From Pseudomonadota bacterium (GTDB lineage: Bacteria > Bdellovibrionota_B > Oligoflexia > Oligoflexales > CAIYRB01): DNA of 64,000 nt. Shown here piece after piece: positions 1 through 64,000 of the stretch. The stretch covers positions 4,175-68,174 of the forward strand of contig JAPLFX010000121.1 in the NCBI GenBank assembly GCA_026390445.1, written 5' to 3'. The notes beneath the pieces were generated by a model. The model was given only the letters and a program-made list of their open reading frames with translations, was not told the DNA's origin and searched no databases. The position numbers and the translations under genes are program-made. The number at the start of each line of letters is the position of its first letter. Positions within the stretch are counted from its first letter, which is position 1.

Positions 1-378
1 CTTTCATTGGTTTGAATCATCAAACCGTCCTCCTAGAACGCAACTGATTGGTTAATCATCGACCGATATAACATCGTTAAACTCAAGGGTACCAAAGCTT
101 CTTTCCAGCGTAGACCAAATGCTGCACAGATCTAAGGCAACGATCCGTCGGATCCGTCCACCCCCCGTGACAAGCGTCCGGGTGATCCTGTACACCGCCA
201 TCACCATACACAAAAGCTGCCCGATAACCTAGAGCATACCGTATAATTGTCTGGCTAAGACCGCAAGTCCGAGCCTACCCCCGCTCAGCTTTTGCCCCGA
301 CCCACCGATAGACCCTTATCAACATCATCACGATCACCACGATCATCACGCCGCGTCGATGTTGCTGAGAGGAGTCGG

Positions 379-1752
379 ATGCACCGCCGCACAGCCCTAA
401 GCATCGCCCTCGTGGGACTTATGGACCTCGCTGCCCCGCTGCAGGCGAGGCCGGCCTTGGACCCAACGGCGGAGTTGGTCGATCAGCAAGAACCCTTGCC
501 AAGCGCCTTAAAACCGCTTGACTACCCGGCTGGACTGAGCATGCCGTGGCGTCTTTTACAGATCGATGCCCTCGACCAAGCCAAGACCACCGCCGCCCTG
601 CAAAGCAGCCAGGCGAAGCTCGCCGCGAGCTGGCTGGGCAAGCCGAGTTCGCTCAGTGCTTTTGTCGGCACGCGCCACGTCATCACTCTAAACAATAAAT
701 TAGTTAGCGATCAGATCCAGACCGGCACACCGACAGAGACCAGCGGTCGCCCTTCGGTGACGGTCGAACCAACGTGGTGCTCGTTGATGGACTATCATCT
801 GTTCTTCGTCACCGTCGCTGACACCAAGCTCAACACGCTGCTCGGTTCGGCGCATGCCGCCATCGCCCGCAAGGCGTGGGCCAAGATGAAGCCGGCACAG
901 CGCGACTCCTACCTCAGCACCAAGCTGCCAGAACTGGCGCGCAGCGCCCTGCAAGAAGCCGCCACCAAGAGCGCGCCAGCGAGCGATGCCTTACACGTCG
1001 GACTCAGTCTGGCGCGAGCCGTGACGCGCAGCGACGAAGGCGCCAGCGCCTGTCTCAATCTCCTCCTCGAACAGCAACTCGCCAGCCGCTACACCGTCGC
1101 CCGCTCCCTCGGCAGCGACCACCTCGCCCTCAGCCGCTGGTTGCTCGACCAGAGCCCAACACCCAGGCGTCCAACGCGCGTGCTGGAGCTCGACTGGACG
1201 CATCCACCCGAAGCGGAGATCGATCGCCACCTACCGACGACATTTACCGTCGATGCCCAGGTCATCGATGCCGTCTATGGCAAACACATTCCCGTGAAGC
1301 TTTCGAGCCAGATCCGCTGCCAGCAAAGCACCGACGGCGGCAACGGCGCCCGCATCGATTGCCAACCCGATCAAGCGATCGGTCGCCTGCTCGACGCTGA
1401 GGCGGCGAGTTTAAAGCTCAGCGACTGGCCACAGGTGGCCAAGGTCTACCGCGCCTGGGTCTACCTCGATCGCGGCCGAGCCTGGGGTCTCAAGATGAAT
1501 GACCGCGTCGTCGCCAGCGTCGATGGCAAGCCGGTGAAGGGACACGTCGTGCAGTTCTATGGCCCAGAGCAAAAGCTCAACTCACCGCGTGGCTTTCCCA
1601 TCCGCGAAGGTGCCATCGTCTACGTGCGACTGAATCAACAACTCGCGCGCAAAGGCATGACCTTTCAGATGGACCCACGGACCTTTCCGACGCCTTACCC
1701 CATCCCGAGCAACGGCGCGGCTGCAAGTGGATCAGGCGCAACCACGCCCTAG
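379..1752 (+). CDS. hypothetical secreted protein
   Basis: ORF 292..1752. An internal ATG at 379 is preceded by GAGAGGAG and followed by a signal-peptide-like MHRRTALSIALVGLMDLAAPLQA. No family recognised. Confidence 0.5.
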   Translation: MHRRTALSIALVGLMDLAAPLQARPALDPTAELVDQQEPLPSALKPLDYPAGLSMPWRLLQIDALDQAKTTAALQSSQAKLAASWLGKPSSLSAFVGTRHVITLNNKLVSDQIQTGTPTETSGRPSVTVEPTWCSLMDYHLFFVTVADTKLNTLLGSAHAAIARKAWAKMKPAQRDSYLSTKLPELARSALQEAATKSAPASDALHVGLSLARAVTRSDEGASACLNLLLEQQLASRYTVARSLGSDHLALSRWLLDQSPTPRRPTRVLELDWTHPPEAEIDRHLPTTFTVDAQVIDAVYGKHIPVKLSSQIRCQQSTDGGNGARIDCQPDQAIGRLLDAEAASLKLSDWPQVAKVYRAWVYLDRGRAWGLKMNDRVVASVDGKPVKGHVVQFYGPEQKLNSPRGFPIREGAIVYVRLNQQLARKGMTFQMDPRTFPTPYPIPSNGAAASGSGATTP

Positions 1753-1771
1753 GTTCGTCTAAACCTAGGGC
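1746..1771. terminator. bidirectional hairpin between convergent genes
   Basis: Perfect 10-bp inverted repeat GCCCTAGGTT (1746..1755) / AACCTAGGGC (1762..1771) with a 6-nt loop. It spans the stop codon of the upstream + strand gene and abuts that of the downstream - strand gene. No strong T-run. Confidence 0.35.
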
Positions 1772-1772
1772 T

Positions 1773-2645
1773 CTACAGCGGTTCGCCCAGCGCTTTCGGC
1801 GCGCGCGATTTACCGACGAATCCGGCCAACACGATGATGGTCAAGACGTAGGGTAAAATCTGGATAAACTGAACTGGCACCTTACCGAGCCCGGCGATCT
1901 CCAGCCCCTGAAGACGGATCTGCACGGCATCAGCAACGGCAAAGAACAAACAGGCAAACAGCGTCGGCAGCGGTCGCCATTTGCCGAGGATCAGCGCGGC
2001 AAGCGCCATGAATCCACGTCCTGAACTCATATTGCGCGAATAAGCGGAGGACAAGAAGATCGACAAACTAGCCCCGCCGCTGCCAGCCAAAGCGCCGGCA
2101 GCAAGGAGCGCGGTCCAGCGCACCCGTGCCACCGACACGCCCGCTGCGGCCAAGGCCTCAGGATGTTCACCAGCGAAGTTTAGCCGCAAGCCGGCCCGGG
2201 TCTTGCCCAGCACCCACCACAGCGCGACCGGTGCGACCAGGGCTAGCCCCATCGGGAAGACGACAAAGCGATGCGCCAACTCGATACTCGGCGTTGAACC
2301 GGTGACGTCATAGAGGATCTTGGCGACAAAGGGCGGAATCCCCGCAGCCAACATGTTGATGCCGGTGGCCGCAACGATTTGATTGGCCTTGAGTGGCAAC
2401 ACGGCCACGCCGTAAAGAGCTGCGAGCAAGATACCGGCCAAACTGCCGCCAGCAAGACCGAGCCACGGCGATCCAGTCGCGAGGGTCACCACCGCGGCGG
2501 CAAAGGCGCCGACCAGCATCTTACCTTCGAGGGCCAAGTTGATGACCCCGGAGCGTTCACTGAGCAAACCGCCCATCGCGGCGAGGAGCAGCGGCGTGGC
2601 GAGACGCAAAGTAGCGGCGGCGAGATCGAGTAGGTGCTCTCCCAT
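1773..2645 (-). CDS. ABC transporter permease (BMP/nucleoside-sugar type, second permease)
   Basis: Polytopic hydrophobic protein in an operon with a duplicated ATPase and a BMP-family binding protein. Start moved to MGEHLL (2645), 2 nt after the upstream permease stop. Confidence 0.7.
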   Translation of the reverse strand: MGEHLLDLAAATLRLATPLLLAAMGGLLSERSGVINLALEGKMLVGAFAAAVVTLATGSPWLGLAGGSLAGILLAALYGVAVLPLKANQIVAATGINMLAAGIPPFVAKILYDVTGSTPSIELAHRFVVFPMGLALVAPVALWWVLGKTRAGLRLNFAGEHPEALAAAGVSVARVRWTALLAAGALAGSGGASLSIFLSSAYSRNMSSGRGFMALAALILGKWRPLPTLFACLFFAVADAVQIRLQGLEIAGLGKVPVQFIQILPYVLTIIVLAGFVGKSRAPKALGEPL

Positions 2646-2647
2646 GG

Positions 2648-3733
2648 CTAATCCTTCACGCGCGTCGGTTTCATTGATTTGGCCGCAAGGCGGTGTCGAC
2701 GCCACAAGGTCAGGCCGCCCTCTGCAGACACGGCGAGGACCACCATGGCCTGGATCATCGCGGCGAGGTCTCTGGTGACATAGGTGGTTTCAAGATCGAG
2801 CTCGGCGGTGCCTTTTTGCAGGGCACCAAACAACAGGGCGCTGAACACCAAGCCGAGCGGATGAGCACCCGCCAACAGAGCGACGGGAATGCCTATAAAG
2901 CCGTAGTCAGGCGAGAAGCCGATGCGAAAGCGCCCGCTATTGCCCATGACCTCGGCGACCCCGACCAGTCCTGCCAAGCCACCGCCAAGGGTGAGGGCCA
3001 ACCATTGCTGGAAGCGCACGCTGATGCCGGACACCTGTGCTGCCTCTGGGCTCAGTCCCGTTGCAGTGAGCTTAAAGCCAGGAATGGTGAAGCGAAACAA
3101 CACCCAGACCAACACGGCAGCAGCCACTGCCATGGGCAGGGCCCAGGTCACTGGTGCATCACCAAACCAACTAAAATGCTGCAGTAAGTAGCTCGGGGCG
3201 ATGCGCGCCGACTCGGGGTTTTGCGAGTCGAGGCTCGGCAGCAAGGCGAGTACCGCCCAACCGGTGAGGCCGGCGGCGATGAAGTTGAGCATGATCGTGG
3301 TGATGACTTCGTGACTGCCGCGGTAGGCCTTGAGCCATCCCGGGATACTGCCCCAAAAGGCGCCGGCGGCGAATCCTGCCGTCACGGCAAGGAGGATGTT
3401 CCACGGTTGCGGCACCTGCGGACAGAGGATGCCCACTGCGGCGACCGCTAAAGCACCCATGTTTAGCTGGCCTTCGGCGCCGATGTTAAACAACCCAGCT
3501 TTAATCGGCAGTGCAACGGCGAGCCCGGTCAGGATGATCGGCGTCGTGTAGAACAGCGTCAGTCCGAGGTCGTAGGTCGAGCCGAAGGCGCCCTTGAGGA
3601 TCACCCTAAGGACATTCCAGGGCTGTTCTCCGGCCATTGCCGTGAACGCAACTCCGACGAGGAGACCGACCGATGCGGCGATCACCGGTCTGAGGGCTCG
3701 CCAGATGGCGTCCTTGGAGCGAGATTTAATCAT
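2648..3733 (-). CDS. ABC transporter permease (BMP/nucleoside-sugar type, first permease)
   Basis: Polytopic membrane protein. The ATG at 3733 (MIKSRSK) lies just after the ATPase TAA stop at 3726..3728. The ORF-track start at 3751 is also possible. Confidence 0.7.
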   Translation of the reverse strand: MIKSRSKDAIWRALRPVIAASVGLLVGVAFTAMAGEQPWNVLRVILKGAFGSTYDLGLTLFYTTPIILTGLAVALPIKAGLFNIGAEGQLNMGALAVAAVGILCPQVPQPWNILLAVTAGFAAGAFWGSIPGWLKAYRGSHEVITTIMLNFIAAGLTGWAVLALLPSLDSQNPESARIAPSYLLQHFSWFGDAPVTWALPMAVAAAVLVWVLFRFTIPGFKLTATGLSPEAAQVSGISVRFQQWLALTLGGGLAGLVGVAEVMGNSGRFRIGFSPDYGFIGIPVALLAGAHPLGLVFSALLFGALQKGTAELDLETTYVTRDLAAMIQAMVVLAVSAEGGLTLWRRHRLAAKSMKPTRVKD

Positions 3734-5330
3734 CGCCACGGGAGCCTCCACCCATAAAATGGCCGATCTTGGCCTCGTCGGCCTCGCCGCGCCGGAACTC
3801 CTGGACGATCTTGCCGTCGTAAAAGACGAGGATCCGGTCAGCCAGTGCCATGACTTCTTCCAGGGCCGACGAAATCAGCAGTACCGCAGTGCCGCCGGCG
3901 CGAGCATCGAGGATGCGCTGGTGGATAAACTCGATCGAGCCGACATCGACGCCACGCGTTGGTTGGGCACAGATAAAAAGTCGCGGGTCACCGATAAATT
4001 CGCGGGCGATGATCAGCTTTTGCTGATTACCTCCCGACAGACCCGAGGCGATTTGCTGCTGATCGGCGGGACGCACATCAAAGGCTTTGATCGCTGCAGC
4101 CAAAGCGCTGGTGACCTGACGGCGACGGATGAAACCAAAGCGGCCAAAGCGCGGCATCCGCTGGACACCGAGAAGAAAGTTCGTCCACAGACTCTGCGAA
4201 AGCAGCAGACCCTGCTGGCAGCGATCTTCAGGCACGACGCCGAGGCCCAAGGCCCGCAGGGCTTTTGCACTGAACGAGCTAACATCGCGACCGAGGACGC
4301 TGATCTCACCCCTGGCGGTGATGCGATGACCGCTACTGGCCCGGTGAAGATAACGCCCCGGATCGAGCAACAGTCGCAGCAGATCGGATTGACCATTGCC
4401 CTCAATCCCGGCAATGCCGACAATTTCACCACTGCGCACCACTAGGCTCAAATCGGCGAGCTTGGGCTTTTCGCCGCGCTGACCCATCGTGACCTTCGCC
4501 AGGCGCAGCTGCTCGGCGCCGAGTTTCGGACTCGGCGGCGGTGCGACCTGTAGATGCACGACGCGCCCGACCATCAGCTCGGCCAGCTCAGGCGCCGTCA
4601 TTCCGGCCACGGGCCGCTCGGCCACCGTGGCACCGCGCCGCAGCACGGTGACGTCGTCGGCATAGCGCAGCACCTCACCGAGTTTGTGGGTGATGACGAT
4701 GATCGTCTTACCCTGGTCCTTCAACCGGCATAGGTTGCTGAAAAACTCGTCCACCTCCTGCGGCGTCAGCACCGCAGTCGGTTCGTCGAGGATCAAGATA
4801 TCGACGCCGCGGTACAGCAATTTAAGGATTTCCAGACGCTGCTGCACACCGACTGGGAGCGTCTCGACCGGAACGTCGAGGTCGACTTGGAGGTGATAAG
4901 CCGCCATCAACTCCTGCAAGCGTCGGCGCGCCTGGGACCGATCGATCGGACGCCAAGCAGCCGGCAGCCAGCGCCAAAAACCCTGACTCGGCTCATCGCC
5001 AAGGATGATGTTATCCAGGCCGGTATACGGACCGGCTAGCATAAAATGCTGATGCACCATACCAAGGCCCGCGGCAATGGCGTCACGCGGAGAACGCCAG
5101 GCGCGAGCTTTGCCGTGGATCAATATCTCGCCACAGTCGGGACGGTAAAGGCCGTAGAGCATCTTCATACAAGTGGATTTACCGGCGCCGTTTTCACCAA
5201 CGACCGCGTGCACCGTGCCACGCTCGACGCGGATCGTGACATCGCGATTGGCGACGCATGCCCCGAAGGCCTTCGCGACACCACGCATCTCTACGGCTGC
5301 TGGCTGCGCCACGGCGCGCACTTGGCTCAC
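3726..5330 (-). CDS. ABC transporter ATP-binding protein with two fused ATPase domains
   Basis: Walker A GENGAGKST, Walker B ILILDEPT, a second-domain GIEGNGQS and the LSGGNQQK signature. The GTG start overlaps the upstream stop (GTGA). Confidence 0.85.
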   Translation of the reverse strand: MSQVRAVAQPAAVEMRGVAKAFGACVANRDVTIRVERGTVHAVVGENGAGKSTCMKMLYGLYRPDCGEILIHGKARAWRSPRDAIAAGLGMVHQHFMLAGPYTGLDNIILGDEPSQGFWRWLPAAWRPIDRSQARRRLQELMAAYHLQVDLDVPVETLPVGVQQRLEILKLLYRGVDILILDEPTAVLTPQEVDEFFSNLCRLKDQGKTIIVITHKLGEVLRYADDVTVLRRGATVAERPVAGMTAPELAELMVGRVVHLQVAPPPSPKLGAEQLRLAKVTMGQRGEKPKLADLSLVVRSGEIVGIAGIEGNGQSDLLRLLLDPGRYLHRASSGHRITARGEISVLGRDVSSFSAKALRALGLGVVPEDRCQQGLLLSQSLWTNFLLGVQRMPRFGRFGFIRRRQVTSALAAAIKAFDVRPADQQQIASGLSGGNQQKLIIAREFIGDPRLFICAQPTRGVDVGSIEFIHQRILDARAGGTAVLLISSALEEVMALADRILVFYDGKIVQEFRRGEADEAKIGHFMGGGSRGDD

Positions 5331-6355
5331 TTGGTATGGGCCAGCTTGTAGTAATCAGGCACCTGGACCTTACCGGCCAGGATCGCGGCTTTGGCAGCAT
5401 TGGCCTTGGCGATGACGTCTTTGCTGAGGATCTTCGCATTGAATTCATCGACGGCAAAGTCGACGCCCTGATCGCTCAAGCCATAGCGCGTGGTGCCTGT
5501 CTTATAAATTCCTTGTTTAGCATCGGCGATGGTTTTGAAGACGGCGAGATCGAGGCGCTTCAGTAAGCTGGTCAAGACGAAGCCGGGTTTGACCCAATTT
5601 TGGTTAGAATCGCAGCCAATCGCTAGCTTCTTCTTCTCCTCGGCGGCATCGAAGACACCGCTGCCGGTCGCACCCGCAGCGGCAAAGATGACGTCGGCAC
5701 CACCGGCGTATTGCGCCAAGGCCAGTTCTTTGCCCTTGGGTGGGTTGTTCCACGCCTCGCCGGTGACGCCGACGTAGTTGACGATCACCTGGGTTTTGGC
5801 GTTGGCGTGTTTGACTCCCGCCTCATAACCCATTTGGAAGCGGCGAATCAGCGGGATATCCATGCCACCGATAAAACCAACCTTGCCGGTTTTACTGCTG
5901 AGTGCGGCAATCATGCCGACGAGAAACGCGGCCTGATGCTCTTCGAACATCAAGGACTCGACGTTCGGCGCCTTGACCTCGGCGTCGGCGAGGACAAAAT
6001 GACTGCCGGGGTATTGAGCCGCCACCTTCTTGACCGCATCCGCTTGGCTAAAGCCGATGGCAATGATCAGATCAAACTTCTTGTCGGCCAAGGACCGGAG
6101 CATCGGCTCCGCTGAATTATCGTCGCGGCCTTCGAGGATTTTAGTCGTGACGCCGAGCTTCTTCTCAGCTTCCTGTGCCCCTTTGAACGCAGCGGCATTG
6201 AAGGACTTGTCGTCCTTGCCGCCCTTGTCGAGCACGATCCCGACGCGAAACGGCGCCGCCAAGGCCGATGGAGTCGCCACCGCTCCCACCAAGCCAGCTC
6301 CCAGCACCACCAAGACCAGGATAGGGACAAGACGGGACAAATGCCGGCAAAGCAT
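5327..6355 (-). CDS. BMP family (basic membrane protein / Med / PnrA-like) ABC substrate-binding protein
   Basis: Signal peptide, then FRVGIVLDKGGKDDKSFN and a FIGGMDIPLIRRF-type motif typical of BMP-family binding proteins. First gene of the 4-gene transporter operon. Confidence 0.8.
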   Translation of the reverse strand: MLCRHLSRLVPILVLVVLGAGLVGAVATPSALAAPFRVGIVLDKGGKDDKSFNAAAFKGAQEAEKKLGVTTKILEGRDDNSAEPMLRSLADKKFDLIIAIGFSQADAVKKVAAQYPGSHFVLADAEVKAPNVESLMFEEHQAAFLVGMIAALSSKTGKVGFIGGMDIPLIRRFQMGYEAGVKHANAKTQVIVNYVGVTGEAWNNPPKGKELALAQYAGGADVIFAAAGATGSGVFDAAEEKKKLAIGCDSNQNWVKPGFVLTSLLKRLDLAVFKTIADAKQGIYKTGTTRYGLSDQGVDFAVDEFNAKILSKDVIAKANAAKAAILAGKVQVPDYYKLAHTK

Positions 6356-6627
6356 GGAGGACCTCGATGTAACTATTGGATATGTTTATATATTTTTAGT
6401 TTCAGCGCCGTGCCGCACCATATCACAACAGGAACGAGATTGCATGAAAAATTGCAAAGGTCGAGCAAGCAATCGTCCTTTAGATTAAAATTTTATTATC
6501 AATCCAATTTTTCTAACATGTATTTTAAATTATATCTTATGTATTTGTTATGATGGCTATTATCACTACAATTCAAGCCTATCCCAAGATCCTCCGAATA
6601 GTGTCTTGCCTATAAGGAGGGCCAATA
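6356..6627. promoter_or_regulatory. AT-rich divergent intergenic/promoter region
   Basis: 272 bp between the divergent BMP operon and the lipoprotein gene. It is visibly far more AT-rich than the flanks (for example ttagattaaaattttattatcaatccaatttttctaacatgtattttaaattatatc). The RBS AAGGAGG lies just before the ATG at 6628. Confidence 0.4.
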
Positions 6628-7371
6628 ATGCAAAAACCAGTTTCATCTAAGCAACCGCAAGTTCAGTTTGGCAAAGGACTTCGAGTCTTCGGTGCGGTGG
6701 TCACCACGCTTGCAGCAACTCTAGCAGGCTGTGGAGGGCTTACGACGCTCAATTTGCGCAGCAAGCCTGCAAGTACTGAACCCGGTAGCAGCGCTCTCAC
6801 AAGCACTGCGGATGCAGCTGCTGCCGCCAAATGCGGGCATAAAGGCGACGGTAAAAAGGCCAAAAAAGGTAAGCACGGACAGAGTGGCTTCGCCCTCGCC
6901 GGAGCGACCGTGGTCACCTATGATGATCAAATTGCTGCGATCCTGAATCAAAGCTGCGTTGGTTGCCACAGTGGGATGGGTAGTTATAGCGGCGCTAAGG
7001 CCGACGGATCTAAGATCGTCAAAAGCGTTGCGAGCGGCAATATGCCCCCTGGCGGCCTGAGCGCTTCAGATAGACAGCTCTTTGCAAGCTGGCAGTCGGG
7101 TGGTTATTTGCAGTCGGCACCTGCGCCAGCACCGGCTCCTGCGCCAGCACCGGCTCCTGCGCCAGCACCGGCTCCTGCGCCAGCACCGGCTCCTGCGCCA
7201 GCACCGGCTCCTGCGCCAGCACCGGCTCCTGCGCCAGCACCGGCGCCAGCGCCAGCACCGGCTCCTGCGCCAGCTCCTGGAACGGGTACGTGCCAAGATG
7301 ACCATGATGCTGATGATGATCATCCACAAAAGGCAGGCGCCCATGCGCCTCACCGTCACAGTCAAGACTGA
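6628..7371 (+). CDS. lipoprotein with a single heme-c motif (planctomycete-cytochrome-c-like), Ala-Pro repeat and His/Asp-rich tail
   Basis: Lipobox LAGC. CVGCH (CxxCH) is followed by GNMPPGGLSASDRQLFASWQSGG, resembling the PSCyt1-type domain pattern. This is followed by 27 AP dipeptides and a C-terminal DDHDADDDHPQKAGAHAPHRH. Confidence 0.6.
   Translation: MQKPVSSKQPQVQFGKGLRVFGAVVTTLAATLAGCGGLTTLNLRSKPASTEPGSSALTSTADAAAAAKCGHKGDGKKAKKGKHGQSGFALAGATVVTYDDQIAAILNQSCVGCHSGMGSYSGAKADGSKIVKSVASGNMPPGGLSASDRQLFASWQSGGYLQSAPAPAPAPAPAPAPAPAPAPAPAPAPAPAPAPAPAPAPAPAPAPAPAPAPAPAPGTGTCQDDHDADDDHPQKAGAHAPHRHSQD
7117..7278 (+). repeat. in-frame tandem repeat encoding (Ala-Pro)x27
   Basis: The 18-bp unit gcgccagcaccggctcct occurs as six consecutive perfect copies at 7123..7230, followed by variants. 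Total length is 162 nt (54 codons), counted codon by codon. Confidence 0.95.
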
Positions 7372-7419
7372 TTGTTGCAGCTGGCTCGTCTAGGGCCGCT
7401 GCTTCAGCCAAAAACCAAA

Positions 7420-7460
7420 ACATAAAAGTCTCCTTGGCCACCCCAGGGGGACTTTTATGT
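7420..7460 (-). terminator. intrinsic terminator downstream of the host tRNA 3' fragment
   Basis: Stem ACATAAAAGTC (7420..7430) / GACTTTTATGT (7450..7460), extendable by 3 further pairs. On the minus strand it is followed by TTTTGGTTTTTGG. It lies 47 nt 3' of the CCA end at 7507. Confidence 0.6.
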
Positions 7461-7506
7461 CTTGATGACTTCTGTGCTGAGCAATGCAAACTGTGCGTCG
7501 ATCAGA

Positions 7507-7552
7507 TGGCGGTCGCGAGTGGAATCGAACCACTATCTGAGCTTTAGGAAAG
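7507..7552 (-). pseudogene. 3' fragment of split host tRNA-Arg(CCU), with junction core (attR-like)
   Basis: The minus strand reads CTTTCCTAA-AGCTC-AGAT-AGTGG-TTCGATT-CCACT-CGCGACC-G-CCA. There is no matching 5' acceptor strand upstream. It pairs perfectly with the 5' fragment at 17202..17165. Confidence 0.8.
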
Positions 7553-7990
7553 AAGCGTTATATCCACCCGGTATATGGCAGGGAGAGCGGCGTAAGGCAA
7601 GGCTTTTGGCCTCGGTGCTGCTTCCGTGCGACACCGTCGATGGCTTTTTTGTTGTGAGCCGAGCTGAGGGCCAGACGCCGGCGTGGGAGGTTCCCCAAGC
7701 CAGCCAGAGACGTGAAATCCCTTAATAATCTTTACGGAATAAAGTGGCTTAGTTTGATTTTTTTTAAAAAAATATATACCAATAAAATCAACTGATTAAA
7801 CTCGAGCCGAGTTCCGGCCCGTTCTTGGAGCCGAAAGGGTTCGCCCGCCCGGCTCACAAGCGGCATCATTGCGGCTGGTCAGCCTCAGACAAAGGTCTGT
7901 AATTAAGGTGACATGCAAGTAAAATCTCAAGAAATTCCTGGAAATTCCGAAGAGTTTATGCAAGACTAGGCTTGCCAGTTCGGGGATATT

Positions 7991-8263
7991 ATGAGTCAGG
8001 CCGCAAAAAATTCTAACCAACCTAGTCGCTTGGAGCGGAAGGCCCTGAGCTTTTTCCGTCGCACAAGGGGCATTTCCGATCTGCTGCCGATATACCGGGA
8101 GGCGATGGCGACGTACCCTGGACTGGGCGAGGATGCGGCCTTGGAGGCACTCTACACCTCCTGCGTAGCTGCCGAGCGTCGGCAAGCGGCCGACGTAGGC
8201 GACACCGCTACCTCGGAAGAGTTGGCAGGCATCGGCCGTTTAATCACCCTTCAGTCTCCGTGA
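7991..8263 (+). CDS. hypothetical protein (possible antitoxin partner)
   Basis: 90-aa ORF ending 12 nt upstream of the next ORF. Opposite strand to the rest of the element. GGGGATATT lies before the ATG. No family recognised. Confidence 0.35.
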   Translation: MSQAAKNSNQPSRLERKALSFFRRTRGISDLLPIYREAMATYPGLGEDAALEALYTSCVAAERRQAADVGDTATSEELAGIGRLITLQSP

Positions 8264-8275
8264 GTTCGGCAATCG

Positions 8276-8635
8276 ATGGCTGCAGCTTGGGATATTTATT
8301 GGCCTAAATCCGGCACCAAGTTCCTGATGGATCAGTCCGGCCGGGATCATATGATGCTAGTGGTCGGGGACCCTTACAGGTTCGGGGGTTATCCCTTTTT
8401 CCCCTTCATCCCGATTTCGCACACCCGTGCCGCTAATTACTGCGTGGCGCTGGCGGAAGCCGATGTCGCCCCCACTCAGGGCAGTCTTGGCGTCTCCAAT
8501 AGCTCTCATGCCTTATGCGGGTTGATTTTCACCGCCCGGGGTGACCAGTTCGGTACCCTGGTCGGCAAATTGACGAATAAAGCCAAAAAAGACGATATAT
8601 TAGAGGCGTTATCCAATCGGCTGGGGCTACTATAG
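8276..8635 (+). CDS. hypothetical protein, possible PemK/MazF-fold toxin
   Basis: 119 aa. The spacing pattern (W.IYW ... GRDHMMLVVGDP ... FIPISHT ... CVAL ... LCGLIFT ... GKL ... ILEALSNRLGLL) resembles the PemK/MazF architecture. By-eye only. Confidence 0.35.
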   Translation: MAAAWDIYWPKSGTKFLMDQSGRDHMMLVVGDPYRFGGYPFFPFIPISHTRAANYCVALAEADVAPTQGSLGVSNSSHALCGLIFTARGDQFGTLVGKLTNKAKKDDILEALSNRLGLL

Positions 8636-8647
8636 TCGATTCGACGC

Positions 8648-10276
8648 TCAGATCTCGCCCATATCCCTAATGTTTTGGGCCACCGGCTTACGGGCTTTCG
8701 CCCGTCGGCCCCGCAGTGGCCGCGTGCCGGACGCTGGGGCGGAGAGCCGCAGGCTCGGAGCCGTAGCGGTAGGCTCCGGACTGTGGCTCTTATAGCCATC
8801 ACAGTTAGTGCCCGCAGAGCTACCGACGTAGTCCAGCTCAAGCTGTTCTTGGACAATGCGTAGGGTATCGCCTAAGTGCTCGGCGAGCTGGTCAACGAGG
8901 TCCATATTGGCTGGAGCAGCGTGAACCATCCTCACCAATGCGACCAGTTTTTCGGCAGTGGTCCTTTGATCCATTGCGAGCAGGTGCTTATGGAGGTCTG
9001 CGATTCCTTCGCTGAGCACCGACCAAATTGGCCGATGTTCAGCACCTTCCGCCCGGAAGCCAAGGCCGATAAGGCCTGTCGAGGCTTCCCGGTCAGCTAG
9101 GTCCCTGGCACGGCGGTCGACGCTTTCAGACCAGAGTGCGAATAAGCCATCGCAGAGTTCTGACCACGGGACTAGCCGCTGGTGAGCAGCCGCAAGGAGG
9201 GCCAGCTGACGGTTGTGGAAGTTGGTGAGGGCATCGTGCAGAGTCAGTCGACCCGGCGTGGCTTTCGATTGTTTCTTTTCTGGTTCTTTGTCGGCCGCCA
9301 TGGTGGTCGCGGGGATTTTTTTGGCCTCGGTGCGGAATGGAGGCATCGCCATGGCCTCAGCGAATCTTATGGATGTCGGCCAGCGATTAGTCTTGGTCTT
9401 TTTGCTGACGTTGGTATTGGCGTTCGCTGGGCACTCTCGCACCGTCCGGCGTTGCGTCCACAGGTCAAAAAGCAGCGACGCTGACAACGTGCCGCCATAT
9501 AGGGCCGTCGTGACGGCACGCAGCGGTTGCTTGCCACTCATTCCTATCTCCAGCCTGGTGACGTCTTGGTCCTCCGGAACGCCATCTTTCTGCCACCGGG
9601 CAGTATGGGCCGCCAGGACATCGACGTCTTTGCACGCATTGTCCAGCCAACGCCTTTTAGAGTAAATGCGAAGTAGCCAAGCTCCCCGCGGTCCGGCAAG
9701 CCACACGCTGTTGTATTGGTTAAGAGGTGTGACTTTGTCACCCATGAACGGCCAGAATATTCGCTCTGACGGGAGGGGTAGGACATTGCGGGCGTTGATG
9801 GCGTTGCCAGCAAACTCCCGCATGGCCTCGGCCTGAGTGACATGGGCTTTCAGTGCGAAATGTTGGTGAAGAGCCAAGGCCATAGCCTTAATGATGTCCA
9901 GACCCGCCTTGTCGTCATACTGGAGCAGGGCCCAAAACTTGCCGTTAAAATCGATGCGAGTGCCGTGGGGTTCCACGGCGACGAAAATGCCGTTGTCTGT
10001 CTGGTAGGCTGGCGTATTCCCAGGGAGACGTTTCAGAGCGAGGCCCAATACTCGCCGTAGCTCGTCACCCGGGTCACCTGCATACCGGCTACGTATGAGC
10101 TTGGGGACGACGATGCGGAGGTTGTCGAAGTGCGGGACAGCTAGCGGGTGGTCCAGAGGCAAAGGCGGCAAGGTGGCAACGACTGGCGTCTGCCGACCAG
10201 CTTCACGGATAGCCCCTCGGGCGGCCCTGCAGGGCCGGCGTTTAGGGCGAGCCTTTTTTGCCTTGGCCCTTCCCAT
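8648..10276 (-). CDS. replication initiation protein (Rep_trans/RepSA-like rolling-circle initiator)
   Basis: The ordered motifs HGTRIDFNG, LLRIYSKRRW and VTRLEIGMSGKQ resemble the RID / RxYdK / tRxE blocks of replication initiation factor (PF02486-type) proteins. Basic N-terminus. Confidence 0.55.
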   Translation of the reverse strand: MGRAKAKKARPKRRPCRAARGAIREAGRQTPVVATLPPLPLDHPLAVPHFDNLRIVVPKLIRSRYAGDPGDELRRVLGLALKRLPGNTPAYQTDNGIFVAVEPHGTRIDFNGKFWALLQYDDKAGLDIIKAMALALHQHFALKAHVTQAEAMREFAGNAINARNVLPLPSERIFWPFMGDKVTPLNQYNSVWLAGPRGAWLLRIYSKRRWLDNACKDVDVLAAHTARWQKDGVPEDQDVTRLEIGMSGKQPLRAVTTALYGGTLSASLLFDLWTQRRTVRECPANANTNVSKKTKTNRWPTSIRFAEAMAMPPFRTEAKKIPATTMAADKEPEKKQSKATPGRLTLHDALTNFHNRQLALLAAAHQRLVPWSELCDGLFALWSESVDRRARDLADREASTGLIGLGFRAEGAEHRPIWSVLSEGIADLHKHLLAMDQRTTAEKLVALVRMVHAAPANMDLVDQLAEHLGDTLRIVQEQLELDYVGSSAGTNCDGYKSHSPEPTATAPSLRLSAPASGTRPLRGRRAKARKPVAQNIRDMGEI

Positions 10277-11588
10277 GGTGGTCGCCGCCCTTAAAAAAAT
10301 CTGGATTATATGGACCCCGGAACTTTATTAATTGATTGTTTTCATGGAGGAAAAACACCCCACGCGGCATTGGCTCTCGGGCTGCCCTGTCGCTTTGCAC
10401 CAGGGTCCGGGCCATGGCATCGCGGTATCGTCCGACTACCTTCCATGACAGACCATCGAGCTCGATGGCCAGTGCTCCGGCTGCAGGGTCTTGCACGCCA
10501 ATAAGACAGTGCCTCGATATCGCACGGTACTTCCGGAACCAGGCTCCTACGGTGTCGATAAGCTGGGCGTAGGTTTGCTCCAGATCGTTCCAAGGCTTCT
10601 CCTGGGTCGGGCGGCGGAGCGGCCTCAGGTAGTCTTTGGCCTCGTCACACACCAGCACCCACCTGGGATGGGTCTCGGGCGATACGATGCCGAGCCGGTA
10701 CAAGTCCTCGATGTGCTCAACATGGTGGGCGTCCAGGAGGTCGAGGAGGGCGGCGGCGGTAGCGTTCAACTCCGCCAAAAGTTGCTGGAGAGACGCCATG
10801 TCCGAGGGCTTGAAGGCATTGAACACCTGCGTTCCCGGGATTCGGCGGAACAGAGCCAAGTGCTTGGTGGAAATAACCACGATCCGGACGGACGGCGTCG
10901 TCTTCACCACCGACGTCAAGTACATCGCAATCCATGCCGACTTCCCGGATCCTGATGGAGCGATGATAGCGGCGGCCGGGTCATCGGCCAGCCGGCGGGT
11001 CAGTGGCGTGAGACGCTCCGATATTCCTAGAAAGGCGGTGAACGGCTCCATATCACGAGGCATTGCCGACAAATCGACAGCGTCGGGCACCGTGGCTGCA
11101 TGGAAGCGGAAGACCCGAGGGTCTTTATCATCTGCCGTACAGTCGTAGAACCAGGTGCCCCAACTGCCGGACCATAAATCCAGCTCGTCCCGGAGCTTCT
11201 GGCGTTTTACCCCGTGGGGGAACGTAACTCGGAGGGTGGCTTTCCGGACCTTGGATCGTCCGACCGTAATGCTTTCCCATTTGGCGATTGGGTATATCCA
11301 CTCACGGACGGCGGCGTTCTTCGGGGACAGGACCTCACGTTGCGATGCATAATTGTGCAACTCGTAGAATTCGTGACGCAGGTACTTGCGGCGGTAGTGA
11401 CGATAGAGGGAGCAACATGCCAGGGCAGGCAGGGTGAGGATTTTGATGGTGGACCTTGGATACCTGATGGCGAGAACAGTCGCCAAGCCGGCGATGACCC
11501 ACAATCCGAAATCATCGAGCGTCCCGCAGGCGGCCGAGGAGAGACCCCAGGCATGAACTGGCGGGATTTTGCAGATGATGTGTGTCAT
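10242..11588 (-). CDS. membrane-anchored P-loop ATPase, FtsK/SpoIIIE/TraB-like DNA translocase
   Basis: N-terminal hydrophobic segments, Walker A IIAPSGSGKS and Walker B WVLVCDEA. Strong RBS GAGGAGGAGG before the ATG at 11588. Confidence 0.5.
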   Translation of the reverse strand: MTHIICKIPPVHAWGLSSAACGTLDDFGLWVIAGLATVLAIRYPRSTIKILTLPALACCSLYRHYRRKYLRHEFYELHNYASQREVLSPKNAAVREWIYPIAKWESITVGRSKVRKATLRVTFPHGVKRQKLRDELDLWSGSWGTWFYDCTADDKDPRVFRFHAATVPDAVDLSAMPRDMEPFTAFLGISERLTPLTRRLADDPAAAIIAPSGSGKSAWIAMYLTSVVKTTPSVRIVVISTKHLALFRRIPGTQVFNAFKPSDMASLQQLLAELNATAAALLDLLDAHHVEHIEDLYRLGIVSPETHPRWVLVCDEAKDYLRPLRRPTQEKPWNDLEQTYAQLIDTVGAWFRKYRAISRHCLIGVQDPAAGALAIELDGLSWKVVGRYRDAMARTLVQSDRAAREPMPRGVFFLHENNQLIKFRGPYNPDFFKGGDHHGKGQGKKGSP

Positions 11589-11614
11589 GGGTACCTCCTC
11601 CTCGGATGTGCGGG

Positions 11615-11917
11615 CTAGGGTCGCCGGTAGACCTTGGTGACCGTGTGGAAATCGTTTTCCAGGCGGCTAATCTCGTCGTCGCCATCAACGAAAAATCCGT
11701 CACCCCGCCAGTCATGGGTCGGCGGTGGCGACACAGAAGCCAGCCACGCTTCGGCTGACTGCATAGGACGTAGATAAAGGTTCACGAGTGCGAGGGCGGC
11801 GGCGATGGTGGCGATTCCCGGTGGCGTGCCGATGGCGTTAGGACACCCACGACGCACCAGCCGCACACCGCCACCATAGGACCTGACGAACCGCCCCAGC
11901 ACTTCGTGCTCGTTCAT
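11615..11917 (-). CDS. hypothetical small membrane protein
   Basis: 100 aa with one hydrophobic segment (GIATIAAALALVNLYL). RBS GGAGGGAGG before the ATG. Start overlaps the stop of the upstream ORF. Confidence 0.5.
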   Translation of the reverse strand: MNEHEVLGRFVRSYGGGVRLVRRGCPNAIGTPPGIATIAAALALVNLYLRPMQSAEAWLASVSPPPTHDWRGDGFFVDGDDEISRLENDFHTVTKVYRRP

Positions 11918-12249
11918 GGCTTGCCTCCCTCCGCTGGCCTTTTCGCCGGCGTCGTGGCGGTGGTCGCCCCAGGCAGAATTTCCAAGATTCGACCGTAGAG
12001 GGCGGTTTGAGTGCCGCTGACGACGTAGGCACCGATTTCCACCCGCAAGGTTTGCACGCCTTTAGGCACCTCAACGGCGGACTTGAAACGCTCGACGGTC
12101 CGTTCCTCGAAAATTTCGTCCGACCCTGGGATGGTACGGACGTTCGTGCCTTCAAAAGCAACGAGGAATGGCGGTTGGTCTTTCTCGGCCTTGTCATTTG
12201 GGGAAGTGCCGAGGACACGGATGGTCATGATGACTGTAGCTTTCTTCAT
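11914..12249 (-). CDS. hypothetical protein
   Basis: 111 aa with AAAGG upstream of the ATG. Same strand and translationally coupled to the downstream ORF. No family recognised. Confidence 0.5.
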   Translation of the reverse strand: MKKATVIMTIRVLGTSPNDKAEKDQPPFLVAFEGTNVRTIPGSDEIFEERTVERFKSAVEVPKGVQTLRVEIGAYVVSGTQTALYGRILEILPGATTATTPAKRPAEGGKP

Positions 12250-12596
12250 GGTGTTACCTTTCAGAATGTTTTGCGTTGATGAATTGCGTTTGTGGCTAGA
12301 TGGATTCCGGTCGGATCATTGGCGGTTGGGCACGGCCCTCCTTTATGAGCCCAGGGAAATGGGGTGGGTGACATGCTGATAAGGTACCGAGATCCAAGTG
12401 CGGCGATTTAGGGGGGGTGGACAGCAAGATGGTCGCACGATCCGTAACCAAGATAAGTATTTGAAATAACGGGACATGTAGGAGATTGGCCCGCGGCCGA
12501 TGGGGAGGGCGTCACCCCCCTCTCGCAGCGGGATGACTGGTTTTGCGGCTGCCAGGAGCCAGACGGGCGATGCCATCTGACTCCGCTGACGGTGAT

Positions 12597-12869
12597 TTAT
12601 GCAGCCGCCCGGCGAGCAATGGACTCAACGACGACCTTCAGGCGTCCCGATTTTCTATCAACGGAGATGCGGCCCGCGCAGGTAAGGTCGACTTCACCGA
12701 CGACCAGACCGGCAGACGCCTTCACCAGTGCCCAAGTGGCCTCTTGTGTAGCGATGCCGTCGTAGCCTGCCCCTTTCAGGACGATAAAGGCGGACAGCCA
12801 TTCAGCGTTCTTGGTTTTATCCAAGCGGATGACTTTGATGACGGAGAATGATGCGGTCACTTGGTTCAT
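12597..12869 (-). CDS. hypothetical protein
   Basis: Start set to MNQVTASF (ATG at 12869) because of the RBS GAGGAAATT directly upstream. 90 aa. No family recognised. Confidence 0.45.
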   Translation of the reverse strand: MNQVTASFSVIKVIRLDKTKNAEWLSAFIVLKGAGYDGIATQEATWALVKASAGLVVGEVDLTCAGRISVDRKSGRLKVVVESIARRAAA

Positions 12870-13158
12870 AATTTCCTCGTGATTGAGTGTTGGCTGGGCG
12901 TTCTGCCCTCGCAAGAATGGGGCAGACGCAGCTAGCCAACTGGAGCGACGTCAGCCAGGCGGATTGCTCCGGCATACGTGCTGCAGGGAGGCTATATCCA
13001 CGGCGTCTGTAAAAGATGAAGTGGCCCCCGGAGGCACGGAGGCTGGTCATGGAGCTGGCGCTGACGAGCGGACGAGGGAGGAAATGGCTGCAAAACCGGG
13101 CCAGAGAGGCGTCGTGAGTACCCCTAACGGGTAATTTGCAGGCCAAGAACACATCGGA

Positions 13159-13533
13159 TCAGCTGTTAACGGTGATCCGTGGTCGGGAGTTTGCCCATGT
13201 TATCAGGTCAGCAATGTAGCTGGCCCTTCTGGTCTGCGGGTTCTGTGAAATGATACTGCCGAATGCCCCTGCGCGCAGGTGGATCTTGCTGTTTTTAGGG
13301 CCGAGGTGATTAATCAATATGATGGGTTTACCAGAACCCTGGAGGTAAGCACGTGCACGGTACGTTTTGCCGTTGAGTGTCCGAATCAGCTGCCCGTTAA
13401 ACGCTAGTTGGTTGAAGACGGTGCGGAACATTGATACCTCGCGTTTTGATAAGGCCGTGATGATGCCGTTGCGCCGTGTTGAATAAGGGCGTCCTGAGTT
13501 TGTCGTCTGAGGGCGAAATCCGGGCGAAATCAC
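13159..13533 (-). CDS. hypothetical protein
   Basis: ORF of 124 aa overlapping the upstream stop. An alternative start at 13431 (MFRTVF) has the RBS GAGGTATCA. No family recognised. Confidence 0.4.
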   Translation of the reverse strand: MISPGFRPQTTNSGRPYSTRRNGIITALSKREVSMFRTVFNQLAFNGQLIRTLNGKTYRARAYLQGSGKPIILINHLGPKNSKIHLRAGAFGSIISQNPQTRRASYIADLITWANSRPRITVNS

Positions 13534-13802
13534 CGTTTGCTATGGATACGTCGTTTCGGAGCAAATGTGTCCTTTGCACTTTCTTCCCCATGCATAGCAA
13601 CGTGGTAGGCGATATTTCGCACTAACTCCCTGTTGTGGAGCAACAATAGTGCCAAACCTCCGCCACACATTTCCTTGGAAACAGCCTTGATAATCGCCTT
13701 ACGGATGTCACGCTGTTGCCACAATTGCCTCACTTCACCAAGTCGGTCGGCCAATTCGTCGATTCGCTCCTCGGTCGACTTCTGTCTTTTCGTCGCCCCC
13801 AT
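13530..13802 (-). CDS. hypothetical protein
   Basis: 90 aa with a strong RBS GGAGGATCC before the ATG. Charged, helical-looking N-terminus. No family recognised. Confidence 0.5.
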   Translation of the reverse strand: MGATKRQKSTEERIDELADRLGEVRQLWQQRDIRKAIIKAVSKEMCGGGLALLLLHNRELVRNIAYHVAMHGEESAKDTFAPKRRIHSKR

Positions 13803-13902
13803 GGATCCTCCTTCGTTTGATTAGAATTACGATATTATTGCGGTCCCGGGTCAGCATTAAGGACTGATAGTGGAATAGGGCATTTCGCGTGCGAGGCGGC
13901 GG

Positions 13903-14247
13903 TCACCACAGCTCCCACCAGACCGGCTTTTTGCCGCTAACTCGCTTTATTATCCCAATGTGAGCCAGCACCGGGCCTAGATGGGATAGGTGGCGTGGGG
14001 TAAGCCCCCCTGGTTTATGAGTTTGCACGAAGTCGCCAAGTGAGCCTGCCGGTGGTGCGTCCTCGCTCATTCCGGGCTTAAGCTTTTTGGCTTGGGCGAG
14101 TTTCGTCGCCTGTTCGATGATAATTCTCACGGAGTCCCAGGACACTATTTTGATAGATTGACCGTAAATGATTGTTACGCCGGCCGTAGCGTCAATCTCG
14201 GTGTCAAATCCCTCGCCCATGGCCGTTTGTAATTGAACTTTTGGCAT
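13903..14247 (-). CDS. hypothetical protein
   Basis: 114 aa with RBS GGGGAGATC upstream of the ATG. No family recognised. Confidence 0.45.
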   Translation of the reverse strand: MPKVQLQTAMGEGFDTEIDATAGVTIIYGQSIKIVSWDSVRIIIEQATKLAQAKKLKPGMSEDAPPAGSLGDFVQTHKPGGLTPRHLSHLGPVLAHIGIIKRVSGKKPVWWELW

Positions 14248-14334
14248 CGATGATCTCCCCGCGTCCTAGGTCGCCAATGGCACCACATTCAGCGTTCAAC
14301 ATTCAGCGTTCAACTGTGGTCCTGACACGGAGTC

Positions 14335-15579
14335 CTAAAAGGCGGCACAATGATAGGTCCCGACCCAGTTCGTCGTATAGTAGCTCGGACTATCAACTTC
14401 CATTGTGGTGCTCCCAAGATTCGTTACCACCGCCGTAGCGAATTTATATTGGTGATAGGTAGTGCTATTGATAGTGCAAGTGGTGGGAATGCCTGTCGCC
14501 ATATCACTGGCAAACGTCCCTGGCCATGGGTTTTGACCATTCCCGTTCTGGATCGTATATCCAGACGGCAGTGTCGGGTACGTAACCGTGAATTTGTAGT
14601 CATTGTTGGTCGCGACCGTACTCCCCACGGCATCGATAGCACTCACGCATGCATAGTAGGTCCCTTGCGTTAACGCCGTAAGTAGCTGCGTGACGGCCGT
14701 TGTGCTGTATGTTTGCGAGGGCGACGAGCAGTCGGAGTTCGAACTCACAGTGACCGAGTATGAGCCAGCCCCGTTGGCGGTGCCCCACGTCAACGTCGGT
14801 GTTTGGATCGTCGATACAGCGGTGCCCGAACTCACCGAGGTGACACTGAAGCTGCCAGGGGCAAGACTCACGGTAAATGCAAAGGGACTGTTCGCCGCGG
14901 TCAGCGTCGTCGAGCCGGATGTAGCAGTGACGCAGGAATAGTAACTGCCGGCGGTTAACGTAGTGAGGACCTGCGAGGTAGAGGTCACCGCCGTGTACGA
15001 CTGACTAGGACTACTACAATCCGAAGCTGCCGAAAGAGAGACACTGTAGGTAACCGTCGCTGTCGAAGGCGTAGGCGTTGAAGCTCCCCAGGTGACAGTA
15101 GGCGTCGCCGTGGTCGTCGCTGTAGCTGGGGCGGTGATGCTAAATGCTGCCAATTTCGGTGCGGCAGCCGTTAGAGTGACCGTGAATGCGAATGGGCTGT
15201 TGGTCGCAGCGAGGGTGGTCGACCCGGAGGTAGCGGTAACGCACACGTAGTAACTACCTGCCGTCAAGGCTGTCAGTGCTTGCGTGGTGGTCGTCACCGC
15301 GGTGTATGTCTGACTTGGACTACTGCAGTCGGATTTTGCTGAGGCCGAGACGTTATATACTACCGTAGCGCTTGATGGTGTCGGAGTTGCAGCTCCCCAG
15401 GTGACCGTTGGCGTTGCCGTGGTGATGGCGGCAGCCGGGGCGGTGATGCTGAATGCGGCAAGTGACGGAGCAGCGGCGGTAGGTGTGGCGGCAGTCGGAC
15501 TTGTAGCAGGCGATGGACCCTTGGACGATCCGCAAGCAGGCAACATGGCTATTAGCATGACCGTCGAGAGGCATTTCAT
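14335..15579 (-). CDS. lipoprotein with three tandem Ig/FN3-like repeats and a distinct C-terminal domain
   Basis: Signal peptide plus lipobox (MLPACGSS). RBS AGGAGGATC. Three ~100-aa units each contain TWG ... Y.V..S..SDCSSPSQ.Y ... LT.LT.G.YY.CV.A ... F.FTV. Confidence 0.7.
   Translation of the reverse strand: MKCLSTVMLIAMLPACGSSKGPSPATSPTAATPTAAAPSLAAFSITAPAAAITTATPTVTWGAATPTPSSATVVYNVSASAKSDCSSPSQTYTAVTTTTQALTALTAGSYYVCVTATSGSTTLAATNSPFAFTVTLTAAAPKLAAFSITAPATATTTATPTVTWGASTPTPSTATVTYSVSLSAASDCSSPSQSYTAVTSTSQVLTTLTAGSYYSCVTATSGSTTLTAANSPFAFTVSLAPGSFSVTSVSSGTAVSTIQTPTLTWGTANGAGSYSVTVSSNSDCSSPSQTYSTTAVTQLLTALTQGTYYACVSAIDAVGSTVATNNDYKFTVTYPTLPSGYTIQNGNGQNPWPGTFASDMATGIPTTCTINSTTYHQYKFATAVVTNLGSTTMEVDSPSYYTTNWVGTYHCAAF
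14575..15471 (-). repeat. three tandem ~300-bp intragenic repeats
   Basis: Approximate unit boundaries: aa 37-137 and 138-238 are near-identical, and aa 239-335 is diverged. This corresponds to 15471..15169, 15168..14866 and 14865..14575. Confidence 0.7.
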
Positions 15580-15791
15580 GGGAGATCCTCCTAGTTGTTA
15601 CTATCGACACCGAAATACGCCTCGGCACGATAGCCACGAAGCCTTAGCCATTTTTGGCAACTCGTGAGCAAGGACATTTATTCCAGTTGGTTGCGTGCGA
15701 AGCTGCAAGACCCGTCTGTTCCCAGACGGTCCGGATGGGCTTGGGCTCGGATCGACGGGATGCCCGTAGCTGGCGGGAATTAACTAAAGGA

Positions 15792-15866
15792 TGGCGGTCC
15801 CAGCAGGACTCGAACCTGCAACTGAGCTTTAGGAAAGCCCCGGTATATCCCTTTACCTATGGGACC
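15792..15866 (-). tRNA. tRNA-Arg (anticodon CCU), element-borne, CCA encoded
   Basis: 75 nt: GGTCCCA-TA-GGTA-AAGGGATA-TACC-G-GGGCT-TTCCTAA-AGCTC-AGTT-GCAGG-TTCGAGT-CCTGC-TGGGACC-G-CCA. All four stems pair. A small hairpin at 15712..15729 lies downstream. Confidence 0.85.
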
Positions 15867-15872
15867 TTACGG

Positions 15873-17042
15873 TCATGCGATGTCGTCCAAGTCTCTGTCC
15901 GCTTCGTCACGTTCTTTATCGCCAGGCGACCTAGCGTACAGAATCGTCGTCGACACCAAGGAATGCCTAAAATGACTCTTTGCGAGCATTATGTCGATAT
16001 TTTTCGTCCGTAGCAGCCAGAGACACGAGCTGCGGCGGAGGTCGTGCGGGGTCACGTTGAGGAGCGGGCGGACGTCCCTCGTATAGACCTTGTCATAATG
16101 CCCCCTTGTCCAGCTCCAGATGGGACCAGCCGGCAAGGTCTTCAGAATGTCGACGATCAGCTGGGCGGCGGTCATGTCCCAGATGCAGACATACTCGCGT
16201 CGGTATTGGTTCTTAACCTCCTCCTCTTCGCTGGCAATCTTGGCCCGTTCGACGCTGATAATCAGTTTACTGCCCATATCATAGCGTTTAAAGCCAGTAT
16301 AGGTTTCGCACTGGCTGGCGTTTTTGTTGCCGGTCAGGAAGTCCTTATGATGAAGTCCCGTGAATTCGCTCGGCGACAGCCCGCCAAAATAGCCGCACAG
16401 GACACCCAGAGCTGCCAACGGACTCTTGGCCAGCAGGGCACGAGCGGTTTGGAGGGCGGCCTCGGGATCGACTCTAACCTTGAGCGGGGTTTCTTTAACA
16501 TAATTGGCCGAGGGGATGTCCAGAATCCATGGTTGGCTGATTTTTTCCTTCTTGGCCAGCCAGCGTCCGAAATTATTGAGCAGCCACAGGATTTTTTTTA
16601 CGGAGCTGATGTCTAGCGTGCCCCGCCGTGTCTCCTGGCTCAGCAAATAGACGGGAAAGTCGGCGATTTGGTGCCGCCACTTGCGGACGTTTTTGAGACC
16701 GTGAATACCGATGAAGTAGGGCAGGATATAAACGGCCCAGGCATCGTGGGTGTCCCTCATCGTGACATCCTTGACGCCTCGCATGAGCTGATATTCTTTC
16801 GTAAAGGCAGCCCAGCAGCTCGATAGATCGTCGCCCTGGCGGAGCTGGTATCGTTGCACCCGGTGGACGGCTACGCCGTGGGCATTCTCCCAGTCCCGAA
16901 CCCACTCGGTTATACGATCGTCATCAAGGTCATCCAGGTGCCGACATTCAGCCCTCGGCACCTGCACATTTTTCTTGGCGATGGTGTCATAGTAATAAAC
17001 CGTCACCAGTTTCGAGCCGCGTCTCCTGGTCCAGCAAGCCAT
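15873..17042 (-). CDS. tyrosine-type site-specific recombinase/integrase
   Basis: C-terminal HDLRRS (HxxR) and RHSLVSTTILY (H...Y) boxes. The box I region reads GGLSPSEFTGL. RBS GAGAGGGA. Adjacent to the tRNA and to the split-tRNA junction. Confidence 0.75.
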   Translation of the reverse strand: MACWTRRRGSKLVTVYYYDTIAKKNVQVPRAECRHLDDLDDDRITEWVRDWENAHGVAVHRVQRYQLRQGDDLSSCWAAFTKEYQLMRGVKDVTMRDTHDAWAVYILPYFIGIHGLKNVRKWRHQIADFPVYLLSQETRRGTLDISSVKKILWLLNNFGRWLAKKEKISQPWILDIPSANYVKETPLKVRVDPEAALQTARALLAKSPLAALGVLCGYFGGLSPSEFTGLHHKDFLTGNKNASQCETYTGFKRYDMGSKLIISVERAKIASEEEEVKNQYRREYVCIWDMTAAQLIVDILKTLPAGPIWSWTRGHYDKVYTRDVRPLLNVTPHDLRRSSCLWLLRTKNIDIMLAKSHFRHSLVSTTILYARSPGDKERDEADRDLDDIA

Positions 17043-17164
17043 AATCGTCCCTCTCGTAGAGTGCGACGCTTCTTTTCGGCAATAAATTCAACGACCTTAG
17101 CATCATCCAAACTGCATCCGCTGCCGCCGCTGTAATCATTGACTAATTCAGCCAACTATAGGCC

Positions 17165-17202
17165 TTAGGAAAGCCCTGTTCTATCCGTTGAACTACGCAA
17201 CC
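17165..17202 (-). pseudogene. 5' fragment of split host tRNA-Arg(CCU), with junction core (attL-like)
   Basis: The minus strand reads GGTTGCG-TA-GTTC-AACGGATA-GAAC-A-GGGCT-TTCCTAA (38 nt), after which the sequence cannot complete the acceptor stem. Confidence 0.8.
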
Positions 17203-17464
17203 AAGGGGCCTCACAGTACATCTCCAACGCTCCGAGCGGCAACAGGTTTTTCTGCTTCATGAGGTGCAGAGCCTGGAACAATTCCAACGCCAATGTCCCC
17301 ATGCAACACAGCGGCTAAATGTCTGCTATGTCGCCGGCCATATCTATTACCCAACTGTTATTACTTAGCTTTCCCACCACCATAAAAATAAATCCAGGCC
17401 CCCCCTTATCTTTTATACCGCAACAGCCGAATTACACAGGAGGCGGAGCCGGCACTATGCGGCG

Positions 17465-19807
17465 TTGCTCTGGCAAGGTGCCAAAGCCATGGTGGGCGAT
17501 GGGGTAAGCTCGGTGGGCGATATTGATCTGCGCAAACGATTATTGAGGATTAGCTGGGGCTTCATTGTCGCCGTGGCCATCATCCTCATCAACTTCGCGC
17601 TGCCGTCGCCACCGACCACGCCGTATCAAATCGAGGCCCTGTCCGAAGGCTTTGAGCATTTGACCCTGGCCGAGGCACAATCTAAGCCCAAGACCGCGTG
17701 GCAGAGCGTCGATCCACGTCAGCTATCCTTTCCTGCCGATGCCGGCCGCGAGGTCTGGCTGCATGCGAAGGTGCCGGCAAACCAAAGCGGCGAGAAATGG
17801 GTGGCGGAGGTGTCGACGCCGTATATCCGCCAACTCGACTTTTATCTAACAGAAAACGATCAGACCATTCAGTCCGCCTTCCTTGGCATGGACCGACCGC
17901 TCGCGAACCGCCAGTATAATGTCGTGTACCATGCGTTTGGCTTTACACCGTCAAGCAGCCAAGAGCAGCATCTCTATATCCGTGCCTACTCCGAAGTGAA
18001 CGTCTACCTGCCACTAAAAATTATCACCGAAACAGCATTCCATACCGATTCGATCGAGCGAAATACGATACTCGGGATGCTAATCGGCGTGTTTTTTGGC
18101 CTAGTCTTATACAATCTGTTTATCTGTGTGTCGCTGCGCGACCGCGTCTATGCCTACTACTGCCTGTACGAAATCGGCATCCTATTTCTCAGCACAACGG
18201 CTAATGGCCAGATCCAAATGATCTTTCCTCAGGCAGCGTCGGCGTTCGCCATGGACCTTCGTTTCATGGCCTTAAGTCTCGCCGGAGTCGGCATCGCCTT
18301 CGCCTTGTTCATCCAAGAATTCGCCGCGCTTAAGCACAACGATGCGCAAGCCAACCGGCTCGTGCTACCGTTTATCGGCCTACTGTTGATCATGACGATT
18401 CCCATCATGATCATGCCGCTGCATATCATGGTCAATGCTGTGATCATTTCAATCAGCCTAGGGGTCGCCCTACTGCTGCTGGGAACATCGCTGCGCGCCA
18501 AGACTCGCCGTGAATTCTACTTGTTCCTGTCCTTCGTTGGACTCGCGACCTGCTGTGGCTTGACCTTAGCGACCGATAACCACTTGATCCACGCCTCGAT
18601 GCTCTCCCAAGATATGCTGAGCATCGGTTGCATCTGGCAGGCCCTGTTTCTGTCGATCGCCTTGGCCGAACGTATCTCGGTCATGGAAGACGAGCGCAAA
18701 GTGATTATCCGCACCCTCAAAGGTGATGGTCCCGCCAGCGAGTTAAACAATATCCTCGGCAAGACCTTCAGTCGAACGCATTCGCTAACGGAGATGAACG
18801 TCTCCATAATGTTTATCGACATCGTCGGCTTTTCTCAGCTGTCGGACATCCTCGGCTCGCGCAAAACATTTGACCATTTAGCCCGCCTCATGCAAGACGT
18901 CACATCCATCGTCAAGGAATGCCACGGTAACGTCGACCGCTCCTTGGGCGACGGCGTCCTGTGTATCTTTGGGTACGAGTCCAGTGGCTTAAGATTGCAG
19001 CACCACGCCCAAGACGCCTTCAAGGCCGCTCGCCGGATCCAGGAAGACATCGTCAGCCGCTACCAAAACGGCGCGTTAAGCGGTGAGTACGTGCTACCCG
19101 TGCGCATCGGCATCCACGTTGCGAATGTGTTGATTGGCGATCTCGGCGGCAAGAGTCGCATCGATTTCACCATGGTCGGCAGCGGCGTCAACTTCGCCAG
19201 CCGCTTGGAGACTGCGTGTAGTCCGTTTAAGATCATGCTCAGCGAGGAATGCTTAAACCGCCTCCCACGCAATGCCGTTAAAGAGCCCGGGCTCGCCGAG
19301 ATCTTGGTCGCAGTCAAACACGAGAAGACCCTGATGAAAGCCTATGAATTCGACCCCTTTTATAGCGACCCTGAGCGTCTGCAAGCGGTCGAAAAATTGC
19401 ACATGGATCAACTTGCGCGCAAGACCGAGGATTCACGCCACGTCATCATCAGCGGCCAACCGGTGCACCTCTGCAGCGACCTAGCCGTGTTCAATCTCCT
19501 CGACTTTTCCAACCACGGCTTTCGCGTCATGAGCGAGGTTTATATCGGCCGGCATGCCACCATGGAACTGACCCTGCTCACCTTCGACGCCGCCACCAAC
19601 CAAGCCCTGGAAGATCTGCTGCTGAACAAGTTCTTCGTTGAGGTGCGCTGGAGTCGCAAGGCCAAAACCGGCGGTTACGAGCACGGCCTGCGCATCTCAG
19701 GGCTCAACGATGTGCAGCGGGAAAAGCTGTTTAACCTCGTCGCCAAGCTCTACGCTCCGACGGACACGGCGCTTGACGGCACGCCCGACGTTCCCCTAGC
19801 CGGCTAA
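17465..19807 (+). CDS. 7TMR-DISM-type membrane receptor fused to a class III adenylate/guanylate cyclase and a C-terminal PilZ-like domain
   Basis: N-terminal periplasmic region followed by about 7 hydrophobic helices. Cyclase motifs MFIDIVGFS, GDGVLCIFG, RIGIHVANVLIGDLGG and MVGSGVNFASRLE. C-terminal DFSNHG (DxSxxG). An alternative ATG start lies at 17489. Confidence 0.75.
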   Translation: MLWQGAKAMVGDGVSSVGDIDLRKRLLRISWGFIVAVAIILINFALPSPPTTPYQIEALSEGFEHLTLAEAQSKPKTAWQSVDPRQLSFPADAGREVWLHAKVPANQSGEKWVAEVSTPYIRQLDFYLTENDQTIQSAFLGMDRPLANRQYNVVYHAFGFTPSSSQEQHLYIRAYSEVNVYLPLKIITETAFHTDSIERNTILGMLIGVFFGLVLYNLFICVSLRDRVYAYYCLYEIGILFLSTTANGQIQMIFPQAASAFAMDLRFMALSLAGVGIAFALFIQEFAALKHNDAQANRLVLPFIGLLLIMTIPIMIMPLHIMVNAVIISISLGVALLLLGTSLRAKTRREFYLFLSFVGLATCCGLTLATDNHLIHASMLSQDMLSIGCIWQALFLSIALAERISVMEDERKVIIRTLKGDGPASELNNILGKTFSRTHSLTEMNVSIMFIDIVGFSQLSDILGSRKTFDHLARLMQDVTSIVKECHGNVDRSLGDGVLCIFGYESSGLRLQHHAQDAFKAARRIQEDIVSRYQNGALSGEYVLPVRIGIHVANVLIGDLGGKSRIDFTMVGSGVNFASRLETACSPFKIMLSEECLNRLPRNAVKEPGLAEILVAVKHEKTLMKAYEFDPFYSDPERLQAVEKLHMDQLARKTEDSRHVIISGQPVHLCSDLAVFNLLDFSNHGFRVMSEVYIGRHATMELTLLTFDAATNQALEDLLLNKFFVEVRWSRKAKTGGYEHGLRISGLNDVQREKLFNLVAKLYAPTDTALDGTPDVPLAG

Positions 19808-19878
19808 ACCGCAGCCGGCACGGCGAACTCCGGTTAGTCCTTGGCGCGGCAGTTCGTTCAAGTTAAAGACTGAGCCCT

Positions 19879-21108
19879 ATGCTGCAGCCTCCGCCAAAAC
19901 AAGCTCCCTTTATCGCCCTAGCCCCTATGGAAGGTGTCTCTAACCTGCCGATGCGCCTGTGGTGGCACCTCGCATCGGCGCCGAGCGCTCTGGCCACGCC
20001 GTTTCTGCGCGTCACGGCCACCTTTCCCGGCAGCGCCTTACCGCGCAGCTTCTGCCCCGAGCTCACCGAACTGCGCAGCTACCTGCCGTACCCGCTGGTG
20101 CCCCAGCTGATGGCCGCAGACAGCGCTGATTTCGTCAGGGCCGCCCCCTTGATTCTGACCGTCTCGCCTTTTGTCGAACTCAATGCCGGCTGCCCATCAC
20201 CCACCTGCGTCGGCAAGGGCGCTGGCAGTAGCTTGCTGCGCCAAGGCGATGAATTCCACAGTTTTGTCGGTGAGCTGCAGCAAGGCCTCGGGGCAAAGTC
20301 GGTCGCCGTGAAGATGCGTACCGGATTTCAGAGCCCCGAGGAGTTCAGTCACCTAATCAGCGGCTTAAGCGACTATGCGCTGGCCCGCCTGACCGTGCAC
20401 GGACGGACCAGGCCGCAACGCTACTCGGGGCAAGCCCGCTGGGATTTGATCGCCGCAGCGAGCACGTCCCTGGCCACCGCAGTGGTGGCGTCGGGCGATG
20501 TCGTGGGTCAAGCGAGCTTGGATCAACGCTTAACCACTGCACCGCAGGTCGCGGGCGTGCTGGTCGGGCGCGGCGCCTTGCGCAATCCCTGGATCTTTCA
20601 AGAGCTGCGCACGGGTGCACCGGTGCGTTTGAGTTTCACCGCACTGCGCTATGCTCTGATCAGCCACGCCCTGCTGCATGAACTCTACCAAGACGACATG
20701 GACCGCCTGTTTGAGCTGTGCAAGTCTGGGCTCTTTAGCCGCAGCTGCAGCACCGACGAGGAGGCCTGGCGGCAGCTGCAAGCGACCTTGGCCAAGGCCG
20801 TCTACGGTGCAGATCACCCGGGCTTTGCCGAGGGAGCCCAGCAGGACCACCTTTGGCCCCTGGCGCGCCAATCCATGGGCCGCCTGAAAATGCTTTGGAA
20901 CTACCTGCGTTCGAGCCTCCCACCGGTCTTCTTTGCGCCCACCTTGCTGCGTTCCAACAGCCTGGAGGCGTTTTTAGATCACCTCGGGCGCTTGTACGCC
21001 GAGCACCGCAACCAGGGTGGACTTGCCGAGCTAGAGTTAGCCCATCAAGCGACGTGGGACTGGCTCTACAGTGGCGAAAAGCAACAGCAGGCCGCCGTGT
21101 GCCTGTAA
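19879..21108 (+). CDS. tRNA-dihydrouridine synthase family protein
   Basis: LAPMEGVSNLPMR and ELNAGCP motifs typical of Dus enzymes. Has a C-terminal extension. Confidence 0.65.
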   Translation: MLQPPPKQAPFIALAPMEGVSNLPMRLWWHLASAPSALATPFLRVTATFPGSALPRSFCPELTELRSYLPYPLVPQLMAADSADFVRAAPLILTVSPFVELNAGCPSPTCVGKGAGSSLLRQGDEFHSFVGELQQGLGAKSVAVKMRTGFQSPEEFSHLISGLSDYALARLTVHGRTRPQRYSGQARWDLIAAASTSLATAVVASGDVVGQASLDQRLTTAPQVAGVLVGRGALRNPWIFQELRTGAPVRLSFTALRYALISHALLHELYQDDMDRLFELCKSGLFSRSCSTDEEAWRQLQATLAKAVYGADHPGFAEGAQQDHLWPLARQSMGRLKMLWNYLRSSLPPVFFAPTLLRSNSLEAFLDHLGRLYAEHRNQGGLAELELAHQATWDWLYSGEKQQQAAVCL

Positions 21109-21182
21109 GAGACCCACAGAAAAACAGTGGCATAGTCACGCCGCCTCCCTGTATACAAGACAGATTCTAGGAGATTGGAGCC

Positions 21183-22109
21183 ATGCCCACTAGCGTCACC
21201 CTACGCCACGGCCGCAGCGAAGCGACCCTCCTGCCATCGCGAGGCGGGCTGCTGTCCCAACTGACTTTGCATGCCTCGGCGGGCGGCGACGAGCCCGTTC
21301 CGCTGCTTTGGATGCCCGACACCTTTAGTCCCACTGAGAGCGGCTGGCCAGGAGGCGGGATGCCCCTGTTGTTCCCCCTCGCCGGAAGGCAGTTTCATGG
21401 CGATCGCTCGCTGCATTATGCCCTGGGGGAACGCACCTATCATATGCCGCTGCATGGCTTTGCCTACGCGCTGCCGTGGGCTCTTACCGGGCAACAAGAG
21501 CACCTGGCAGAACTGACCTTGCGCAGTGGCCCGGCGACGTACCAATTGTTCCCCTTCGACTTTACCGTGGTCGCCCGTTACACCCTGGCCGCCGCGACGC
21601 TGACCTTGGACCTTTGGATCACCAACGACGGTGGCCGCGACGAAGCTGCGGCGCCGATGCCGCTGGCGATGGGCGCCCACCCTTACTTTCATGCACCGCT
21701 CGGAGCCAACAGCAGCCTAGCGCAATGCCACCTGGAAACCAGTGCCACCAGCAAAACCAGGGTCACACCCGTAGGTACAGCTGGTAAATCGGCACCCTAT
21801 CCCGAGTCCGCCGAGGAGGCCAAAGGGACCCTGACGTCCCCGCTGCTGCGCAACCTGATTTTGGGCGAGCACGCTGCCGGTAAGGCGAGCCTGGTCGATG
21901 ATGGCTGCGGCCGCAAGGTGCAGCTCAGTTGGTCCGATGGATTTCGCTACCTGGTGCTGTGGAGCTTGGAGGGTAAGGGCTTCCACTGTATCGAGCCGTG
22001 GATGGGCCTACCGGACGCGCTGCATCATGGCGACGGTCTGCGTTGGCTGCGCCGTGGTGAGTGCTACTCTCTAAGTATGCAACTTGCGCTAGAGCATCGG
22101 ACGACATGA
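21183..22109 (+). CDS. aldose 1-epimerase family protein
   Basis: Mutarotase-like pattern (HGFAY..PW ... GAHPYFH ... EPWMG). Confidence 0.55.
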   Translation: MPTSVTLRHGRSEATLLPSRGGLLSQLTLHASAGGDEPVPLLWMPDTFSPTESGWPGGGMPLLFPLAGRQFHGDRSLHYALGERTYHMPLHGFAYALPWALTGQQEHLAELTLRSGPATYQLFPFDFTVVARYTLAAATLTLDLWITNDGGRDEAAAPMPLAMGAHPYFHAPLGANSSLAQCHLETSATSKTRVTPVGTAGKSAPYPESAEEAKGTLTSPLLRNLILGEHAAGKASLVDDGCGRKVQLSWSDGFRYLVLWSLEGKGFHCIEPWMGLPDALHHGDGLRWLRRGECYSLSMQLALEHRTT

Positions 22110-23578
22110 CGACGATCGTTTGGTTGCGCCGCGACCTGCGCCTTCGCGATCAGCCGGCGCTTCAGGCTGCGGTGCAACGAGGTGAGCCGATCGTCCCGTT
22201 GTTTATCGATAGCAGTGCGGAAGAAGGTAGCTCAGCCCGCGGCGGTGCCAGCCGTTGGTGGCTCCATGCATCGCTTGAGTCGCTGGACTCGCAGCTACGC
22301 CGGCTCGGCTCGCGTCTCATCCTGCGCCAAGGCCCGGCCCTCGCCACCCTGCTCCAGCTGATCACCGAGGTGAACGCTAGCGCCGTAGTTTGGAACCGCT
22401 GCTACGAACCGACGCTGATCAAACGCGACCAAAGCATTAAGGCCGCGGTCAAGGCCGCCGGGTGCGAGGCCAGCAGCTACAATGGCGCCCTGCTGCGGGA
22501 ACCCTGGGAGGTGCGCAATGGCTCGGGCAACCCATACCGCGTGTTTACTCCCTACTGGCGCGCGTGCCTGGCGCAGGGTGAGGTCGCCAAGCCGCTTGGG
22601 GCGCCCAGCAAGCTCAGTGCCCCAGCGTCTTGGCCCAAGTCGCTGGCTCTGGAGCAGCTCGGGCTAAAGCCGCTCATCCCATGGGACCAAGGCTTAGCCG
22701 CGCGTTGGTCGCCCGGTGAGCCAGGGGCGCACAAGTTACTGACGCGATTCACCACGCAGCGCGTCGCTGGGTACATCCAGGAGCGCGACTTTCCAGCGCT
22801 GGACGCGACCTCGTCGCTGAGCCCGCACCTGGCATTTGGCGAAGTCAGTCCGCGCCAGATCTGGCACGCCTTTACCGCACCGAAAGCGGCGCTGAAGCCG
22901 GGCGCCAGCGGCGGTGGGGCGGCCGCTTTTTTGCGCCAAATCGGTTGGCGCGAGTTTGCCTATCATCTGCTGTTTCACTACCCGCAAACGGTGCAGGAAC
23001 CTCTGCGCCCAGAGTTTAGCGCCTTTCCCTGGGAGCCTCAGCCCGGTGCACTGCGGCGCTGGCAGCGCGGCCAAACCGGCTATCCGATCATTGACGCCGG
23101 GATACGCGAACTATGGACCACGGGCACGATGCACAATCGGGTGCGTATGTTAGTCGGTTCATTCCTCGTCAAGGACCTCTTAATTCCCTGGCAAGAAGGT
23201 GCGGCATGGTTTTGGGATACCTTGGTCGACGCCGATCTCGCCAACAACACGCTGGGCTGGCAGTGGGTCGCAGGCTGCGGCGCCGATGCGGCGCCCTATT
23301 TTCGCATCTTTAATCCGGTCACGCAGGGCGAGAAGTTCGATGCCACCGGGGCCTATGTCCGCAGGTGGGTGCCAGAACTCGCCCGCCTGCCGAACAAGTG
23401 GATCCAGCAACCCTTTGCGGCACCGGATGCGGTGCTGCAACAGGCTGGTGTCGTACTGGGAAGCACCTATCCGCGCGCCATCGTCGATCACAGCGTTGCC
23501 AGGGACAAGGCCCTGCTGGCCTATCACCGCATGCCGAAGAGTAAAGACAAGGATAGCGACACGGGCCTAGCGACCTAA
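22106..23578 (+). CDS. phrB: deoxyribodipyrimidine photolyase
   Basis: MTTIVWLRRDLRLRDQPAL N-terminus, WREFAYHLL, TGYPIIDAGIRELWTTGTMHNRVRM and GWQWVAG. The ATG at 22106 overlaps the upstream TGA. Confidence 0.85.
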   Translation: MTTIVWLRRDLRLRDQPALQAAVQRGEPIVPLFIDSSAEEGSSARGGASRWWLHASLESLDSQLRRLGSRLILRQGPALATLLQLITEVNASAVVWNRCYEPTLIKRDQSIKAAVKAAGCEASSYNGALLREPWEVRNGSGNPYRVFTPYWRACLAQGEVAKPLGAPSKLSAPASWPKSLALEQLGLKPLIPWDQGLAARWSPGEPGAHKLLTRFTTQRVAGYIQERDFPALDATSSLSPHLAFGEVSPRQIWHAFTAPKAALKPGASGGGAAAFLRQIGWREFAYHLLFHYPQTVQEPLRPEFSAFPWEPQPGALRRWQRGQTGYPIIDAGIRELWTTGTMHNRVRMLVGSFLVKDLLIPWQEGAAWFWDTLVDADLANNTLGWQWVAGCGADAAPYFRIFNPVTQGEKFDATGAYVRRWVPELARLPNKWIQQPFAAPDAVLQQAGVVLGSTYPRAIVDHSVARDKALLAYHRMPKSKDKDSDTGLAT

Positions 23579-23586
23579 ACTCGCAA

Positions 23587-24249
23587 TTAGTCTTCGAGGC
23601 CTTTCCAGTTCAACTCGTCCTTGTCGATACCTTGTAGCTCACGCGCCTTCTTGTCGGCGTCGCTCTCGATGGCCTTATTGCGATGGGCCGCTTTTTCCTC
23701 TTCTTCGCGGGCATTCAGCCGAGCCTCTTCGCGGGCCTTAGCCTCCTGCTGCGCCTTCTCGCTTTCGGCTTTCGCCTCGGCTTCTTTATACGCCTTGAGC
23801 TCACGCTCGATGCGCGCATCTTCGGATTCGACCGCACCTTCTTTAGCGTACTGCGTGGCACGCTTATCGATGTCCTGAAAATCATCAAAGCCGTCGCCTA
23901 AGGCCGGAATCGGATCGATCGGGGCGTTCGAGCTAAAGTCGAGTTCATCGGCGCCTTTGCCCTTTTCCTGACCGGCCGTCTCGGTGATTTCTGCGTCAGG
24001 CGCAGCCTTAGACTTGGCCTGGTTGGCGACGTCCGCTGGCTTGGCGGAGTCATTGCCCTCTGTTTTCTCTTTGACCTCTGTCTTCTCTTTGCTGTCCTTG
24101 CCCTCGGTCTTAGCAGGCGTGCTGATCACCGGTTTTGCGTCGACAGCAAAGCCATCATGAGCGGCACAGGACGAGCTGACAACGAGCGTGAGGCCAAACA
24201 ACCAACGACGATAAAGACCGCGATCATAAGGCGCTAGAGGTACCAGCAT
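23587..24249 (-). CDS. hypothetical secreted Lys/Glu-rich protein
   Basis: Start set at MLVPLAPY, ahead of the hydrophobic segment WLFGLTLVVSSSCAA. The C-terminal half is a highly charged KE-rich low-complexity region. Confidence 0.45.
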   Translation of the reverse strand: MLVPLAPYDRGLYRRWLFGLTLVVSSSCAAHDGFAVDAKPVISTPAKTEGKDSKEKTEVKEKTEGNDSAKPADVANQAKSKAAPDAEITETAGQEKGKGADELDFSSNAPIDPIPALGDGFDDFQDIDKRATQYAKEGAVESEDARIERELKAYKEAEAKAESEKAQQEAKAREEARLNAREEEEKAAHRNKAIESDADKKARELQGIDKDELNWKGLED

Positions 24250-24488
24250 GGAAGAGTCTCCTAGAGAGAGGGAAGTGCAGCAAGCAGCGCTATGGATGGC
24301 CCTCGCCCAAACATGAGGCCGAAGATCCAAACTTAGGCTCTGCAAATTGACGACCAGTGGTGTCTAGCTAAGATGATAGCCGAAACCGTCTAGGAAGATC
24401 TACCTTACCGTGTTTAGTCTTTTGACAGATGTCGAAGACTTGGCCCCAATCGAGTGATTCAGCTCACACCGCAGTCGCTGCCAAAGCC

Positions 24489-26039
24489 TCAGCGCGAGGC
24501 GAGAAAATCCGCCAAAAGCTGGACGCACTGGCCATTGCCACCGGCTTCGACGCAGCCCCCGGTGTTGCCCTCGCTCCATGCCATCATGTCGACATGCGCC
24601 CACGGCACGTCGCGCACGAACTTCTGTAGAAACAGCGCGGCCGTGATGGCACCACCGCGGCCACCGGGAGCCGAATTGGCAAAGTCGGCAAAGCTCGACT
24701 TCATGCCTATGAAATAATCCGCATACAGCGGCATCCGCCAGGTTGGTTCGGCGCTGCGCTGGCCAGAAAGCAGTAGCGCTTGTGCCAGGTCATCGTCGTT
24801 GGCAAACATCCCAGCGATGCGTAGGCCCAAGGCGACGCGCATTGCTCCAGTCAACGTCGCCAGGTTGATCACTGCGGCCGGAGCATCGGCACCGGTCTTG
24901 CCAACCGCCACGTCCAACGCATCGGCGAGAACCAACCTACCTTCGGCATCGGTGTTGTCGATCTCGATGGTTAAACCGTTGCGCGCTGTCAACACATCGC
25001 CGGGGCGGAAAGCGTGCTGATCCACGGCATTTTCGGCCAAGGCCAAATAGATATCGCAGGGGTGGGCCGCATCGCTAGCCGCCAGCCAATACGCCAGGCC
25101 GACCAACGATGCCGATCCGCCCATGTCCTTTTTCATCAGCCGCATGCCACCGGCATCTTTAAGGTCGAGGCCACCGCTATCAAAGGTGATGCCCTTACCG
25201 ACAAAGGCCAGCGGCTTGACGCCCTTGGCCAGCTTTTTAGGACGGTATTTTAGATGCACCAGGGCCGGTCCTGCGGCGGCGGCTTGACCGACTCCTAAAA
25301 GCAGACCCATCCGCTCTTGGACCAATTTGCGGCCCCGCCACACGTCCACCGACATCGCCGGAAAGGCGGCGAAAAGCTCCTGCAAACCGTTGGCGTAAGT
25401 GGTCGGATTCAGTTCATTGGGCGGCAGATTGACCAAATGCCGCGCCACATTGGTCGCGACTCCAAGCACGTGCGCCGCGTCGAGCACGCCGCTCGGCACG
25501 CCGTGCAGGACCAAGCGCGGCAGCTCCAAGACCGGTTTGGCCGAGCGCAACTGCTTGAAGCGGTAAGCGCCTAGCTCTAGCCCAACCAAGGCACCACGCT
25601 GCTCGGCCTCGCTGGCACCATGAAAATGCCAATTCACCTCGGCGAGACCAGAGTCCGCCAGAGCCGCCACGACCTGCGCCGCAAGGTCGCGAGCGACCCC
25701 ATAAGGGCTGACACGAAACAGTCCATCATGCGCCGCAGCCGAGGATTTGGCCTGTGCCGTCAGCAACCACAGCGGCCCCGCCTCGGTGGCTGCATACAGG
25801 ATCTCGCCGCGCTTGGCAGCAGCCCGCTCGATCAGCCAGGGTGGCAAGCTCAGGTCCAGTGCGGCAAGTGCTGCCTCCACCGTTTGCCCCTGACCGAGAA
25901 AGACGACATGCGCCTTGGTCTTGCTGGTGGCCTTGGCACGCGGCAGGCCGCTGAGCAGCCAGCCGCGCAAGCTGAGGCCAAAAGCGCTAGCAGCAGCAGT
26001 GGGGGGGTGAGACTTCGCACGAGATTGTTTAGCGGCCAA
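24489..26039 (-). CDS. pepA: leucyl aminopeptidase (M17)
   Basis: VGKGITFDSGG and NTDAEGRLVLADAL signatures. Confidence 0.85.
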   Translation of the reverse strand: MAAKQSRAKSHPPTAAASAFGLSLRGWLLSGLPRAKATSKTKAHVVFLGQGQTVEAALAALDLSLPPWLIERAAAKRGEILYAATEAGPLWLLTAQAKSSAAAHDGLFRVSPYGVARDLAAQVVAALADSGLAEVNWHFHGASEAEQRGALVGLELGAYRFKQLRSAKPVLELPRLVLHGVPSGVLDAAHVLGVATNVARHLVNLPPNELNPTTYANGLQELFAAFPAMSVDVWRGRKLVQERMGLLLGVGQAAAAGPALVHLKYRPKKLAKGVKPLAFVGKGITFDSGGLDLKDAGGMRLMKKDMGGSASLVGLAYWLAASDAAHPCDIYLALAENAVDQHAFRPGDVLTARNGLTIEIDNTDAEGRLVLADALDVAVGKTGADAPAAVINLATLTGAMRVALGLRIAGMFANDDDLAQALLLSGQRSAEPTWRMPLYADYFIGMKSSFADFANSAPGGRGGAITAALFLQKFVRDVPWAHVDMMAWSEGNTGGCVEAGGNGQCVQLLADFLASR

Positions 26040-26289
26040 GGCGCTGGCTCCTCATCATGACAGGAAAAAAACCCACTCATAACCCACTGACTGGTCCGTC
26101 TTAAGGATCCGTCGTCCTGATCGAACTTAAACGTCCATCCGATGCTTGAGCGTAGCCGCAGCTGTAGTGAAAAAACAAGGTCCTTTCACATCCCTGCCGC
26201 TTGACGTGTCCAGTCGCTCAAGGTACGACCATAGGGCAAAAATCATCGTCATGGCATCTGACCATGATGCGCCTTCAAGGACTGCTCGA

Positions 26290-26571
26290 ATGCCTAAAGT
26301 CACGATCACCACTGACAACAAAACCATCGAAGTTCCAGTTGGTTACGCCATGATCGACATGTGCGAAGACCACGACACATCGATTCTTTTTGGCTGCCGA
26401 GATGGTGCGTGCGGTGCATGCATGGTCCGCGTCCTCGAAGGTGCCAACAATCTGAGCCCGATGAAGGACGATGAGCGCGACTTTCTCGAAACGATGGCCG
26501 CCGAAGCAAATGAACGCCTGGCCTGCCAATGCAAGGTCTTAGGCGATGTTAAGCTCGAAGTCTCGGAGTAA
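26290..26571 (+). CDS. 2Fe-2S ferredoxin
   Basis: 93 aa from MPKVTITT. Cys pattern CRDGACGAC ... C.C typical of plant/adrenodoxin-type [2Fe-2S] ferredoxins. AAGGA lies upstream of the ATG at 26290. Confidence 0.65.
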   Translation: MPKVTITTDNKTIEVPVGYAMIDMCEDHDTSILFGCRDGACGACMVRVLEGANNLSPMKDDERDFLETMAAEANERLACQCKVLGDVKLEVSE

Positions 26572-27385
26572 GGCCCCGGCAAAAAAGCCGTCCAAGCCCG
26601 CCCAGCAGCAGATGATCGACGAGATCATGCGGCGCTTTGCCGCCGCGTGCCCAGACCCTAGGTGCGAACTTTACTACCGCACCCCCTTCCAGTTGTTACT
26701 CTCAGTCGCCCTGTCGGCGCAAACCACCGATAAGGCGGTCAACGCCGCCATGACCGCGAGCTACGACGCTGGCCTGACCCCGGAGTCGGTCGTTGCCATG
26801 GGGGAAAAAAACTTCCTCCACCTCATCCGGCGGATCGGTCTGGCGCCGACTAAAGCCAAGCGCGCCGTGGCTCTGGCCCGCATCCTCATCGCCCAGCATG
26901 ACAGCCAGGTGCCGCAGGACCGGGCCAGCCTTGAGGCCCTACCGGGAGTCGGCCGCAAGACCGCCAGCGTCGTCCTTGGCGAGATCTTTCGCGAGCCGAC
27001 TCTGGCGGTGGATACCCATGTCTTTCGCGTCACAGAACGCCTTGGACTGCATCACACCAAGACTGCGGATGCCTGCAGCGATGTCCTTACCGCCATCATC
27101 GGGCCCCAATACCTACCGACTGCCCACCACTGGCTGGTTCTACACGGCCGCTATGTGTGCAAGGCGCGAGCGCCGATGTGTGCTGACTGTGCCTTGAACG
27201 ACCTGTGTCCGAGCGCGACCCTGACTCCTCAGGCGGCCGCACGCAAGACTAGCCAACGCGCCGCCCTCAAGACCGTTCTCAAGACCCTCAAGCGTGGAGA
27301 TGCCACGGTGGCGCTGCCTGCAGCAAAGGCGCCACGCCGAGCTCGCGCAACTGCCGCATCAACTCCTGCAGCGGTAAACCGATGA
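26546..27385 (+). CDS. nth: endonuclease III with a C-terminal basic extension
   Basis: HhH motif LPGVGRKTASVVL and Fe-S cluster loop CKARAPMCADCALNDLC. The start could instead be MIDEIM at 26612. Confidence 0.8.
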   Translation: MLSSKSRSKAPAKKPSKPAQQQMIDEIMRRFAAACPDPRCELYYRTPFQLLLSVALSAQTTDKAVNAAMTASYDAGLTPESVVAMGEKNFLHLIRRIGLAPTKAKRAVALARILIAQHDSQVPQDRASLEALPGVGRKTASVVLGEIFREPTLAVDTHVFRVTERLGLHHTKTADACSDVLTAIIGPQYLPTAHHWLVLHGRYVCKARAPMCADCALNDLCPSATLTPQAAARKTSQRAALKTVLKTLKRGDATVALPAAKAPRRARATAASTPAAVNR

Positions 27386-27917
27386 TCGACGAATGCTCGG
27401 AGGCGACCCGTTCAAAGAGCTGGACGCCGCGGTTTTCGAACTGATAGCAGCCGACGCTGCCCTGCCACTCCCCGGTCGCTAGGTAGCCGTCAATCTCCGC
27501 TGGGCTGAGCCGCCGCATGGCCATGGCGACATCGACGGTGAAGCGACGCAGCACGCGCGCCGGTTGCGCGGCGTCACCGTAAGCCAGGACGATGGCCGAA
27601 TGCAGCGTGTGGGTTTTACCGTTTAAGGACTCGAGATGTCGCTTGGCGGTGGCCAAGTCGGGCGCCTTGTCGTAGGAGTGTCCGTCCAGGCTCAGGACCT
27701 GATCGGCACCGATGACCAGGCATTCGGGCGACTGCGCTGCGACGGCCAAACCCTTTGCCGCAGCACGCGCCTCGGCCAACTGGCGGGGCTCTGGAGCTTT
27801 GATCGCGGCTTCGTCGATGGGAGCAACCACGACCTCAAAGGCCAAGCCGGTCGAGGCCAAAAGCTGACGCCGAAACGGCGACTGAGATGCCAGCACGATC
27901 TTTTTAATACTTGCCAT
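27288..27917 (-). CDS. maf: Maf-like nucleoside triphosphate pyrophosphatase
   Basis: IVLASQSPFRRQLL N-terminus and overall Maf pattern. Start at MASIKK (27917). Confidence 0.75.
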   Translation of the reverse strand: MASIKKIVLASQSPFRRQLLASTGLAFEVVVAPIDEAAIKAPEPRQLAEARAAAKGLAVAAQSPECLVIGADQVLSLDGHSYDKAPDLATAKRHLESLNGKTHTLHSAIVLAYGDAAQPARVLRRFTVDVAMAMRRLSPAEIDGYLATGEWQGSVGCYQFENRGVQLFERVASEHSSIIGLPLQELMRQLRELGVAPLLQAAPPWHLHA

Positions 27918-27973
27918 GACCCTACCTTCCTGACAGTTACGGGGGGCGGTCCACGCCACGGAGACTTACACCC

Positions 27974-29194
27974 TTGTTGCATACAGATACCCTAGCTGAA
28001 GCGCCTCGTCAGCCGCAGGCCGACACCGGCCCTGATGATGGCTTTTTACCGGAAGAATTTCGCCGCTTCGCCGACGACCCGGAGTCGATCACGGCCCGGG
28101 CGGCGCGACGCTTTGGCGTCCCGGCCACCAGCTTCATCAACTGGCGCTGGCAGATGCGCCACCAGGTCGGCAATGCCGAGCAGGCTTTGGCCCGCTTGGC
28201 CCTGAGCACGTCGGAAGAAGACGGCTTTAAACTCCTCGCCGATGCCTTCGTCAGCGGCGTCACGCCGTATTACCTGGCCTTGATGGATCAGGATCCGAGC
28301 CAATGCTGTCCGGTCCGCCTCCAGGGCCTACCGCGCCGCGAGGAATTAAATGTCCGCGTCGGCGTCAAGGACCCCTTGGACGAAGTACCGCACTCCCCGG
28401 TCAAAGAAGTCGTCCAGGTCTACCCGGACCGCGTCGCTTTTTGCGTGGCTCAGCTCTGCCCCGTCTATTGCCGCTACTGTTTTCGCAAACGCCGCGACGA
28501 GGAGGATGGACTGCACTTCAACCGCCGCATCGTCGATCGCGGCATCGCTTATATCGCTAGCAACCCAGCGATCCGCGACGTGCTCATCACCGGCGGCGAC
28601 CCGTTTATCGCCAGCGACGAGGCCATCGACAACCTCCTCAGCCGCATCCGGGCGATTCCCCACGTCGAGATCATCCGCTTTGGCACGCGCACTCCGGTCA
28701 CCCTCCCCTACCGGGTGACCGCGCGGCTGGCCAAGATTTTAGCCAAATTTCATCCTGTTTGGCTCAACACGCATTTTAATTGCGCCGAGGAGATCACTCC
28801 CGAGGCCGCCCAGGCCGTCGCCAACCTGGTCGACCATGGCATCCCGGTGGGCAACCAGTCCGTTCTGCTGCGCGGTGTCAACGACACCACGGAGCGCCAT
28901 ATCAAGCTGCTGCGCGAGCTGCTGAAGATACGGGTCAGACCATACTACCTGTTCCACCCGCACCTGATCGAAGGGACGGAGCACCTGCGTGTTCCGGTCG
29001 ACGCGGGCCTGCGCCTGATGAAGTCTCTGCGCGGCAACATCACTGGACTGGGGATTCCAACCTACATCGTCGACACGCCGTCCGGGAAGGTCCCGATGAT
29101 GCCGAACCATGTCCTGGGTACCGACGGCGAGGACCTGCTGCTGGAGGATGTGCGTGGTCAGATTTGGCGGGAAAAATCGGCTCTTAACCCTTGA
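27974..29194 (+). CDS. KamA-family radical SAM lysine 2,3-aminomutase-like protein
   Basis: CPVYCRYCFRK (CxxxCxxC) followed by ITGGDP. Apparent TTG start. Confidence 0.75.
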   Translation: MLHTDTLAEAPRQPQADTGPDDGFLPEEFRRFADDPESITARAARRFGVPATSFINWRWQMRHQVGNAEQALARLALSTSEEDGFKLLADAFVSGVTPYYLALMDQDPSQCCPVRLQGLPRREELNVRVGVKDPLDEVPHSPVKEVVQVYPDRVAFCVAQLCPVYCRYCFRKRRDEEDGLHFNRRIVDRGIAYIASNPAIRDVLITGGDPFIASDEAIDNLLSRIRAIPHVEIIRFGTRTPVTLPYRVTARLAKILAKFHPVWLNTHFNCAEEITPEAAQAVANLVDHGIPVGNQSVLLRGVNDTTERHIKLLRELLKIRVRPYYLFHPHLIEGTEHLRVPVDAGLRLMKSLRGNITGLGIPTYIVDTPSGKVPMMPNHVLGTDGEDLLLEDVRGQIWREKSALNP

Positions 29195-29310
29195 CAACGA
29201 CCATGCGGCTGGGATGCTACGGCCAATTCTCATCATTCGCTAGACTCTGCGTCCATCCTCCGGCATAAGGAAAGGGGGCCAAAAATCGGCATCTGATAGA
29301 GGAGGGGTCC

Positions 29311-30099
29311 TTGACCACGGTATGCGTGCCTCACTTTATGAATGCGCTGCTAGCAGAGTTGCAGGCGGATGCCGGTAAGCGTGGCGTACGGCTAATCGGG
29401 GACACCAGCACGGACATGACGATCGAGGTTGAGGCCGCCGTCCTGCATGGTGGTCTGAATGAGATCATCGGCACATTGATTCGCAACGTTCCCAATACTA
29501 GCTCGATCAGCCTAGTCACCAGTCTGGTGATTCCTAAAGACCCAGTCAAACAAGAGCCGGCGCTGCTGATTGAAATCACAGCGCCAGCGATGACCAACAC
29601 CGTCGACGTCGATGCCGATATCCGCGGCATGCGCGCGAGTCTGGCGCATGGGTTTACCGATATCATCGTCGCCAGCCGCGAGCATAGTTGGTCATTAGGC
29701 ATCACTTTGCCCGGTGTCACCCTGCATCGGCAGGACGGCCCAAACTTTACCGCCGTCGTCGTCGACGATGACCCAGACACTCAAGACTATCTGCGCGCCG
29801 TGTTGGAAATGCGCGGCATGAAGGTCATCTCGGTCAGCGACGGCTTTGACGCGCTGATCGTCATCGAGCGCTACCGGCCAGACGTCGTCCTCACCGACAT
29901 CTTGATGCCTAATATGAACGGCATCGACCTGATCACCCGCATCAAAAAGGCATGCCCGGAAGTACCGGTCATCGTCTTTAGCGGCTTTAGAGACAGCCTC
30001 GTCGATGCCATTGCTGGCTTGCCCGACGTCATTCTACCCAAGCCTCTTACCCGTGATCTGGTGCTCAACGCCCTTGCCGCCGTGCTACCATCTTCCTAG
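29311..30099 (+). CDS. response regulator receiver protein with a degenerate HATPase-like N-terminal region
   Basis: C-terminal REC domain: VVVDDDPD, VVLTDILMPNMNGIDL, PVIVFSGF, LPKP. RBS GAGGAGGGG before the TTG at 29311. Confidence 0.65.
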   Translation: MTTVCVPHFMNALLAELQADAGKRGVRLIGDTSTDMTIEVEAAVLHGGLNEIIGTLIRNVPNTSSISLVTSLVIPKDPVKQEPALLIEITAPAMTNTVDVDADIRGMRASLAHGFTDIIVASREHSWSLGITLPGVTLHRQDGPNFTAVVVDDDPDTQDYLRAVLEMRGMKVISVSDGFDALIVIERYRPDVVLTDILMPNMNGIDLITRIKKACPEVPVIVFSGFRDSLVDAIAGLPDVILPKPLTRDLVLNALAAVLPSS

Positions 30100-30114
30100 A
30101 CGAAGACACCTAGG

Positions 30115-31275
30115 TTGATGTCGCACAAGGAGCAAGGGATGGCAGCGCTGGACGAGTTGGCCAAGCTCAGAGAGCAGGTACGAGCGATCGATGAACAGTT
30201 CTATCAGCTCGCCGCCGAGCGTCTCGCCCTGGCCCGCCAGATCGGCGCCGTGAAAAAGGCGGCGCACCTACCGATCAAAGACTACAAGACCGAGAAAGAT
30301 GTCCTGGAGCGCAGTCGCATCAAGGCGAAGGAGTTTGGTCTACCGCAATGCATGGGCGAGGACCTTGCCGGACTGCTCATCCGCTACGCCGTGCAAGCCC
30401 AGGACGAATTTCATCGCCAGATCGACCGCGCTCGCACTGAGCCAACACAGCAGGTGTTGATCGCTGGTGGCCTGGGCCGGATGGGACTTTGGCTATCCGA
30501 ATTTTTCGACTCCTTTGGTCACCGCGTCACGCATTATACGCCGCAGCCAACGGCTACGAACGCGCCCGGATCATCACGCTACCCGCTCGTCCATGACTTG
30601 ACCAGCGAAGCCCGACGCGCGGATATCGTCGTCCTGGCGACGCCGATTTCCGCCACACCAGCGCTGATCGACCAGCTTGCCGACTCAGGGACAAAGGCTT
30701 TGGTGTTCGACATCTGCTCGTTAAAAACACCGCTCATCCCCGCCATCACCCGGGCGCAAGCCAAGGGCCTGGCCATCGGCTCGGTCCATCCGATGTTCGG
30801 GCCAAACGTCGAGGTTCTTGCCGGCAGCAATATCGTGCTGTGCAACCATGGCAATCAGGCAACGCTGGATCGCCTGCGGGCGTTGTTTGCCATGACCACG
30901 GCCAATTTGCATACCGTGCCGTTGGCAACGCATGACCGCCTTATGAGCTATGTCCTCGGCCTGTCGCACTTAAGCAACTTGGTCTTTGCTGAAGCCCTGA
31001 CGCGCAGCGGCGAGAGCTTCCATGAACTAAACCTGGTCGCCTCTACCACCTTTCAATCGCAGCTCCGCCTGTCCTTGCCGGTGGTGCACGAGAACGAACA
31101 TCTTTACTACGAGATTCAAGTCGAGAACAGCTACACGCCCCAGCTCTTGACCTTGCTACAGCAGTCCCTAGCGCACTACGGCAAGGCGATCCAGGGCCGC
31201 GATGAGGCCTTGTTTTGTAACCTCATGACGGCGGCGCGGGATTACTTTAAGGATGAAACGAAGGCCAAGACCTAA
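30115..31275 (+). CDS. tyrA: bifunctional chorismate mutase / prephenate dehydrogenase
   Basis: N-terminal AroQ-type helix LREQVRAIDEQFYQLAAERLALARQIGAVKK, then the NAD-binding IAGGLGRMG and a prephenate dehydrogenase-like body (SVHPMFGP). Confidence 0.7.
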   Translation: MMSHKEQGMAALDELAKLREQVRAIDEQFYQLAAERLALARQIGAVKKAAHLPIKDYKTEKDVLERSRIKAKEFGLPQCMGEDLAGLLIRYAVQAQDEFHRQIDRARTEPTQQVLIAGGLGRMGLWLSEFFDSFGHRVTHYTPQPTATNAPGSSRYPLVHDLTSEARRADIVVLATPISATPALIDQLADSGTKALVFDICSLKTPLIPAITRAQAKGLAIGSVHPMFGPNVEVLAGSNIVLCNHGNQATLDRLRALFAMTTANLHTVPLATHDRLMSYVLGLSHLSNLVFAEALTRSGESFHELNLVASTTFQSQLRLSLPVVHENEHLYYEIQVENSYTPQLLTLLQQSLAHYGKAIQGRDEALFCNLMTAARDYFKDETKAKT

Positions 31276-31280
31276 GTTCA

Positions 31281-31335
31281 GATTGGATTGGAGAGTTTTA
31301 GCTCAAGGAAAATGCTAAAACCTTCAAACCCAATC
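31281..31335. terminator. long imperfect hairpin between convergent genes
   Basis: Arms GATTGGATTGGAGAGTTTTAGC (31281..31302) and GCTAAAACCTTCAAACCCAATC (31314..31335). Both ends are perfect (GATTGG and GTTTTAGC) and the middle is imperfect. Confidence 0.4.
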
Positions 31336-31348
31336 TTCCAACATTCCC

Positions 31349-32746
31349 CTAAGCCCGCTCCCCCCGCATAATCCCCGAGATCACAAAGGCCATCTCCAGC
31401 GCCTGACTGTAGTTGAGGCGCGGATCGCAAAAGGTTTCGTAGTTGCGCGTAAGGTCGCTTTCGCCCAAGCCCGCTGCACCACCGGTGCACTCGGTGACAT
31501 CCTCACCGGTCATCTCGAAATGCACGCCGCCCAGACGGCCGCCCAAAGCACGATGGACGCTAAAGCAAGCACGAAGCTCCCCAAGGATCGCATCGAAGTC
31601 GCGGGTCTTGATGCCGTCCTTGGTCTTAATGATGTTGCCGTGCATCGGATCGGAACTCCACAGCACCTTGAGACCATGGCGCTGCACCGCAGCCACCGCT
31701 GGCGGCAAGCAAGCCTCAACTTTGCCCTCACCAAAACGTGTGATGATGGTGATCCGGCCGGCCTCGTTCGTTGGATTGAGCGCTTTGAGCAGCAAGGCCA
31801 TCTCTTCAGGGTCCGCCGACGGCCCCCATTTGATGCCGATCGGATTGGCGATCCCGCGGAAGTATTCGATGTGCGCCCCGCTGATCTCGCGCGTCCGATC
31901 GCCGATCCACAGCATGTGCGCACCGAGGTTATAGTGCCGCCCACCAGGGGAGAGTTGCCGCGTCATGGCCTCCTCAAACCCGAGCAGCAAGCCCTCATGC
32001 GAGGTGAAAAAATCGACCGACCCCAGGCGTTCCTCACGGATCCCGCCAAAGGAGGACATGAAGGCGACGGCGTCTTGGATATTGGCGACGACTTGGCCAT
32101 AGCGTTGCCGCTGCGCGCTCTTGCCGACAAAACTCAAATCCCAGTTTTGTGGGTGATGCAGATCGGCGAACCCACCGGTGATCATCGCCCGCAGATAATT
32201 AAGTGTCATCGAGGCGGCATAATAGCTCTGCAGCAGGCGGCTTGGGTCAGCCTTACGCCCCGTCGCATCGGGCTCAAAGGAATTGATGTTGTCACCACGA
32301 AACACCGGCAAGGTCATGCCGTCAATCACCTCGGTATCGGCGGAGCGCGGCTTGGCGTATTGACCGGCAATGCGGCCCACGCGGACCACGGGTTGGCGCG
32401 CCCCGTAGGCGAGCACGACCGACATCTGCAGCAGGATTTTTAGCTTGCTGGTGATGGTTTCCGGGGTGCAATCCTGAAAGCGCTCGGCGCAGTCGCCACC
32501 TTGCAGCAAAAAGCGCTCGCCCGCAGCGGCGTCGGCCAACTGCCGACGTAGGTTGTCGACCTCGCCGACGAACACCAATGGCGGGTAGCCACGAATTGTG
32601 TCCAACGCGGCGCCCAAAGCCTTGGCGTCGTCATAATGGGGCTGCTGCTTGATCGGCTTGGCGCGCCAAGAACTCGGCGACCAAGATGTGGGGTGAATCC
32701 AGGGGGCCTGCTCGACATTAGGATCGGCGTGATCGCCCATTTGCAC
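31349..32746 (-). CDS. class II 3-deoxy-7-phosphoheptulonate (DAHP) synthase
   Basis: About 465 aa. RIAGQYAKPRS and HGNI motifs and a length typical of class II (plant-like) DAHP synthases. Confidence 0.8.
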   Translation of the reverse strand: MQMGDHADPNVEQAPWIHPTSWSPSSWRAKPIKQQPHYDDAKALGAALDTIRGYPPLVFVGEVDNLRRQLADAAAGERFLLQGGDCAERFQDCTPETITSKLKILLQMSVVLAYGARQPVVRVGRIAGQYAKPRSADTEVIDGMTLPVFRGDNINSFEPDATGRKADPSRLLQSYYAASMTLNYLRAMITGGFADLHHPQNWDLSFVGKSAQRQRYGQVVANIQDAVAFMSSFGGIREERLGSVDFFTSHEGLLLGFEEAMTRQLSPGGRHYNLGAHMLWIGDRTREISGAHIEYFRGIANPIGIKWGPSADPEEMALLLKALNPTNEAGRITIITRFGEGKVEACLPPAVAAVQRHGLKVLWSSDPMHGNIIKTKDGIKTRDFDAILGELRACFSVHRALGGRLGGVHFEMTGEDVTECTGGAAGLGESDLTRNYETFCDPRLNYSQALEMAFVISGIMRGERA

Positions 32747-32840
32747 TTCCTGAGCGGTTTAAAAAAGCGTAGCCTTATCCTTATACACCCCGCAGGCGGG
32801 CACGCGCCACCGTCTTCGCCGCACTGGAGTTGCTACCGTC

Positions 32841-33659
32841 GTGACCCTAGACTCCATAGAGCCATTGCTTCGCAATATCGCTTTGATTGGCTTCGCCCTG
32901 GCGTCGGTCTTGTATCTGTTCAGTGTGCAGCAAACGGCGAAGGTGTTGTGGCCGGCAAGAGGCGCGTTCCTCAGCTTCACCGCCGCGACCTTGGCGATCA
33001 CCAGCGCTGCCGCCCTCCAGCTTCAGGATGCCCAACCCCTGGAACTGAGTGCCTTACTCCTGAGTGCGGCGATCGGCTGGCTGACCGTCATCGGCCACCT
33101 TAAGTTCAATATGCGGCTGATCGGGGCCTTTGTCGCGCCGTTGGCGACGCTGATCTTGATGATGCAGTTTTTCATCACCCCCGGACACCCGACGGTCCCC
33201 GAGAACGAGACCTCAGCCCTACTCGTCGACTTTCACGTCGTCATGGCCATCCTGGGTCAGGCCTTTGCCATCATCGCCTGCGCCGTCTCGGTCTTCTACC
33301 TGTGGCAGCAAAACCTCCTGAAGAAGAAGCGCCTGAGCCAGCTCGCGCAGAATCTACCGGCCATCGACCGCATCGATCGCTTGTTGCGGATCAGCTTGTG
33401 GACTGGTTTCATCCTGATCACCGTGGGTCTCCTCAGTGGTGCCATCTATACCCAGCTCTATGCCCCGCCGGAAACGATGCGCCTCAGTGCGAAGGTGATC
33501 TGGGCGACGGCCGTTTGGTTGTGGTATCTGGCGACCCTACTGGCCAAGAACGTCTTCGGCCGTTCCTCCAAACGCATTGCCCAGATGTGCCTGGCCGGCT
33601 TTATCCTGCTGGCCTTTAGCTATTTTGGCATGGGCTTTTTGCGCTCGGGGGGTCCTTGA
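32841..33659 (+). CDS. cytochrome c assembly family (CcsA/HemX-like) membrane protein
   Basis: Polytopic membrane protein with the Trp-rich segment VIWATAVWLWY. Lies immediately upstream of hemA, analogous to hemX in the Bacillus hem operon. Confidence 0.55.
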   Translation: MTLDSIEPLLRNIALIGFALASVLYLFSVQQTAKVLWPARGAFLSFTAATLAITSAAALQLQDAQPLELSALLLSAAIGWLTVIGHLKFNMRLIGAFVAPLATLILMMQFFITPGHPTVPENETSALLVDFHVVMAILGQAFAIIACAVSVFYLWQQNLLKKKRLSQLAQNLPAIDRIDRLLRISLWTGFILITVGLLSGAIYTQLYAPPETMRLSAKVIWATAVWLWYLATLLAKNVFGRSSKRIAQMCLAGFILLAFSYFGMGFLRSGGP

Positions 33660-34996
33660 ACGTGCGCCAAGGAACGGTCTTCTTTCTGCTCGGTGCAAGT
33701 CACGTCACCGCGCCGATGGCGCTGCGCGAGTTGTTGTTTATCGCCGAGGATTCGCTGGCGGCATTTCTGCCGCAGGTGCATCGCCGTTTTGGCTTTCACG
33801 AACTCGTGGTGCTGTCGACCTGCAACCGTTTTGAACTGATGGGCGTGGCACCGGCCTCGCCGGACCTGACGGCGCACCTCCATGAGGCCTTCTTCGAGCT
33901 GCACCGCCATCATGGCACCGTACAGCCGCATTACTCCGACGAAGACCTGCGGCAAAGCCTCTATCTGCATCTAGAAACCGACGCAGTGCGCCACCTCTAC
34001 CGCGTTGCCTCAAGCCTCGACTCCTTGGTCCTCGGTGAGACGCAGATCACCGGCCAATTCAAGGATGCGTTGGCCTTGGCGACACGCCTGGAAACGATCG
34101 GCCCGACCGTGCGTCGGCTCGGCCAAGAAGCCCTCGGCATCGCCAAAAAAGTGCGCAACCAGACCGCCATCGGCAAGAAGCACGTCAGCATCGGCCATGC
34201 CGCCCTGGACCTAGCTAAGAGGGTGTTTGGCGACCTCAGCGCGCATAAGTTCCTCATCGTCGGCGCTGGCGAAATGGCGCGTGTGACCGCCCAGTATATC
34301 GCCGGCTATAAACCGCGCGGCATTTATATCGCCAACCGCAGCCAAGCCAATGCCAAGAAGCTGACGCAGGAGCTAGGCGTCGGTGAGACTTACGGCATGG
34401 ACGACCTGCCGGCGCTGCTGGTCGCCGCCGATGTGGTCATCAGCGCGACCTCGGCACCGGGAATCGTCATCGACTTCGCCATGGTCCAACGCGCTCACGC
34501 GGCGCGTCGCGGGCGGCCGCTCATCCTGCTCGACATCGCCATGCCGCGCGATATCGAGGCCGCCGCCGGACAGCTCGAAGACGTCTATTTGTTTGATATC
34601 GACGATCTGCAGCAGGTCACCGCGGCCAATTTGGAGGAACGCCGTAAGGCTGCGGAGGAGGCCGAGGTCTTCATCAACCGCGGCGTCGAGCAGTTTCAGG
34701 ATTGGCAACGCACCTCGGAAATCAAGCCGATGCTGGCGGCCTTTCGCAGCTATCTAGAGCAACTCACGCAGCGTGAGGGAGCAAAGACCTTAGGCAAAGA
34801 GATGTTCAAAGATCTCTCGGCCAAGCAATTGGAAGCGATTCAAGGGCTGCTGCAGGCGGTCGCCGCCAAGATCGCCGCCGACGCCGCCCGCCAGATCTTG
34901 TCGCCGCCGCCGGGATTTGGCCAAGATCAATTGGCCACCTCACTGCAGGCGCTATTTCTTGACGAACAGCCACAGCAAAAAAAGGATACCGCGTGA
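33656..34996 (+). CDS. hemA: glutamyl-tRNA reductase
   Basis: VVLSTCNRFEL, LDSLVLGETQITGQ and IVGAGEMA motifs. Confidence 0.85.
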   Translation: MNVRQGTVFFLLGASHVTAPMALRELLFIAEDSLAAFLPQVHRRFGFHELVVLSTCNRFELMGVAPASPDLTAHLHEAFFELHRHHGTVQPHYSDEDLRQSLYLHLETDAVRHLYRVASSLDSLVLGETQITGQFKDALALATRLETIGPTVRRLGQEALGIAKKVRNQTAIGKKHVSIGHAALDLAKRVFGDLSAHKFLIVGAGEMARVTAQYIAGYKPRGIYIANRSQANAKKLTQELGVGETYGMDDLPALLVAADVVISATSAPGIVIDFAMVQRAHAARRGRPLILLDIAMPRDIEAAAGQLEDVYLFDIDDLQQVTAANLEERRKAAEEAEVFINRGVEQFQDWQRTSEIKPMLAAFRSYLEQLTQREGAKTLGKEMFKDLSAKQLEAIQGLLQAVAAKIAADAARQILSPPPGFGQDQLATSLQALFLDEQPQQKKDTA

Positions 34997-36015
34997 GCGC
35001 CGAGCCATCAGCCTCTAGTTCCAGGCCGCCGCGCCCCAGCGCCACGATCGCCACCCGCGGCAGTGCGCTCGCCCTGTGGCAAGCACAGTTTGTCAAAGGC
35101 CTGCTCCAAGCCAAGGGACTGCCGACGAATCAGCTCATCCTCAAGACGACGGGCGACCGCGTCCAAGACCGCTTTCTCCACGAAATCGGTGGCAAAGGCC
35201 TGTTCGTCAAGGAGCTGGAGGAAGCCCTCCTGGATGGTCGGGCCGACCTGGCCGTGCACAGCCTAAAAGATATGCCCGCCGTGGTCAGCACACCGTTTAC
35301 CTTGAGCGCGATCTTGCCACGGCATGCCGCCACCGACGTGCTGATTTTGCGCGATGATGTTCAAGCCCGGCTGAAGGCCCCCGAAGTCCTCACCGCCAAC
35401 CAGGTGTCCGCGCTCGGCGCCCTCACCGTCGGCACCGGTAGTTTGCGCCGCCAGGCGATCCTCAGGCGCGTCGCGCCGGCATTTAGCTGCGTCGGAGTCC
35501 GTGGTAATGTCGACACCCGCCTGCGTAAACTGGCCGAGGGGGAGTGGGACGCCTTGATCCTCGCCGAAGCCTCGCTCGACCGCCTGTCCATTAATGGGGT
35601 CTCGCGCCATCGTCTCGCTGCGGATTGGTTTATCCCTTGTGCCGGACAAGGCGCCTTAGCCATCGAGTCGCGCGAGGGCGATGCCCTGAGTTCTTGGCTG
35701 GGAGTGCTCGCTTGCGCCGAGACTACGCTCGCCGTCAGCATCGAACGCAGCGTGCTCGCGCGCTTGGGTGGCGACTGCACGATGCCTTTTGGCTGTTTAG
35801 CAAGGCGCAAGGACGCCGCAACGATCGAAGCCTCGGCAGCGATCTACGGCCCCAATGGCGAGATCGCCACGGCGCGCCACCAGGCACCGTGCGGCGACCC
35901 TGCGACCTTTGCCCGCACCGACTTTGTTACCGAGCTGCTCGACCAGCTGCGCGCCAACGGTGCACAGAACGTGCTCAAGGCCTTGGGCATCACCAAGCCG
36001 ACGCAGTGGACCTGA
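34993..36015 (+). CDS. hemC: hydroxymethylbilane synthase (porphobilinogen deaminase)
   Basis: IATRGSALALWQA, TTGDRV and ERSVLARLGGDCTMPFG motifs. Confidence 0.85.
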   Translation: MSAEPSASSSRPPRPSATIATRGSALALWQAQFVKGLLQAKGLPTNQLILKTTGDRVQDRFLHEIGGKGLFVKELEEALLDGRADLAVHSLKDMPAVVSTPFTLSAILPRHAATDVLILRDDVQARLKAPEVLTANQVSALGALTVGTGSLRRQAILRRVAPAFSCVGVRGNVDTRLRKLAEGEWDALILAEASLDRLSINGVSRHRLAADWFIPCAGQGALAIESREGDALSSWLGVLACAETTLAVSIERSVLARLGGDCTMPFGCLARRKDAATIEASAAIYGPNGEIATARHQAPCGDPATFARTDFVTELLDQLRANGAQNVLKALGITKPTQWT

Positions 36016-36017
36016 GG

Positions 36018-36809
36018 GTGAAGCGGCAGCCAAGCGGGAATCGTTCACCGAACGCCTCTAAGCACACCTTGATATGGACCAGAAGCGTCGAGGATTGGCC
36101 GGCCGATGCATCGGTGCTTTCCCGGTCTGCTGCGGCGACTTGGGACCTCCTGCATATCCCGTGCGTTGAGATCAGACCGCTGCCGCTGCTGCTGCCACAG
36201 GTAGCCCCCGACTATGTCGTCATCACCAGCGCCAACGCGGCCAAAAGAGCGGCGGGCGAACCTGCGTTCAAGCAGTCGATGCTTGCGGCTAAACAGGTGT
36301 TCACGCACGGTGCAAAGACGGCCAAGGCTCTACAGGCACTAGGCATCAACGCCACCTTGGTGCATGCGGCAAGCACCGCCGCCGACTTATGCACTTGGCT
36401 GGGACAGAACCTGCAAAAGCCCGCACACATCTGGTTGCCGATCGCTGCGGAGCCGGCCTTTGATATGGCGGCTGGACTTGCGACCCAAGGCTTTGCGACC
36501 TCCGTCCTACCGTGCTACGAAACCCTGGCCGAGGCGCGGCAAGCAAATCGTGAGCTGTTTAGCGAGGCATTGGCTGCAAAGCTGCAGCAGGAGCTCACCG
36601 GTGTCATCTGCTTTGCCAGCCCATCGGCGGTTGCGGGCTTTGCTCGAGTGTTTGCACCAAGGAGTCATGCCCTCGGTAAGTCGCTGCATGCATGCGTCAT
36701 CGGGCCGACCACCGAGGCGGCGGCAGTCGCTTGTTTTGAGCGGGTGACCGTGGCTGCCGAGGCAAGTATGGAGGCCTTGGTGGCACGGGCTACGAGTTTG
36801 CTGCCGTAA
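36018..36809 (+). CDS. hemD: uroporphyrinogen-III synthase
   Basis: Position after hemC, with a GTG at 36018 directly after the hemC stop. Weak HemD-like pattern ([11 protein letters not shown] ... [10 protein letters not shown]). The long upstream part of ORF 35625..36809 is an overlap artefact. Confidence 0.55.
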
Positions 36810-37372
36810 TCGTCGCGACGGAGCGGCGGGCGCAGCAAACCAAAGCGGGGGAGAAAGTGCCAAGCTCCACAGCGTACGCTTCGGACTCGAAGAAGTATGG
36901 CTCCTGGGTCCAAAATCTGATGACCGAGTGGTACATTCGCTATGGCGGCCGCGGTATCATTGCCTCCCAGCCTTTCTTTCACTGCAACAGTCGAGACGGA
37001 CCGTCCTTCGCGCCGATGTCATTCGGCGGCCGAAGCGATATCTTCGCTGTTCAATCCTGGGCGCATGGTCATTCCCCGGAGAGCTTTTCAGGCGGAGCCG
37101 TATATGATGAATCTACGAAAACTCCTAACAACCTGAAATCTATCATATTTATATCGGTCGCACCTGGCTAGAATTGCAGCGGTGGATGTCATCACCCCGA
37201 CCTCAGGACGACCCAACCCACCTAAACATAAAAAACGGGTTAGGCTCAGGCCTCCTAGGGGAAGGTTCTGATTTGACTATAGAATAAACAGAAAGGCGAC
37301 AGCAGGAGAAAATAAGACATTTTGTTCTAAAGTAAAGCAGGATATCTTACGATAAGTAGATAGAGGTGATTT

Positions 37373-37669
37373 ATGGATTTAAAAACGATCATACCGAGCA
37401 GCAAGATTACCGTTTCGTCACGCGGCCAACTCGTCATCCCCAAGGAGGTTCGCGACGCTTGCGGCATCCATGGCGGCACCGAGATTCTGGTCAGAACCCG
37501 CGAGGACGGCGTCATTGAGCTTAGGCCACTGAAGCGCAAGGTCGGCGACCTATTTATATTTAAAGGCACGCCCCGGGTCACTGCGGGTGCCGTGGATGTC
37601 GACAGCTCCATCGCCGAGGCAGTGGAAGCCGATGATGCCCGCACCAAGCGGACAGGAGGAGCACCTTGA
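37373..37669 (+). CDS. AbrB/MazE/SpoVT-family antitoxin
   Basis: The KITVSSRGQLVIPKEVRDACGI swapped-hairpin motif. RBS GAGGTGA. The stop overlaps the start of the PIN gene. Confidence 0.75.
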   Translation: MDLKTIIPSSKITVSSRGQLVIPKEVRDACGIHGGTEILVRTREDGVIELRPLKRKVGDLFIFKGTPRVTAGAVDVDSSIAEAVEADDARTKRTGGAP

Positions 37670-38058
37670 TCGCCGTCGATACCAATGTGTTGGCCCGCGC
37701 GATCTTGCAAGACGACGAGGACCAGTCACCACGCGCCAGGAAAGTCATCGAGGAGCTGGCGGCCAAAGACGGTGTCCTTATCACCACCGCAGTCGCCCTC
37801 GAACTCGCTTGGGTGCTAAGACGCTGGAAGCATTCATCTGAAATCTACGAGATCCTGCATCATCTCCTTGAGAGTGACGGCGTTAGCTTTGCCAGCAGCG
37901 CCGTTGTCGGTGAAGCGCTGGAAATCTTCCGCCAAGGTAAGATCGATTTTGGTGATGCATTGGTCCTCGCCGAGGCGCAGGCCCACGGTGCTAGTCAGGT
38001 CATGACTTTTGACGCAGCCTTTCTGAAAGTCGAGCGGCGGGCGGTTGCGGTACCGTGA
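37666..38058 (+). CDS. vapC: PIN-domain toxin (VapC-like)
   Basis: MIAVDTNVLARAIL N-terminus (the conserved first Asp) and FGDALVLAEA later. About 130 aa. Coupled to the upstream antitoxin. Confidence 0.75.
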   Translation: MIAVDTNVLARAILQDDEDQSPRARKVIEELAAKDGVLITTAVALELAWVLRRWKHSSEIYEILHHLLESDGVSFASSAVVGEALEIFRQGKIDFGDALVLAEAQAHGASQVMTFDAAFLKVERRAVAVP

Positions 38059-38184
38059 CGCCATCCCATGAGGGCACAGGACTTGTCATTTCATGGTAAG
38101 AGCATGTGCCTAAAGAATCCCATCTAACTTGTAAAAAATGACCCCATTATTTACAATCTACTTGTAGATATCGATGGGGTAAGC

Positions 38185-39525
38185 ATGCAGCGAAGCGCAA
38201 TAGTAGGTCTAAAAGACTGGATTAAATCAAAAAATCGCCGACCACTGGTCATCAGGGGCGCTCGACAAACCGGCAAATCCACGCTGGTCAGGATGTTTGC
38301 AGAGGCTGAAGGCCTCGATTTGATTGAAATCAATCTTGAACGCCATGCCTACTTCGATAGAACGTTCGCGACCCTCGATCTAAAAGTCATCTGCTCGGCT
38401 ATTGAAGATACGGTCGGCAAGGCGTTTGCTAAGAATTCCTTACTCTTTTTGGATGAAATCCAAGCAACTCCCCAGGCATTAGCAGCCTTACGATATTTCT
38501 TTGAGGAGCGGCCTGAGTTGCCGGTGATAGCTGCAGGGTCTTTACTTGAACTGGTTCTGCCGGATATCGAATTTGCCATGCCTGTCGGACGCATCGAATA
38601 CTTTCATCTGGGGCCATTGACCTTCGTCGAGTATTTACGGGCGATGGGGGAGGACCGAGCGCTGAGCCATCTCGAGTCCTACGAACCGGGAAAGGTCTGG
38701 ACTGCGACCATGCACCAGCGCCTCACCAATCTCATGTTCACATACATGCAGGTAGGTGGCATGCCTGATCCGCTTGCTTGCTATGTTGAAGATCCAAAAG
38801 ATACCCGCCGCTGGATGCAGGCTCAGCAGCGCATTATTGATACCTACCAAGATGACTTTAACAAGTATCGCAAGCGCGGCGACTGGGCGCCGATTCTTCA
38901 ACAGGTCTACCTGCGCCTGCCGGCGTCGCTTTCGCAAAAGATAAAATACGCCGAGCTTGCACCAGGGCAGCGGGTCGAAAAAATTCACCAAGCAATCGAT
39001 ATGCTCATCGCCGCACGGGTAGCTCTAAGAGCGTCCCACGTCGCACCTCCAAAAATGCCGCTGGCGGCCCACGCCTCGCCAAAGGTTTTTAAGGCCTACT
39101 GGCTGGATATCGGCCTTCTCGGGAGGCTTTTAGGCTGGAGTCCCGCAACCGTGGACGTCGCTCCAAGCTTTAACGGCCTGCGGTCCGAACAGTTTGTGGC
39201 CCAACACCTAGCTTATATAGGTGCGCCAATGATCGGACCCGAGCTTTTTTACTGGCTCCGAGAAGGCAAGCTCAACAATGCGGAGGTAGATTTTGTGGCA
39301 GCCATTGTCGGCCATGAAGGCACCCACATTGTGCCTATCGAAGTTAAGTCGGGACCCGTCGCAAAAATGCTCTCACTAAAGCAATTTATTGAGACCTACC
39401 GCCCTCCTATAGCTGTACGACTGCACGGTGGACTGCCCGAGGAAAGTTCCCTGGGCCAGACTAAATTACTGAGCCTTCCGCTCTACATGGTGCCTTTCCT
39501 AGCCCCCATTGTTTCTCGCCAGTAG
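38185..39525 (+). CDS. AAA-family ATPase (AAA_14 plus DUF4143-type)
   Basis: Walker A RGARQTGKST and Walker B LLFLDEIQ. About 446 aa with a C-terminal region (EVDFV ... IPIEVKSG) typical of the DUF4143 nuclease-like module. Confidence 0.7.
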   Translation: MQRSAIVGLKDWIKSKNRRPLVIRGARQTGKSTLVRMFAEAEGLDLIEINLERHAYFDRTFATLDLKVICSAIEDTVGKAFAKNSLLFLDEIQATPQALAALRYFFEERPELPVIAAGSLLELVLPDIEFAMPVGRIEYFHLGPLTFVEYLRAMGEDRALSHLESYEPGKVWTATMHQRLTNLMFTYMQVGGMPDPLACYVEDPKDTRRWMQAQQRIIDTYQDDFNKYRKRGDWAPILQQVYLRLPASLSQKIKYAELAPGQRVEKIHQAIDMLIAARVALRASHVAPPKMPLAAHASPKVFKAYWLDIGLLGRLLGWSPATVDVAPSFNGLRSEQFVAQHLAYIGAPMIGPELFYWLREGKLNNAEVDFVAAIVGHEGTHIVPIEVKSGPVAKMLSLKQFIETYRPPIAVRLHGGLPEESSLGQTKLLSLPLYMVPFLAPIVSRQ

Positions 39526-39750
39526 AGCCGCTTGCCGCTGTCCTTATCGCGTACTCCAAGGACGCCGCCGCTGGCACCATTAGTGGTGAAGCTACTCTAT
39601 GTTAGAGTCAAGCTGCGGTATTGGCAGAGAAGAGCTGAGAGCTTCCGCTCTCCCCGTCCGCTTCCTGACGGAGTAAAGGAGCGCTTGAAGCCGTCCTCAA
39701 AACTACCTCCCTGCTAGCTGTGTCAGGGACGCTCATTTTCCCCTGAAACC

Positions 39751-40284
39751 TCAGATTTGTTGGTACGGAAAGCGAAACACTTCCGCCTTATCACCGTCCC
39801 CATCGCGGGGCGGATAGGTCAGCGATTTGGCCGTGAAGCTCCAACTCTCCACCACAAACGGCAGACGGAGCGCTAGACTTGTGCCGGGGGCACGCACCCA
39901 GGCCACGAGGTAAGCTTGATCCGGCCTAAAAGCGGGGGCTTCTAGCCATACTTCGATGGTCGCCGCCGGCAAAGCTGCGACTAGTTTTGGCTGTCCTTTG
40001 GCGTAGCGCTCGAGTTCTGAGCGCAAATTGGCCTGCCACAGCGGCTTCGGATAGCGGTGATTCGTGCCCATGACCTGGATCTCGTAGCTCGACGGGGTTT
40101 CGCAGGCATAAAGTGGGTGGAGTTTATGCTCACGGTCGAGGTAGGTGCAGGTCGAATTCGCCGTGCGGACGATGTTTTTGTTCGGGACTGGAGGATCTTC
40201 AAAAAGGCTTTCAAGCATCGTGCAGCCACTGGTGCCAAGCAGCAGCGCAAGTAAAATCAAAGGTTTTATCAGCCGTCGTTGCAT
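39751..40284 (-). CDS. hypothetical lipoprotein
   Basis: Start at MQRRLIKPLILLALLLGTSGC (lipobox LGTSGC). No family recognised. Confidence 0.5.
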   Translation of the reverse strand: MQRRLIKPLILLALLLGTSGCTMLESLFEDPPVPNKNIVRTANSTCTYLDREHKLHPLYACETPSSYEIQVMGTNHRYPKPLWQANLRSELERYAKGQPKLVAALPAATIEVWLEAPAFRPDQAYLVAWVRAPGTSLALRLPFVVESWSFTAKSLTYPPRDGDGDKAEVFRFPYQQI

Positions 40285-40391
40285 AGATCGCCAAAGTTTT
40301 GCTGGACCTTCGCCCAAGCGGGCTATCCCCTATCGGACGTCGGCGGCAAAAGCTGAGGAGTTTCTGCGTGTCGCGGTACTTAGGAACGGCT

Positions 40392-41522
40392 TTAGTTGAG
40401 CGGAGCCTGAACCTGGCGATTCAGCACGGCTTCGCGCTGCGGCAGAGCGCTGATGGACTGGATCACTTTGGCCGCCAACTGGCCGCAAGCTCCCGACACC
40501 TCAAGCCCCTTGCTGTAACGCACGGGCGCGGCGATCGAACGATCCGAGAGGTACTTCTGAAAGGTCCGGATATCCTCGTCGGAGGGACGATCAAAGGGCA
40601 TGCCGGGATGGCTGTTAAACGGGATCAAGTTGACCTTGGCGCGCAGTCCGTGGAGGAACTTCACCAGCTCTTTTGCCTCGCGCAGACCGCAGTTTTTATC
40701 TTTGATCAGAATATATTCGATGGTGAGCTTATCGCCGCTATCCTTTTGGTAGTCGAGCAGCGCCGCCTTAAGCTCAGCTAAGGGATAGCGGCGGTTGATC
40801 GGCATCAACTCCGTCCGCAACTCGTCGCGAGCCGCGTGCAGCGACACAGCCAGCGCAGCTCGTACATCATGGGCCAGAGTCCGAATCTGCGGTACCAGAC
40901 CGGAGGTCGAGACGGTGACGTTGCGCACGCTGAGACCAAAGGCCTCTTTACCGCTCAAGCGGTTAACAGCGTCGACGACGTTGGCGTAGTTGTCTAGGGG
41001 CTCACCCATCCCCATAAAAACGACGTGGGAGATCCGGCGTCCCTCAGGCTGGACGATTTGGTCCGCGATCGCAAACTGCGCCAGAATCTCCGCCGCGCTC
41101 AGATGGCGGACAAAGCCAAGCTTGCCCGTCTGGCAGAAGGTACAGGCCAACTTGCACCCCACCTGACTCGAGACACACAGACTGGTGCGGCCTTCGTAGC
41201 GCAGGATGACCGCTTCGATAAAGCCACGCTCGCTCTCCAGCAGGAGCTTCGTCGAGCCGTCGGCGCCAGACATCTGGCTGTGAATCTTGGGCAACTGCCA
41301 GTCCAGATGCGTGGCCAGGCGCTGACGCAGGGAGGCTGACAGATTCGACATGGAACTGAGCGAGAACACCCTCTTAACGTAGATCCAGTCGTGCAACTGC
41401 TGGGCGCGAAAGGCCGGTTCCCCCCAACTCAGCAGGAGAGCCTTGAGGGCATCCGGAGCAAGGCTGAGAAAGGACGGTACGGCGGTTGCCGCAGCAGCAG
41501 TAGTCGAAGGGTGAGCGGGCAT
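40392..41522 (-). CDS. rlmN: 23S rRNA/tRNA (adenine-C2)-methyltransferase RlmN (radical SAM)
   Basis: CKLACTFCQTG, FMGMGEPL and the C-terminal ACGQL motif. Confidence 0.85.
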   Translation of the reverse strand: MPAHPSTTAAAATAVPSFLSLAPDALKALLLSWGEPAFRAQQLHDWIYVKRVFSLSSMSNLSASLRQRLATHLDWQLPKIHSQMSGADGSTKLLLESERGFIEAVILRYEGRTSLCVSSQVGCKLACTFCQTGKLGFVRHLSAAEILAQFAIADQIVQPEGRRISHVVFMGMGEPLDNYANVVDAVNRLSGKEAFGLSVRNVTVSTSGLVPQIRTLAHDVRAALAVSLHAARDELRTELMPINRRYPLAELKAALLDYQKDSGDKLTIEYILIKDKNCGLREAKELVKFLHGLRAKVNLIPFNSHPGMPFDRPSDEDIRTFQKYLSDRSIAAPVRYSKGLEVSGACGQLAAKVIQSISALPQREAVLNRQVQAPLN

Positions 41523-41654
41523 AGATGATATCCAGATTAATAATCATCATAATAAGGACTAAGCGTATATATCAAAAGTCAATGATTGTCAAAGTGTAGA
41601 GGGTTGCGGCAGGCGCCAGAATGGCCTCGATCAGGCCAATAAAAGATGCGTATC

Positions 41655-41683
41655 TTGATAAAATAATATATCGTATATACTAT
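41655..41683 (+). promoter_or_regulatory. putative sigma70-like promoter for brnT-brnA
   Basis: TTGATA (41655..41660), a 17-nt spacer and TACTAT (41678..41683), in an AT-rich gap about 30 nt upstream of the TTG start at 41716. Confidence 0.3.
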
Positions 41684-41715
41684 TTTATTGAATAAATGCT
41701 CTAGGGGCTCAAGTT

Positions 41716-41991
41716 TTGTACGATTGGGACGATAAGAAGGATGCAGAGAAGCGAGCCCAGTACGGATTCGGCTTCTCGGAGGTCGAGCAGGTCTTCAACC
41801 AAGCGTATTATCAAGAAGAAAGTGACAGTTATGCCAATCAATACCGGGTGGTCGGGTTTGCCAGCACAGGCGATCTCGTGACGGTTGCTTGCGAGGACAG
41901 AACCGGCATAAGCGGAAATGAATACACCTATTTAGCGACTTTCTGGAAGGCTTCGCCAAGTGAAAGGAAACGATATGACGGACAAAAGTAA
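41716..41991 (+). CDS. brnT: BrnT-family (DUF497) toxin
   Basis: YDWDDKKDAEKRAQYGFGFSEVEQVF matches the characteristic (F/Y)xWDxxKxxxNxxKHGxxFxEA start of BrnT. About 91 aa. TTG start. Confidence 0.7.
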   Translation: MYDWDDKKDAEKRAQYGFGFSEVEQVFNQAYYQEESDSYANQYRVVGFASTGDLVTVACEDRTGISGNEYTYLATFWKASPSERKRYDGQK

Positions 41992-42292
41992 CGAAGAGAT
42001 CTTGGCCATGGAGGCAAGAGGCGAAAGCATGGAGGGGGTCATCAAGGGCAATGGCCGGATGATGCCTCCTCGTGCTGGCGCTCCCGGTAGACGTCACACG
42101 TCCGCCGACGACGTCAGGCACATTGCACGGGTAAATGTCGACTTCACCCCGCAAATGCTCGAGGCGCTGGATGCTGTAGCAGCGCGCATCGGCATTAACC
42201 GCCAAGCCACCATCAAAGAAGCCATCGATGCGTTCGTTACGCAGAAGATCGCTGCCTTTGAGATGCAGGCCCGTTTTACCAAACAAGACTGA
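41975..42292 (+). CDS. brnA: BrnA/CopG-like ribbon-helix-helix antitoxin
   Basis: Overlaps the brnT 3' end. C-terminal VNVDFTPQMLEALDAVAARIGINRQATIKEAIDAFV is RHH-like. ORF-track start is 41960; MTDKS at 41975 is preferred. Confidence 0.6.
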   Translation: MTDKSNEEILAMEARGESMEGVIKGNGRMMPPRAGAPGRRHTSADDVRHIARVNVDFTPQMLEALDAVAARIGINRQATIKEAIDAFVTQKIAAFEMQARFTKQD

Positions 42293-42358
42293 TGATGATC
42301 CATTGCCAGGGGCCAGAATACGGAATCTAAAAATATTTGCCGAACAGCGGGTCATGCG

Positions 42359-43081
42359 ATGATATTTGACGAGATCGACCGACTAAAAGCTGAAATCGAT
42401 AAACTGCGGCCATTTGCCGGACCTCACCTCCAGCAAATCAAGGCCTATTACAAAATCGGCCTCACTTATTCGAGCAATGCCCTTGAAGGGAATTCGCTGA
42501 CCGAGTCGGAGACTAAAGTAGTGCTCGAAGACGGCCTCACCGTCGGCGGCAAACCGCTCCGCGAGATCTATGAAGCCACAGGTCATGCCCGGGCATACGA
42601 TCACATCTATTCTCTGCTAAACACCCCTGCGGTCACAGAGCAGGACCTATTGGCGGTGCACAAACTGTTCTACGAACAGTTGGACGGCCTTCATGCCGGC
42701 GTCTATCGCACCGAACAGGTGATCATCAGCGGCTCAAAGCATCCAACCGCCGCCCCAGCTAAGATCAAAAGCCAGATGGCGGAGTTCATCGACTGGTTAC
42801 AGGCTCACGAACATCAACTTCACCCGGCGACCTTCGCAGCGCAGGCGCACAAAAGATTTGTTTTTATCCATCCCTTTGTCGACGGCAACGGCCGCGTGGC
42901 GCGGCTACTGATGAATCTGTGCCTGATGCGGAGAGGTTATACGATCGCTATCATCCCGCCCGTCCTCCGCAGCGACTACATCGGTCTGCTTGAGAAGGCG
43001 CACACCAACGACCAGCCGTTTATCAAGTTTGTCGCCGAACGCCTGAAGGAGACACAGCAAGACCTACTGCGACTGTTTTGA
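42359..43081 (+). CDS. Fic family protein (AMPylase-type) with an N-terminal inhibitory motif
   Basis: Active-site HPFVDGNGRVARLLMN. The N-terminal SNALEG fits the (S/T)xxxE(G/N) autoinhibition motif. Confidence 0.8.
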   Translation: MIFDEIDRLKAEIDKLRPFAGPHLQQIKAYYKIGLTYSSNALEGNSLTESETKVVLEDGLTVGGKPLREIYEATGHARAYDHIYSLLNTPAVTEQDLLAVHKLFYEQLDGLHAGVYRTEQVIISGSKHPTAAPAKIKSQMAEFIDWLQAHEHQLHPATFAAQAHKRFVFIHPFVDGNGRVARLLMNLCLMRRGYTIAIIPPVLRSDYIGLLEKAHTNDQPFIKFVAERLKETQQDLLRLF

Positions 43082-43193
43082 ACGATCCAGGCGCAGCGCA
43101 AGTCCTTCCCTTTTGTTGACCGAGTCGAGCAACCATGCCACCGTGTTAAGAAATCATAAACGACATCTTCTCACTTGTTGCGAGTGCAAGCCC

Positions 43194-44501
43194 ATGATCC
43201 TAACGCGCGCCGCTGCAGCCTTGTCTCTCTGCGTCCCTGCGTCCTTCGGCTGTAGGACCACTGGTTCAGACGCAAAATCCAACAGCTTTGACAACAGTTC
43301 GGCACCTGAATCCATCCAGCAGCAAACGGCAAACGCTTTACCACCCCCCTGGGTCCAGCTCGGACCCGAAGGTGCAGTCTTGGTCAAAGTCCTAACGACG
43401 GCTTCAACCTGCCCGTCGCTGAGCGTCGACGCTGCGACTCTAGCAATGACACCGCGAAGCACGCCGACTGCGGATTTTTCTGTCCTGGTCTGCCAAGCCA
43501 CGCTCCCCGCAGGCACCAAGAGCGCATCTCTAAACGGGGCCAACTTGACTCTGCCCCAGGCGAATCCACACAAAATCCTGGTGGTCGGCGATACCGGCTG
43601 CGAAATTAAAGAGGACAAAGGCAAGGTCAAAGTCCAAAACTGCAATAATCCAAAAAAATGGGCCTGGGCCCAGGTCGCTGCAACCGCAGCGGCCGAGCAC
43701 CCCGACCTGATCATCCACGTCGGCGACTATCACTACCGCGAGGTCGCCTGTCCTGACGACGATCCCAAGTGCAGTGGCGCGGCCGTAGGCGACCAGTGGG
43801 CCTCTTGGCAGCAGGATTTCTTCACACCAGCCGCTCCACTTCTGAGCGCGGCACCCTGGATCTTTATCCGCGGCAACCACGAGCTTTGCACTCGGGCCGG
43901 CAAGGGCTGGTTTTACTTTCTCGATCCAAGGCCGCATCCAGGTGCTTGTCGGGAAGACACCCTGCCCTATCAAGTCGCGGTGGGCAATCATAGTGTCGCC
44001 GTGATCGACAGCGCGAATGATGCCAATGTCAAAGCAAGTCTAAACAAAATCGCGCCACCAACCGATGCGATCTTATGGCTAGCGTTGCATCGGCCGTTTC
44101 TGACCCCAGGCATTGACGATGAGCCGACCGGGTCAATTCCAACCCTGCCGACAGCTTTGCAGGCCAGCGGTAAAGTCGGAGCCGTGATCGCAGGACACTC
44201 CCACCTACTCTCGCTCAATACCTTCACCAACGGTGCGCCTCCCGAGCTGATCAGCGGTAATGGCGGCACGACCCTGGAAAAGTCACACCTGATCAATGAG
44301 GCCGTATCGGGTGTGCTCACAGAGCCGGGCTACAGTGCAACACAATACTATGACTACGGGTACCTGACCTTCGAGCAGACGAGCCAAACCGGCGAGTGGT
44401 CGGTCGTCGCCCACGACCGCAGCAGCGCACCGATTTTTCAATGCACGCTGCAAGAAGGGCTTGGCGTTAGTACGCGTTTAGATTGTAAGGCAGCACCTTA
44501 A
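43194..44501 (+). CDS. secreted calcineurin-like metallophosphoesterase
   Basis: Signal peptide from MILTRAAAALSL. Motifs VVGDTGC, HVGDYHY, IRGNHE and GHSH. Confidence 0.7.
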   Translation: MILTRAAAALSLCVPASFGCRTTGSDAKSNSFDNSSAPESIQQQTANALPPPWVQLGPEGAVLVKVLTTASTCPSLSVDAATLAMTPRSTPTADFSVLVCQATLPAGTKSASLNGANLTLPQANPHKILVVGDTGCEIKEDKGKVKVQNCNNPKKWAWAQVAATAAAEHPDLIIHVGDYHYREVACPDDDPKCSGAAVGDQWASWQQDFFTPAAPLLSAAPWIFIRGNHELCTRAGKGWFYFLDPRPHPGACREDTLPYQVAVGNHSVAVIDSANDANVKASLNKIAPPTDAILWLALHRPFLTPGIDDEPTGSIPTLPTALQASGKVGAVIAGHSHLLSLNTFTNGAPPELISGNGGTTLEKSHLINEAVSGVLTEPGYSATQYYDYGYLTFEQTSQTGEWSVVAHDRSSAPIFQCTLQEGLGVSTRLDCKAAP

Positions 44502-44523
44502 ACCATGTACTGCGCTTATTTGT

Positions 44524-45585
44524 TTAGCGCGGACCGCGAGGCTTTCTCCCGCCGCCGCCCTCTTGTGGCGGCTTAGGACCGCCGCGTTTGTCCGGCCGGG
44601 GCGAGTTAGGCCGCCGCTCACGGTCACCACCCTCAGGACCACGGCCATGGCGAGCGCCTGCAGACGGCGGCGCCTTTGCCGGTGCCTCGTCGCTGAGTGA
44701 GGCCAAGGCTTTGAAATCGAGGTCTTCGCCCCAGTTGTCGGCGTCGTCGTTGGTCGCGGGCTCGTCTTCGCCTGGTTTGATCACCTCGAGCTGCGCCACC
44801 GGAACCGTCAGCTGGCGGCCTTCGGCCGTCTCGATCAGCACGACCTGATTGAGGATGTCGCCTTTGATGACGTCGCCGATGACGCCGTCTTCAAGCGCGC
44901 GAACGCGCGTGCCACGCGGTGGCAACAGGCGGCGCAGCTCGCTGTAGAGATCGTTCTCATAGGTCAAGCAGCACAGTAGGCGACCGCAGCCACCAGACAC
45001 CTTGCTCGGATTGAGGGCGAGGTTTTGGTTTTTGGCCATCTTGATCGACACCGGGACAAATTCCCGCAAAAAGCTCGAGCAACAAAACTCACGGCCACAG
45101 ATGCCAAGACCCCCGACCAGCTTGGCCTCGTCACGCGATCCGACCTGCTTCAGCTCGACGCGGGCTTTGAGTCCGGACGCTAGCTCTTTAACCAGCTCGC
45201 GAAAATCCACGCGGCCTGGCGCCGAGAAATAGACGATGACCTTGCTACCGCCGAATTGCACCTCGGCTTGCAGCACCGACATCTTAAGGCCCAGGCGTTC
45301 GCAGCGCTCGCGGGCGTAGCGAGCGGCGGTTTCGGCGGTCAATTTGCGGGTCTCATCGAGGTCTTTGGTCGTCGCTGGGCGGATGATCGGCTTTAAATCC
45401 TTGGCGCCGTCACGCCCATCCTGGGCGAAGCGGATGACGGCTACCCGCGCCAGACTTGGCCCGCGTTCGGTATCGACGACGACATCGTCGCCCACGCGCA
45501 AGTCGGATTCACCAGCGGCAAAATCGTAAATGCGCCCGGCCCGGCGAAACTGCACCCCAACAATATTGATCCCGTCCATATCCAA
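44524..45585 (-). CDS. PSP1 domain protein (YaaT/RicT-like)
   Basis: Position downstream of holB. Cys-rich GICGREFCCSSFL and GGCGRLLCCLTYE motifs. Pro/Gly/Arg-rich tail. Confidence 0.75.
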   Translation of the reverse strand: MDMDGINIVGVQFRRAGRIYDFAAGESDLRVGDDVVVDTERGPSLARVAVIRFAQDGRDGAKDLKPIIRPATTKDLDETRKLTAETAARYARERCERLGLKMSVLQAEVQFGGSKVIVYFSAPGRVDFRELVKELASGLKARVELKQVGSRDEAKLVGGLGICGREFCCSSFLREFVPVSIKMAKNQNLALNPSKVSGGCGRLLCCLTYENDLYSELRRLLPPRGTRVRALEDGVIGDVIKGDILNQVVLIETAEGRQLTVPVAQLEVIKPGEDEPATNDDADNWGEDLDFKALASLSDEAPAKAPPSAGARHGRGPEGGDRERRPNSPRPDKRGGPKPPQEGGGGRKPRGPR

Positions 45586-45596
45586 AGCTTCTCGTT

Positions 45597-46598
45597 TCAG
45601 GGCCGCTCACTAAAGGCGAGGGCCTCGGTCAAAAGTTGCGCGTTTAAAGGCACCTGTGCTCCACACACCAGCTTCCTAGCCTGACTCAGAAGGGCGCGTC
45701 GCTGCGCCAACTGCACCGGGTTCAAACTCGTCGCGGGACGTGTCCCCACGGCCGGCTGGACCAGCCCAAGCCGCTGGCGGTAGCTATGATTGATGGCGAT
45801 ATCCCACTCCTGCAGCATCTCGGCCGTCGTCAAACCACTGGCGCGCACGAGCTGCTGCGACCACTCTAACACTTGCACCGCCGTTGTGGCGGACAAAAGT
45901 CCACGAAACTCTTCACGTCCCCCCACTTGGCCTGAACGCAGCATCGCCAAGGCCAAGCCAGGCGACAGACCGGCCTGACGCAGACAGGCATCGAGCTCGT
46001 CGTCGCTGCACGGCGCTGCTTTTGCCTCGGCCATCCGCTGCGCCAACCAGGCTCGGCTGAGGACCAAGGGCGGCGGCGTGACCTGCCAGCGCACACAACG
46101 CGACAGCACCGTCGGCAACATCGCGCCGACACGGCTGGTGCTCAGCAGGATGCGCGCCCGCGGTGGCGGTTCCTCGAGGATTTTGAGCAGCCGATTGGCG
46201 GCAAATTTATTCATCTGATCGGCATCGACCAGGACCACCAAGCGGTGACTCGACCCACTTCCTGGATTGAGCTCGAGGTGTTCTTGCAACTGCTCGGCGG
46301 CATCGATCCGCAGCGCACCAGCACTACCGTCCAGCCACAACACCTCGGGATGGACTCCCGCGAGGAGCCATTGGCAGCCAGCGCAGTGACCACAGGCGCT
46401 CTTGGTGGTGCACAGGTGCAGCGCCGCCAAGGCCCCAAGCAAGCCCTTTTTGCCGATGCCGGGACGCCCCGTCAGCAGCAAGACGGACGGCATATTGCCA
46501 GCTGCATACAAATCCGACCAGGCCTTCAGCAGGTGATCGTAACCAATCAGCTGCAACCACGGCTCGGGTATGACCTGCAACTCGTCAGTGCTTGCCAA
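45597..46598 (-). CDS. holB: DNA polymerase III subunit delta'
   Basis: LLLTGRPGIGKKG P-loop-like motif, Zn module CGHCAGCQ and synteny tmk-holB-PSP1. Confidence 0.75.
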   Translation of the reverse strand: MASTDELQVIPEPWLQLIGYDHLLKAWSDLYAAGNMPSVLLLTGRPGIGKKGLLGALAALHLCTTKSACGHCAGCQWLLAGVHPEVLWLDGSAGALRIDAAEQLQEHLELNPGSGSSHRLVVLVDADQMNKFAANRLLKILEEPPPRARILLSTSRVGAMLPTVLSRCVRWQVTPPPLVLSRAWLAQRMAEAKAAPCSDDELDACLRQAGLSPGLALAMLRSGQVGGREEFRGLLSATTAVQVLEWSQQLVRASGLTTAEMLQEWDIAINHSYRQRLGLVQPAVGTRPATSLNPVQLAQRRALLSQARKLVCGAQVPLNAQLLTEALAFSERP

Positions 46599-47250
46599 AG
46601 CGCCCCTCCAATGCCACCTTGGCGGCGCTCAGCATCTGCTCCGGACTTTGCGCCGCGTCGATGCGGATGCAGCGCTCTGGATGGGCCGCCAGCAGCTGCA
46701 AATAGCCTGCACGCATGCGCTCATGAACCGCCGCTGTCGCCAAATCATAGCGATCGACCGTGCCTACACCCGGCTCAGTCGCATGGCCCACGCCGCGTTC
46801 CTTGACCCGCGATAGGGCCAGCTCCACCGGGCAATCGAGGATAAAGGTGAGATCCGGTGCTTGCCCGCCAGTAGAAAAAGCGATCAGCGCCTCCAGCTCA
46901 GCCGCAGGCACACCACCTAACGTCCCTTGATAGACCCGCGTGGAATCGGCGAAACGATCGCAAATCACCCAGTCGCCTCGCGCTAGCGCTGGCCTGATCA
47001 GATAATGTAAGTGCTGCGACCGAGCGGCGGAGACGAGCAGCGCCTCGGTCGTCGGGATCAAGGCTTCACCTGGCGGCGGTGCGGCAAAGATGGCCCGGAT
47101 CTGGTCGGCGACGGCGGTGCCACCTGGCTCTCGGGTGGTCACAACCGTCGTTCCGAAGGCGCGGAGCATTTTGGCGAAACCAGAAGTAAAGACCGATTTA
47201 CCGGCACCTTCCCCCCCTTCGACGCTGATGAACCGGGCTGGACCAAACAT
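46585..47250 (-). CDS. tmk: dTMP (thymidylate) kinase
   Basis: FISVEGGEGAGKS P-loop and DRFADS motif. Start set at MFGPARF (47250). The upstream part of ORF 46585..47385 is probably non-coding. Confidence 0.8.
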   Translation of the reverse strand: MFGPARFISVEGGEGAGKSVFTSGFAKMLRAFGTTVVTTREPGGTAVADQIRAIFAAPPPGEALIPTTEALLVSAARSQHLHYLIRPALARGDWVICDRFADSTRVYQGTLGGVPAAELEALIAFSTGGQAPDLTFILDCPVELALSRVKERGVGHATEPGVGTVDRYDLATAAVHERMRAGYLQLLAAHPERCIRIDAAQSPEQMLSAAKVALEGRFGKH

Positions 47251-47383
47251 CCGCGAGATAAAGATAACCCCCAGAAAACCTTGACTAAACCACCAGACAT
47301 TAACAGGCCGCCCGAGCATGGTCAACTTCACTTTTGCGCCGAGCCGCCGATAGTCAGAGAGGTCAGGGTTTTTTCTCCTCCCC

Positions 47384-49213
47384 ATGACGGATGCTATGTC
47401 GGACCAGCCGCGCTACATTTTATCAAAGAAGATCGCCCGTGGCGGTATGGCTGAGATATTTCTCGGCAAGCACGTCGGCGAAGACGGCTTTCAGCGCCTT
47501 TGCGCCATTAAACGCATCCTTCCCCACTACACCAACGACCAAGAATTCATCCAGATGTTTCGCGATGAAGCGCACATCTGTAAGCGCTTGCAGCACGCCA
47601 ATATCGTGCGCGTCGAGGGTTTTGAAGAGGTTGAAGGCTCGTACGCGATCATCATGGAATACGTCGACGGCGCCGACCTGCGCACGCTGCTGCACGCCGT
47701 CGAACAAGCGAAGCGGCGGTTACCGATCCCGATGGCCTGCTTTGTCATCGCCGAAGCCGCCCGAGGTTTGCACTACGCCCACACTAAGGTCGACGAGATC
47801 ACCCAACAAGCACTAGGCATCGTCCACCGTGATATTTCGCCACAAAACATCCTAGTGAGCTTTGAAGGCGAGATTAAAGTCACCGACTTCGGCATCGCCG
47901 ACGCCGAGAGCAAACTGACCGAGACGCGCCCGGGCATCGTCAAAGGCAAATACAGCTACATGAGTCCGGAGCAGATCAGCGCCAAGCCGGTCGACTGTCG
48001 CACCGATGTCTTCGCGCTGTCGATCGTCCTCTGGGAAATGCTGTCGATGCGCCGGCTGTTCCAAGGCGAGAACGAAGTCGACACCATTCAGCGCGTAAAA
48101 AACTGCCGCATCGATGTCGATATCCGCACCGTCAATACCGATGTCGATGAAGAGCTTGACGTCATCTTAAAAAAGGGCCTCGCTCGCGACCCGAAAAAGC
48201 GCTACCGCACGGCCGCTGATTTTGAAAAAGACCTACGCCGCTATATGAGTCGCCGCCATCCAGACTTTACTCCGGATGACCTTGGCAAGTTTCTCAAAGA
48301 GACGATGGAAAGTCGGCGCACCGAATCCGCCGCCGAAATCAAGCGGACCCTTACCGAAACCAACCTGCGTCCAGGCCGCAAGTCGAAGAGCAGCCCCGTA
48401 CAAATCCCGGCGGCTGAGACGATCGAGGCGCCACCGATGTCGCTCGCCGGACAAAGGTCGCACACCCCGACGAACAATCCCCGTGCGTTACCCGGCAACG
48501 CCCTGTCGGTGCCGGCAGCCCGCCCCGTCCAGTTTAAGCAGACCGGGCAGCGCATCAAAACACCGATACCGGTGAAGCTCAAGCGGCCGCAGCAACAGGG
48601 CAACCAGGTTGCGAAAACCCTGATGATTTTCATTCTGGTTGCAGTCGTGGGTGGCTTTGGTGGCAAGGTTGCCATGAACTTCCTCGCCCAAAGCGGTAAG
48701 CCAGCCCAGCTAACCCTGCGCACCCAACCGTCGCGCGTTCGCGTCATGGTCGATAACAAACCCGTGAACCGCGGCCGCTATGTCCACGCCTCATCGAAAA
48801 ACCCCCTGCGGCTGACCCTCCCACCCGGAGACCACGTGCTGCTGGTCACGCGCCAGGGGTACTCACCCGTACGCTACGAATTCACCCTAGAAGACGGCGA
48901 GAAGGAGATCAAAGACGACATCGTCCTCAAGGAAAAAACCCCCCTTGCGGCACTCAAAGTGCGGCTAAGAACCACGGAAAAGGGGGCTAGGCTCGACATT
49001 GACGACGGCTACTTTGTCGCCAAAATAGGCGCCGGCCAGTCGACGGCCGTGGCGCCGGACGTCTTGCAAAACAAAGCCTACAAGATGCAGATCGTGCCGG
49101 ACGACGATAAAGAGTTCTTCTGCCACTTCGCGGCTAAGTCGCTGTCCTGGCGCACGCCGACCGAGCTCATCATCGACACCAAGGCACGCAAGTGCTCGGT
49201 GACCGGCTCATGA
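47384..49213 (+). CDS. Hanks-type Ser/Thr protein kinase with TM segment and C-terminal PEGA-like domain
   Basis: Motifs GGMAEIFLG, AIKRI, HRDISPQNILV, DFGIA and SPEQ. Hydrophobic segment LMIFILVAVVGGFGG. The C-terminal TRQGYSP is PEGA-like. Confidence 0.85.
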   Translation: MTDAMSDQPRYILSKKIARGGMAEIFLGKHVGEDGFQRLCAIKRILPHYTNDQEFIQMFRDEAHICKRLQHANIVRVEGFEEVEGSYAIIMEYVDGADLRTLLHAVEQAKRRLPIPMACFVIAEAARGLHYAHTKVDEITQQALGIVHRDISPQNILVSFEGEIKVTDFGIADAESKLTETRPGIVKGKYSYMSPEQISAKPVDCRTDVFALSIVLWEMLSMRRLFQGENEVDTIQRVKNCRIDVDIRTVNTDVDEELDVILKKGLARDPKKRYRTAADFEKDLRRYMSRRHPDFTPDDLGKFLKETMESRRTESAAEIKRTLTETNLRPGRKSKSSPVQIPAAETIEAPPMSLAGQRSHTPTNNPRALPGNALSVPAARPVQFKQTGQRIKTPIPVKLKRPQQQGNQVAKTLMIFILVAVVGGFGGKVAMNFLAQSGKPAQLTLRTQPSRVRVMVDNKPVNRGRYVHASSKNPLRLTLPPGDHVLLVTRQGYSPVRYEFTLEDGEKEIKDDIVLKEKTPLAALKVRLRTTEKGARLDIDDGYFVAKIGAGQSTAVAPDVLQNKAYKMQIVPDDDKEFFCHFAAKSLSWRTPTELIIDTKARKCSVTGS

Positions 49214-49228
49214 GGGGGTGGTAACGCC

Positions 49229-49864
49229 ATGGGTCGCCACCCTTATCGTGAACCTCTCATATGGATGACCATCTGCGTCTGGAGCGCCGTCGGCATTTTG
49301 AGCGTCAGTCGCTTCAAATTCGCTGCTCGCTCGGCGCCGATGACCATTCAGTTGGCGACCAAACCGCCGACCATTCGCCTGAGTTTAGATAGTGAACGCT
49401 ATGCCAATGGCGGCTACCTGGACACCCCGATCAAGCTCCAACTCAAAGCCGGCCGGCATCAGATGAAAATCGCCCGCGACGGCTATGTCGCGCATATTGT
49501 CACCATCGAGGGTCTCAGCGGCGACTCCTTCCATATGGAGGATGTGGTGTTGGCGCGCAATCCGGCGACCCCGATGGCGACTGTCCAGATCGTGTCCGAA
49601 GAAGTCACTGCCAATTTCGACATCGACGACGGGCTGGTGCAGGCGGAAACCCCGTTCACCGCATTTGATATCACCGCCGATCAGATCCACCAGCTGACCA
49701 TCTACCCCAAATGGCCGAACAAAGACATGCGCCAGCGCTGCCGCTTTACGCCGTCCATCGATGAAAATGATCCGACGGCGCCGTACAAGCTGCGACTGCG
49801 CGTGAAAAACGGCAAGTTCAAGGTGTATGGATGCGACGGCTCAAGGCCAAGTCACCACCATTGA
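49229..49864 (+). CDS. PEGA domain-containing membrane protein
   Basis: N-terminal hydrophobic segment, then the PEGA-like block IARDGYVAHIVTIEG. Begins 15 nt after the kinase gene. Confidence 0.5.
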   Translation: MGRHPYREPLIWMTICVWSAVGILSVSRFKFAARSAPMTIQLATKPPTIRLSLDSERYANGGYLDTPIKLQLKAGRHQMKIARDGYVAHIVTIEGLSGDSFHMEDVVLARNPATPMATVQIVSEEVTANFDIDDGLVQAETPFTAFDITADQIHQLTIYPKWPNKDMRQRCRFTPSIDENDPTAPYKLRLRVKNGKFKVYGCDGSRPSHHH

Positions 49865-50023
49865 GGCGTTGACTGGAATCAGGCCGCTACCAGAGCGGTC
49901 GTGGACCATTGAAGTGCCATCCTCAAACCGCTCGAACGGGCTTTGCTTTCTCGATGCGCTCCACTATGGTGGCGCCTGCCGAGGAACTGCCGCAGGGCCA
50001 ATCGCACAGAACAGACCACACTA

Positions 50024-50839
50024 ATGTCCCCATTAATCACCCTTCGCGAGCATCAAGCCCTGGCGTCCGCCCGCAACGCTGGCCTGGATGCCCTCGAATT
50101 ATCGCTCGATTTGGACAAGTCGCGGACGACGGTAGCCCTCACCGCGGACACTTGGTCGCACGCCGGAATTCCCTACCCCTATCTAGAAACCTGCAAGGAC
50201 CACACGATCTACCATTGGCACGACGATGCCTTTCAGGTGGTCTCGCGCTTTCACAAAGGCCTGATTAAGTTAGTCCCAACCCCCTGGGGGCCGCCGACCT
50301 TTCATATCGATGGCGTCAAGATGCTGCCGACGGCCCACGTCTGTCCCTACGCCGATGCGGAGCGCAAGGTCGGACTTATCGCCCCTAAGGGCAAACAGAT
50401 TCTCGATACCTGTGGCGGGCTCGGCTATTTTGCTGACTGGTGCGTCAAAGGCGGCGCTAAACACATCGCCTCCACCGAGAAAAACCCGAATGTGATCTGG
50501 CTGCGTTCGGTCAATCCGTGGTCACCCCAGGCGGTGGCACCGCTTGAGCTACGCCAGGGCGATATCGCCGTGGATATCGCTGCCATCGCCAGCAATTCCT
50601 TCGACGCGGCGCTGCATGATCCACCGCGTTTTGCCCTCGCCGGAGAGCTTTACTCGCAGGTGTTCTACGATCATCTGGCGCGAGTGCTGCGGCGCAAGGG
50701 GGTGTTGTTCCACTACACCGGCTCGCCGAATAAATTGACTAGCAACCGGGATGTGCCCAACGAGGTTGCCCAGCGCCTGAAGCGCTCGGGATTCACCGTG
50801 TCGTTGGTGTTGGATGGCGTGTTTGGGGTAAAGAGCTAA
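50024..50839 (+). CDS. class I SAM-dependent methyltransferase (RNA N-methyltransferase-like)
   Basis: SAM motif ILDTCGGLGYFA and catalytic-like HDPPRF, compare the (D/N)PP(F/Y) motif. Start at MSPLITL (50024). Confidence 0.55.
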   Translation: MSPLITLREHQALASARNAGLDALELSLDLDKSRTTVALTADTWSHAGIPYPYLETCKDHTIYHWHDDAFQVVSRFHKGLIKLVPTPWGPPTFHIDGVKMLPTAHVCPYADAERKVGLIAPKGKQILDTCGGLGYFADWCVKGGAKHIASTEKNPNVIWLRSVNPWSPQAVAPLELRQGDIAVDIAAIASNSFDAALHDPPRFALAGELYSQVFYDHLARVLRRKGVLFHYTGSPNKLTSNRDVPNEVAQRLKRSGFTVSLVLDGVFGVKS

Positions 50840-50961
50840 GCGGACCCTGGATGTCGTAGTCGTGGCAACTCAGGCCTGCGACTGACCCATCCTTGACGAA
50901 GTCCGGCCAAGACCGTTAGGGTACGCAACGCAAGCCAACATCGCCGCAACGAGGCGCCGCA

Positions 50962-52728
50962 TTGAGCATTCACTACCGCGAACAGGGCAGCGCCCTCATC
51001 GTCTTGGGTAATACTTACCCCTACCGCGACCAATTAAAGGCGATGGGTGCCCGCTTCAACGGCGCCGACAAGCACTGGCGGCTGCCGATATCGGCTGAAA
51101 CATTAAGACAAATCGATGAGTTATGTGTGGCAAGTGGCGGCGGCAGCCTAGACTCCGGCGGCGCTGCCGAGGCGCTGACGGCCTTTCCCAGTCGGCCGCC
51201 GCTGACGATGCAGACCAGCACCCCGAGTCTTTACACTGGACCCGTTCCCGGGGTGGATGGAGTGGACGGTGCTGCGACCGAGCTACAGCTAAGCTCAGGC
51301 CCAACCAGCCTGAGTACCATCCAGGACCAGGCCAGCCCAAGCTTAACCATCCGCCAGCTGATGGAGCGACTTGAGCGGGCCATGAGTATCGCCTTTCCCC
51401 AGGCTCTGTGGGTCACCGGGGAGGTGCAAAATCTCAGCCGCAAGGCTTCGGGGGTCTTCTTCGATCTCGCCGAGGGACGCGGCGAAGGTCACGCCAACGC
51501 CACGATCACGGTGCGTGCCATCATCTGGCAAGGCGTGCTGAAGGGCGTGGCGACGCTGCGCGGCCCAGACGTCATCAGCGACGTCCTCCAGGACGGGATG
51601 AAAATCCGCTGCCTTTGCCAGGTACAGCTCTACAAAGATCGCGGCAGCGTCTCACTCCTGGTGACCGATATCGACCCCAGCTACACCAAAGGCGCCTTGG
51701 CCCTGGCCCGCGAGAAGCTGCTCAAGGAGCTGCGCGCCAAGGGCCTGGATCAAGCCAACAAGCGCCTCGACATGCCGCGCTTTCCGCTGCGCCTTGGCTT
51801 GATCAGCGCCGATGCCTCACGGGCAAAGTCAGACTTTCTCGACCAGTTGCACAGCCTGAATTATCCGGGCGAGGTACTGTTTTGTTCCTGCGTCATGCAG
51901 GGTGAACAGGTCCCCAAGCAGGTGGTGGCGGCCCTGACCGCCTTGCAAGCACGCGGCTGCGACCTCATCGTCTTGACCCGCGGTGGCGGCAGCGCAGCTG
52001 ATCTACGCTGGTTTGATGCCGCCGAAATCGCCTACGCCATCGCCGGCGCCAAGGTACCGATCATCGCCGCGATCGGTCACCATGACGACGTCTGTGTGGC
52101 CGAGGAAGTGTGCCACCTGCGGCAAAAAACCCCGACAGCGGCCGCCGACTACGTCATCAGTCTGATCCAGGGTACGCGCGACTGCATCGACGCTTTGGCC
52201 CATGAGCTGGCCAAGTCGCTCGACGGCCAAGTCGATGCCTTTCAGCGCCGCCTCGCTAGCGTTGGCGAACGCTTAAGCGTGACCGCCACCCTTTCGCTTG
52301 AAGCGCGTTCCAGCCTGCTGTCACAGCGGGTTCATCAACTCCAGCGCAGTAGTTTAGAGCGCCTGGAAAGTCGCAACCAGATTTTGGTCCAGCGCAGCCA
52401 CGCCCTGTCGCGCCACGGCGAAGGGCAGGTAAACCGTCTAAGCAGTCAGCTCGCTGAGGTGCGCAACAAGCTTGAGCGCAGCACCGAGCGCACCTTGACA
52501 GCCAAAGCGACGCAGATCCTAGCGCTCGAGAGCCAGCTCGGTCGCCTTGATCCCAGCGGCTGGCTGGCTCAGGGCTGGACTCAACTCAGCAATGCCACGG
52601 GCCGCGTTCGATCAGTCGCCCAAGCCGTGCTTGGGGGACCGTTGAAAGCCCGCCTCTTGGACGGCTGGCTAGGCCTTGAAGTCACCCACATACAACCCGA
52701 CATCCAAGCAGAGGAAGCCCATGACTGA
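50962..52728 (+). CDS. xseA: exodeoxyribonuclease VII large subunit with a ~125-aa N-terminal extension
   Basis: OB-fold start LWVTGEVQNLSRKASGVFFDLAE at about aa 150, then RGGGS, a long C-terminal coiled region and an overlapping xseB. TTG start. Confidence 0.8.
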   Translation: MSIHYREQGSALIVLGNTYPYRDQLKAMGARFNGADKHWRLPISAETLRQIDELCVASGGGSLDSGGAAEALTAFPSRPPLTMQTSTPSLYTGPVPGVDGVDGAATELQLSSGPTSLSTIQDQASPSLTIRQLMERLERAMSIAFPQALWVTGEVQNLSRKASGVFFDLAEGRGEGHANATITVRAIIWQGVLKGVATLRGPDVISDVLQDGMKIRCLCQVQLYKDRGSVSLLVTDIDPSYTKGALALAREKLLKELRAKGLDQANKRLDMPRFPLRLGLISADASRAKSDFLDQLHSLNYPGEVLFCSCVMQGEQVPKQVVAALTALQARGCDLIVLTRGGGSAADLRWFDAAEIAYAIAGAKVPIIAAIGHHDDVCVAEEVCHLRQKTPTAAADYVISLIQGTRDCIDALAHELAKSLDGQVDAFQRRLASVGERLSVTATLSLEARSSLLSQRVHQLQRSSLERLESRNQILVQRSHALSRHGEGQVNRLSSQLAEVRNKLERSTERTLTAKATQILALESQLGRLDPSGWLAQGWTQLSNATGRVRSVAQAVLGGPLKARLLDGWLGLEVTHIQPDIQAEEAHD

Positions 52729-52957
52729 ATCTAAGAAAAAGGGTCCCCAAGGTCACGAACCAGCCGCCGAATCCGCCACCTACAAGGCCATGCTCGGCGA
52801 GGTCGAGGCCATCGTGCGCGACGTGGCCGCCCCAGAGGTCGACCTCGATGAGATGGTGAGTAAGATCGAACGCGGCTACCACCTGATCAAGGCGATGCGC
52901 ACCAGACTCGACACCACCAAACAGAAAGTCGAACAGCTGCGCTTAGACTTCGAATAA
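52721..52957 (+). CDS. xseB: exodeoxyribonuclease VII small subunit
   Basis: About 78 aa. The ATG at 52721 overlaps the xseA stop by 8 nt. Helical pattern LGEVEAIVRDV ... LDEMVSKIERGYHLIKAMRTRL. Confidence 0.75.
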   Translation: MTESKKKGPQGHEPAAESATYKAMLGEVEAIVRDVAAPEVDLDEMVSKIERGYHLIKAMRTRLDTTKQKVEQLRLDFE

Positions 52958-52964
52958 AGGTCGG

Positions 52965-54740
52965 TCAAAACTTTTTGTCCAAGCCGATTTGCAGCGTGAA
53001 GGTCGTACTGACTTCGGCGCTGGCCTGCTGAAAGGCCGTCGCATAGGCTGGATCCAGGCCGCTAAAGCTAAAACTGGTGTAGCGATAAGACATCACCCCA
53101 AAGCACCAGTCCACCGGTTTGAGCTCGGCCTGGCCGAGAACGCTGTAGGAGTTTGCCTGCGACGCGGTGGCTTTGACACTAGGAGTGCCTTTAGCGCCGC
53201 TAGGGTCAGGGACTGCCGCATTGTACTGCGACGAGATTTGATAGGAAGCTGCCGCCGTGAGCTTTAACCCAAGCTTCATCGTATCGGTCGCGACCAAGTC
53301 CACCCTGGTGTGCGCGGTGTCCCCACCCATGTAGTAGCCATTGTTTGGCTGATAGGCAGTATAGTTAACCTTGCCTTGAAGGCTGTAGGCGTCCCAGTTG
53401 CGCAGCACGTCGAGGTTCGCAGCCAGGGCCGACCCGGTAAAACTGTTGTACACCTGATCATCGCTGTTGGACAGGGACACCGGTCCGGCTGGCGGCGCTT
53501 TATGCATCGTCACATAGACATCGGACAAGCGCAGCGTGGTCGCCAGAATCTTATCGCCGTAGGTGGCGCCAGCGTAGATTTCATTAAACATGATCGATTT
53601 ACCAAAGTCGATATCAGGCAATGCCTCGAGGATCTTGTCACCACCCATAAGCAATACCGTGGGCCTGAGCGCGTAGCCGCCTTTGCCCTCCAGCGACAGC
53701 AAAAACACATGGGTGGATCCAGGTGGCACCGGCGATGATTGACTAAAAATCGTCCCGGGCTGCGAGCTTTGCGTGACATAACTCTCATTGGTGCCGTTGG
53801 TCTGACCCCAGTCTTGGGCGGTGAACACCTCGACGGATCCGTACGACTGGAAGCCCCCGGGCGTAGTCGGCGGCAGGTCGTAGCGACCACCCAACCTTAG
53901 CGAGATGTTCTCGTTGAGTGTCTGGCTGTTGCCGGTTTTAAAGCCAAAGTAATTGGCGGTCTTGTTGCGCTGCTTTAGATATAGCCCTGGCTCAATAAAA
54001 GTCGAGACACCGACCTCCCCCTTGTCGGTGGCCGCCGCAGCGGGCGGGGGTGGGCCTACGGTGCCGACGGCGGGTTGCGGCGGCGCCGCCTCACCAGTCG
54101 CTGGAAAACCATAAAAAGCCGGCGGCACGGTCGCGACCGGAGGCCCCGCCAGCGGCGCACCCGGAGGCGGCGCCTGACAGGTGCGCGGATCGGCTTTGGC
54201 CAGCGCCTTTCGTCGCGCGGCTTCGAGCTTAGGCGGCAAATCCCTGGCCTTACCTAGCAAAACCTCGGCCTTCTGGCATTCATAAGCATTCAAGGCACAG
54301 ATGCCCAGGTAAAAATAGGCGAGGTTGATTTCCTGACTCTTGGCCGCGACTTTGTTGAAGCCGCGGACGGCTCGAGCGCAATCTTTCATGGTAAAGAAAC
54401 TGACGCCGTATTCGTAGGCGTTATCCGTGGTCACGACGCTCGGCGGCAAGCGTCGGTATTGCAGTGCCGCCTTATTAAATTGCCCCATGCCGTAGTACAG
54501 GTGAGCCAGCAGCAAGCGACTGGGTTCATGGTCGGGATAGCGTTTGAGAAGGCGACCGAGGATCTGCACCGCCGCCTTGGCGCGACCGCTTTCGGCTGCC
54601 CGCTGCGCTTTGGCAAAGCCCTGGCCCACCGTTTCGGCCCGCGCCGGCAACGGGCAAAACGCCGCGTAGCCGAGCCACCCTATGATGGAGACGGCGCGAC
54701 AAAAAGCGGCGGCGCGGCATGTGGAAGTCAATGTGATCAC
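52965..54740 (-). CDS. outer-membrane protein: N-terminal TPR repeats, Pro-rich linker, beta-rich C-terminal domain
   Basis: Signal peptide, TPR-like helices and a PPPGAPLAGPP-type linker. The C-terminal half has alternating aromatic/polar residues and ends in ...GLDKKF (terminal Phe as in OMP barrels). Confidence 0.5.
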   Translation of the reverse strand: MITLTSTCRAAAFCRAVSIIGWLGYAAFCPLPARAETVGQGFAKAQRAAESGRAKAAVQILGRLLKRYPDHEPSRLLLAHLYYGMGQFNKAALQYRRLPPSVVTTDNAYEYGVSFFTMKDCARAVRGFNKVAAKSQEINLAYFYLGICALNAYECQKAEVLLGKARDLPPKLEAARRKALAKADPRTCQAPPPGAPLAGPPVATVPPAFYGFPATGEAAPPQPAVGTVGPPPPAAAATDKGEVGVSTFIEPGLYLKQRNKTANYFGFKTGNSQTLNENISLRLGGRYDLPPTTPGGFQSYGSVEVFTAQDWGQTNGTNESYVTQSSQPGTIFSQSSPVPPGSTHVFLLSLEGKGGYALRPTVLLMGGDKILEALPDIDFGKSIMFNEIYAGATYGDKILATTLRLSDVYVTMHKAPPAGPVSLSNSDDQVYNSFTGSALAANLDVLRNWDAYSLQGKVNYTAYQPNNGYYMGGDTAHTRVDLVATDTMKLGLKLTAAASYQISSQYNAAVPDPSGAKGTPSVKATASQANSYSVLGQAELKPVDWCFGVMSYRYTSFSFSGLDPAYATAFQQASAEVSTTFTLQIGLDKKF

Positions 54741-54824
54741 GATACTTTTCTAAACGAAAGGGACGAGAGGAACGAGGGGGACGACTGGGGAGAACCTAAC
54801 CAACCAACCAACCAGGGCGGGAAA

Positions 54825-56195
54825 CTAATGCGACAGTCTGACGGTGGGAAATTCGCTTTGGGCTTTTTCGATCGCTTTTTCTGTTGGCAAACCGGCACGT
54901 GCCAAGGACACGAAGAGGCGTGCTTCAGGGCGGTAATCAAAGCGCGTGAAATGATCTTCAGGATTCATCTTCTCGCCTTGCTGCAGCAGCTGACCAACGA
55001 GGTCAGCAGGCAGGTTGCCGCGAGTTGCCGAGGCCAAACGCAGCATGTTCCAGCCATAGCGCTCCTCGCTATAGGCGAGCAAAGGCGAGGCAGCCCCAAG
55101 ATTTGAGCCACCGGTCATGGAACGCCGACAACGGCTGAGCGCTTCGAAGTCGCGCGCGGCTTCGAAGCAGGTCCACAGGCCAACACTGCTATTATCGGCA
55201 GCCAGTACCTTGGCCTCTTCGGATGGAACGGCGGCTGTGGCCGTGCCCATCGCGGCCTGCAACCAGGCTAGTCGGGCCTTCAACCGGGCGTAGCCGAGGC
55301 GATCCCGCTCTTCGATGGGCATGCTCTTGGCTAGGTCATTGCCAACTTCAGTCAGAGCTTTCTCCGCCATCCCCAAACAGGCGACGTAGTAGTTCTGCTC
55401 GCCGATCCAGCCTTTATGCTCGCGGCGTTTGATCCAATAGGGATCCCACGCGATCAGCCGTGCCCAATGCGCCCGAACCAGGCGCCGCCCCGCCAGCATG
55501 TCATTCCAATCGGCGCTGCTGGACCGCCAACGACGACGCCACATGCGCAGCGAACAATCGACCGGGGTGGACGCAGCGGCATTGCCACGTAGGTATTTGG
55601 GATCGAGACCGCTAAACTGCCCGTCGTGGGAGAAGGCGTAGAGTCGCAAGTAAGGCAACCAGGCTTCGTCGGGCGCTTGCCGTTGATTAACCTGCGCGGT
55701 CAACTCACCGGCATGCTTTTGGACGTAGCGATCAAAGCCGGCACTATCGTTGCGGTCGAGATAGTTCTGCAGATCTTGCGGCCGCACTGCGCTTTCCAAC
55801 TGGTCCTTAGCCTTAACGGCGTTCTTGGCGGTATTGGCCATATAGATCGCAGCAACGAAGGCCAATACGGCAATGACCAAAAAGACCAGGGCTAGCCGAA
55901 TCCCGTTCATCGACTTAATGGCAAGCCGTTTGGTGTCCTCGTTGATCAGCTTGCCTTCGCTGTCACTGCTGATATTCCAACCGGCTATCATGTCTTCATG
56001 GACGATTCGCGCCACTTCTGGATACTGCTTTTTGATCCGATCGAGTTGTTCAAAGGTCACCCAGGGACCGCAATGCCCAGCGACTTCATCCTGCAGGCCA
56101 AACTGCATGCGCTTATAGGCATCCTTCATCTCCGCCAAGGTCATCGGACCTGAGAAGACTTCGAGATTGCGCCGGACTAGATAAAGTTTGGCCAT
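54825..56195 (-). CDS. membrane protein with N-terminal GYF_2-like domain
   Basis: The N-terminal FSGPMTLAEMKDAYKRMQFGLQDEVAGHCGPWVTFEQL resembles GYF_2/DUF4339. One TM segment (LALVFLVIAVLAFVAAIYM). The start overlaps the PP2C stop by 1 nt (TGATG). Confidence 0.4.
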   Translation of the reverse strand: MAKLYLVRRNLEVFSGPMTLAEMKDAYKRMQFGLQDEVAGHCGPWVTFEQLDRIKKQYPEVARIVHEDMIAGWNISSDSEGKLINEDTKRLAIKSMNGIRLALVFLVIAVLAFVAAIYMANTAKNAVKAKDQLESAVRPQDLQNYLDRNDSAGFDRYVQKHAGELTAQVNQRQAPDEAWLPYLRLYAFSHDGQFSGLDPKYLRGNAAASTPVDCSLRMWRRRWRSSSADWNDMLAGRRLVRAHWARLIAWDPYWIKRREHKGWIGEQNYYVACLGMAEKALTEVGNDLAKSMPIEERDRLGYARLKARLAWLQAAMGTATAAVPSEEAKVLAADNSSVGLWTCFEAARDFEALSRCRRSMTGGSNLGAASPLLAYSEERYGWNMLRLASATRGNLPADLVGQLLQQGEKMNPEDHFTRFDYRPEARLFVSLARAGLPTEKAIEKAQSEFPTVRLSH

Positions 56196-56923
56196 CAGCC
56201 TCTCACGTGTGACAGAAGAACAGTGATATTGTCTCTACCACCCGCGGCGTTGGCCGCATCGATCAGCAACTTCGGCAAGGACTCGAACTGATCGAGATTT
56301 TCGGTGATGATCTGGGCGATACGCCGATCTTCCACCATCCCCGTGAGCCCATCCGAACAGGTTAAAAACAGCTGCCCTGGTTTAAGGGCAATCTCGTAGA
56401 TATCAACGTCTATCCGCTCACCCAGGCCGAGGGCGCGAACCAAAGCCCCCTCCTTCGCGCCCGGCTGGACGGCCGACTTCGGTAGCCAACCGCGCTCCAG
56501 AAAATTGCCAACACTATGGTCGAGCGTCAATTGAAACAAATGCTTCTTATAGTAAAGATAAGTGCGACTGTCGCCGACGTGGGCAATATGCAGCTTTTCG
56601 CCGACGAACATCAGGCAATTGAGCGTGGTCCCCATGCCCAGGATCTCTTGCTCCTTGCGACCGCGCTCGAGAATCTCGGAGTTCATCTTGTCGACGGCGC
56701 TGACGAGGAAGGGCCCAACCTCTTCATGGCGAATCCGGTCGCTATTCATGAAGGCCTTGCGCAGGCCATTAACGGCTAAGCTCGAAGCGATCTCACCACC
56801 TTTGCGGCCGCCAATACCATCCGCGACGATGCCAAAGTTTGATAGCTCGTCGTAGTAGAGACTGTCCTGATTGCTTTTGCGCCGCCGGCCTACGTCCGTT
56901 GCGCCTATCATTCGCACCTGCAC
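56195..56923 (-). CDS. PP2C-family Ser/Thr protein phosphatase
   Basis: Motifs TDVGRRRKSNQD, ADGIGG, HVGDSR, CSDGL and GGRDNITV. Confidence 0.85.
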   Translation of the reverse strand: MQVRMIGATDVGRRRKSNQDSLYYDELSNFGIVADGIGGRKGGEIASSLAVNGLRKAFMNSDRIRHEEVGPFLVSAVDKMNSEILERGRKEQEILGMGTTLNCLMFVGEKLHIAHVGDSRTYLYYKKHLFQLTLDHSVGNFLERGWLPKSAVQPGAKEGALVRALGLGERIDVDIYEIALKPGQLFLTCSDGLTGMVEDRRIAQIITENLDQFESLPKLLIDAANAAGGRDNITVLLSHVRG

Positions 56924-57206
56924 TTGCTTCCTCCGCCAGGTTCTACAGGGAGTCTATCGGTCGACAAGCTCCTTGGCCTTAGCTGGCCCAAGGCCCTGGT
57001 CCTCGCTCGCAAGAAATTCTAACATATCGAAAATTATAGCAAATCGACTGAGCATCAGCACCTTTTTTCACCGCCCTTGGGTGAAGCCAGCAAACCATGG
57101 AGGAACGACAAAGTCACTGACTTAGCGTCCCATTCCGGCTATTTTGTGCGCTTGTACCGCACCTCGTGGCCGATGCCTTTTTTTTTTGAGAAAGATCCGA
57201 TTATCT

Positions 57207-58403
57207 ATGTCCACGCCTTCTGTGTCCGGCAAATGGCAGAGCTTTGGGACCTCAATCTTTAGCGTCATGACGCAGCAGGCCAACGCCGCCGGCGCGGTCA
57301 ACCTGGCCCAAGGCTTCCCTGACTTTGACGGTCCCCAGGTGATTAAAGACGCGGCAGTTGCCGCTCTCAAGGGCGCCTACAATCAATACGCGCCATCGGC
57401 AGGTCTGCCTGAGCTGCGCCGCCTACTCGCCGCGCGCCAGGCCAGCAAGAGCGGCCTCAGCTACGACTGGGAGAGCGAAGTCACGGTGTTTTCCGGGGCC
57501 ACCGAGGCGCTTTTTTGCGCCTTGCAAGGACTGTTCGCTCCAGGCGACGAGATCATCGCCTTCGCACCGTTTTTTGATTGCTACCCGGCGGCGGCCCACT
57601 CCAGCGGCGCCAAGATCATCGGTGTCGAGTTGCGGGCCCCGGATTTTCGCTTCGATCCGGCGGAATTTAAACGCAAGATCACCCCACGGACCAAGGCGCT
57701 GCTGATCAATTCCCCGCACAATCCAACCGGCCGGGTGTTTGATGACGACGAGCGGCGCTTTCTGCGCGACATCGCCGTGGCGCATGACCTCGTGGTGATC
57801 ACCGACGAAGTCTATGAAGAACTCGTCTACGCCCCGGCGAAGCATCACACGCTGGCGGCGATGCCCGGCATGCGCGAACGCACACTGATCATTTCGTCGA
57901 CGGCCAAGACCTTTAGCTTTACCGGCTGGAAAATTGGCTACGCCTTTGGTCCCAAGGCACTGACCGACGTCCTGCGCACGGTGCATCAGTTTACCGTTTT
58001 TTGCTCGGCGACACCGCTGCAGATGGGCATGGTGGCGGCGTTGAAGTTGCAGGAGACTTACTACGACGATCTACGCCGCGGCTACCTGGAACGCCGGGAC
58101 CTTCTGGTGAAGATCTTACTGGAGCATGGCTTTAAGGCCAAGGCGCCGGAGGGCACTTACTTCGTCGTAGCAGACTATGCGCAGCGGTCACAGCTCGGCG
58201 ATTTAGACTACGCCCTCGAACTGACGACGCGGGCGAAAGTGGCGGCCATTCCAGTGTCGGTATTCTATAACGATCCTAAAGAGGCGGGACAACGCCTGCG
58301 CCTGCTGCGTTTTGCCTTTTGCAAGGGTCTGGATACCTTAAGCTCCGCAGCAGCCAATCTGCAGCTTGCAGGTGCTGCGCCAGCCGCGAAAGCCCCCATT
58401 TAG
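57207..58403 (+). CDS. class I/II pyridoxal-phosphate aminotransferase (methionine aminotransferase-like)
   Basis: Motifs NLAQGFPDF, NSPHNPTG and SSTAKTFSFTGWKIGY (PLP lysine). Start at MSTPSV (57207). Confidence 0.75.
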   Translation: MSTPSVSGKWQSFGTSIFSVMTQQANAAGAVNLAQGFPDFDGPQVIKDAAVAALKGAYNQYAPSAGLPELRRLLAARQASKSGLSYDWESEVTVFSGATEALFCALQGLFAPGDEIIAFAPFFDCYPAAAHSSGAKIIGVELRAPDFRFDPAEFKRKITPRTKALLINSPHNPTGRVFDDDERRFLRDIAVAHDLVVITDEVYEELVYAPAKHHTLAAMPGMRERTLIISSTAKTFSFTGWKIGYAFGPKALTDVLRTVHQFTVFCSATPLQMGMVAALKLQETYYDDLRRGYLERRDLLVKILLEHGFKAKAPEGTYFVVADYAQRSQLGDLDYALELTTRAKVAAIPVSVFYNDPKEAGQRLRLLRFAFCKGLDTLSSAAANLQLAGAAPAAKAPI

Positions 58404-58428
58404 ACGGCGAGTTCCCCATCTGCGGCGG

Positions 58429-59328
58429 CTACTTAGCGCTGCACTCGGTCAACGGCAGATGGACCCACCCTTCGGATGCAACGTATTCTTTAGGCCTGGT
58501 CGTCGTCATACCGGCACTATGAAACGCCGCGACCAGGGCGGTGACAAAGGAATGAAAGGTTTCCACGGTGCTGATCGCTTGCGCCTCCAAAACCTGCTCT
58601 TCGGCGCCTTGCGCCACAGCTAACCAACCTTTGCTTTGTAAGGCGGTCAGCACGGCCCGTCGGTGTTCCCCGCCGTCCTCAAAGCGCTTGTAGGACTGGC
58701 GGATCCCCGGCGTCAGGCCTAGGCTCAGGCGCAACGCTTCCAGGGCATGCGGCACTTGGGTTTCATGCAGGTCGATGACGGGCACCAGGGCCTTGAGGCG
58801 CCGTTGCAAGGTCATAGCCCTGGTCACCAGTGGCGCTAGGTTTGCGCTGTAGGATGGCTCCAAGCGCTCTTCCACCACCTCGGTCAGCTGCATCACATCC
58901 CATAGGCGTTGGCTCTGAGGGTTTACCGGGCGCGCCCGGCGCGCGCCGCGACGGCGGACCTTGTCGCTGATTGCCAGCATATAGGCGACGGCAACGTCTT
59001 CGCAGTGAACCGCTCCAGGACAAGAAGGCAATTGGCAAGAGACACACGGCGGGACAGTCAAGGGGCAGTCGACGAAGACTCCGGCCAATGGCCCGGCCAA
59101 GGTCAGAATGTCCACCAGCCGCTCGTCTGAAAATAAAGTGCCAAAAGCTCCGATCTTTTCATATACTTTGGCTATCTTCAGAGGACTATGACGCGGATCA
59201 CCGCACAGCACGGTCAAGGCCGTCTTTTGGGCGTTAGGGCCTGACAGATGGATACCTGCTGAGACCGGCCGCGCCGGCGGAGAGGGATGTTTGCTGGACT
59301 GCCCGGGAAAACTCATGCGTTTACTCAT
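58429..59328 (-). CDS. hypothetical protein (Cys-cluster insert; possibly RNase H-like/DUF429-like)
   Basis: ORF 58429..59349 with start probably at MSKRMSF. Contains CPLTVPPCVSCQLPSCPG. The family assignment is only a weak by-eye impression. Confidence 0.35.
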   Translation of the reverse strand: MSKRMSFPGQSSKHPSPPARPVSAGIHLSGPNAQKTALTVLCGDPRHSPLKIAKVYEKIGAFGTLFSDERLVDILTLAGPLAGVFVDCPLTVPPCVSCQLPSCPGAVHCEDVAVAYMLAISDKVRRRGARRARPVNPQSQRLWDVMQLTEVVEERLEPSYSANLAPLVTRAMTLQRRLKALVPVIDLHETQVPHALEALRLSLGLTPGIRQSYKRFEDGGEHRRAVLTALQSKGWLAVAQGAEEQVLEAQAISTVETFHSFVTALVAAFHSAGMTTTRPKEYVASEGWVHLPLTECSAK

Positions 59329-61069
59329 CGTCGCCTGCCTGGGTTGCACACTGCTGCCGCGTGTAGCGCTTAGCGCCGATGCAGCGCCTCATTATGCCGT
59401 CCAAGGTCGCACTAAATTCACGCAACAAAAATATGATGAGGCCATCGACCTCCTGCGCAAACACCTGATCCAGACACCACGGGACTACGCGATCTGGAAT
59501 TTATTGGCTGCAGCTTATTATTACACGGGTCAGCCGAGAAAAGCGCTACGATATCTAAAACACGTCGAGCGACTCACCACGGAAAAGTCATATAATTATT
59601 TCTATCAAGGCCTGTGCTACGAAGCGATCTCGCCCGCCACGTTCGACGTTTCGACCGGCGAAGAATTAGCTAAGGCGCGTGAATACTTTACCTTTGCCGC
59701 GCAACGCTACAGCGACGAGTATGCGGCTCGGGCCGCCTATGAAGTCGGCGTTTTGGAATACAATGCCAAGAATAAACCGCGCGCTCAGTATTGGTTGAGC
59801 TTCTACCTCCAGCATTACCCGCACGGGGTTTACGGTATGCCCGCGAGCAGACTCCTGCAGAGTCTTAGGGACGGTTACTGGTTTGAACATGTGGCCGGAA
59901 CAAAAAAGCCAGACATGGAAGACGCTCTATTCAGGTACAACCCGATCTCCCTGTCCCCTACCCCGCACTATTGGTTTGTCCAAGGTGGCTTCCAAGGGCT
60001 CATCGATAGCGCTCAGGAACCTAAACCAGCTGGCAAGGTTGGGTCCACGCAAAACAATGACTATGCCATCCTGGCCAACGCTGGCCTCGGTATCGGTCCG
60101 TGGCATCAGGAAGACACGACCTTTTTTGCCGGTTATACCTACCGCCAGATCTGGCACACCGATGACGATCGACTGACGGAATATGCAGGCGCCCCCTCCA
60201 AGCTCGCCTACTTTCCCTTTCGCGCCGACCAACTCGAACGCAAGCATCAGTTCTATGGTGACTTTCGCCGTGACGTCAGCGGACTGTTCTACTTCGGGGC
60301 CTTTGGTCGGTATGAGTTCAGCCGCATCGGTGCCGACCAGTACTTTCCGAGTCCAGAGATCAAGGAGCTGCAAAAGAGCCTCAAGATCGCCGATACCCAG
60401 TTGCTGATTCCGTGGATCGGCACCTCGTACCTCGAGCACTACCGAACGCTGTTCTACGTCTATATGCGCAAGGAGATCAATTTCGAAACCCCAGGCTTCT
60501 CCAACAAGAGTTACGACTTCGGCCTGAGCGGCGGGACTCCCGTCGCCAGCTTCGGCATCAGCCATGCGATGGACTTTCCGCAGCTCAATCTGGGCATCGA
60601 CTTAGAGTTATTCCAATATGAGTTCATCTATAACGACAACTGGCTCGACTATAAGCGCCAAGGTGCGTTCCTGTCGACGGAGGTCGAGTTCCTGCCACGC
60701 TGGTACTTCAATGGCATCGCTGGATACTACCGCGATCAATACGCGCTACCGCGCCTCAAGAGCGCCAGCTGCAGCGGCAACCAAGGCGAATCCGGTAGCT
60801 CCGCCGCCGCCAATGCCCCGCCGTTGCAGTGTCCGCGCGTCGATAGTGGCCTGCTTTTCGAGGCTATCCTATACTGGAACTACTCACAGTTTCAGCGTTA
60901 CCAGATCATGTTCCAATACGTCGATAACTCCAATCCGACGCAGAAGGAATTCCAAGAGAACAAAATGACCGTTCAGTTCATGTACACGATGGCCTTTCCC
61001 AGTGTTAAACGCGTGGCTAGGTTCATCGACCGGTTCGCTGACACAGCCTTTACCAAGGTGGCTCAATAG
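59315..61069 (+). CDS. TPR plus beta-rich outer-membrane-type protein (architectural paralog of 52965..54740)
   Basis: Signal peptide MRLLIVACLGCTLLPRVALSADA, TPR-like N-terminus and a Tyr/Phe-rich beta-type C-terminal region. Confidence 0.45.
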   Translation: MRLLIVACLGCTLLPRVALSADAAPHYAVQGRTKFTQQKYDEAIDLLRKHLIQTPRDYAIWNLLAAAYYYTGQPRKALRYLKHVERLTTEKSYNYFYQGLCYEAISPATFDVSTGEELAKAREYFTFAAQRYSDEYAARAAYEVGVLEYNAKNKPRAQYWLSFYLQHYPHGVYGMPASRLLQSLRDGYWFEHVAGTKKPDMEDALFRYNPISLSPTPHYWFVQGGFQGLIDSAQEPKPAGKVGSTQNNDYAILANAGLGIGPWHQEDTTFFAGYTYRQIWHTDDDRLTEYAGAPSKLAYFPFRADQLERKHQFYGDFRRDVSGLFYFGAFGRYEFSRIGADQYFPSPEIKELQKSLKIADTQLLIPWIGTSYLEHYRTLFYVYMRKEINFETPGFSNKSYDFGLSGGTPVASFGISHAMDFPQLNLGIDLELFQYEFIYNDNWLDYKRQGAFLSTEVEFLPRWYFNGIAGYYRDQYALPRLKSASCSGNQGESGSSAAANAPPLQCPRVDSGLLFEAILYWNYSQFQRYQIMFQYVDNSNPTQKEFQENKMTVQFMYTMAFPSVKRVARFIDRFADTAFTKVAQ

Positions 61070-61070
61070 C

Positions 61071-61664
61071 ATGCCCATCGACGCCAAGAATCAAAAAGTC
61101 CTAAGCGATGCCCATCACGAACGGCAGTCGGTGTTCATCTCCGGCGACGGCTTACCGATCACCTTCCAAACCTTTATCCTCGATGTGCGCGAGGATCACG
61201 TCAAGCTGAGCAATCGCATCAAGCCGCGCTTTATCAGCGCCTTTGTCGCATCGCATGCCTTTAGTCTCCAGGCTGGGATGGTTCGCTTTCAGTCCGACCA
61301 CATCAGGTCCGACGGCGAGCACATCATCTTTCCGCTGAAGGCGGACGCTGTGATCGAGGAGACACGCCAGGCCGAGCGCTTTTCCTTTGCCGCCGACGAA
61401 CGGGTCATCGCCGAAATCCTCAATCCCTTTGACGGCGAGACAAGACTGTCGAAAGCCGTCATGGATATGTCGGCGACCGGACTTTCGCTACGCACCACGT
61501 TTGAATCCAAACTCTTTCAACCGGAGACCTACCTACCGCAGATTCGTGTGCTAATCGGGGGAGAAATCTACAAACAAGGTCCGGGACGGGTCGTCTACCG
61601 TCGCAAGCTGATGGACCTCGGCGGTCTGATGCGCAATCAGGTCGGCGTCAAATTCGAGAACTAA
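61071..61664 (+). CDS. PilZ domain protein (YcgR-like two-domain)
   Basis: RQAER (RxxxR) followed about 30 aa later by DMSATG (DxSxxG). The ATG at 61071 comes right after the upstream TAG. Confidence 0.65.
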   Translation: MPIDAKNQKVLSDAHHERQSVFISGDGLPITFQTFILDVREDHVKLSNRIKPRFISAFVASHAFSLQAGMVRFQSDHIRSDGEHIIFPLKADAVIEETRQAERFSFAADERVIAEILNPFDGETRLSKAVMDMSATGLSLRTTFESKLFQPETYLPQIRVLIGGEIYKQGPGRVVYRRKLMDLGGLMRNQVGVKFEN

Positions 61665-61668
61665 CCGC

Positions 61669-63117
61669 GTGCAGTCAAAGCTTAAAAAGAACCAGCGAGT
61701 GTTCGTCAACCGGTCGCTGAACATGGGGCGTATTCGTGCCATCGGCTTCGACATGGACCACACCTTGATCTCGTACAACCGGGAGGAATTCGAGGCGCTG
61801 GCCTTTCGCGAGACCCTCGCGAAGTTTATCGCCGCTGGCTATCCCGAGGAGCTTGCGACCTTAACCTTCAACCCAAGCCTCTTGATTCGGGGGCTGCTTG
61901 TCGACATGGACCGCGGCAACCTACTCAAGGTCGACGGTCACAAGTACGTCAAGATCGCCTTTCATGGCCACGAGCGTTTAGAACGCGACGTTCGCCATAA
62001 ACTCTACAACAGCGAGAGCTTTAAAGCCGCCAGCCTGCTCTCCGTCGATACCTTCTTCGCTCTCAGCGAAGTTCAGCTGTTCACCGAAATCGTCGATTAC
62101 ATGGCCCGCAACCCGGCCAAGATTCAAAAGACCTTTCGCGAGGTCTACCAGGATCTCCGCCGCTTTATCGACCTGAGTCACGCCGATGGCTCGATCAAAA
62201 ACGTCGTTCTAGCCGACCCTGGGCGCTTTGTGCGCAAGGATAAGCAGCTTGCGGCGATGTTGATCCAGCAGATCGAGGCGGGGAAAAGCCTATTTTTGCT
62301 CACCAACTCGAGTTGGGACTACACCAATGCCTTGATGAACTTTGCCTTCGACGACAAGTCCGAGGACTTTCCGACCTGGCGCCACTACTTTGAGCATGTC
62401 CTCGTGGGAGCTGGCAAACCCGGATTTTTTGTCGGCAGCCAACCGTTCTACCAAGTGATGACCGACACTGGTCTGCTGCGCCTAGAAAACGGCGGGCTCA
62501 AGCCCCTCAGCGTCTATCAAGGCGGCAATGCGGTGTTGTTTCAAAAATTAGCCGACTACCGCGGCGACGAGATCTTGTTCGTCGGCGACCACTTGTACGG
62601 CGATATCATCCGCTCTAAGGACAGCGTCAATTGGCGCACTCTGCTGATTGTCGAAGAGCTGGGCACGGAACTGGCGAAGCTAGAGCTGCTCAAGGAATCA
62701 CTCGAACTCATCATGCAGAAGCTGCAGGACCGCGAAGAGTGTGACGAAGAGCTACAGGTCATCCGCTCGCGCAAGCGCCACCAAGCGCGCCAGGCGGAAA
62801 AGGCCAAGGCCATCGGCGAGGGCAAAAAGGCCCACTATCTGCTCAAAGAATCGGATAAACTGACTGGCCGTGAGGATGAGCTGCAACTCCAGTTGGAGCA
62901 GCTCGATCTTCAGATCAAGGCCCTACTCCAAGAGCGCGAAGCACAGGTTCACCCGGTTTGGGGCGAACTCATGAAGGTCGGCCTCGAACGCAGTCGGTTC
63001 GCCGATCAGGTCGCGGACTATGCCTGCATCTACACGAGTTCGGTGACCAACCTGCGCTTTTACAGCCCGTTCAAGCGCTTCACCTCGACCCAGGATCTCC
63101 TGCCACACGATCTGTGA
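61669..63117 (+). CDS. HAD-IG family 5'-nucleotidase (cytosolic purine 5'-nucleotidase-like)
   Basis: VFVNRSLNMGRIRAIGFDMDHTL (DxDxT HAD motif I), TNSSWDY and FVGDHLYGDI. The C-terminus is coiled-coil-like. Confidence 0.75.
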   Translation: MQSKLKKNQRVFVNRSLNMGRIRAIGFDMDHTLISYNREEFEALAFRETLAKFIAAGYPEELATLTFNPSLLIRGLLVDMDRGNLLKVDGHKYVKIAFHGHERLERDVRHKLYNSESFKAASLLSVDTFFALSEVQLFTEIVDYMARNPAKIQKTFREVYQDLRRFIDLSHADGSIKNVVLADPGRFVRKDKQLAAMLIQQIEAGKSLFLLTNSSWDYTNALMNFAFDDKSEDFPTWRHYFEHVLVGAGKPGFFVGSQPFYQVMTDTGLLRLENGGLKPLSVYQGGNAVLFQKLADYRGDEILFVGDHLYGDIIRSKDSVNWRTLLIVEELGTELAKLELLKESLELIMQKLQDREECDEELQVIRSRKRHQARQAEKAKAIGEGKKAHYLLKESDKLTGREDELQLQLEQLDLQIKALLQEREAQVHPVWGELMKVGLERSRFADQVADYACIYTSSVTNLRFYSPFKRFTSTQDLLPHDL

Positions 63118-63140
63118 CGGGTGGCTTTAGGAACGGGCGC

Positions 63141-63989
63141 TCAGGCGGCGGGAGTGACGCTTAGTTCTTTCAGGGCGGCACTCGCTTTGGTGAACTCGGG
63201 ATTGAGCTTGAGCGACTTTTCAAAGTGCTGGCGCGCTTTGTCCAAGTCCTTTTTCTTTTTGAAGGCGATGCCCAAATTATAGTGGATCGCATAAAGAAAT
63301 TTGTTTACCTTAATCTGCTCTACGGCCGCCATATACATCTTAATGGCCCCGTCAACGTCGTTATCACTAGATAATTTAGCTCCGGCGTTGTTCAAAAATT
63401 GGACCATTTCCTTTTCGTCCATACCCTGGCGCAGGCCCCCGACCAAGTCGCTGAGGTCACCGGTTTTGATCTTGACTTGAGCGGTGACGACCGCAGCGGT
63501 TTTGTTCGCGGCATCGACGGCCTGGAGTTTGCCCATGTAGTCTTTTGCTAGGTCATAGCGCTCGATGTTGAGATTGGAGAGTCCAGCATTCTCCAGCAGC
63601 CTGATGTTGTATGGATTGACATCGGCGAGCTTGTTTAGCAGAGCCGCCGCGGCATTAAAGTCGTTCTTCTTCATGAGCAGCTGTGCCAGTCGGTGCAGAG
63701 CCGTGGATGATTTGGGATTGGCGGCAAGGGCTGCTTTGTAGTGCGTATCGGCGGCGGTGAGATCATTTCGTTTCACTGCAATATCACCGAGCAAGATCAG
63801 CGCCTTCTCGAGTTTAGGCTGGACACTGAGGACTTGCATAATTTTGTCCTCCGCCATATCGACCAGATCAGCGGCAAAAGCCGACTTACCGTCTCGGTAT
63901 TTTAGCTCCACTTCTGACAGGGAATTTTCTGTGGTCATCAGGTGCTTAAACTTAGCCGCGACGGTGCCTTTGGATAGTGGTGGGACCAT
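63141..63989 (-). CDS. TPR repeat protein
   Basis: Repeated 34-aa-like A..Y..AL..NP patterns (for example HYKAALAANPKS, HFEKSLKLNPEF). Confidence 0.6.
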   Translation of the reverse strand: MVPPLSKGTVAAKFKHLMTTENSLSEVELKYRDGKSAFAADLVDMAEDKIMQVLSVQPKLEKALILLGDIAVKRNDLTAADTHYKAALAANPKSSTALHRLAQLLMKKNDFNAAAALLNKLADVNPYNIRLLENAGLSNLNIERYDLAKDYMGKLQAVDAANKTAAVVTAQVKIKTGDLSDLVGGLRQGMDEKEMVQFLNNAGAKLSSDNDVDGAIKMYMAAVEQIKVNKFLYAIHYNLGIAFKKKKDLDKARQHFEKSLKLNPEFTKASAALKELSVTPAA

Positions 63990-64000
63990 GACATAGTCGA

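Follow-up and report, generated by a model that had tools for sequence, protein, structure and literature searches.

Introduction

The question raised by the locus described here is what becomes of a tRNA function when the host gene that supplies it has been interrupted by an integrated element and is rebuilt at neither end of that element. In the window, by which is meant the whole 64-kb stretch of DNA that was analysed, the host gene for tRNA-Arg(CCU) is found in two pieces on the minus strand, with 9.6 kb of other DNA between them (Table 1). An earlier note on this DNA had read the two pieces as halves of one gene, split within its anticodon loop by a site-specific insertion through a short core and regenerated at neither junction, and had concluded that the host was left merely with two dead halves. 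The first part of this interpretation is borne out by the results given below; the conclusion of mere gene loss is not, because a complete cognate tRNA-Arg(CCU), which the note had overlooked, is present on the element itself, 6 nt after its integrase gene. The locus is very probably a case of disruption and replacement of the kind known as tRNA-dependent lysogeny, in which the 9.6-kb element splits the host gene and brings its own copy.

Results

The split gene and its empty site

When the two pieces (38 and 37 nt) are joined directly, ARAGORN folds them into a 75-nt tRNA-Arg(cct) in which every stem is paired, with one G-U pair in the acceptor stem. The same 75-mer (75/75 positions identical) exists as an intact gene at 392..318 of L111, a closely related metagenome contig that was located via a homologue of the cyclase (P0010). 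It lies there between the same two neighbours as in the window, a gene for a 7TMR-DISM adenylate/guanylate cyclase and one for a lipoprotein with a CxxCH heme motif, both of which the earlier note had named correctly. The intact gene scores 61.8 bits against the Rfam tRNA model (gathering score 29), so that the covariance-model check of the joined halves and the search for an uninterrupted gene between the same neighbours in a related genome, which the note had suggested, both came out in favour of a split gene. The 247-aa sequence of the heme lipoprotein had no exact match on record, and an exact 29-mer across the joined tRNA had no match among the genome contigs searched.

With L111 as the empty site, the insertion point is the anticodon loop of tRNA-Arg(CCU). 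The flanks of L111 match the window at 82% on the attL side and at 85% on the attR side, and these alignments share exactly the 9 bp of the core CTTTCCTAA, the 9-mer that had been proposed as the crossover region. The core is present at both junctions (17173..17165 at attL); 0.24 copies are expected by chance in the whole window. A third copy, absent from the earlier note, is found at 15829-15837. The host side of attL is identical to L111, and divergence starts directly after the core, from which point attL reads GGCCTATAGTTGGC... and is not tRNA-like. ARAGORN calls no tRNA at either junction in the window, and the Rfam tRNA model scores only 18.7 bits (E=7.6) at attL, with no match at attR. 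The hairpin and U-run that had been noticed 3' of the 3' half fold at -30.4 kcal/mol (z = -4.63); a simple terminator scan overlooked them because the loop of the hairpin is long.

Other relatives retain the gene. In a second one (L112) the synteny ABC-Bmp-tRNA-Arg(CCU)-cyclase is kept with the gene intact, and in four further related MAGs an intact tRNA-Arg(CCU) lies beside Bmp, without an integrase of the window element's family. The closest MAG by Bmp (L023, 95% identity) has a contig that stops 127 nt upstream of Bmp.

Table 1. Features of the interrupted tRNA-Arg(CCU) locus, with positions in the window
Feature	Position	Strand	Remarks
Intrinsic terminator of original host tRNA gene	7410..7462	-	long hairpin + U-run; kept in empty-site contig L111
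3' half of host tRNA-Arg(CCU)	7507..7543	-	anticodon 3' strand, variable loop, T arm, acceptor 3' strand, CCA; identical to L111
Core CTTTCCTAA at attR	7544..7552	-	crossover region, spans anticodon loop
Element side of attR, left arm of attP	7553..7575	-	GGTGGATATAACGCTT, with TGGATATAAC at 7566..7557
Inserted element	7553..17164	-	9,612 bp without the duplicated 9-bp core; borders from L111 alignment
Cargo, ORFan, 542 aa	8648..10276	-	no family matches
Cargo, P-loop ATPase, 448 aa	10242..11588	-	weakly FtsK/SpoIIIE-like
Cargo, predicted lipoprotein, 414 aa	14335..15579	-	three T/S/A-rich repeats of ~95 aa; no family matches
Element-borne intact tRNA-Arg(CCU)	15792..15866	-	ARAGORN; Rfam tRNA 58.2 bits; 6 nt past int stop codon
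Divergent lambda-type tyrosine integrase (predicted), 389 aa	15873..17042	-	HDLRR...H-R-H...Y catalytic motifs
P' arm of attP, core to int start codon	17043..17164	-	GGATG at 17119..17115 and 17108..17104
attL, 5' half of host tRNA-Arg(CCU)	17165..17202	-	acceptor 5' strand, D arm, anticodon 5' strand and loop

The integrase and its attachment site

The int gene of the element is assigned to the tyrosine integrases by its sequence and its modelled structure, and its product is predicted to recombine attP with attB. It matches the PHROG integrase family phrog_1 (E=5.5e-11) and reaches only 16.6 bits against Pfam Phage_integrase, while the profile of its own family matches XerA (4a8e, E=1e-5). 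An AlphaFold model (pLDDT 77) predicts the fold of these enzymes: its best PDB match is lambda Int (1z1b_A, E=8e-7), and lambda Int, XerA, IntI, Cre and Tn1549 Int are the best matches of the predicted structure. The HxxR, H and Y motifs are invariant in the alignments, in which the window integrase has Ser at the usual position of the box-I Arg and could therefore be impaired. No sequence match to it was detectable among 50,697 deposited phage genomes. Its family comprises roughly 150 clusters.

Alignment of the attP regions of the integrase family gives the consensus TGGATATAAC-N4-CTTTCCTAA. The left arm, which resembles the part of a tRNA from the D loop to the anticodon stem, is the conserved core-type site of the family, with GGATR at -14 from the core in every family attP examined. 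On the other side of the core, GGATR motifs are found at +54 to +82 in 10/10 of the family attP regions examined, and the GGATG motifs in the P' arm of the window element are putative arm-type sites of the integrase. The same arrangement of motifs is seen in the reconstructed attP of the window, which lies about 120 nt before int. This attP does not contain the 3' segment of the tRNA, and the layout is thus not the classical regenerating one.

The element-borne tRNA

The complete tRNA-Arg(CCU) on the element is the only tRNA that ARAGORN or Rfam finds in the window. It has in common with the host gene the 19-nt anticodon stem-loop GGGCTTTCCTAAAGCTCAG, while the acceptor, D and T arms differ. 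Among the element tRNAs of the integrase family, compensatory changes occur in 19/23 pairs. Prediction of sigma-70-like promoters gave none for the element tRNA, and simple promoter and terminator scans around int and the tRNA gave nothing informative.

Two other readings of the attachment sites were considered and rejected. Use of the element tRNA itself as attP would give two chimeric tRNAs, whereas the real junctions match the separate motif upstream of int. A tandem arrangement, in which the tRNA in the middle would be a hybrid att site between two elements, is contradicted by the pairing of the acceptor strands of that tRNA with each other, and by the presence of the int-tRNA pair in non-integrated phage contigs as well.

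A cassette common to the integrase family

The same cassette is found in 15 of 16 related integrase loci, mostly on phage contigs and with a GC content of 38-59%. A short attP (TGGATATAAC-N4-CTTTCCTAA) precedes int by 90-133 nt, and a tRNA-Arg follows it after 6-48 nt; this layout, with the att motif before int and the tRNA after it, is seen in 9/9 database homologues as well as in viral and metagenome loci. The integrases of these loci are only 32-40% identical, and the median identity of the tRNAs is 64%. One relative (L001) lies inside a phage contig with terminase and portal genes. In a scan of viral contigs for the attP motif, three loci (L012-L014) with no family integrase nearby were taken as chance matches, and a fourth (L015) proved to be the same contig as L011 rather than a separate locus.

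Two further loci, L018 and L107, are attL junctions in which a host 5' half is followed by int and then by a different intact tRNA-Arg(CCU); neither ARAGORN nor Rfam finds a tRNA at the attL of L018. In all three of the integrated cases, including that of the window, one strand bears the host 5' half together with int and the element tRNA. The anticodon of the attP core agrees with that of the carried tRNA, also in L110, which has the core ATTTCTAAT (UCU) and carries a tRNA-Arg(TCT). In the closer branch of the family (tier 1), nearly all members have the tRNA in a fixed place immediately behind int, whereas the more distant tier 2 (L113 and L115) and L020 have the classical layout, with the 3' part of a tRNA in attP and no tRNA gene.

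The remaining genes of the element

Searches of the cargo genes against Pfam, PHROGs, NCBIfam, PDB and a phage database gave nothing usable beyond a weak FtsK-like signal in the 448-aa ATPase (PHROG 1358, FtsK/SpoIIIE-like, E=1.2e-5; EccCb domain, E=8e-4; weak Pfam AAA matches). This protein, which has no match among PDB sequences, is possibly a DNA translocase. The 542-aa ORFan is the sole member of its kind among 5.8 billion proteins, and the gene for the 414-aa lipoprotein also lies directly after the tRNA in an independent assembly, L010. Neither phage structural or lysis families nor matches to phage genomes were found in the 9.6-kb element. It is possibly a satellite or a remnant, or else a small element that is conjugative or mobilisable. 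Since the element has no recognisable phage genes, the term lysogeny may not strictly apply to it.

Discussion

The presence of a complete cognate tRNA 6 nt after int, together with the int-tRNA linkage in 15/16 related loci, identifies the arrangement as one of disruption and replacement, rather than an unprecedented failure to repair the target. In the proposed mechanism, a lambda-type integrase would recombine the short attP with the host tRNA-Arg(CCU) gene, and the crossover would fall within the core in the anticodon loop. Because this attP lacks the tRNA's 3' half, attL and attR are both left without a tRNA and the host gene is destroyed, and the complete tRNA behind int would supply the same decoding function. 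The element tRNA would thus be expressed and would compensate for the lost host gene. Its transcription after integration is probably driven by the captured promoter of the host tRNA; this is proposed because in every integrated case the element tRNA and int share a strand with the host 5' half. The element is presumably still mobile.

Three other explanations of the locus must be weighed against this one. The window comes from a metagenome-assembled genome, and an assembly or binning artefact might have fused phage-like DNA to a host tRNA locus in a chimeric contig. This is extremely improbable, given that no base differs between the window and the independent Logan assembly L010 in attL, in int, in the tRNA or in the 414-aa gene, that the same core stands at both junctions with host sides that match the two sides of one intact L111 gene, and that the same type of junction occurs in two unrelated samples (L018 and L107). 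An insertion that simply kills the gene, with wobble reading by tRNA-Arg(UCU) or another gene copy sufficing for the host and the element tRNA being incidental, would agree with the absence of a tRNA from both junctions. It would also agree with the fact that many bacteria can do without tRNA-Arg(CCU), since AGG is read by tRNA-Arg(UCU) as well, and for this reason the host may not really depend on the element tRNA. Simple loss is nevertheless very unlikely in view of the intact cognate tRNA next to int, of a linkage that is kept despite the divergence of the integrases, of the tRNAs and of GC content, of a carried anticodon that tracks the attP core even in the UCU case, and of the lack of a tRNA in those family members whose attP regenerates the target.

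The element tRNA might instead serve mainly the element itself, by decoding AGG or by evading anticodon nucleases of the host, in which case its match to the target would be a by-product of attP ancestry. Element ORFs use AGG 3.4 times as often as host ORFs (10.5 per 1000 codons, compared to 3.1 for a set of 30 host ORFs; Fisher p=2e-6). Translation of the element's own genes may therefore be a further, or even the actual, use of the tRNA, and anti-defence roles of phage tRNAs have been discussed (PMC10865867). As the main explanation this is unlikely, since it accounts neither for the absence of the tRNA from members whose attP regenerates the host gene nor for its being tied to int and not found with the late or structural genes; the self-serving and replacement roles are in any case compatible with each other.

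A broader reading may be put forward, though only tentatively. An unannotated branch of tyrosine integrases, below the Pfam curated cut-off and missing from deposited phage genomes, may be permanently tied to a portable cassette of short attP, int and tRNA-Arg. This cassette would move among phages and non-phage elements in hosts of 38-59% GC and would, on integration, bring int and the replacement tRNA under control of a promoter captured from the host tRNA that it destroys, and repeated rounds of integration may turn over the tRNA-Arg genes of the hosts. The resident tRNA-Arg(CCU) genes of the related MAGs are closer to the element tRNA (60-63/75) than to the split host gene (53-58/75); no leftover tRNA halves were found near these resident genes as a trace of past replacement.

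The locus provides a clean natural example in a Bdellovibrionota-like lineage, in which an occupied site, its empty counterpart and free forms of attP are all documented, and it points to a whole integrase sub-family built around the disrupt-and-replace strategy. The compact attP-int-tRNA cassette (~1.5 kb) is a ready candidate for building integration vectors whose retention is selected for by the vector itself. For annotation, the target gene can be predicted where an int gene is followed at once by a tRNA and a copy of the anticodon loop of this tRNA lies about 120 nt upstream. The mapping of islands by a regenerated tRNA and a displaced fragment has a blind spot for such elements.

Comparison with known systems

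tRNA-dependent lysogeny was shown experimentally in mycobacteriophages by Guerrero-Bustamante and Hatfull (mBio 2024; PMC10865867), with the actinobacteriophages Fionnbharth (K4), LeBron (L), Gaia (X) and others as examples, and this defining study asked how common it is beyond actinobacteriophages. The likeness to the window extends to a tyrosine integrase with arm-type sites (putative here), an attB in a host tRNA gene, an element-encoded tRNA with the same anticodon, and a common core (8-17 bp in actinobacteriophages, 9 bp here) so short that no tRNA is rebuilt. In both cases there are also integrase-family relatives that have the 3' part of the tRNA in attP (43-50 bp in actinobacteriophages) and no tRNA gene. 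The tRNA lies downstream of int in Gaia, as in the window; that of Fionnbharth, unlike those of the tier 1 elements, is located elsewhere and has a promoter of its own. The targets differ (Lys-UUU, Ile2-CAU and Leu-CAA in actinobacteriophages; Arg-CCU here, and UCU in one relative), as do the hosts, an actinobacterium in the one case and a Bdellovibrionota-like MAG in the other. The window element lacks phage genes, and its integrase, without a sequence match among the 50,697 deposited phage genomes, is new relative to those systems.

Outside Actinobacteria, prophage-like sequences of Sinorhizobium meliloti replace a host tRNA gene that they inactivate (PMC11476347; restated in PMC12429752), and the prophage Lj965 of Lactobacillus johnsonii is cited as a similar case (PMC10865867). 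In these descriptions, which are bioinformatic, integration inactivates the host tRNA and an element-borne isoacceptor substitutes for it; other tRNAs and integrases are involved, and no conserved attP-int-tRNA cassette is described, which sets them apart from the present family. Classical tRNA-targeting elements (P4-like, HP1, L5 and pSAM2-type; the sublocation classes of Williams 2002) likewise cross over in the anticodon loop with anticodon-stem symmetry, and have, as here, an int gene that adjoins attP and a displaced tRNA fragment at the far end. Their attP contains the tRNA from the crossover to its 3' end, so that the gene is restored at attL, whereas that of the window has similarity only on the 5' side, from the D loop to the anticodon loop. 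The window locus is very probably a further example of tRNA-dependent lysogeny, in which the integrase family and the target tRNA are both new, the host is Bdellovibrionota-like and the element is not phage-like in appearance.

The split host gene and its empty counterpart

An element with a short attP and a predicted tyrosine integrase has recombined into the anticodon loop of a host tRNA-Arg(CCU) gene, which it splits without rebuilding, and it brings a cognate tRNA of its own. The two minus-strand halves that an earlier note had assigned to this gene were confirmed exactly. Joined, they give 75 nt which ARAGORN folds as tRNA-Arg(cct), with all stems paired and one G-U pair in the acceptor, and the 9-mer CTTTCCTAA is present at both junctions as described. 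No tRNA is regenerated there: ARAGORN calls none at attL or attR, and in Rfam attL scores no more than 18.7 bits (E=7.6) and attR has no match. The proposed terminator downstream of the 3' half folds into a strong hairpin with a U-run (-30.4 kcal/mol, z=-4.6), and the flanking genes encode, as had been stated, a CxxCH lipoprotein and a 7TMR-DISM cyclase.

The empty site was recovered in L111, an ENA contig found via its cyclase homologue (P0010, 91% identical). Its intact tRNA-Arg(cct) equals the in-silico join at 75/75 positions (Rfam 61.8 bits), and its flanks align to the window at 82% on the attL side and 85% on the attR side. The two alignments share the 9-bp core and nothing more, which sets the insertion at 7553..17164 (9,612 bp) with one core duplicated in addition. 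In the more distant locus L112, whose cyclase is 67% identical, gene order is conserved as ABC transporter, Bmp, tRNA-Arg(CCU), cyclase, and the tRNA gene is unbroken and matches the host gene at 69/75 positions. Four more MAGs from this Bdellovibrionota-like clade carry an uninterrupted tRNA-Arg(CCU) at a distance of 140-240 nt from Bmp, in an orientation relative to Bmp that varies among them; no integrase of the present family was found in these four. With a join that passes Rfam and an intact gene in relatives lacking the family integrase, the insertion stands as originally proposed. In the heme lipoprotein beside the site, Ala-Pro is repeated about 30 times in a row; the opposite strand there holds a spurious 156-aa ORF containing EPVLAQ repeats, and the repeat region is also present in the L111 orthologue.

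Coordinates of features in the window and in related loci
Locus	Feature	Position	Strand	Remark
Window	host tRNA-Arg(CCU), 5' half	17202..17165	-	
Window	host tRNA-Arg(CCU), 3' half	7543..7507	-	
Window	389-aa ORF, predicted integrase	17042..15873	-	
Window	element tRNA-Arg(cct)	15866..15792	-	
Window	third CTTTCCTAA copy	15829-15837		
Window	414-aa predicted lipoprotein	14335-15579	-	first cargo gene after tRNA; signal ...LPAC
Window	542-aa ORF	8648-10276	-	very basic N-terminus; overlaps end of FtsK-like ATPase gene
Window	heme lipoprotein	6628-7371	+	
L111	intact tRNA-Arg(cct)	392..318		
L024	resident tRNA-Arg(CCU)	4069-4143		
L025	resident tRNA-Arg(CCU)	7758-7832		
L026	resident tRNA-Arg(CCU)	1753-1827		
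L028	resident tRNA-Arg(CCU)	1260-1334		
L018	element tRNA	1402-1478		
L110	attP region	285-350		core ATTTCTAAT
L110	carried tRNA-Arg(UCU)	1595-1669		
L020	tRNA 3' part in attP	1034-1103		Arg-CCG-like
L113	tRNA 3' part in attP	about 2320-2390		Val-CAC-like
L115	tRNA 3' part in attP	about 2270-2330		Gly-GCC-like

The element-borne tRNA

The window holds three copies of CTTTCCTAA, against a chance expectation of 0.24. The third, which the earlier note overlooked, is the anticodon loop of an intact tRNA-Arg(cct) (58.2 bits) that lies within the insertion, on the strand of the split gene and 6 nt past the stop of the 389-aa ORF, and is the sole tRNA found in the whole window by ARAGORN and Rfam. 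It has a 19-nt anticodon stem-loop in common with the host gene, but the acceptor, D and T arms differ. The split of the host gene is real and precisely mapped, but its description as an unrepaired kill does not hold, since the element supplies a cognate tRNA that would take over the lost function. tRNA-Arg(CCU) is often dispensable. The element tRNA may additionally serve translation of the element's own genes, because these are enriched in AGG (10.5 per 1000 codons in element ORFs versus 3.1 per 1000 in host ORFs; 3.4-fold, Fisher p=2e-6); GC content is ~0.54-0.60 in the element versus 0.60-0.65 in most host genes of the window. Promoter prediction gave no sigma-70-type candidate for the element tRNA. 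In 3/3 integrated cases the host 5' half, int and the element tRNA share one strand, so transcription from the captured promoter of the host tRNA may run through int into the element tRNA.

The element tRNAs of the family are diverse, with 47-86% pairwise identity, and compensatory changes in 19/23 pairs keep the cloverleaf; they are therefore selected genes rather than att relics. The resident tRNA-Arg(CCU) genes of the four related MAGs resemble the element tRNA (60-63/75) more than the split host gene (53-58/75). Element copies could have replaced host tRNA genes in the past, but a search near resident tRNA-Arg genes of related MAGs turned up no remaining tRNA halves.

A fixed cassette and its variants

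Genomic context was recovered for all nine protein relatives of the integrase and for viral and metagenome loci, several of which are clearly phage contigs that include terminase and portal genes (L001). The tRNA-Arg gene starts 6-48 nt past the int stop in 15/16 distinct loci, and every locus has a conserved site, TGGATATAAC-N4-CTTTCCTAA, at 90-133 nt before int; an inverted TATCCA is frequently present ~10 nt beyond it, and one to three more GGATR motifs occur between core and int. The attP reconstructed from the window (7575..7553 + core + 17164..) follows this layout, so that non-integrated contigs show attP where the window shows attL and attR. This attP-int-tRNA cassette is unusually fixed.

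Two further loci begin in a host gene. L018 opens with the entire 5' half of a different host tRNA-Arg, which continues into non-tRNA sequence, with no tRNA detected by Rfam at the junction, followed by int and an intact tRNA-Arg(CCU). The latter was missed in an Rfam gathering-threshold run on three pooled sources and scores 64.1 bits when searched alone, a filter effect that counsels caution over empty tRNA searches. The host 5' fragment at the start of L107 matches the tRNA resident in MAG L026 at 30/30 positions, and is followed by int and a different tRNA-Arg(CCU). In L110 an altered attP core accompanies a tRNA-Arg(UCU) in place of CCU, so that the carried anticodon follows the target, which appears to have switched to the usually essential AGA/AGG reader. 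L020 and two loci of tier 2, the more distant branch (L113, L115), have upstream of int a tRNA part from the anticodon stem-loop to CCA, and no tRNA gene nearby, which is the classical regenerating design; the several tRNA types involved imply that the wider integrase family targets several tRNAs.

Integrase, activity and cargo

Pfam places the 389-aa ORF below cut-off (16.6 bits), PHROGs identifies an integrase (E=5.5e-11), and the family profile matches the XerA structure. Full-length lambda integrase is the best structural match to the AlphaFold model of the ORF (pLDDT 77), followed by XerA, IntI, Cre and Tn1549 Int, and the family alignments show no variation in the HxLRR, RH and Y motifs, all of which points to a tyrosine integrase. 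The box-I Arg position ('LRPxE', Int residue about 223) is Ser in the window (alignments A1, A4, A5) and Gly in five close relatives from apparently intact phage contigs; most members of tier 1, the closer branch, have Arg there, as do all of tier 2. Either the Ser/Gly integrases function without the canonical Arg-I or another residue stands in. A word-indexed protein search gave nine relatives (32-36% identity) and a full HMM scan 148 clusters at E<=1e-30; the window integrase has no detectable sequence match to any deposited phage genome.

Two perfect cores and a full-length int make it probable that the element is still active. In the Logan contigs L010 and L107 (1-31 in both), exactly 30 nt stand ahead of the first attL base that is specific to the element. 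Logan assembly uses k=31, and such starts are as expected from a graph branch between occupied attL and empty attB, which suggests mixed occupied and empty populations in both samples.

The cargo comprises the 414-aa lipoprotein, a weakly FtsK-like ATPase, the 542-aa ORFan (nothing else like it was found in 5.8 billion proteins) and small ORFs without assigned function. The lipoprotein has three T/S/A-rich repeats of ~95 aa, each with two cysteines, and no family match; it may be a surface protein delivered by the element. The cargo has no match in phage databases, and the element is possibly non-phage.

Comparison with known systems

In tRNA-dependent lysogeny a tyrosine integrase uses an attB within a tRNA gene and a core of 8-17 bp, integration does not restore the tRNA, and related phages whose attP is long carry no such tRNA (PMC10865867); the phage-encoded cognate tRNA is needed for lysogen survival (PMC10865867; Guerrero-Bustamante & Hatfull, mBio 2024). 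Bioinformatic parallels are prophage-like sequences of S. meliloti (PMC11476347, PMC12429752) and Lactobacillus johnsonii Lj965 (cited in PMC10865867). The window element shares four of the defining features and belongs to this already published design. It extends the design, possibly to a non-phage element, and to an integrase family, a target (tRNA-Arg CCU/UCU) and a host lineage that are new to it.

Follow-up and report, generated by a model that had tools for sequence, protein, structure and literature searches.

The window analyzed here, a 64,000-nt stretch of contig JAPLFX010000121.1 (GenBank assembly GCA_026390445.1), contains a 9.6-kb island that splits a tRNA-Arg(CCU) gene in a genome of Gram-negative type; all genes and tRNA segments of the window named below lie on the minus strand. 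The left junction holds the 3' half of the disrupted host gene (7505..7553; direct repeat D3) and the right junction its 5' half (17162..17202; direct repeat D6), and both share the core TTAGGAAAG, located at 7545-7553 on the left (D3) and at 17165-17173 on the right (D6). Joining the two flanks of the element in an empty-site reconstruction restored tRNA-Arg(CCT). The element also carries an intact tRNA-Arg(CCU) of its own (15792..15866; ARAGORN; Rfam tRNA, 58 bits), and adjoining it is the gene for a divergent tyrosine recombinase of 389 aa (15873..17042), which has a weak C-terminal match to PF00589 (E 0.007) and which we regard as the element's integrase. No T4SS, no canonical relaxase, and no recognizable spd, nudix, or kor gene was found in the 9.6-kb element; the search for an origin or nick site in the element returned candidate hairpins only, and no DNA-level conservation was seen between relatives.

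A 542-aa protein, referred to here as the nickase (8648..10276), and a 448-aa ATPase (10242..11588) are encoded by genes that overlap by 35 nt. A preliminary description of this locus had reported both ORFs with their motifs, all of which were found at the positions given there, and on sequence grounds the two are real conserved genes, not chance ORFs. The 448-aa protein is, judging by its motifs and profile matches, a divergent FtsK/SpoIIIE-type (TcpA/ConQ-like) P-loop ATPase with an N-terminal membrane anchor, i.e., a putative coupling protein or DNA translocase. It contains a Walker A motif (APSGSGKS, aa 210-217), a Walker B motif (VLVCDEA, aa 311-317), and a conserved Gln motif (IGVQDP, aa 363-368); transmembrane prediction placed a single clear hydrophobic helix at aa 23-44, with a less pronounced one at aa 46-62. 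The anchor is kept in four of the five ATPase homologues (the window, L004, L008, and L009). The PHROG family phrog_1358, annotated as FtsK/SpoIIIE-like, matches the window protein at 1.2e-5 and four of the five family members overall (best E 2e-12). A profile of the family searched against the PDB matched FtsK (6.6e-8), YukB/EccC, and the DNA translocase coupling protein chains 6o1w-6o1z (1.9e-6), and with L008 removed from the profile the same targets were reached at E 0.03-0.2 only. The membrane-anchored, FtsK-like character proposed earlier is thus borne out. Of the Pfam models that had been suggested for this protein, PF01580 matches two of the five family members (best E 1.8e-9), the window ATPase not among them, and Zot/pI (PF05707) finds no match to the ATPase in Pfam (E up to 10) or in PHROGs. 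The chain ends about 20 aa past its ATPase domain, so there is no TraB-type C-terminal DNA-recognition domain.

In the 542-aa protein, a predicted N-terminal catalytic domain (about aa 40-310; AF2 pLDDT about 90) is followed by a helical domain at aa 353-489 and then by a disordered tail. The blocks TRIDF (aa 106-110), RIYSKR (aa 203-208), and TRLEIGMSG (aa 240-248) all fall in the N-terminal domain, and the putative catalytic residues are D52 (motif N'), E150/E153 (motif I), Y205 and K207 (motif III), and E244 (motif IV). No match was found in Pfam, PHROG, NCBIfam, or PDB sequences. PF02486, the model suggested earlier for this protein, gave no match to it with E values of up to 10 allowed, found nothing in a six-frame search of the host MAG, and matches one of the seven nickase family members at E 0.09, below the gathering score. 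The family consists of the window protein and six real relatives found among 1.84 billion protein clusters (E 1e-52 to 2e-4), one of them a 70-aa fragment.

In the alignment, Y205 corresponds to the Tyr that is invariant in the RIYxK motif of Rep_trans proteins, and the Y205/K207 motif lies on a beta strand (model strand 200-206), as do the Tyr and Lys of RIYxK in Rep_trans/MobT proteins (Soler et al. 2019, PMC6499999). Within motif III (LLRIYSK), all five full-length relatives keep the IY pair unchanged, with K or R at the Lys position. D52, assigned to motif N' by eye, and E244, assigned to motif IV by alignment, are conserved in the nickase family. In motif I, the second acidic position (E153) alone is conserved, and the invariant Arg and first Asp of Rep_trans proteins are replaced by Gln and Glu in the 542-aa protein and lost in two relatives, so that the counterpart of the TRxDxxxD motif reads VTQAEAMREF here as compared with FTRLDLAFDF in Rep_trans initiators. 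The TRIDF block quoted in the preliminary description is present, but it is not this motif; it aligns with the RIEFNPN strand of pT181 RepC instead.

In profile-profile comparison with hhalign, the nickase family (A1) aligned to six bona fide Rep_trans proteins (A4) at P 1.4e-4, the N-domain alone at P 7.8e-5, and the global alignment at P 1e-5, while the controls gave P 0.10-0.56 (0.56 for the reversed A4; 0.14 and 0.18 among the others); with pT181 RepC alone the value was P 1.7e-3. The motifs RI(D/E)F, T(R)xD..(D/E)F, RIYxK, and RxE were in register between the nickase family and Rep_trans. When the AlphaFold model of the 542-aa protein was compared with BFVD, the best matches were predicted structures of Inoviridae "GST REP" proteins (E 2.8e-7, prob 1.0), so that the predicted fold is similar to these inovirus Reps; in a Foldseek search of the PDB, no solved Rep_trans structure (4CIJ, 4CWC) was among the best 50 matches. 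We consider the 542-aa protein a very divergent, putative Rep_trans-type nicking enzyme, possibly acting as relaxase or rolling-circle initiator; the Rep_trans likeness proposed in the preliminary description holds through profile comparison and, more tentatively, fold, not through PF02486. Compared with the initiators pT181 RepC, pC221 RepD, and RepSTK1 (PDB 4CIJ), with which its catalytic motifs are in register, it has a degenerate motif I, has no Pfam match, is about 200 aa longer, and, unlike plasmid Reps, is coupled to a membrane ATPase.

The same module contains a third conserved gene (11914..12249), encoding an all-beta protein of 111 aa with a predicted SSB-like OB fold in a HelP-like position; the integrase and the two overlapping genes had been described as the only recognizable DNA-processing genes, and this statement must be corrected. 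Its AF2 model shows five long strands (pLDDT 79), and the best Foldseek matches in the PDB are mostly bacterial, organellar, and mitochondrial SSBs (prob 0.9-0.99), with weak E-values of 0.02-0.2, so that the OB-fold assignment combines weak Foldseek E-values with a four-sequence alignment. Searches of Pfam, PHROG, PADLOC, and PDB sequences gave no match, and no sequence homology to HelP or to Tn916 Orf22-23 was seen; the likeness to HelP is limited to gene position and predicted fold. Between the OB-fold and ATPase genes lies a 100-aa ORF (11615..11917, from the ORF list) with one moderately hydrophobic segment at aa 27-54 by hydropathy, and its C-terminus is weakly similar, by eye, to L004 762-1010.

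In the window and in four metagenome contigs (L004, L007, L008, and L009), the nickase gene is immediately preceded, or overlapped, by the ATPase gene, and an OB-fold homologue sits directly upstream of the ATPase in three of these four relatives (L004, L008, and L009). As far as alignments and models tell, the conserved cassette seems to encode an OB-fold protein resembling SSBs, a membrane-anchored ATPase of FtsK/TcpA type, and a nickase with a Rep_trans fold, with a small ORF after the OB-fold gene in some cases. These four genes are the sole content common to the relatives. Their integration modules differ, with tyrosine recombinases in some and one large serine recombinase, and with tRNA-Arg or tRNA-Asp as targets, which indicates that the cassette acts as one functional, portable unit. 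The elements seen do not go far beyond about 10 kb in size, and none encodes a T4SS.

The closest analogue, overlooked in the preliminary description, is the helP-conQ-nicK module of ICEBs1 (Tn916 orf23/orf22-orf21-orf20; ICESt3 RelSt3, with MobT and a TcpA/FtsK-like protein) together with the MobT+TcpA mobilizable elements of Firmicutes. The gene order is the same, i.e., OB-fold protein(s), membrane FtsK-like ATPase, and Rep_trans-type nickase; HelP has an OB fold, and among more than 40 ICEs the genes are commonly arranged as (helP)-helP-conQ-nicK (PMC3542172). As in the ICEBs1/Tn916 nickases, the RIYxK Tyr is on a beta strand, candidate acidic residues can be assigned to motifs N', I, and IV, and the nickase probably serves both transfer and rolling-circle replication. 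Unlike in ICEBs1/Tn916, no family member reaches the PF02486 threshold, similarity to HelP-type families is not detectable, the nickase is larger (542 aa) and carries an additional helical domain at its C-terminus, the module is not followed by T4SS genes, and the host is an LPS diderm instead of a Firmicute. The streptococcal MobT+TcpA IMEs (e.g., IME_SsuBM407_tRNAleu; Guedon et al. 2017, PMC5704250) are likewise small and tRNA-integrated; they too encode an integrase, a relaxase of RCR-initiator type, and an FtsK-like coupling protein of their own but no mating pore, and have exchangeable integration modules. In 24 streptococcal IMEs, MobT occurs together with TcpA as coupling protein (PMC5704250). 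The proteins here are far more divergent than their streptococcal counterparts.

Since the nickase and the membrane pump are arranged like the DNA-transfer module of ICEBs1/Tn916, a small mobilizable element is probable, and the specific reading that we favor, with about even confidence, is an integrative mobilizable element with an RCR-type relaxase that borrows a mating channel in an LPS-diderm host. The strict conservation of the ATPase-nickase pair across different integrases likewise argues for a joint DNA-export function, as in conQ-nicK. In such a scheme, the tyrosine recombinase would first excise the element; the 542-aa protein would nick one strand at a putative origin, using Tyr205 and a divalent metal coordinated by D52, E150/E153, and E244, and would stay on the 5' end. 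A host helicase would unwind the DNA, the OB-fold protein may bind the single strand or support the helicase, and the free 3' end could prime rolling-circle replication of the excised circle. The membrane ATPase, acting as coupling protein, would then feed the nickase-ssDNA complex into a mating channel which is not encoded by the element and would be supplied by a helper. The element had been described as lacking both relaxase and T4SS; the T4SS is indeed absent, and so is a canonical relaxase, but "no relaxase" is probably wrong, because in helP-conQ-nicK and MobT+TcpA elements the Rep_trans protein itself is the relaxase.

The host MAG carries BamA/Omp85 and LpxC, and the host is an LPS diderm from a small phylum, in agreement with the earlier view that the genome is of Gram-negative type and not actinobacterial. 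The MobT/TcpA systems described so far function with mating pores of Gram-positive type (FA class), and diderms are not known to have such pores. Neither VirB4 (PF03135) nor VirD4 (PF02534) was found in the 93%-complete MAG, where AAA_10 gave a sub-threshold match only, and none of the 12 genomes listed for the host's family, this MAG included, yielded VirB4; no helper is therefore in sight. For streptococcal IMEs, in contrast, helpers are known or have been proposed, namely ICEs of the Tn916/ICESt3 type with FA-type pores. The absence of a T4SS from the MAG is weak evidence, because MAGs can miss plasmids and ICEs.

The element could instead be an integrative plasmid-like element with rolling-circle replication only, or a decaying remnant, in which no transfer takes place and the ATPase works in segregation or in another role such as defense or exclusion. 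The lack of a detectable helper T4SS fits this reading, the classical role of Rep_trans proteins is that of plasmid initiators, a weak PADLOC match links the ATPase to mad8 (2.7e-5), and one relative (L006/L007) is clearly decaying, with its nickase split into 113 + 319 aa and its ATPase devoid of a TM helix. In the window, however, the cassette genes are all intact, co-oriented, and translationally coupled by the 35-nt overlap, and the membrane anchor is retained in all but one of the ATPase homologues; we consider this explanation unlikely, while giving it some weight.

A self-transmissible minimal element following AICE-like logic, in which the FtsK-like ATPase alone forms the export pore for ds or ss DNA and the Rep_trans-like protein only replicates the circle, would also do without a T4SS, in keeping with the lack of T4SS markers in the MAG. 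AICEs such as pSAM2 (int, xis, repSA, traSA) are similarly small and tRNA-integrated and likewise pair int with a replication initiator and one membrane ATPase of FtsK type; TcpA, FtsK, and TraB are distant relatives of one another (PMC5704250). This reading, one of the two put forward in the preliminary description, looks improbable to us: the ATPase has no TraB-type recognition domain, 8-mers show no enrichment or clustering in excess of a Markov null, as clt-type repeats would (the maximum count, 6, equals the null's 95th percentile), the host has an outer membrane and LPS genes, which a single inner-membrane pump cannot obviously cross, TraB-type transfer is described for mycelial Actinobacteria only (PMC5704250), and the close association with a nickase and an SSB-like protein suggests ssDNA rather than dsDNA. 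An AICE proper was rejected on the recognition domain, the 8-bp repeats, the diderm host, and a Rep_trans-like initiator that has no RepSA, RepAM, or Prim-Pol Pfam match; the spd, nudix, and kor genes of AICEs are not recognizable either. A related conjecture, to which we likewise give little credence, is that the cassette is a self-sufficient, T4SS-independent DNA-export system in a diderm, i.e., a minimal conjugation machine or a capsid-less ssDNA extrusion apparatus; if true, it would explain the missing helper T4SS in the genome and host family, and it would sit evolutionarily between rolling-circle plasmids, inoviruses, and MobT/TcpA conjugation.

The other reading of the preliminary description, an integrated inovirus-like or other small ssDNA virus with a phage initiator, a gV-like OB-fold ssDNA-binding protein, and an assembly/extrusion ATPase, has in its favor the Inoviridae fold matches, the small SSB-like protein, and the small, integrated element with many small ORFs, but was rejected and seems very improbable, given that Zot/pI is not matched, that the ATPase has its anchor at the N-terminus with the ATPase domain after it (pI/Zot has the reverse arrangement), that none of the listed element ORFs other than the ATPase has a coat-like helix (KD >= 1.6 over 19 aa), that no PHROG structural family is matched, that IMG/VR pattern scans with the Rep and ATPase families gave no viral contig, and that no candidate coat gene is conserved among the relatives.

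Returning to the mobilizable element that we favor, reviews describe MobT, TcpA-type coupling proteins, and HelP as mainly a Firmicutes speciality tied to Gram-positive-type mating pores, and a cassette with helP-conQ-nicK architecture is now found in an LPS-diderm MAG of a small phylum. This raises the question of which channel such a module uses in a cell with an outer membrane. The standard profiles PF02486 and PF01580 miss the window proteins because of their extreme divergence, which suggests that screens for conjugative or mobilizable elements based on MOB/T4CP profiles can overlook whole families. The nickase family is new and rare and may serve to probe how much change in motif I is compatible with Rep_trans catalysis, though the practical value is moderate since the function is putative and the family very rare. 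Finally, a small protein of 90 aa (12597..12869), for which a comparison with PDB profiles gave only non-significant matches, to uS12, is also present in one relative (31% identical to L009 3540-3791) and may be a second OB-fold protein.

The 542-aa ORF (8648..10276, minus strand) and the 448-aa ORF (10242..11588, minus strand) overlap by 35 nt, as the preliminary description had them, and every motif that it quoted was found: TRIDF (aa 106-110), RIYSKR (203-208) and TRLEIGMSG (240-248) in the 542-aa protein, APSGSGKS (aa 210-217) and VLVCDEA (aa 311-317) in the 448-aa protein. Both genes are carried by an insertion of 9.6 kb interrupting a host tRNA-Arg(CCU) gene, the 3' half of which is left of the element (7505-7553) and the 5' half right of it (17162-17202). 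Direct-repeat analysis gave a core, TTAGGAAAG, common to both halves, and in-silico joining of the element flanks restored tRNA-Arg(CCT). The minus strand holds all element genes except one pair, in the order: divergent tyrosine recombinase (15873-17042, minus; PF00589 only at E 0.007), the element's own tRNA-Arg (15792-15866), repeat-rich lipoprotein gene (14335-15579, minus), several small ORFs, and then the genes of the ATPase (448 aa) and the putative nickase (542 aa). The sole plus-strand pair (7991-8635), encoding 90 and 119 aa, has no match in Pfam, NCBIfam or PADLOC. A 14-bp unit, CATTCAGCGTTCAA, stands twice in tandem (14286-14321) in the gap separating the lipoprotein gene from a 114-aa ORF, and its first 12 bases are found once more at 12799-12810; these repeats could be an operator or an iteron-like site. 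Just outside the element, on the plus strand (6628-7371), lies a gene for a lipoprotein in which a CxxCH region weakly resembling cytochrome c precedes a perfect (Ala-Pro) repeat, the latter encoded by an 18-bp tandem array.

The 542-aa family is extremely rare. Word-indexed homology searches (over 5.8 billion proteins for the 542-aa protein) returned only the query itself for both proteins, as did a search with an alignment as query, and the 542-aa protein has no match in Pfam (E up to 10), PHROGs, NCBIfam, PADLOC or PDB sequences. With HMMER run exhaustively over 1.84 billion cluster representatives, six real relatives were identified. Five of these have E-values of 1e-52 to 1.4e-17, four being full-length (495-565 aa) and one a 319-aa C-terminal piece; the sixth is a 70-aa fragment (E 2.3e-4). 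A metagenome scan for relatives led to one locus, L004; pattern scans of IMG/VR and GTDB species genomes for the Rep and ATPase families gave none. No match came from tblastn against plasmids or from the comparison of pT181 RepC with phages. The host phylum is small (131 species genomes in the collection), and its other 130 genomes contain no relative by single protein or by profile, with one sub-threshold PF02486 match elsewhere in the phylum.

The alignment of this family (A1) has the conserved blocks PK-x-D-W-L-R, R-I-(D/E)-F-x-G-(K/R)-F, H-L-T-R-x-D-x-x-R-D-F, L-R-I-Y-(D/S/N)-K and (T/S)-R-x-E, which mirror the pT181 RepC motifs RIEFNPNK, FTRLDLAFDF, FIRIYNK and LWRVEIEL. A reference alignment (A4) was built from six annotated plasmid Rep_trans proteins, one of them from a plasmid typed MOBT. 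When A1 and A4 were compared profile to profile, P was 1.4e-4 across 114 columns, in which the four motifs are in register, 7.8e-5 for the N-terminal domain alone and 1e-5 for the global alignment, the controls being 0.56 (reversed A4), 0.14 (ATPase family) and 0.18 (OB-fold family); against RepC alone, A1 gave P 1.7e-3. By residue count, the tyrosine of RIYNK is Tyr191 of RepC, which we take to be the catalytic tyrosine. Motif I is degenerate in the 542-aa protein (VTQAEAMREF) and in two relatives. In Rep_trans/MobT proteins, motif III on the central beta strand carries the catalytic Tyr, the Lys two residues after it is essential, and a cation is held by three acidic residues of motifs N', I and IV (Soler et al. 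2019, PMC6499999); the putative counterparts in the 542-aa protein are Y205, K207, D52, E150/E153 and E244.

An AlphaFold model computed on A1 reaches pLDDT about 90 at aa 40-310, with strands exactly at the Rep_trans-like motifs. Among predicted viral structures, the best Foldseek matches to this model are from Inoviridae, the top one being labeled 'GST REP' (E 2.8e-7, prob 1.0), a label that we take to mean 4CIJ, the Rep_trans structure from Geobacillus stearothermophilus that PMC6499999 names; we attribute these matches to the shared Rep_trans fold, not to phage identity. No Rep_trans structure was among the top 50 when the full-length model was compared with the PDB, and the weak, unrelated matches to AdoMetDC, Dop and aspartate kinase were taken as noise. 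The Rep_trans-like initiator of the preliminary description stands on the profile-profile comparison and the viral fold matches, although PF02486 itself did not match the 542-aa protein (best in the family E 0.09, in one relative). Sequence profiles and the predicted structure make it quite probable that the protein is a very divergent Rep_trans-fold nickase with an added helical C-terminal domain (aa 353-489). Toward the C-terminus, the three closest family members all have the motif C-D-G-Y-x-x-H (aa 492-498; window 8783-8803) unchanged, and more distant members have C-(N/S)-H-P further upstream instead; the short sequence C-D-G-Y-x-x-H may serve to bind a metal or an interaction partner.

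Taken alone, the 448-aa protein has only sub-threshold P-loop matches, the most specific being phrog_1358 'FtsK/SpoIIIE-like' (1.2e-5) and EccCb (8e-4). Four syntenic homologues were found from the context of the nickase relatives, and in the resulting family phrog_1358 is matched by four of the five members (best E 2e-12) and PF01580 by two (best E 1.8e-9). The family profile matches FtsK motors (6.6e-8), YukB/EccC and, over nearly the whole ATPase domain (1.9e-6), the 'DNA translocase coupling protein' entries 6o1w-6o1z, presumably TcpA of pCW3. With the most FtsK-like member left out, the same targets rank first, weakly; this member compared with the rest gave an hhalign P of 4e-4 over 203 columns. 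A clear hydrophobic helix (aa 23-44) and a weaker one (46-62) precede the ATPase domain, and this arrangement of N-terminal anchor and ATPase domain is kept in 4/5 homologues. The family matches and the N-terminal helix bear out the earlier assignment as a membrane-anchored FtsK-like ATPase. A STAND/AAA_16 NTPase was rejected as its identity, the matches being below threshold and weaker than the FtsK-type ones.

In four metagenome loci (L004, L007, L008 and L009), the nickase gene directly follows, or is overlapped by, that of the ATPase, and three of these loci (L004, L008 and L009) have, ahead of the ATPase gene, a homologue of the 111-aa ORF that the window has at 11914-12249. The model of this 111-aa protein has five long beta strands (pLDDT 79). 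Most of the PDB folds closest to it are ssDNA-binding OB folds, the remainder including ribosomal and other OB-fold proteins, at probabilities of 0.9-0.99 and E-values of only 0.02-0.2. A second small protein (12597-12869) has a counterpart in L009; the two small conserved proteins have no detectable kinship with each other (hhalign P 0.02, 23 columns). The integration genes vary: a tyrosine recombinase adjoins tRNA-Arg in the window and tRNA-Asp in L009, L004 has a large serine recombinase adjoining tRNA-Asp, its ORF running into the tRNA gene, and L008 has a probable tyrosine recombinase, recognized by eye from its C-terminal motif. L004 (4357-6092) and L009 (4065-5526) both adjoin tRNA-Asp(GTC) with recombinases of different type, and beyond family level no kinship is detectable between the integrases of L008, L009 and the window. 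A decaying copy is found in L006/L007 (L006 1-12643, L007 5943-8793): its nickase is in two pieces (113 + 319 aa), its ATPase is without membrane helix, and the OB-fold gene is missing. In L006, the neighbors of this copy are PLD-nuclease, helicase and HNH genes with the look of a defence island. None of the elements seen, at most roughly 10 kb in size, encodes a secretion system.

HelP of ICEBs1 has an OB fold, and >40 ICEs, almost all in Firmicutes, have the arrangement (helP)-helP-conQ-nicK, in some cases with an extra gene or two (Thomas et al. 2013, PMC3542172). Streptococcal integrative mobilizable elements carry a MobT (Rep_trans) relaxase together with their own TcpA coupling protein, which is distantly related to FtsK and TraB, and the excised element is maintained by MobT-driven rolling circle (Guedon et al. 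2017, PMC5704250). In gene order and inferred activities, the cassette of OB-fold, ATPase and nickase genes agrees with helP-conQ-nicK and the MobT/TcpA systems. It is on the strength of this likeness that the element would be integrative mobilizable and RCR-competent, a mechanistic reading by analogy to which we give an even chance; by the same analogy, the 542-aa 'Rep' is probably also the relaxase of the element. On our best reading, the cassette is a highly divergent new variant of the MobT/TcpA/HelP-type DNA-processing module in a small tRNA-integrated element of a diderm host.

The 4.17-Mb, 93%-complete host MAG encodes Omp85/BamA and LpxC, in agreement with the Gram-negative-type host described before. 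Searches of the MAG for VirB4, VirD4 and AAA_10 were negative or sub-threshold, so that no helper T4SS is visible; VirB4 is present in 8/131 genomes of the phylum and in 0/12 listed genomes of the host's family, this MAG included. Such missing markers are weak evidence, since MAGs often miss plasmids and ICEs. T4SS-independent export by the cassette is kept alive by this absence of a helper in the MAG, and we consider it quite unlikely.

The preliminary description, correct in its Rep_trans-like protein, FtsK-like ATPase and host type, had proposed an AICE-like or an inovirus-like core; both readings were rejected. Against an AICE, the ATPase is without any C-terminal extension, no 8-mer exceeds a Markov null in frequency or clustering, as clt-type repeats would, the initiator is Rep_trans-like with no RepSA, RepAM or Prim-Pol match in Pfam, and the host is an LPS diderm. 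The inovirus reading, which the Inoviridae fold matches might seem to favor, lacks a Zot-like ATPase (Zot/pI matched the 448-aa protein in no library), and the membrane topology of pI is the reverse of that of the 448-aa protein; the element has no small hydrophobic coat-like ORFs, the relatives share no candidate coat gene, and the IMG/VR pattern scans gave no match. A PM2-like or other capsid-bearing virus was dismissed, nothing capsid-like being recognizable (structures were predicted for two proteins).

Comparison of the element with its relatives by blastn-short gave no conserved non-coding DNA, so that conservation offers no candidate for an origin. Strong inverted repeats at 12889-12938 and 12484-12593, likewise without DNA-level conservation in the relatives, lie in the non-coding gaps 12870-13158 and 12250-12596, both upstream of small conserved genes, and are candidates for an origin, a terminator or an sso. 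Of all local hairpins in the element, the two with the highest stability (8674-8793; -30.5 and -32.9 kcal/mol per 50 nt) fall within the last ~45 nickase codons, which encode a disordered, poorly conserved tail, and adjoin the plus-strand gene pair, which is convergent with the nickase gene; candidate roles are bidirectional terminator and single-strand or transfer origin. The L009/L010 relative (L009 3057-3317, L010 2041-2301) has a gene for a LysM-domain protein immediately behind that of the nickase, and the Lactobacillus johnsonii MOBT plasmid used as a reference in A4 (L017, 1308-1521) has the order SSB, Rep_trans, LysM protein; these LysM proteins are possibly a peptidoglycan-binding partner of such modules.

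What the first reader, a model, noticed from the sequence alone, without database searches (positions are those of the whole stretch)
15792..15875. The element carries its own intact tRNA-Arg(CCU) 6 nt after the integrase stop codon, a likely replacement for the gene it destroys
15866..15792 (minus strand) folds into a complete 75-nt tRNA-Arg(CCU) with encoded CCA. Its anticodon arm (GGGCT-TTCCTAA-AGCTC plus AG) is identical to the reconstructed host gene. Its acceptor (GGTCCCA/TGGGACC), D and T stems are all different, so it is not a duplicate of the host copy. It starts 6 nt after the integrase TGA (15875..15873), which implies co-transcription with int. It shares 16 identical nt with the host 3' fragment (15822..15837 = 7537..7552) and 12 nt with the host 5' fragment (15829..15840 = 17165..17176). 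A mobile element that inactivates an (often single-copy) rare-codon tRNA while supplying its own version would make the host dependent on retaining it. That would be an addiction-like stabilisation mechanism distinct from toxin-antitoxin systems.
Basis: partly seen in the sequence, partly recalled or inferred. Interest (0 to 1): 0.8.

Follow-up and report, generated by a model that had tools for sequence, protein, structure and literature searches.

The report
Integrase cassette carrying spare tRNA-Arg
A 9.6-kb mobile element has cut the host's tRNA-Arg(CCU) gene in two at the anticodon loop without repairing it and carries its own complete tRNA-Arg(CCU) right after its integrase gene, which is a new, conserved example in uncultured bacteria and phages of the recently described 'tRNA-dependent lysogeny'.

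Summary
A 75-nt tRNA-Arg(CCU) lies at 15792..15866 (-), 6 nt after the integrase stop.

A host tRNA-Arg(CCU) is split at its anticodon loop by a 9.6-kb insertion (7553..17164), flanked by a 9-bp core, CTTTCCTAA. Joining the halves gives a valid tRNA. It is 75/75 identical to the uninterrupted gene at the same chromosomal place in a close relative (L030). Neither junction is a tRNA.

The integrase is a divergent lambda-like tyrosine recombinase. In all 18 relatives examined that have the short attP-like site, that site (TGGATATAAC-N5-TTCCTAA) lies 93-158 nt upstream of int and a tRNA-Arg lies 5-45 nt downstream. One lineage has UCU in both places. One relative keeps the tRNA 3' half in attP and has no cargo tRNA.

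This is 'tRNA-dependent lysogeny' (Guerrero-Bustamante & Hatfull 2024, PMC10865867), here with a new integrase family, isotype and host group. The replacement reading is supported. The addiction reading is not: precise excision should rebuild the host gene, and tRNA-Arg(CCU) is dispensable in E. coli (PMC4652775). Verdict: new member of a known kind, moderate interest.

The parts
7507..7552 (-). Displaced 3' part of the host tRNA-Arg(CCU) gene: anticodon loop to CCA, including the core.
   Evidence: The sequence CTTTCCTAAAGCTCAGATAGTGGTTCGATTCCACTCGCGACCGCCA pairs with the 5' part at 17202..17165 (acceptor GGTTGCG/CGCGACC). It is identical to the intact gene in L030.
7544..7552 (-). attR copy of the 9-bp common core CTTTCCTAA (tRNA positions 30-38).
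   Evidence: The only block identical at both junctions. The blastn breakpoints against the empty site L030 fall here.
7553..7570 (-). Element-side left arm of attP. It holds the D-loop mimic TGGATATAAC (7557..7566), 5 nt from the anticodon-loop mimic.
   Evidence: The same TGGATATAAC-N5-TTCCTAA motif lies upstream of int in the free-form relatives L001, L005, L006, L015, L016, L021, L022, L048 and L049.
7553..17164 (-). The inserted element: 9,612 bp between the two cores, all large ORFs on the minus strand.
   Evidence: Absent from the syntenic contig L030. Besides int and the tRNA it holds a 414-aa repeat lipoprotein-like ORF, a 448-aa weakly FtsK/EccC-like ATPase and a 542-aa ORF with no match. 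No phage structural genes were recognised.
15712..15729 (-). G+C-rich hairpin (CCGTCTG-GGAA-CAGACGG) 62 nt after the cargo tRNA. It may mark the end of the int-tRNA transcript.
   Evidence: RNAfold of the 90 nt downstream of the tRNA. It is not followed by a clear U-run, and similar hairpins occur in only some relatives.
15792..15866 (-). Cargo tRNA-Arg(CCU), 75 nt, CCA encoded. It contains a third copy of the 9-bp core (15829..15837).
   Evidence: ARAGORN. Rfam tRNA, 58.2 bits. The homologous cargo tRNAs of 16 lineages fold as a cloverleaf, with compensatory changes in 19 of 23 pairs.
15867..15872 (-). 6-nt spacer between the int stop codon and the tRNA 5' end.
   Evidence: The equivalent gap is 5-45 nt in all relatives.
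15873..17042 (-). Integrase, 389 aa: a divergent lambda-like tyrosine recombinase.
   Evidence: PHROG 1 integrase, 5.5e-11. Pfam PF00589 only 16.6 bits, below its cut-off. The family profile matches the XerC-like recombinase 4a8e at 1.1e-5. The AlphaFold model (pLDDT 77) matches full-length lambda Int 1z1b, XerA, IntI4 and Cre at probability 1.00. The motifs HDLRR...H-R-H...Y are invariant.
17043..17164 (-). Element-side right arm of attP and int leader, with GGATG sites at 17101..17121 (-77 and -66 from the int start).
   Evidence: A GGATR site lies 52-66 nt before the int start in every relative, in addition to the one 15 nt before the core. These are candidate integrase-binding sites (inference).
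17165..17173 (-). attL copy of the 9-bp core CTTTCCTAA.
17165..17202 (-). 5' part of the host tRNA-Arg(CCU) gene: acceptor to anticodon loop, including the core.
   Evidence: The sequence GGTTGCGTAGTTCAACGGATAGAACAGGGCTTTCCTAA is identical to the intact gene in L030. It has the same orientation as int and the cargo tRNA.

Best explanation
This is a compact integration module, attP - int - tRNA-Arg(CCU), working by the mechanism published as tRNA-dependent lysogeny.

1. The lambda-like tyrosine integrase recombines an attP that lies about 130 nt upstream of its own gene with the anticodon loop of the host tRNA-Arg(CCU) gene. This attP mimics only the D-loop, the 5' anticodon stem and the anticodon loop of tRNA-Arg(CCU).
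2. attP shares only 9 bp with the target and carries no tRNA 3' half, so the host gene is left in two dead pieces.
3. The complete, independently folding tRNA-Arg(CCU) just after int supplies the lost decoding function.

Shown here: the insertion, the 9-bp core, the dead junctions, the intact cargo tRNA, and conservation of the module with matching anticodons.

Inferred: that the cargo tRNA is expressed and charged; that it is transcribed with int (possibly from the host tRNA promoter, which points into int and the cargo tRNA after integration); and that the host needs it.
For: Insertion and junctions:
- The empty-site allele in L030 is 75/75 identical to the joined halves, and the blastn breakpoints fall at the core.
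- ARAGORN and Rfam find no tRNA at attL, at attR or in the rebuilt attP, whereas the joined halves give tRNA-Arg(CCT).
- A second, independent integrated copy in a Bdellovibrionales MAG (L018) has both junctions and a 9-bp core GTTTCCTAA. Its joined halves are a valid tRNA and its junctions are not. Contigs L019 and L024 show further attL-type junctions.

Conservation of the module:
- All 18 lineages with integrases 31-40% identical to this one (window plus L001, L005, L006, L010, L014-L019, L021, L022, L024, L025, L028, L048, L049) carry a tRNA-Arg 5-45 nt after int.
- All those with upstream sequence have the anticodon-loop mimic 93-158 nt before int on the same strand.
- The backbones are unrelated.
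- L017 has TTTCTAA in attP and a UCU cargo tRNA. L026 has a CCG attP that keeps the tRNA 3' half, and it has no cargo tRNA.
- The cargo tRNAs keep the cloverleaf through compensatory changes in 19 of 23 pairs.
- Integrase identity and cargo tRNA identity are correlated (Mantel r = 0.35, p about 0.02).

Protein and precedent:
- Tyrosine recombinase fold with a lambda-like N-terminal domain.
- Experimental precedent for the mechanism: PMC10865867.
Against: - No expression or charging data exist.
- The rest of the MAG could not be searched, so another tRNA-Arg(CCU) or a UCU isoacceptor able to read AGG may exist. In E. coli the CCU species is dispensable (PMC4652775), so 'required for survival' may not apply here.
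- The window's element has no recognisable phage genes, so 'lysogeny' in the strict sense is unproven for it.
- The position that aligns with the canonical box-I arginine is Ser in the window's integrase and Gly in seven relatives. This is unexpected for an active tyrosine recombinase.
- The element's genes are rich in AGG (11.7 versus 2.6 per 1000 codons). The tRNA may therefore also, or mainly, serve the element's own translation.
Confidence: 0.8

Rival explanations
1. Addiction-like stabilisation. By destroying the host's only AGG reader and supplying its own, the element makes the host unable to lose it.
For: The host gene is inactivated and the cargo gene is intact. Imprecise deletion of the int-tRNA end of the element would leave the cell without tRNA-Arg(CCU). 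AGG is used in host genes at 2.6 per 1000 codons.
Against: Integrase-mediated excision is conservative and would rejoin the two halves, which are still 75/75 identical to the intact allele, so ordinary curing costs nothing. tRNA-Arg(CCU) is dispensable in E. coli because tRNA-Arg(UCU) reads AGG (PMC4652775). The same cassette sits in free phage genomes, where the selected trait is viable lysogens rather than host entrapment (PMC10865867).
Confidence: 0.07
2. The cargo tRNA is mainly a codon-supply gene for the element's own AGG-rich genes, as proposed for many phage tRNAs. Its match to the integration target would then be secondary.
For: Element ORFs use AGG 4.4 times more often than host ORFs: 21 of 1793 versus 40 of 15144 codons. 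Related phage contigs use AGG at 4.6-10.6 per 1000 codons.
Against: This does not explain four observations: the tRNA is always the isoacceptor mimicked by attP, including the UCU switch in L017; it is always glued to int; the classical relative L026, whose attP keeps the tRNA 3' half, lacks it; and attP has lost the tRNA 3' half. The two roles are compatible.
Confidence: 0.12
3. The tRNA after int is really a host gene, or the true attP. In that case this would be an ordinary tRNA-targeting island whose target is regenerated.
For: Integrases commonly sit next to their tRNA target. The cargo tRNA contains the same 9-bp core and anticodon arm as the target.
Against: The cargo tRNA lies inside the insertion that is absent from the empty site L030. 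It lies inside phage contigs with phage genes on both sides (L001, L048, L049). In the window and in L018 the crossover is at the site upstream of int, and the cargo tRNA is untouched.
Confidence: 0.02

Closest known systems
tRNA-dependent lysogeny of actinobacteriophages (Fionnbharth K4, Cluster L, Gaia, Gordonia CQ2/DL phages; Guerrero-Bustamante & Hatfull, mBio 2024, PMC10865867)
   Same: A tyrosine integrase with a lambda-like arm-binding domain. attB lies in a host tRNA gene. The common core is only 8-17 bp (9 bp here), so no tRNA is rebuilt. [quoted passage not shown] Close relatives with a long core lack the cargo tRNA (L026 here; Boilgate, Ximenita and Omega there). In Gaia the tRNA also lies downstream of int.
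   Different: A different, very divergent integrase family: no tblastn match in 50,697 cultured phage genomes. The isotype is Arg(CCU)/Arg(UCU) rather than Lys, Ile2 or Leu. The hosts are uncultured Bdellovibrionota-like or 'Proteobacteria' MAGs. The attP-int-tRNA order and spacing are fixed over integrases only 31-40% identical, on unrelated backbones that include a 9.6-kb element without recognisable phage genes. Requirement for the tRNA is untested, and the CCU isoacceptor may not be essential.
Lactobacillus johnsonii prophage Lj965 and S. meliloti prophages similar to Mesorhizobium phage Lo5R7ANS (as cited in PMC10865867, PMC11476347 and PMC12429752)
   Same: These are reported as prophages that fail to rebuild the target tRNA and carry a cognate tRNA. 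They show the principle outside Actinobacteria.
   Different: Known to me only through those citations. Their sequences were not compared here. No conserved int-tRNA cassette was described in the passages read.
Classical tRNA/tmRNA-targeting integrative elements (Williams 2002 sublocation classes; Islander database, PMC4383910)
   Same: A tyrosine integrase next to attP, with the crossover in the anticodon loop of a tRNA gene and a displaced tRNA fragment marking the far end of the island.
   Different: Classical elements carry the tRNA 3' (rarely 5') part in attP and regenerate the target. Here attP keeps only a D-loop/anticodon-loop mimic, and the target is not regenerated.
E. coli argW (tRNA-Arg CCU) as a prophage integration site
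   Same: The same isoacceptor is used as attB (my own knowledge, not tested here).
   Different: Those prophages are understood to restore argW. No similarity search against E. coli genomes was run.

Membership tests
tRNA-dependent lysogeny (PMC10865867) | Integration is mediated by an element-encoded tyrosine integrase. | tested here: met
   PHROG 1 integrase, 5.5e-11. Family profile versus PDB XerC-like 4a8e, 1.1e-5. The model matches lambda Int, XerA and Cre at probability 1.00. H-x-x-R, H and Y motifs are invariant. Caveats: Pfam PF00589 is below its cut-off, and the box-I Arg position is Ser.
tRNA-dependent lysogeny (PMC10865867) | attB overlaps a host tRNA gene. | tested here: met
   The empty site in L030 is an intact tRNA-Arg(CCT), 75/75 identical to the joined halves in the window. 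The same holds for L018.
tRNA-dependent lysogeny (PMC10865867) | [quoted passage not shown] | tested here: met
   The core is 9 bp. ARAGORN and Rfam (E up to 1) find no tRNA at either junction. L018 also has a 9-bp core and dead junctions.
tRNA-dependent lysogeny (PMC10865867) | [quoted passage not shown] | tested here: met
   Cargo tRNA-Arg(CCT) at 15792..15866. The same is true in 17 related lineages, and one has UCU in both attP and cargo.
tRNA-dependent lysogeny (PMC10865867) | The host tRNA is essential, and the element's tRNA is required for viable integrants. | not testable with these tools
   The rest of the MAG was not available and there is no genetics. By analogy, argW is dispensable in E. 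coli (PMC4652775), so this feature may not hold.
tRNA-dependent lysogeny (PMC10865867) | The element is a temperate phage. | tested here: inconclusive
   Relatives L001, L048 and L049 are phage contigs, with terminase, P22-like portal, DNA polymerase and Rad52 genes. The window's 9.6-kb element shows no phage structural genes in Pfam, PHROGs or NCBIfam, only a weak FtsK/EccC-like ATPase.
Classical target-restoring tRNA islands and prophages (Williams 2002; Islander) | attP carries the tRNA 3' (or 5') portion, so an intact tRNA gene is regenerated at one junction. | tested here: not met
   There is no tRNA at attL or attR. After the core, attP continues with non-tRNA sequence. Only the outlier L026 keeps a tRNA 3' half.
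Addiction (post-segregational killing) modules | Loss of the element harms the cell. | not testable with these tools
   By inference from conservative site-specific recombination, excision restores the host gene, whose halves are undecayed. Only imprecise deletion would be penalised.

The most novel reading that the evidence does not exclude
The 1.6-kb attP-int-tRNA unit may be a self-sufficient, portable integration cassette that moves between unrelated phages and small non-phage elements. It needs only the nearly universal D-loop and anticodon-loop features of tRNA-Arg(CCU) in the target and brings its own complete tRNA. It could therefore work in hosts whose acceptor and T arms would be incompatible with a hybrid tRNA. 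After integration, the host tRNA promoter would drive int and the cargo tRNA. The cargo tRNA would also recreate an attB (identical 9-bp core and anticodon arm) for further family members, which would permit serial accretion.
Probability: 0.25. Interest if true: 0.6.

Novelty: new member of a known kind. Interest (0 to 1): 0.45.

Why it matters
- It extends tRNA-dependent lysogeny, shown experimentally only in actinobacteriophages in 2024, to a separate integrase family. That family circulates in uncultured Bdellovibrionota-like bacteria, their phages and a small non-phage-like element.
- It gives comparative evidence that was not available before. The cargo anticodon tracks the attP anticodon, and a classical relative that keeps the tRNA 3' half lacks the cargo. 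The cassette has kept its order and spacing across integrases only 31-40% identical.
- It is a warning for island and prophage finders that assume the target tRNA is regenerated. Here they would mis-set the boundaries or take the cargo tRNA for the target.
- The compact cassette could become an integration vector for hosts that are hard to engineer.

Tried and rejected
1. A scan of IMG/VR for the attP pattern TGGATATAACNNNNNTTCCTAA gave 17 contigs. None has a tRNA or an integrase homologue, and most hits lie in a conserved coding sequence. Only L035 looks attP-like. This is close to chance expectation and uninformative.
2. tblastn of the integrase against 50,697 cultured phage genomes found no match.
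3. Window element proteins other than int have no tblastn match in any related locus, so the backbones are unrelated.
4. Pfam, PHROGs, NCBIfam and PDB sequence searches of the 542-aa, 414-aa and small ORFs found nothing. The 448-aa ORF is only weakly FtsK/EccC-like. The element type stays undefined.
5. The sigma-70 promoter scan found no site on the int/tRNA strand, and the terminator scan found nothing convincing. Hairpins after the cargo tRNA occur in only some relatives. Neither result is decisive.
6. I considered whether attL or attR could give a hybrid tRNA. At attL the anticodon stem and a T-arm-like hairpin can be drawn by eye, but the acceptor cannot pair, and ARAGORN and Rfam reject it.
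7. I considered the cargo tRNA being the true attP or a host gene. The empty site and the junctions in the window and L018 rule this out.
I therefore could not search the source MAG for other tRNA-Arg genes or fetch attR of L019.
Full report
**1. The observation**

ARAGORN finds a single tRNA in the 64-kb window: tRNA-Arg(CCT) at 15792..15866 on the minus strand, 75 nt with encoded CCA. Rfam's tRNA model scores it 58.2 bits against a gathering score of 29. A 389-aa ORF at 15873..17042 on the same strand ends 6 nt before the tRNA's first base.

**2. The split host gene and the empty site**

Read on the minus strand, 17202..17165 is the 5' part of a tRNA, GGTTGCGTAGTTCAACGGATAGAACAGGGCTTTCCTAA. 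Likewise 7552..7507 is a 3' part, CTTTCCTAAAGCTCAGATAGTGGTTCGATTCCACTCGCGACCGCCA.

- The only sequence common to both junctions is the 9-nt CTTTCCTAA (tRNA positions 30-38).
- Joining the halves over it gives a 75-nt sequence that ARAGORN calls tRNA-Arg(CCT).
- The two junctions and the rebuilt attP are not tRNAs for ARAGORN. Rfam gives nothing there even at E up to 1.

To test the insertion directly I searched for relatives of the flanking 7TMR-DISM adenylate cyclase (17465..19807). Contig L030 has a cyclase 91% identical. It carries an uninterrupted tRNA-Arg(CCT) that is 75/75 identical to my reconstruction, with the same flanks. In a blastn comparison, L030 352-3552 matches window 17162-20358 and L030 3-363 matches window 7198-7552.

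The insertion is therefore 7553..17164 (9,612 bp) plus a duplicated 9-bp core. A more distant syntenic contig, L029, also has an intact tRNA-Arg(CCT) in this neighbourhood.

**3. The integrase**

- Pfam's Phage_integrase model is below threshold (16.6 bits), but PHROG 1 (integrase) matches at 5.5e-11.
- A profile of the family matches the XerC-like recombinase 4a8e at 1.1e-5.
- An AlphaFold model (mean pLDDT 77) matches full-length lambda integrase, XerA, IntI4, Cre and Tn1549 Int at probability 1.00, including an N-terminal beta-strand domain like lambda's arm-binding domain.
- H-D-L-R-R, H-x-R-H and the tyrosine are invariant.
- One oddity: the position that aligns with the box-I arginine is Ser in the window, Gly in seven relatives and Arg in ten.

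**4. The family and its conserved module**

The integrase is rare. A search of 5.8 billion proteins gave 8 relatives at 32-36% identity, and a profile search added five. Scans of genome, viral and metagenome contigs added a dozen loci.

- Cargo tRNA: in every lineage for which the 3' end of int is on the contig (window plus L001, L005, L006, L010, L014, L015, L016, L017, L018, L019, L021, L022, L024, L025, L028, L048, L049), ARAGORN finds a tRNA-Arg 5-45 nt after the int stop on the same strand. It is CCT in 17 and TCT in L017.
- Folding: sixteen distinct cargo tRNAs fold into one cloverleaf, with compensatory changes in 19 of 23 pairs. They are maintained as tRNAs although their stems differ.
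- Site upstream of int: a TTCCTAA lies on the same strand 93-158 nt before the int start.
  - In free (phage) copies it is preceded by TGGATATAAC-N5.
  - In integrated copies (window, L018, L019, L024) it is preceded by a genuine tRNA 5' half.
  - The element side of the window's attR (..GGGTGGATATAACGCTTC) joined to the element side of attL (GGCCTATAG..) recreates exactly this motif. attP therefore lies upstream of int.
- Candidate binding sites: GGATR sites recur 15 nt before the core and 52-66 nt before the int start, often with an inverted TATCC just after the core. They suit a lambda-like integrase, but this is an inference.

**5. Three comparisons that make the functional link convincing**

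(a) L018, from a Bdellovibrionales MAG, has both junctions of an unrelated element of about 10.5 kb. It has a 9-bp core GTTTCCTAA, the joined halves give a valid tRNA-Arg(CCT), the junctions are dead, and the cargo tRNA is intact after int.

(b) L017 has TTTCTAA at the attP position and carries tRNA-Arg(UCU). The cargo anticodon follows the attP anticodon.

(c) L026 has an integrase 33% identical to the window's. Upstream of int it has a CCG-type site followed by a full tRNA T arm and acceptor strand. That is the classical target-restoring layout, and L026 has no cargo tRNA after int.

The backbones are otherwise unrelated.
- L001, L048 and L049 are phage contigs with terminase, P22-like portal, DNA polymerase or Rad52 genes.
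- The window's element shares nothing but int with any of them and has no recognisable phage genes.
- Integrase identity and cargo tRNA identity are modestly correlated (Mantel r = 0.35, p about 0.02), as expected if int and the tRNA travel together.

**6. Mechanism**

Shown:
- site-specific insertion at the anticodon loop through a 9-bp core;
- no regeneration of the target;
- an intact cognate tRNA glued to int.

Inferred:
- The cargo tRNA replaces the lost function.
- It is transcribed with int, because the gaps are too short for a promoter and no sigma-70-like site was found on that strand.
- After integration, the host tRNA promoter could drive int and the cargo tRNA. In all four integrated copies it points through the 5' half into them.
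- A self-contained tRNA would also free the element from having to match the host's acceptor and T arms.
- A second benefit is possible, because element ORFs use AGG at 11.7 per 1000 codons against 2.6 in host ORFs.

**7. Comparison with what is known**

Guerrero-Bustamante and Hatfull (mBio 2024, PMC10865867) described exactly this logic as tRNA-dependent lysogeny.
- A tyrosine integrase acts on an attB in a tRNA gene, with a common core of 8-17 bp and no reconstruction.
- A cognate phage tRNA is required for viable lysogens.
- Closely related phages with long cores lack the tRNA.
- In phage Gaia the tRNA lies downstream of int.

They cite Lactobacillus prophage Lj965 as an earlier hint. Later papers report the pattern for some Sinorhizobium meliloti prophages. 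The window therefore holds a new member of a known kind. The integrase family is new, with no match in 50,697 cultured phage genomes. The isotype and host group are also new, and the cassette is unusually fixed and portable.

**8.

- Conservative excision at the two cores would rebuild the host gene.
- Its halves are still identical to the intact allele although the flanks are only 84-88% identical.
- In E. coli the CCU isoacceptor is dispensable, because tRNA-Arg(UCU) also reads AGG (PMC4652775).
- Only imprecise deletion of the int-tRNA end would be penalised.
- Whether this host has another AGG reader could not be tested, because the rest of the MAG was out of reach.

**9. Verdict**

'Replacement for the gene it destroys' is well supported by comparative evidence. 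'Addiction mechanism distinct from anything known' is not supported. Interest is moderate.

Noticed in passing
window 15873..17042 (residue S216 in GGLSPSEF); family alignment: The position that aligns with the canonical box-I catalytic arginine of tyrosine recombinases (GLRxSEL in XerC-like 4a8e) is Ser in the window, Gly in 7 relatives, Ser in 3 others and Arg in 10. An extra Arg directly after the box-II Arg (HDLRR) is invariant. Whether that Arg substitutes for the missing one is unknown.
   Followed up: partly
L017 1595..1669 and about 150 nt upstream of int (421..1581): One family member carries tRNA-Arg(TCT) and has TTTCTAA instead of TTCCTAA at the attP position. This looks like a coordinated switch of target and cargo anticodon.
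   Followed up: partly
L026 1034..1103 and int 1240..2382: A 33%-identical integrase has the classical layout. A CCG-anticodon attP-like site with a complete tRNA T arm and acceptor 3' strand lies about 135 nt upstream of int, and no tRNA follows int. It may represent the ancestral or reverted state.
   Followed up: partly
L020 3077..3607 (+) and 4454..4050 (-): In a Pseudomonadota MAG contig the integrase homologue is in two pieces on opposite strands, the C-terminal part on one and the N-terminal part on the other. There is no tRNA nearby. This is an inversion or an assembly artefact.
   Followed up: no
window 7544..7552, 15829..15837, 17165..17173: The 9-nt core occurs three times. The cargo tRNA has the same 19-nt anticodon arm as the host gene and a GGATA D-loop, so it could itself serve as an attB for a second element or recombine with attL or attR.
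   Followed up: no
window 7507..7552 and 17165..17202 versus L030 318..392: The two dead halves of the host tRNA are 75/75 identical to the intact gene of a relative whose flanking DNA is only 84-88% identical. This suggests a recent insertion or continued selection, for example through excision.
   Followed up: partly
window 7553..17164 versus the rest of the window: Element ORFs use AGG at 11.7 per 1000 codons (17.5% of Arg codons), against 2.6 per 1000 (4.2%) in 39 host ORFs.
   Followed up: partly
window 14335..15579 (-): A 414-aa ORF directly after the cargo tRNA has a lipoprotein-like signal sequence and three tandem Thr/Ser/Ala-rich domains of about 100 aa (DNA repeat 14864-15163 / 15173-15472, 72% identical). 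It has no family match.
   Followed up: no
window 10242..11588 (-) and 8648..10276 (-): A 448-aa ORF with N-terminal hydrophobic segments and a Walker A motif is only weakly FtsK/EccC-like. The overlapping 542-aa ORF has no match anywhere. The transfer or replication mode of the 9.6-kb element is unknown.
   Followed up: partly
window 7097..7294 (host ORF 6628..7371, +): An 18-nt tandem repeat of about 10 copies encodes a Pro/Ala-rich stretch in the host gene next to attR. The relative L030 has a similar repeat.
   Followed up: no
L035 6148..6169 (-): An IMG/VR contig has an attP-like GTGGATATAACCAAGCTTCCTAA followed by an inverted TTATCCA. The 11.8 kb held contains no integrase homologue of this family and no tRNA.
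   Followed up: no
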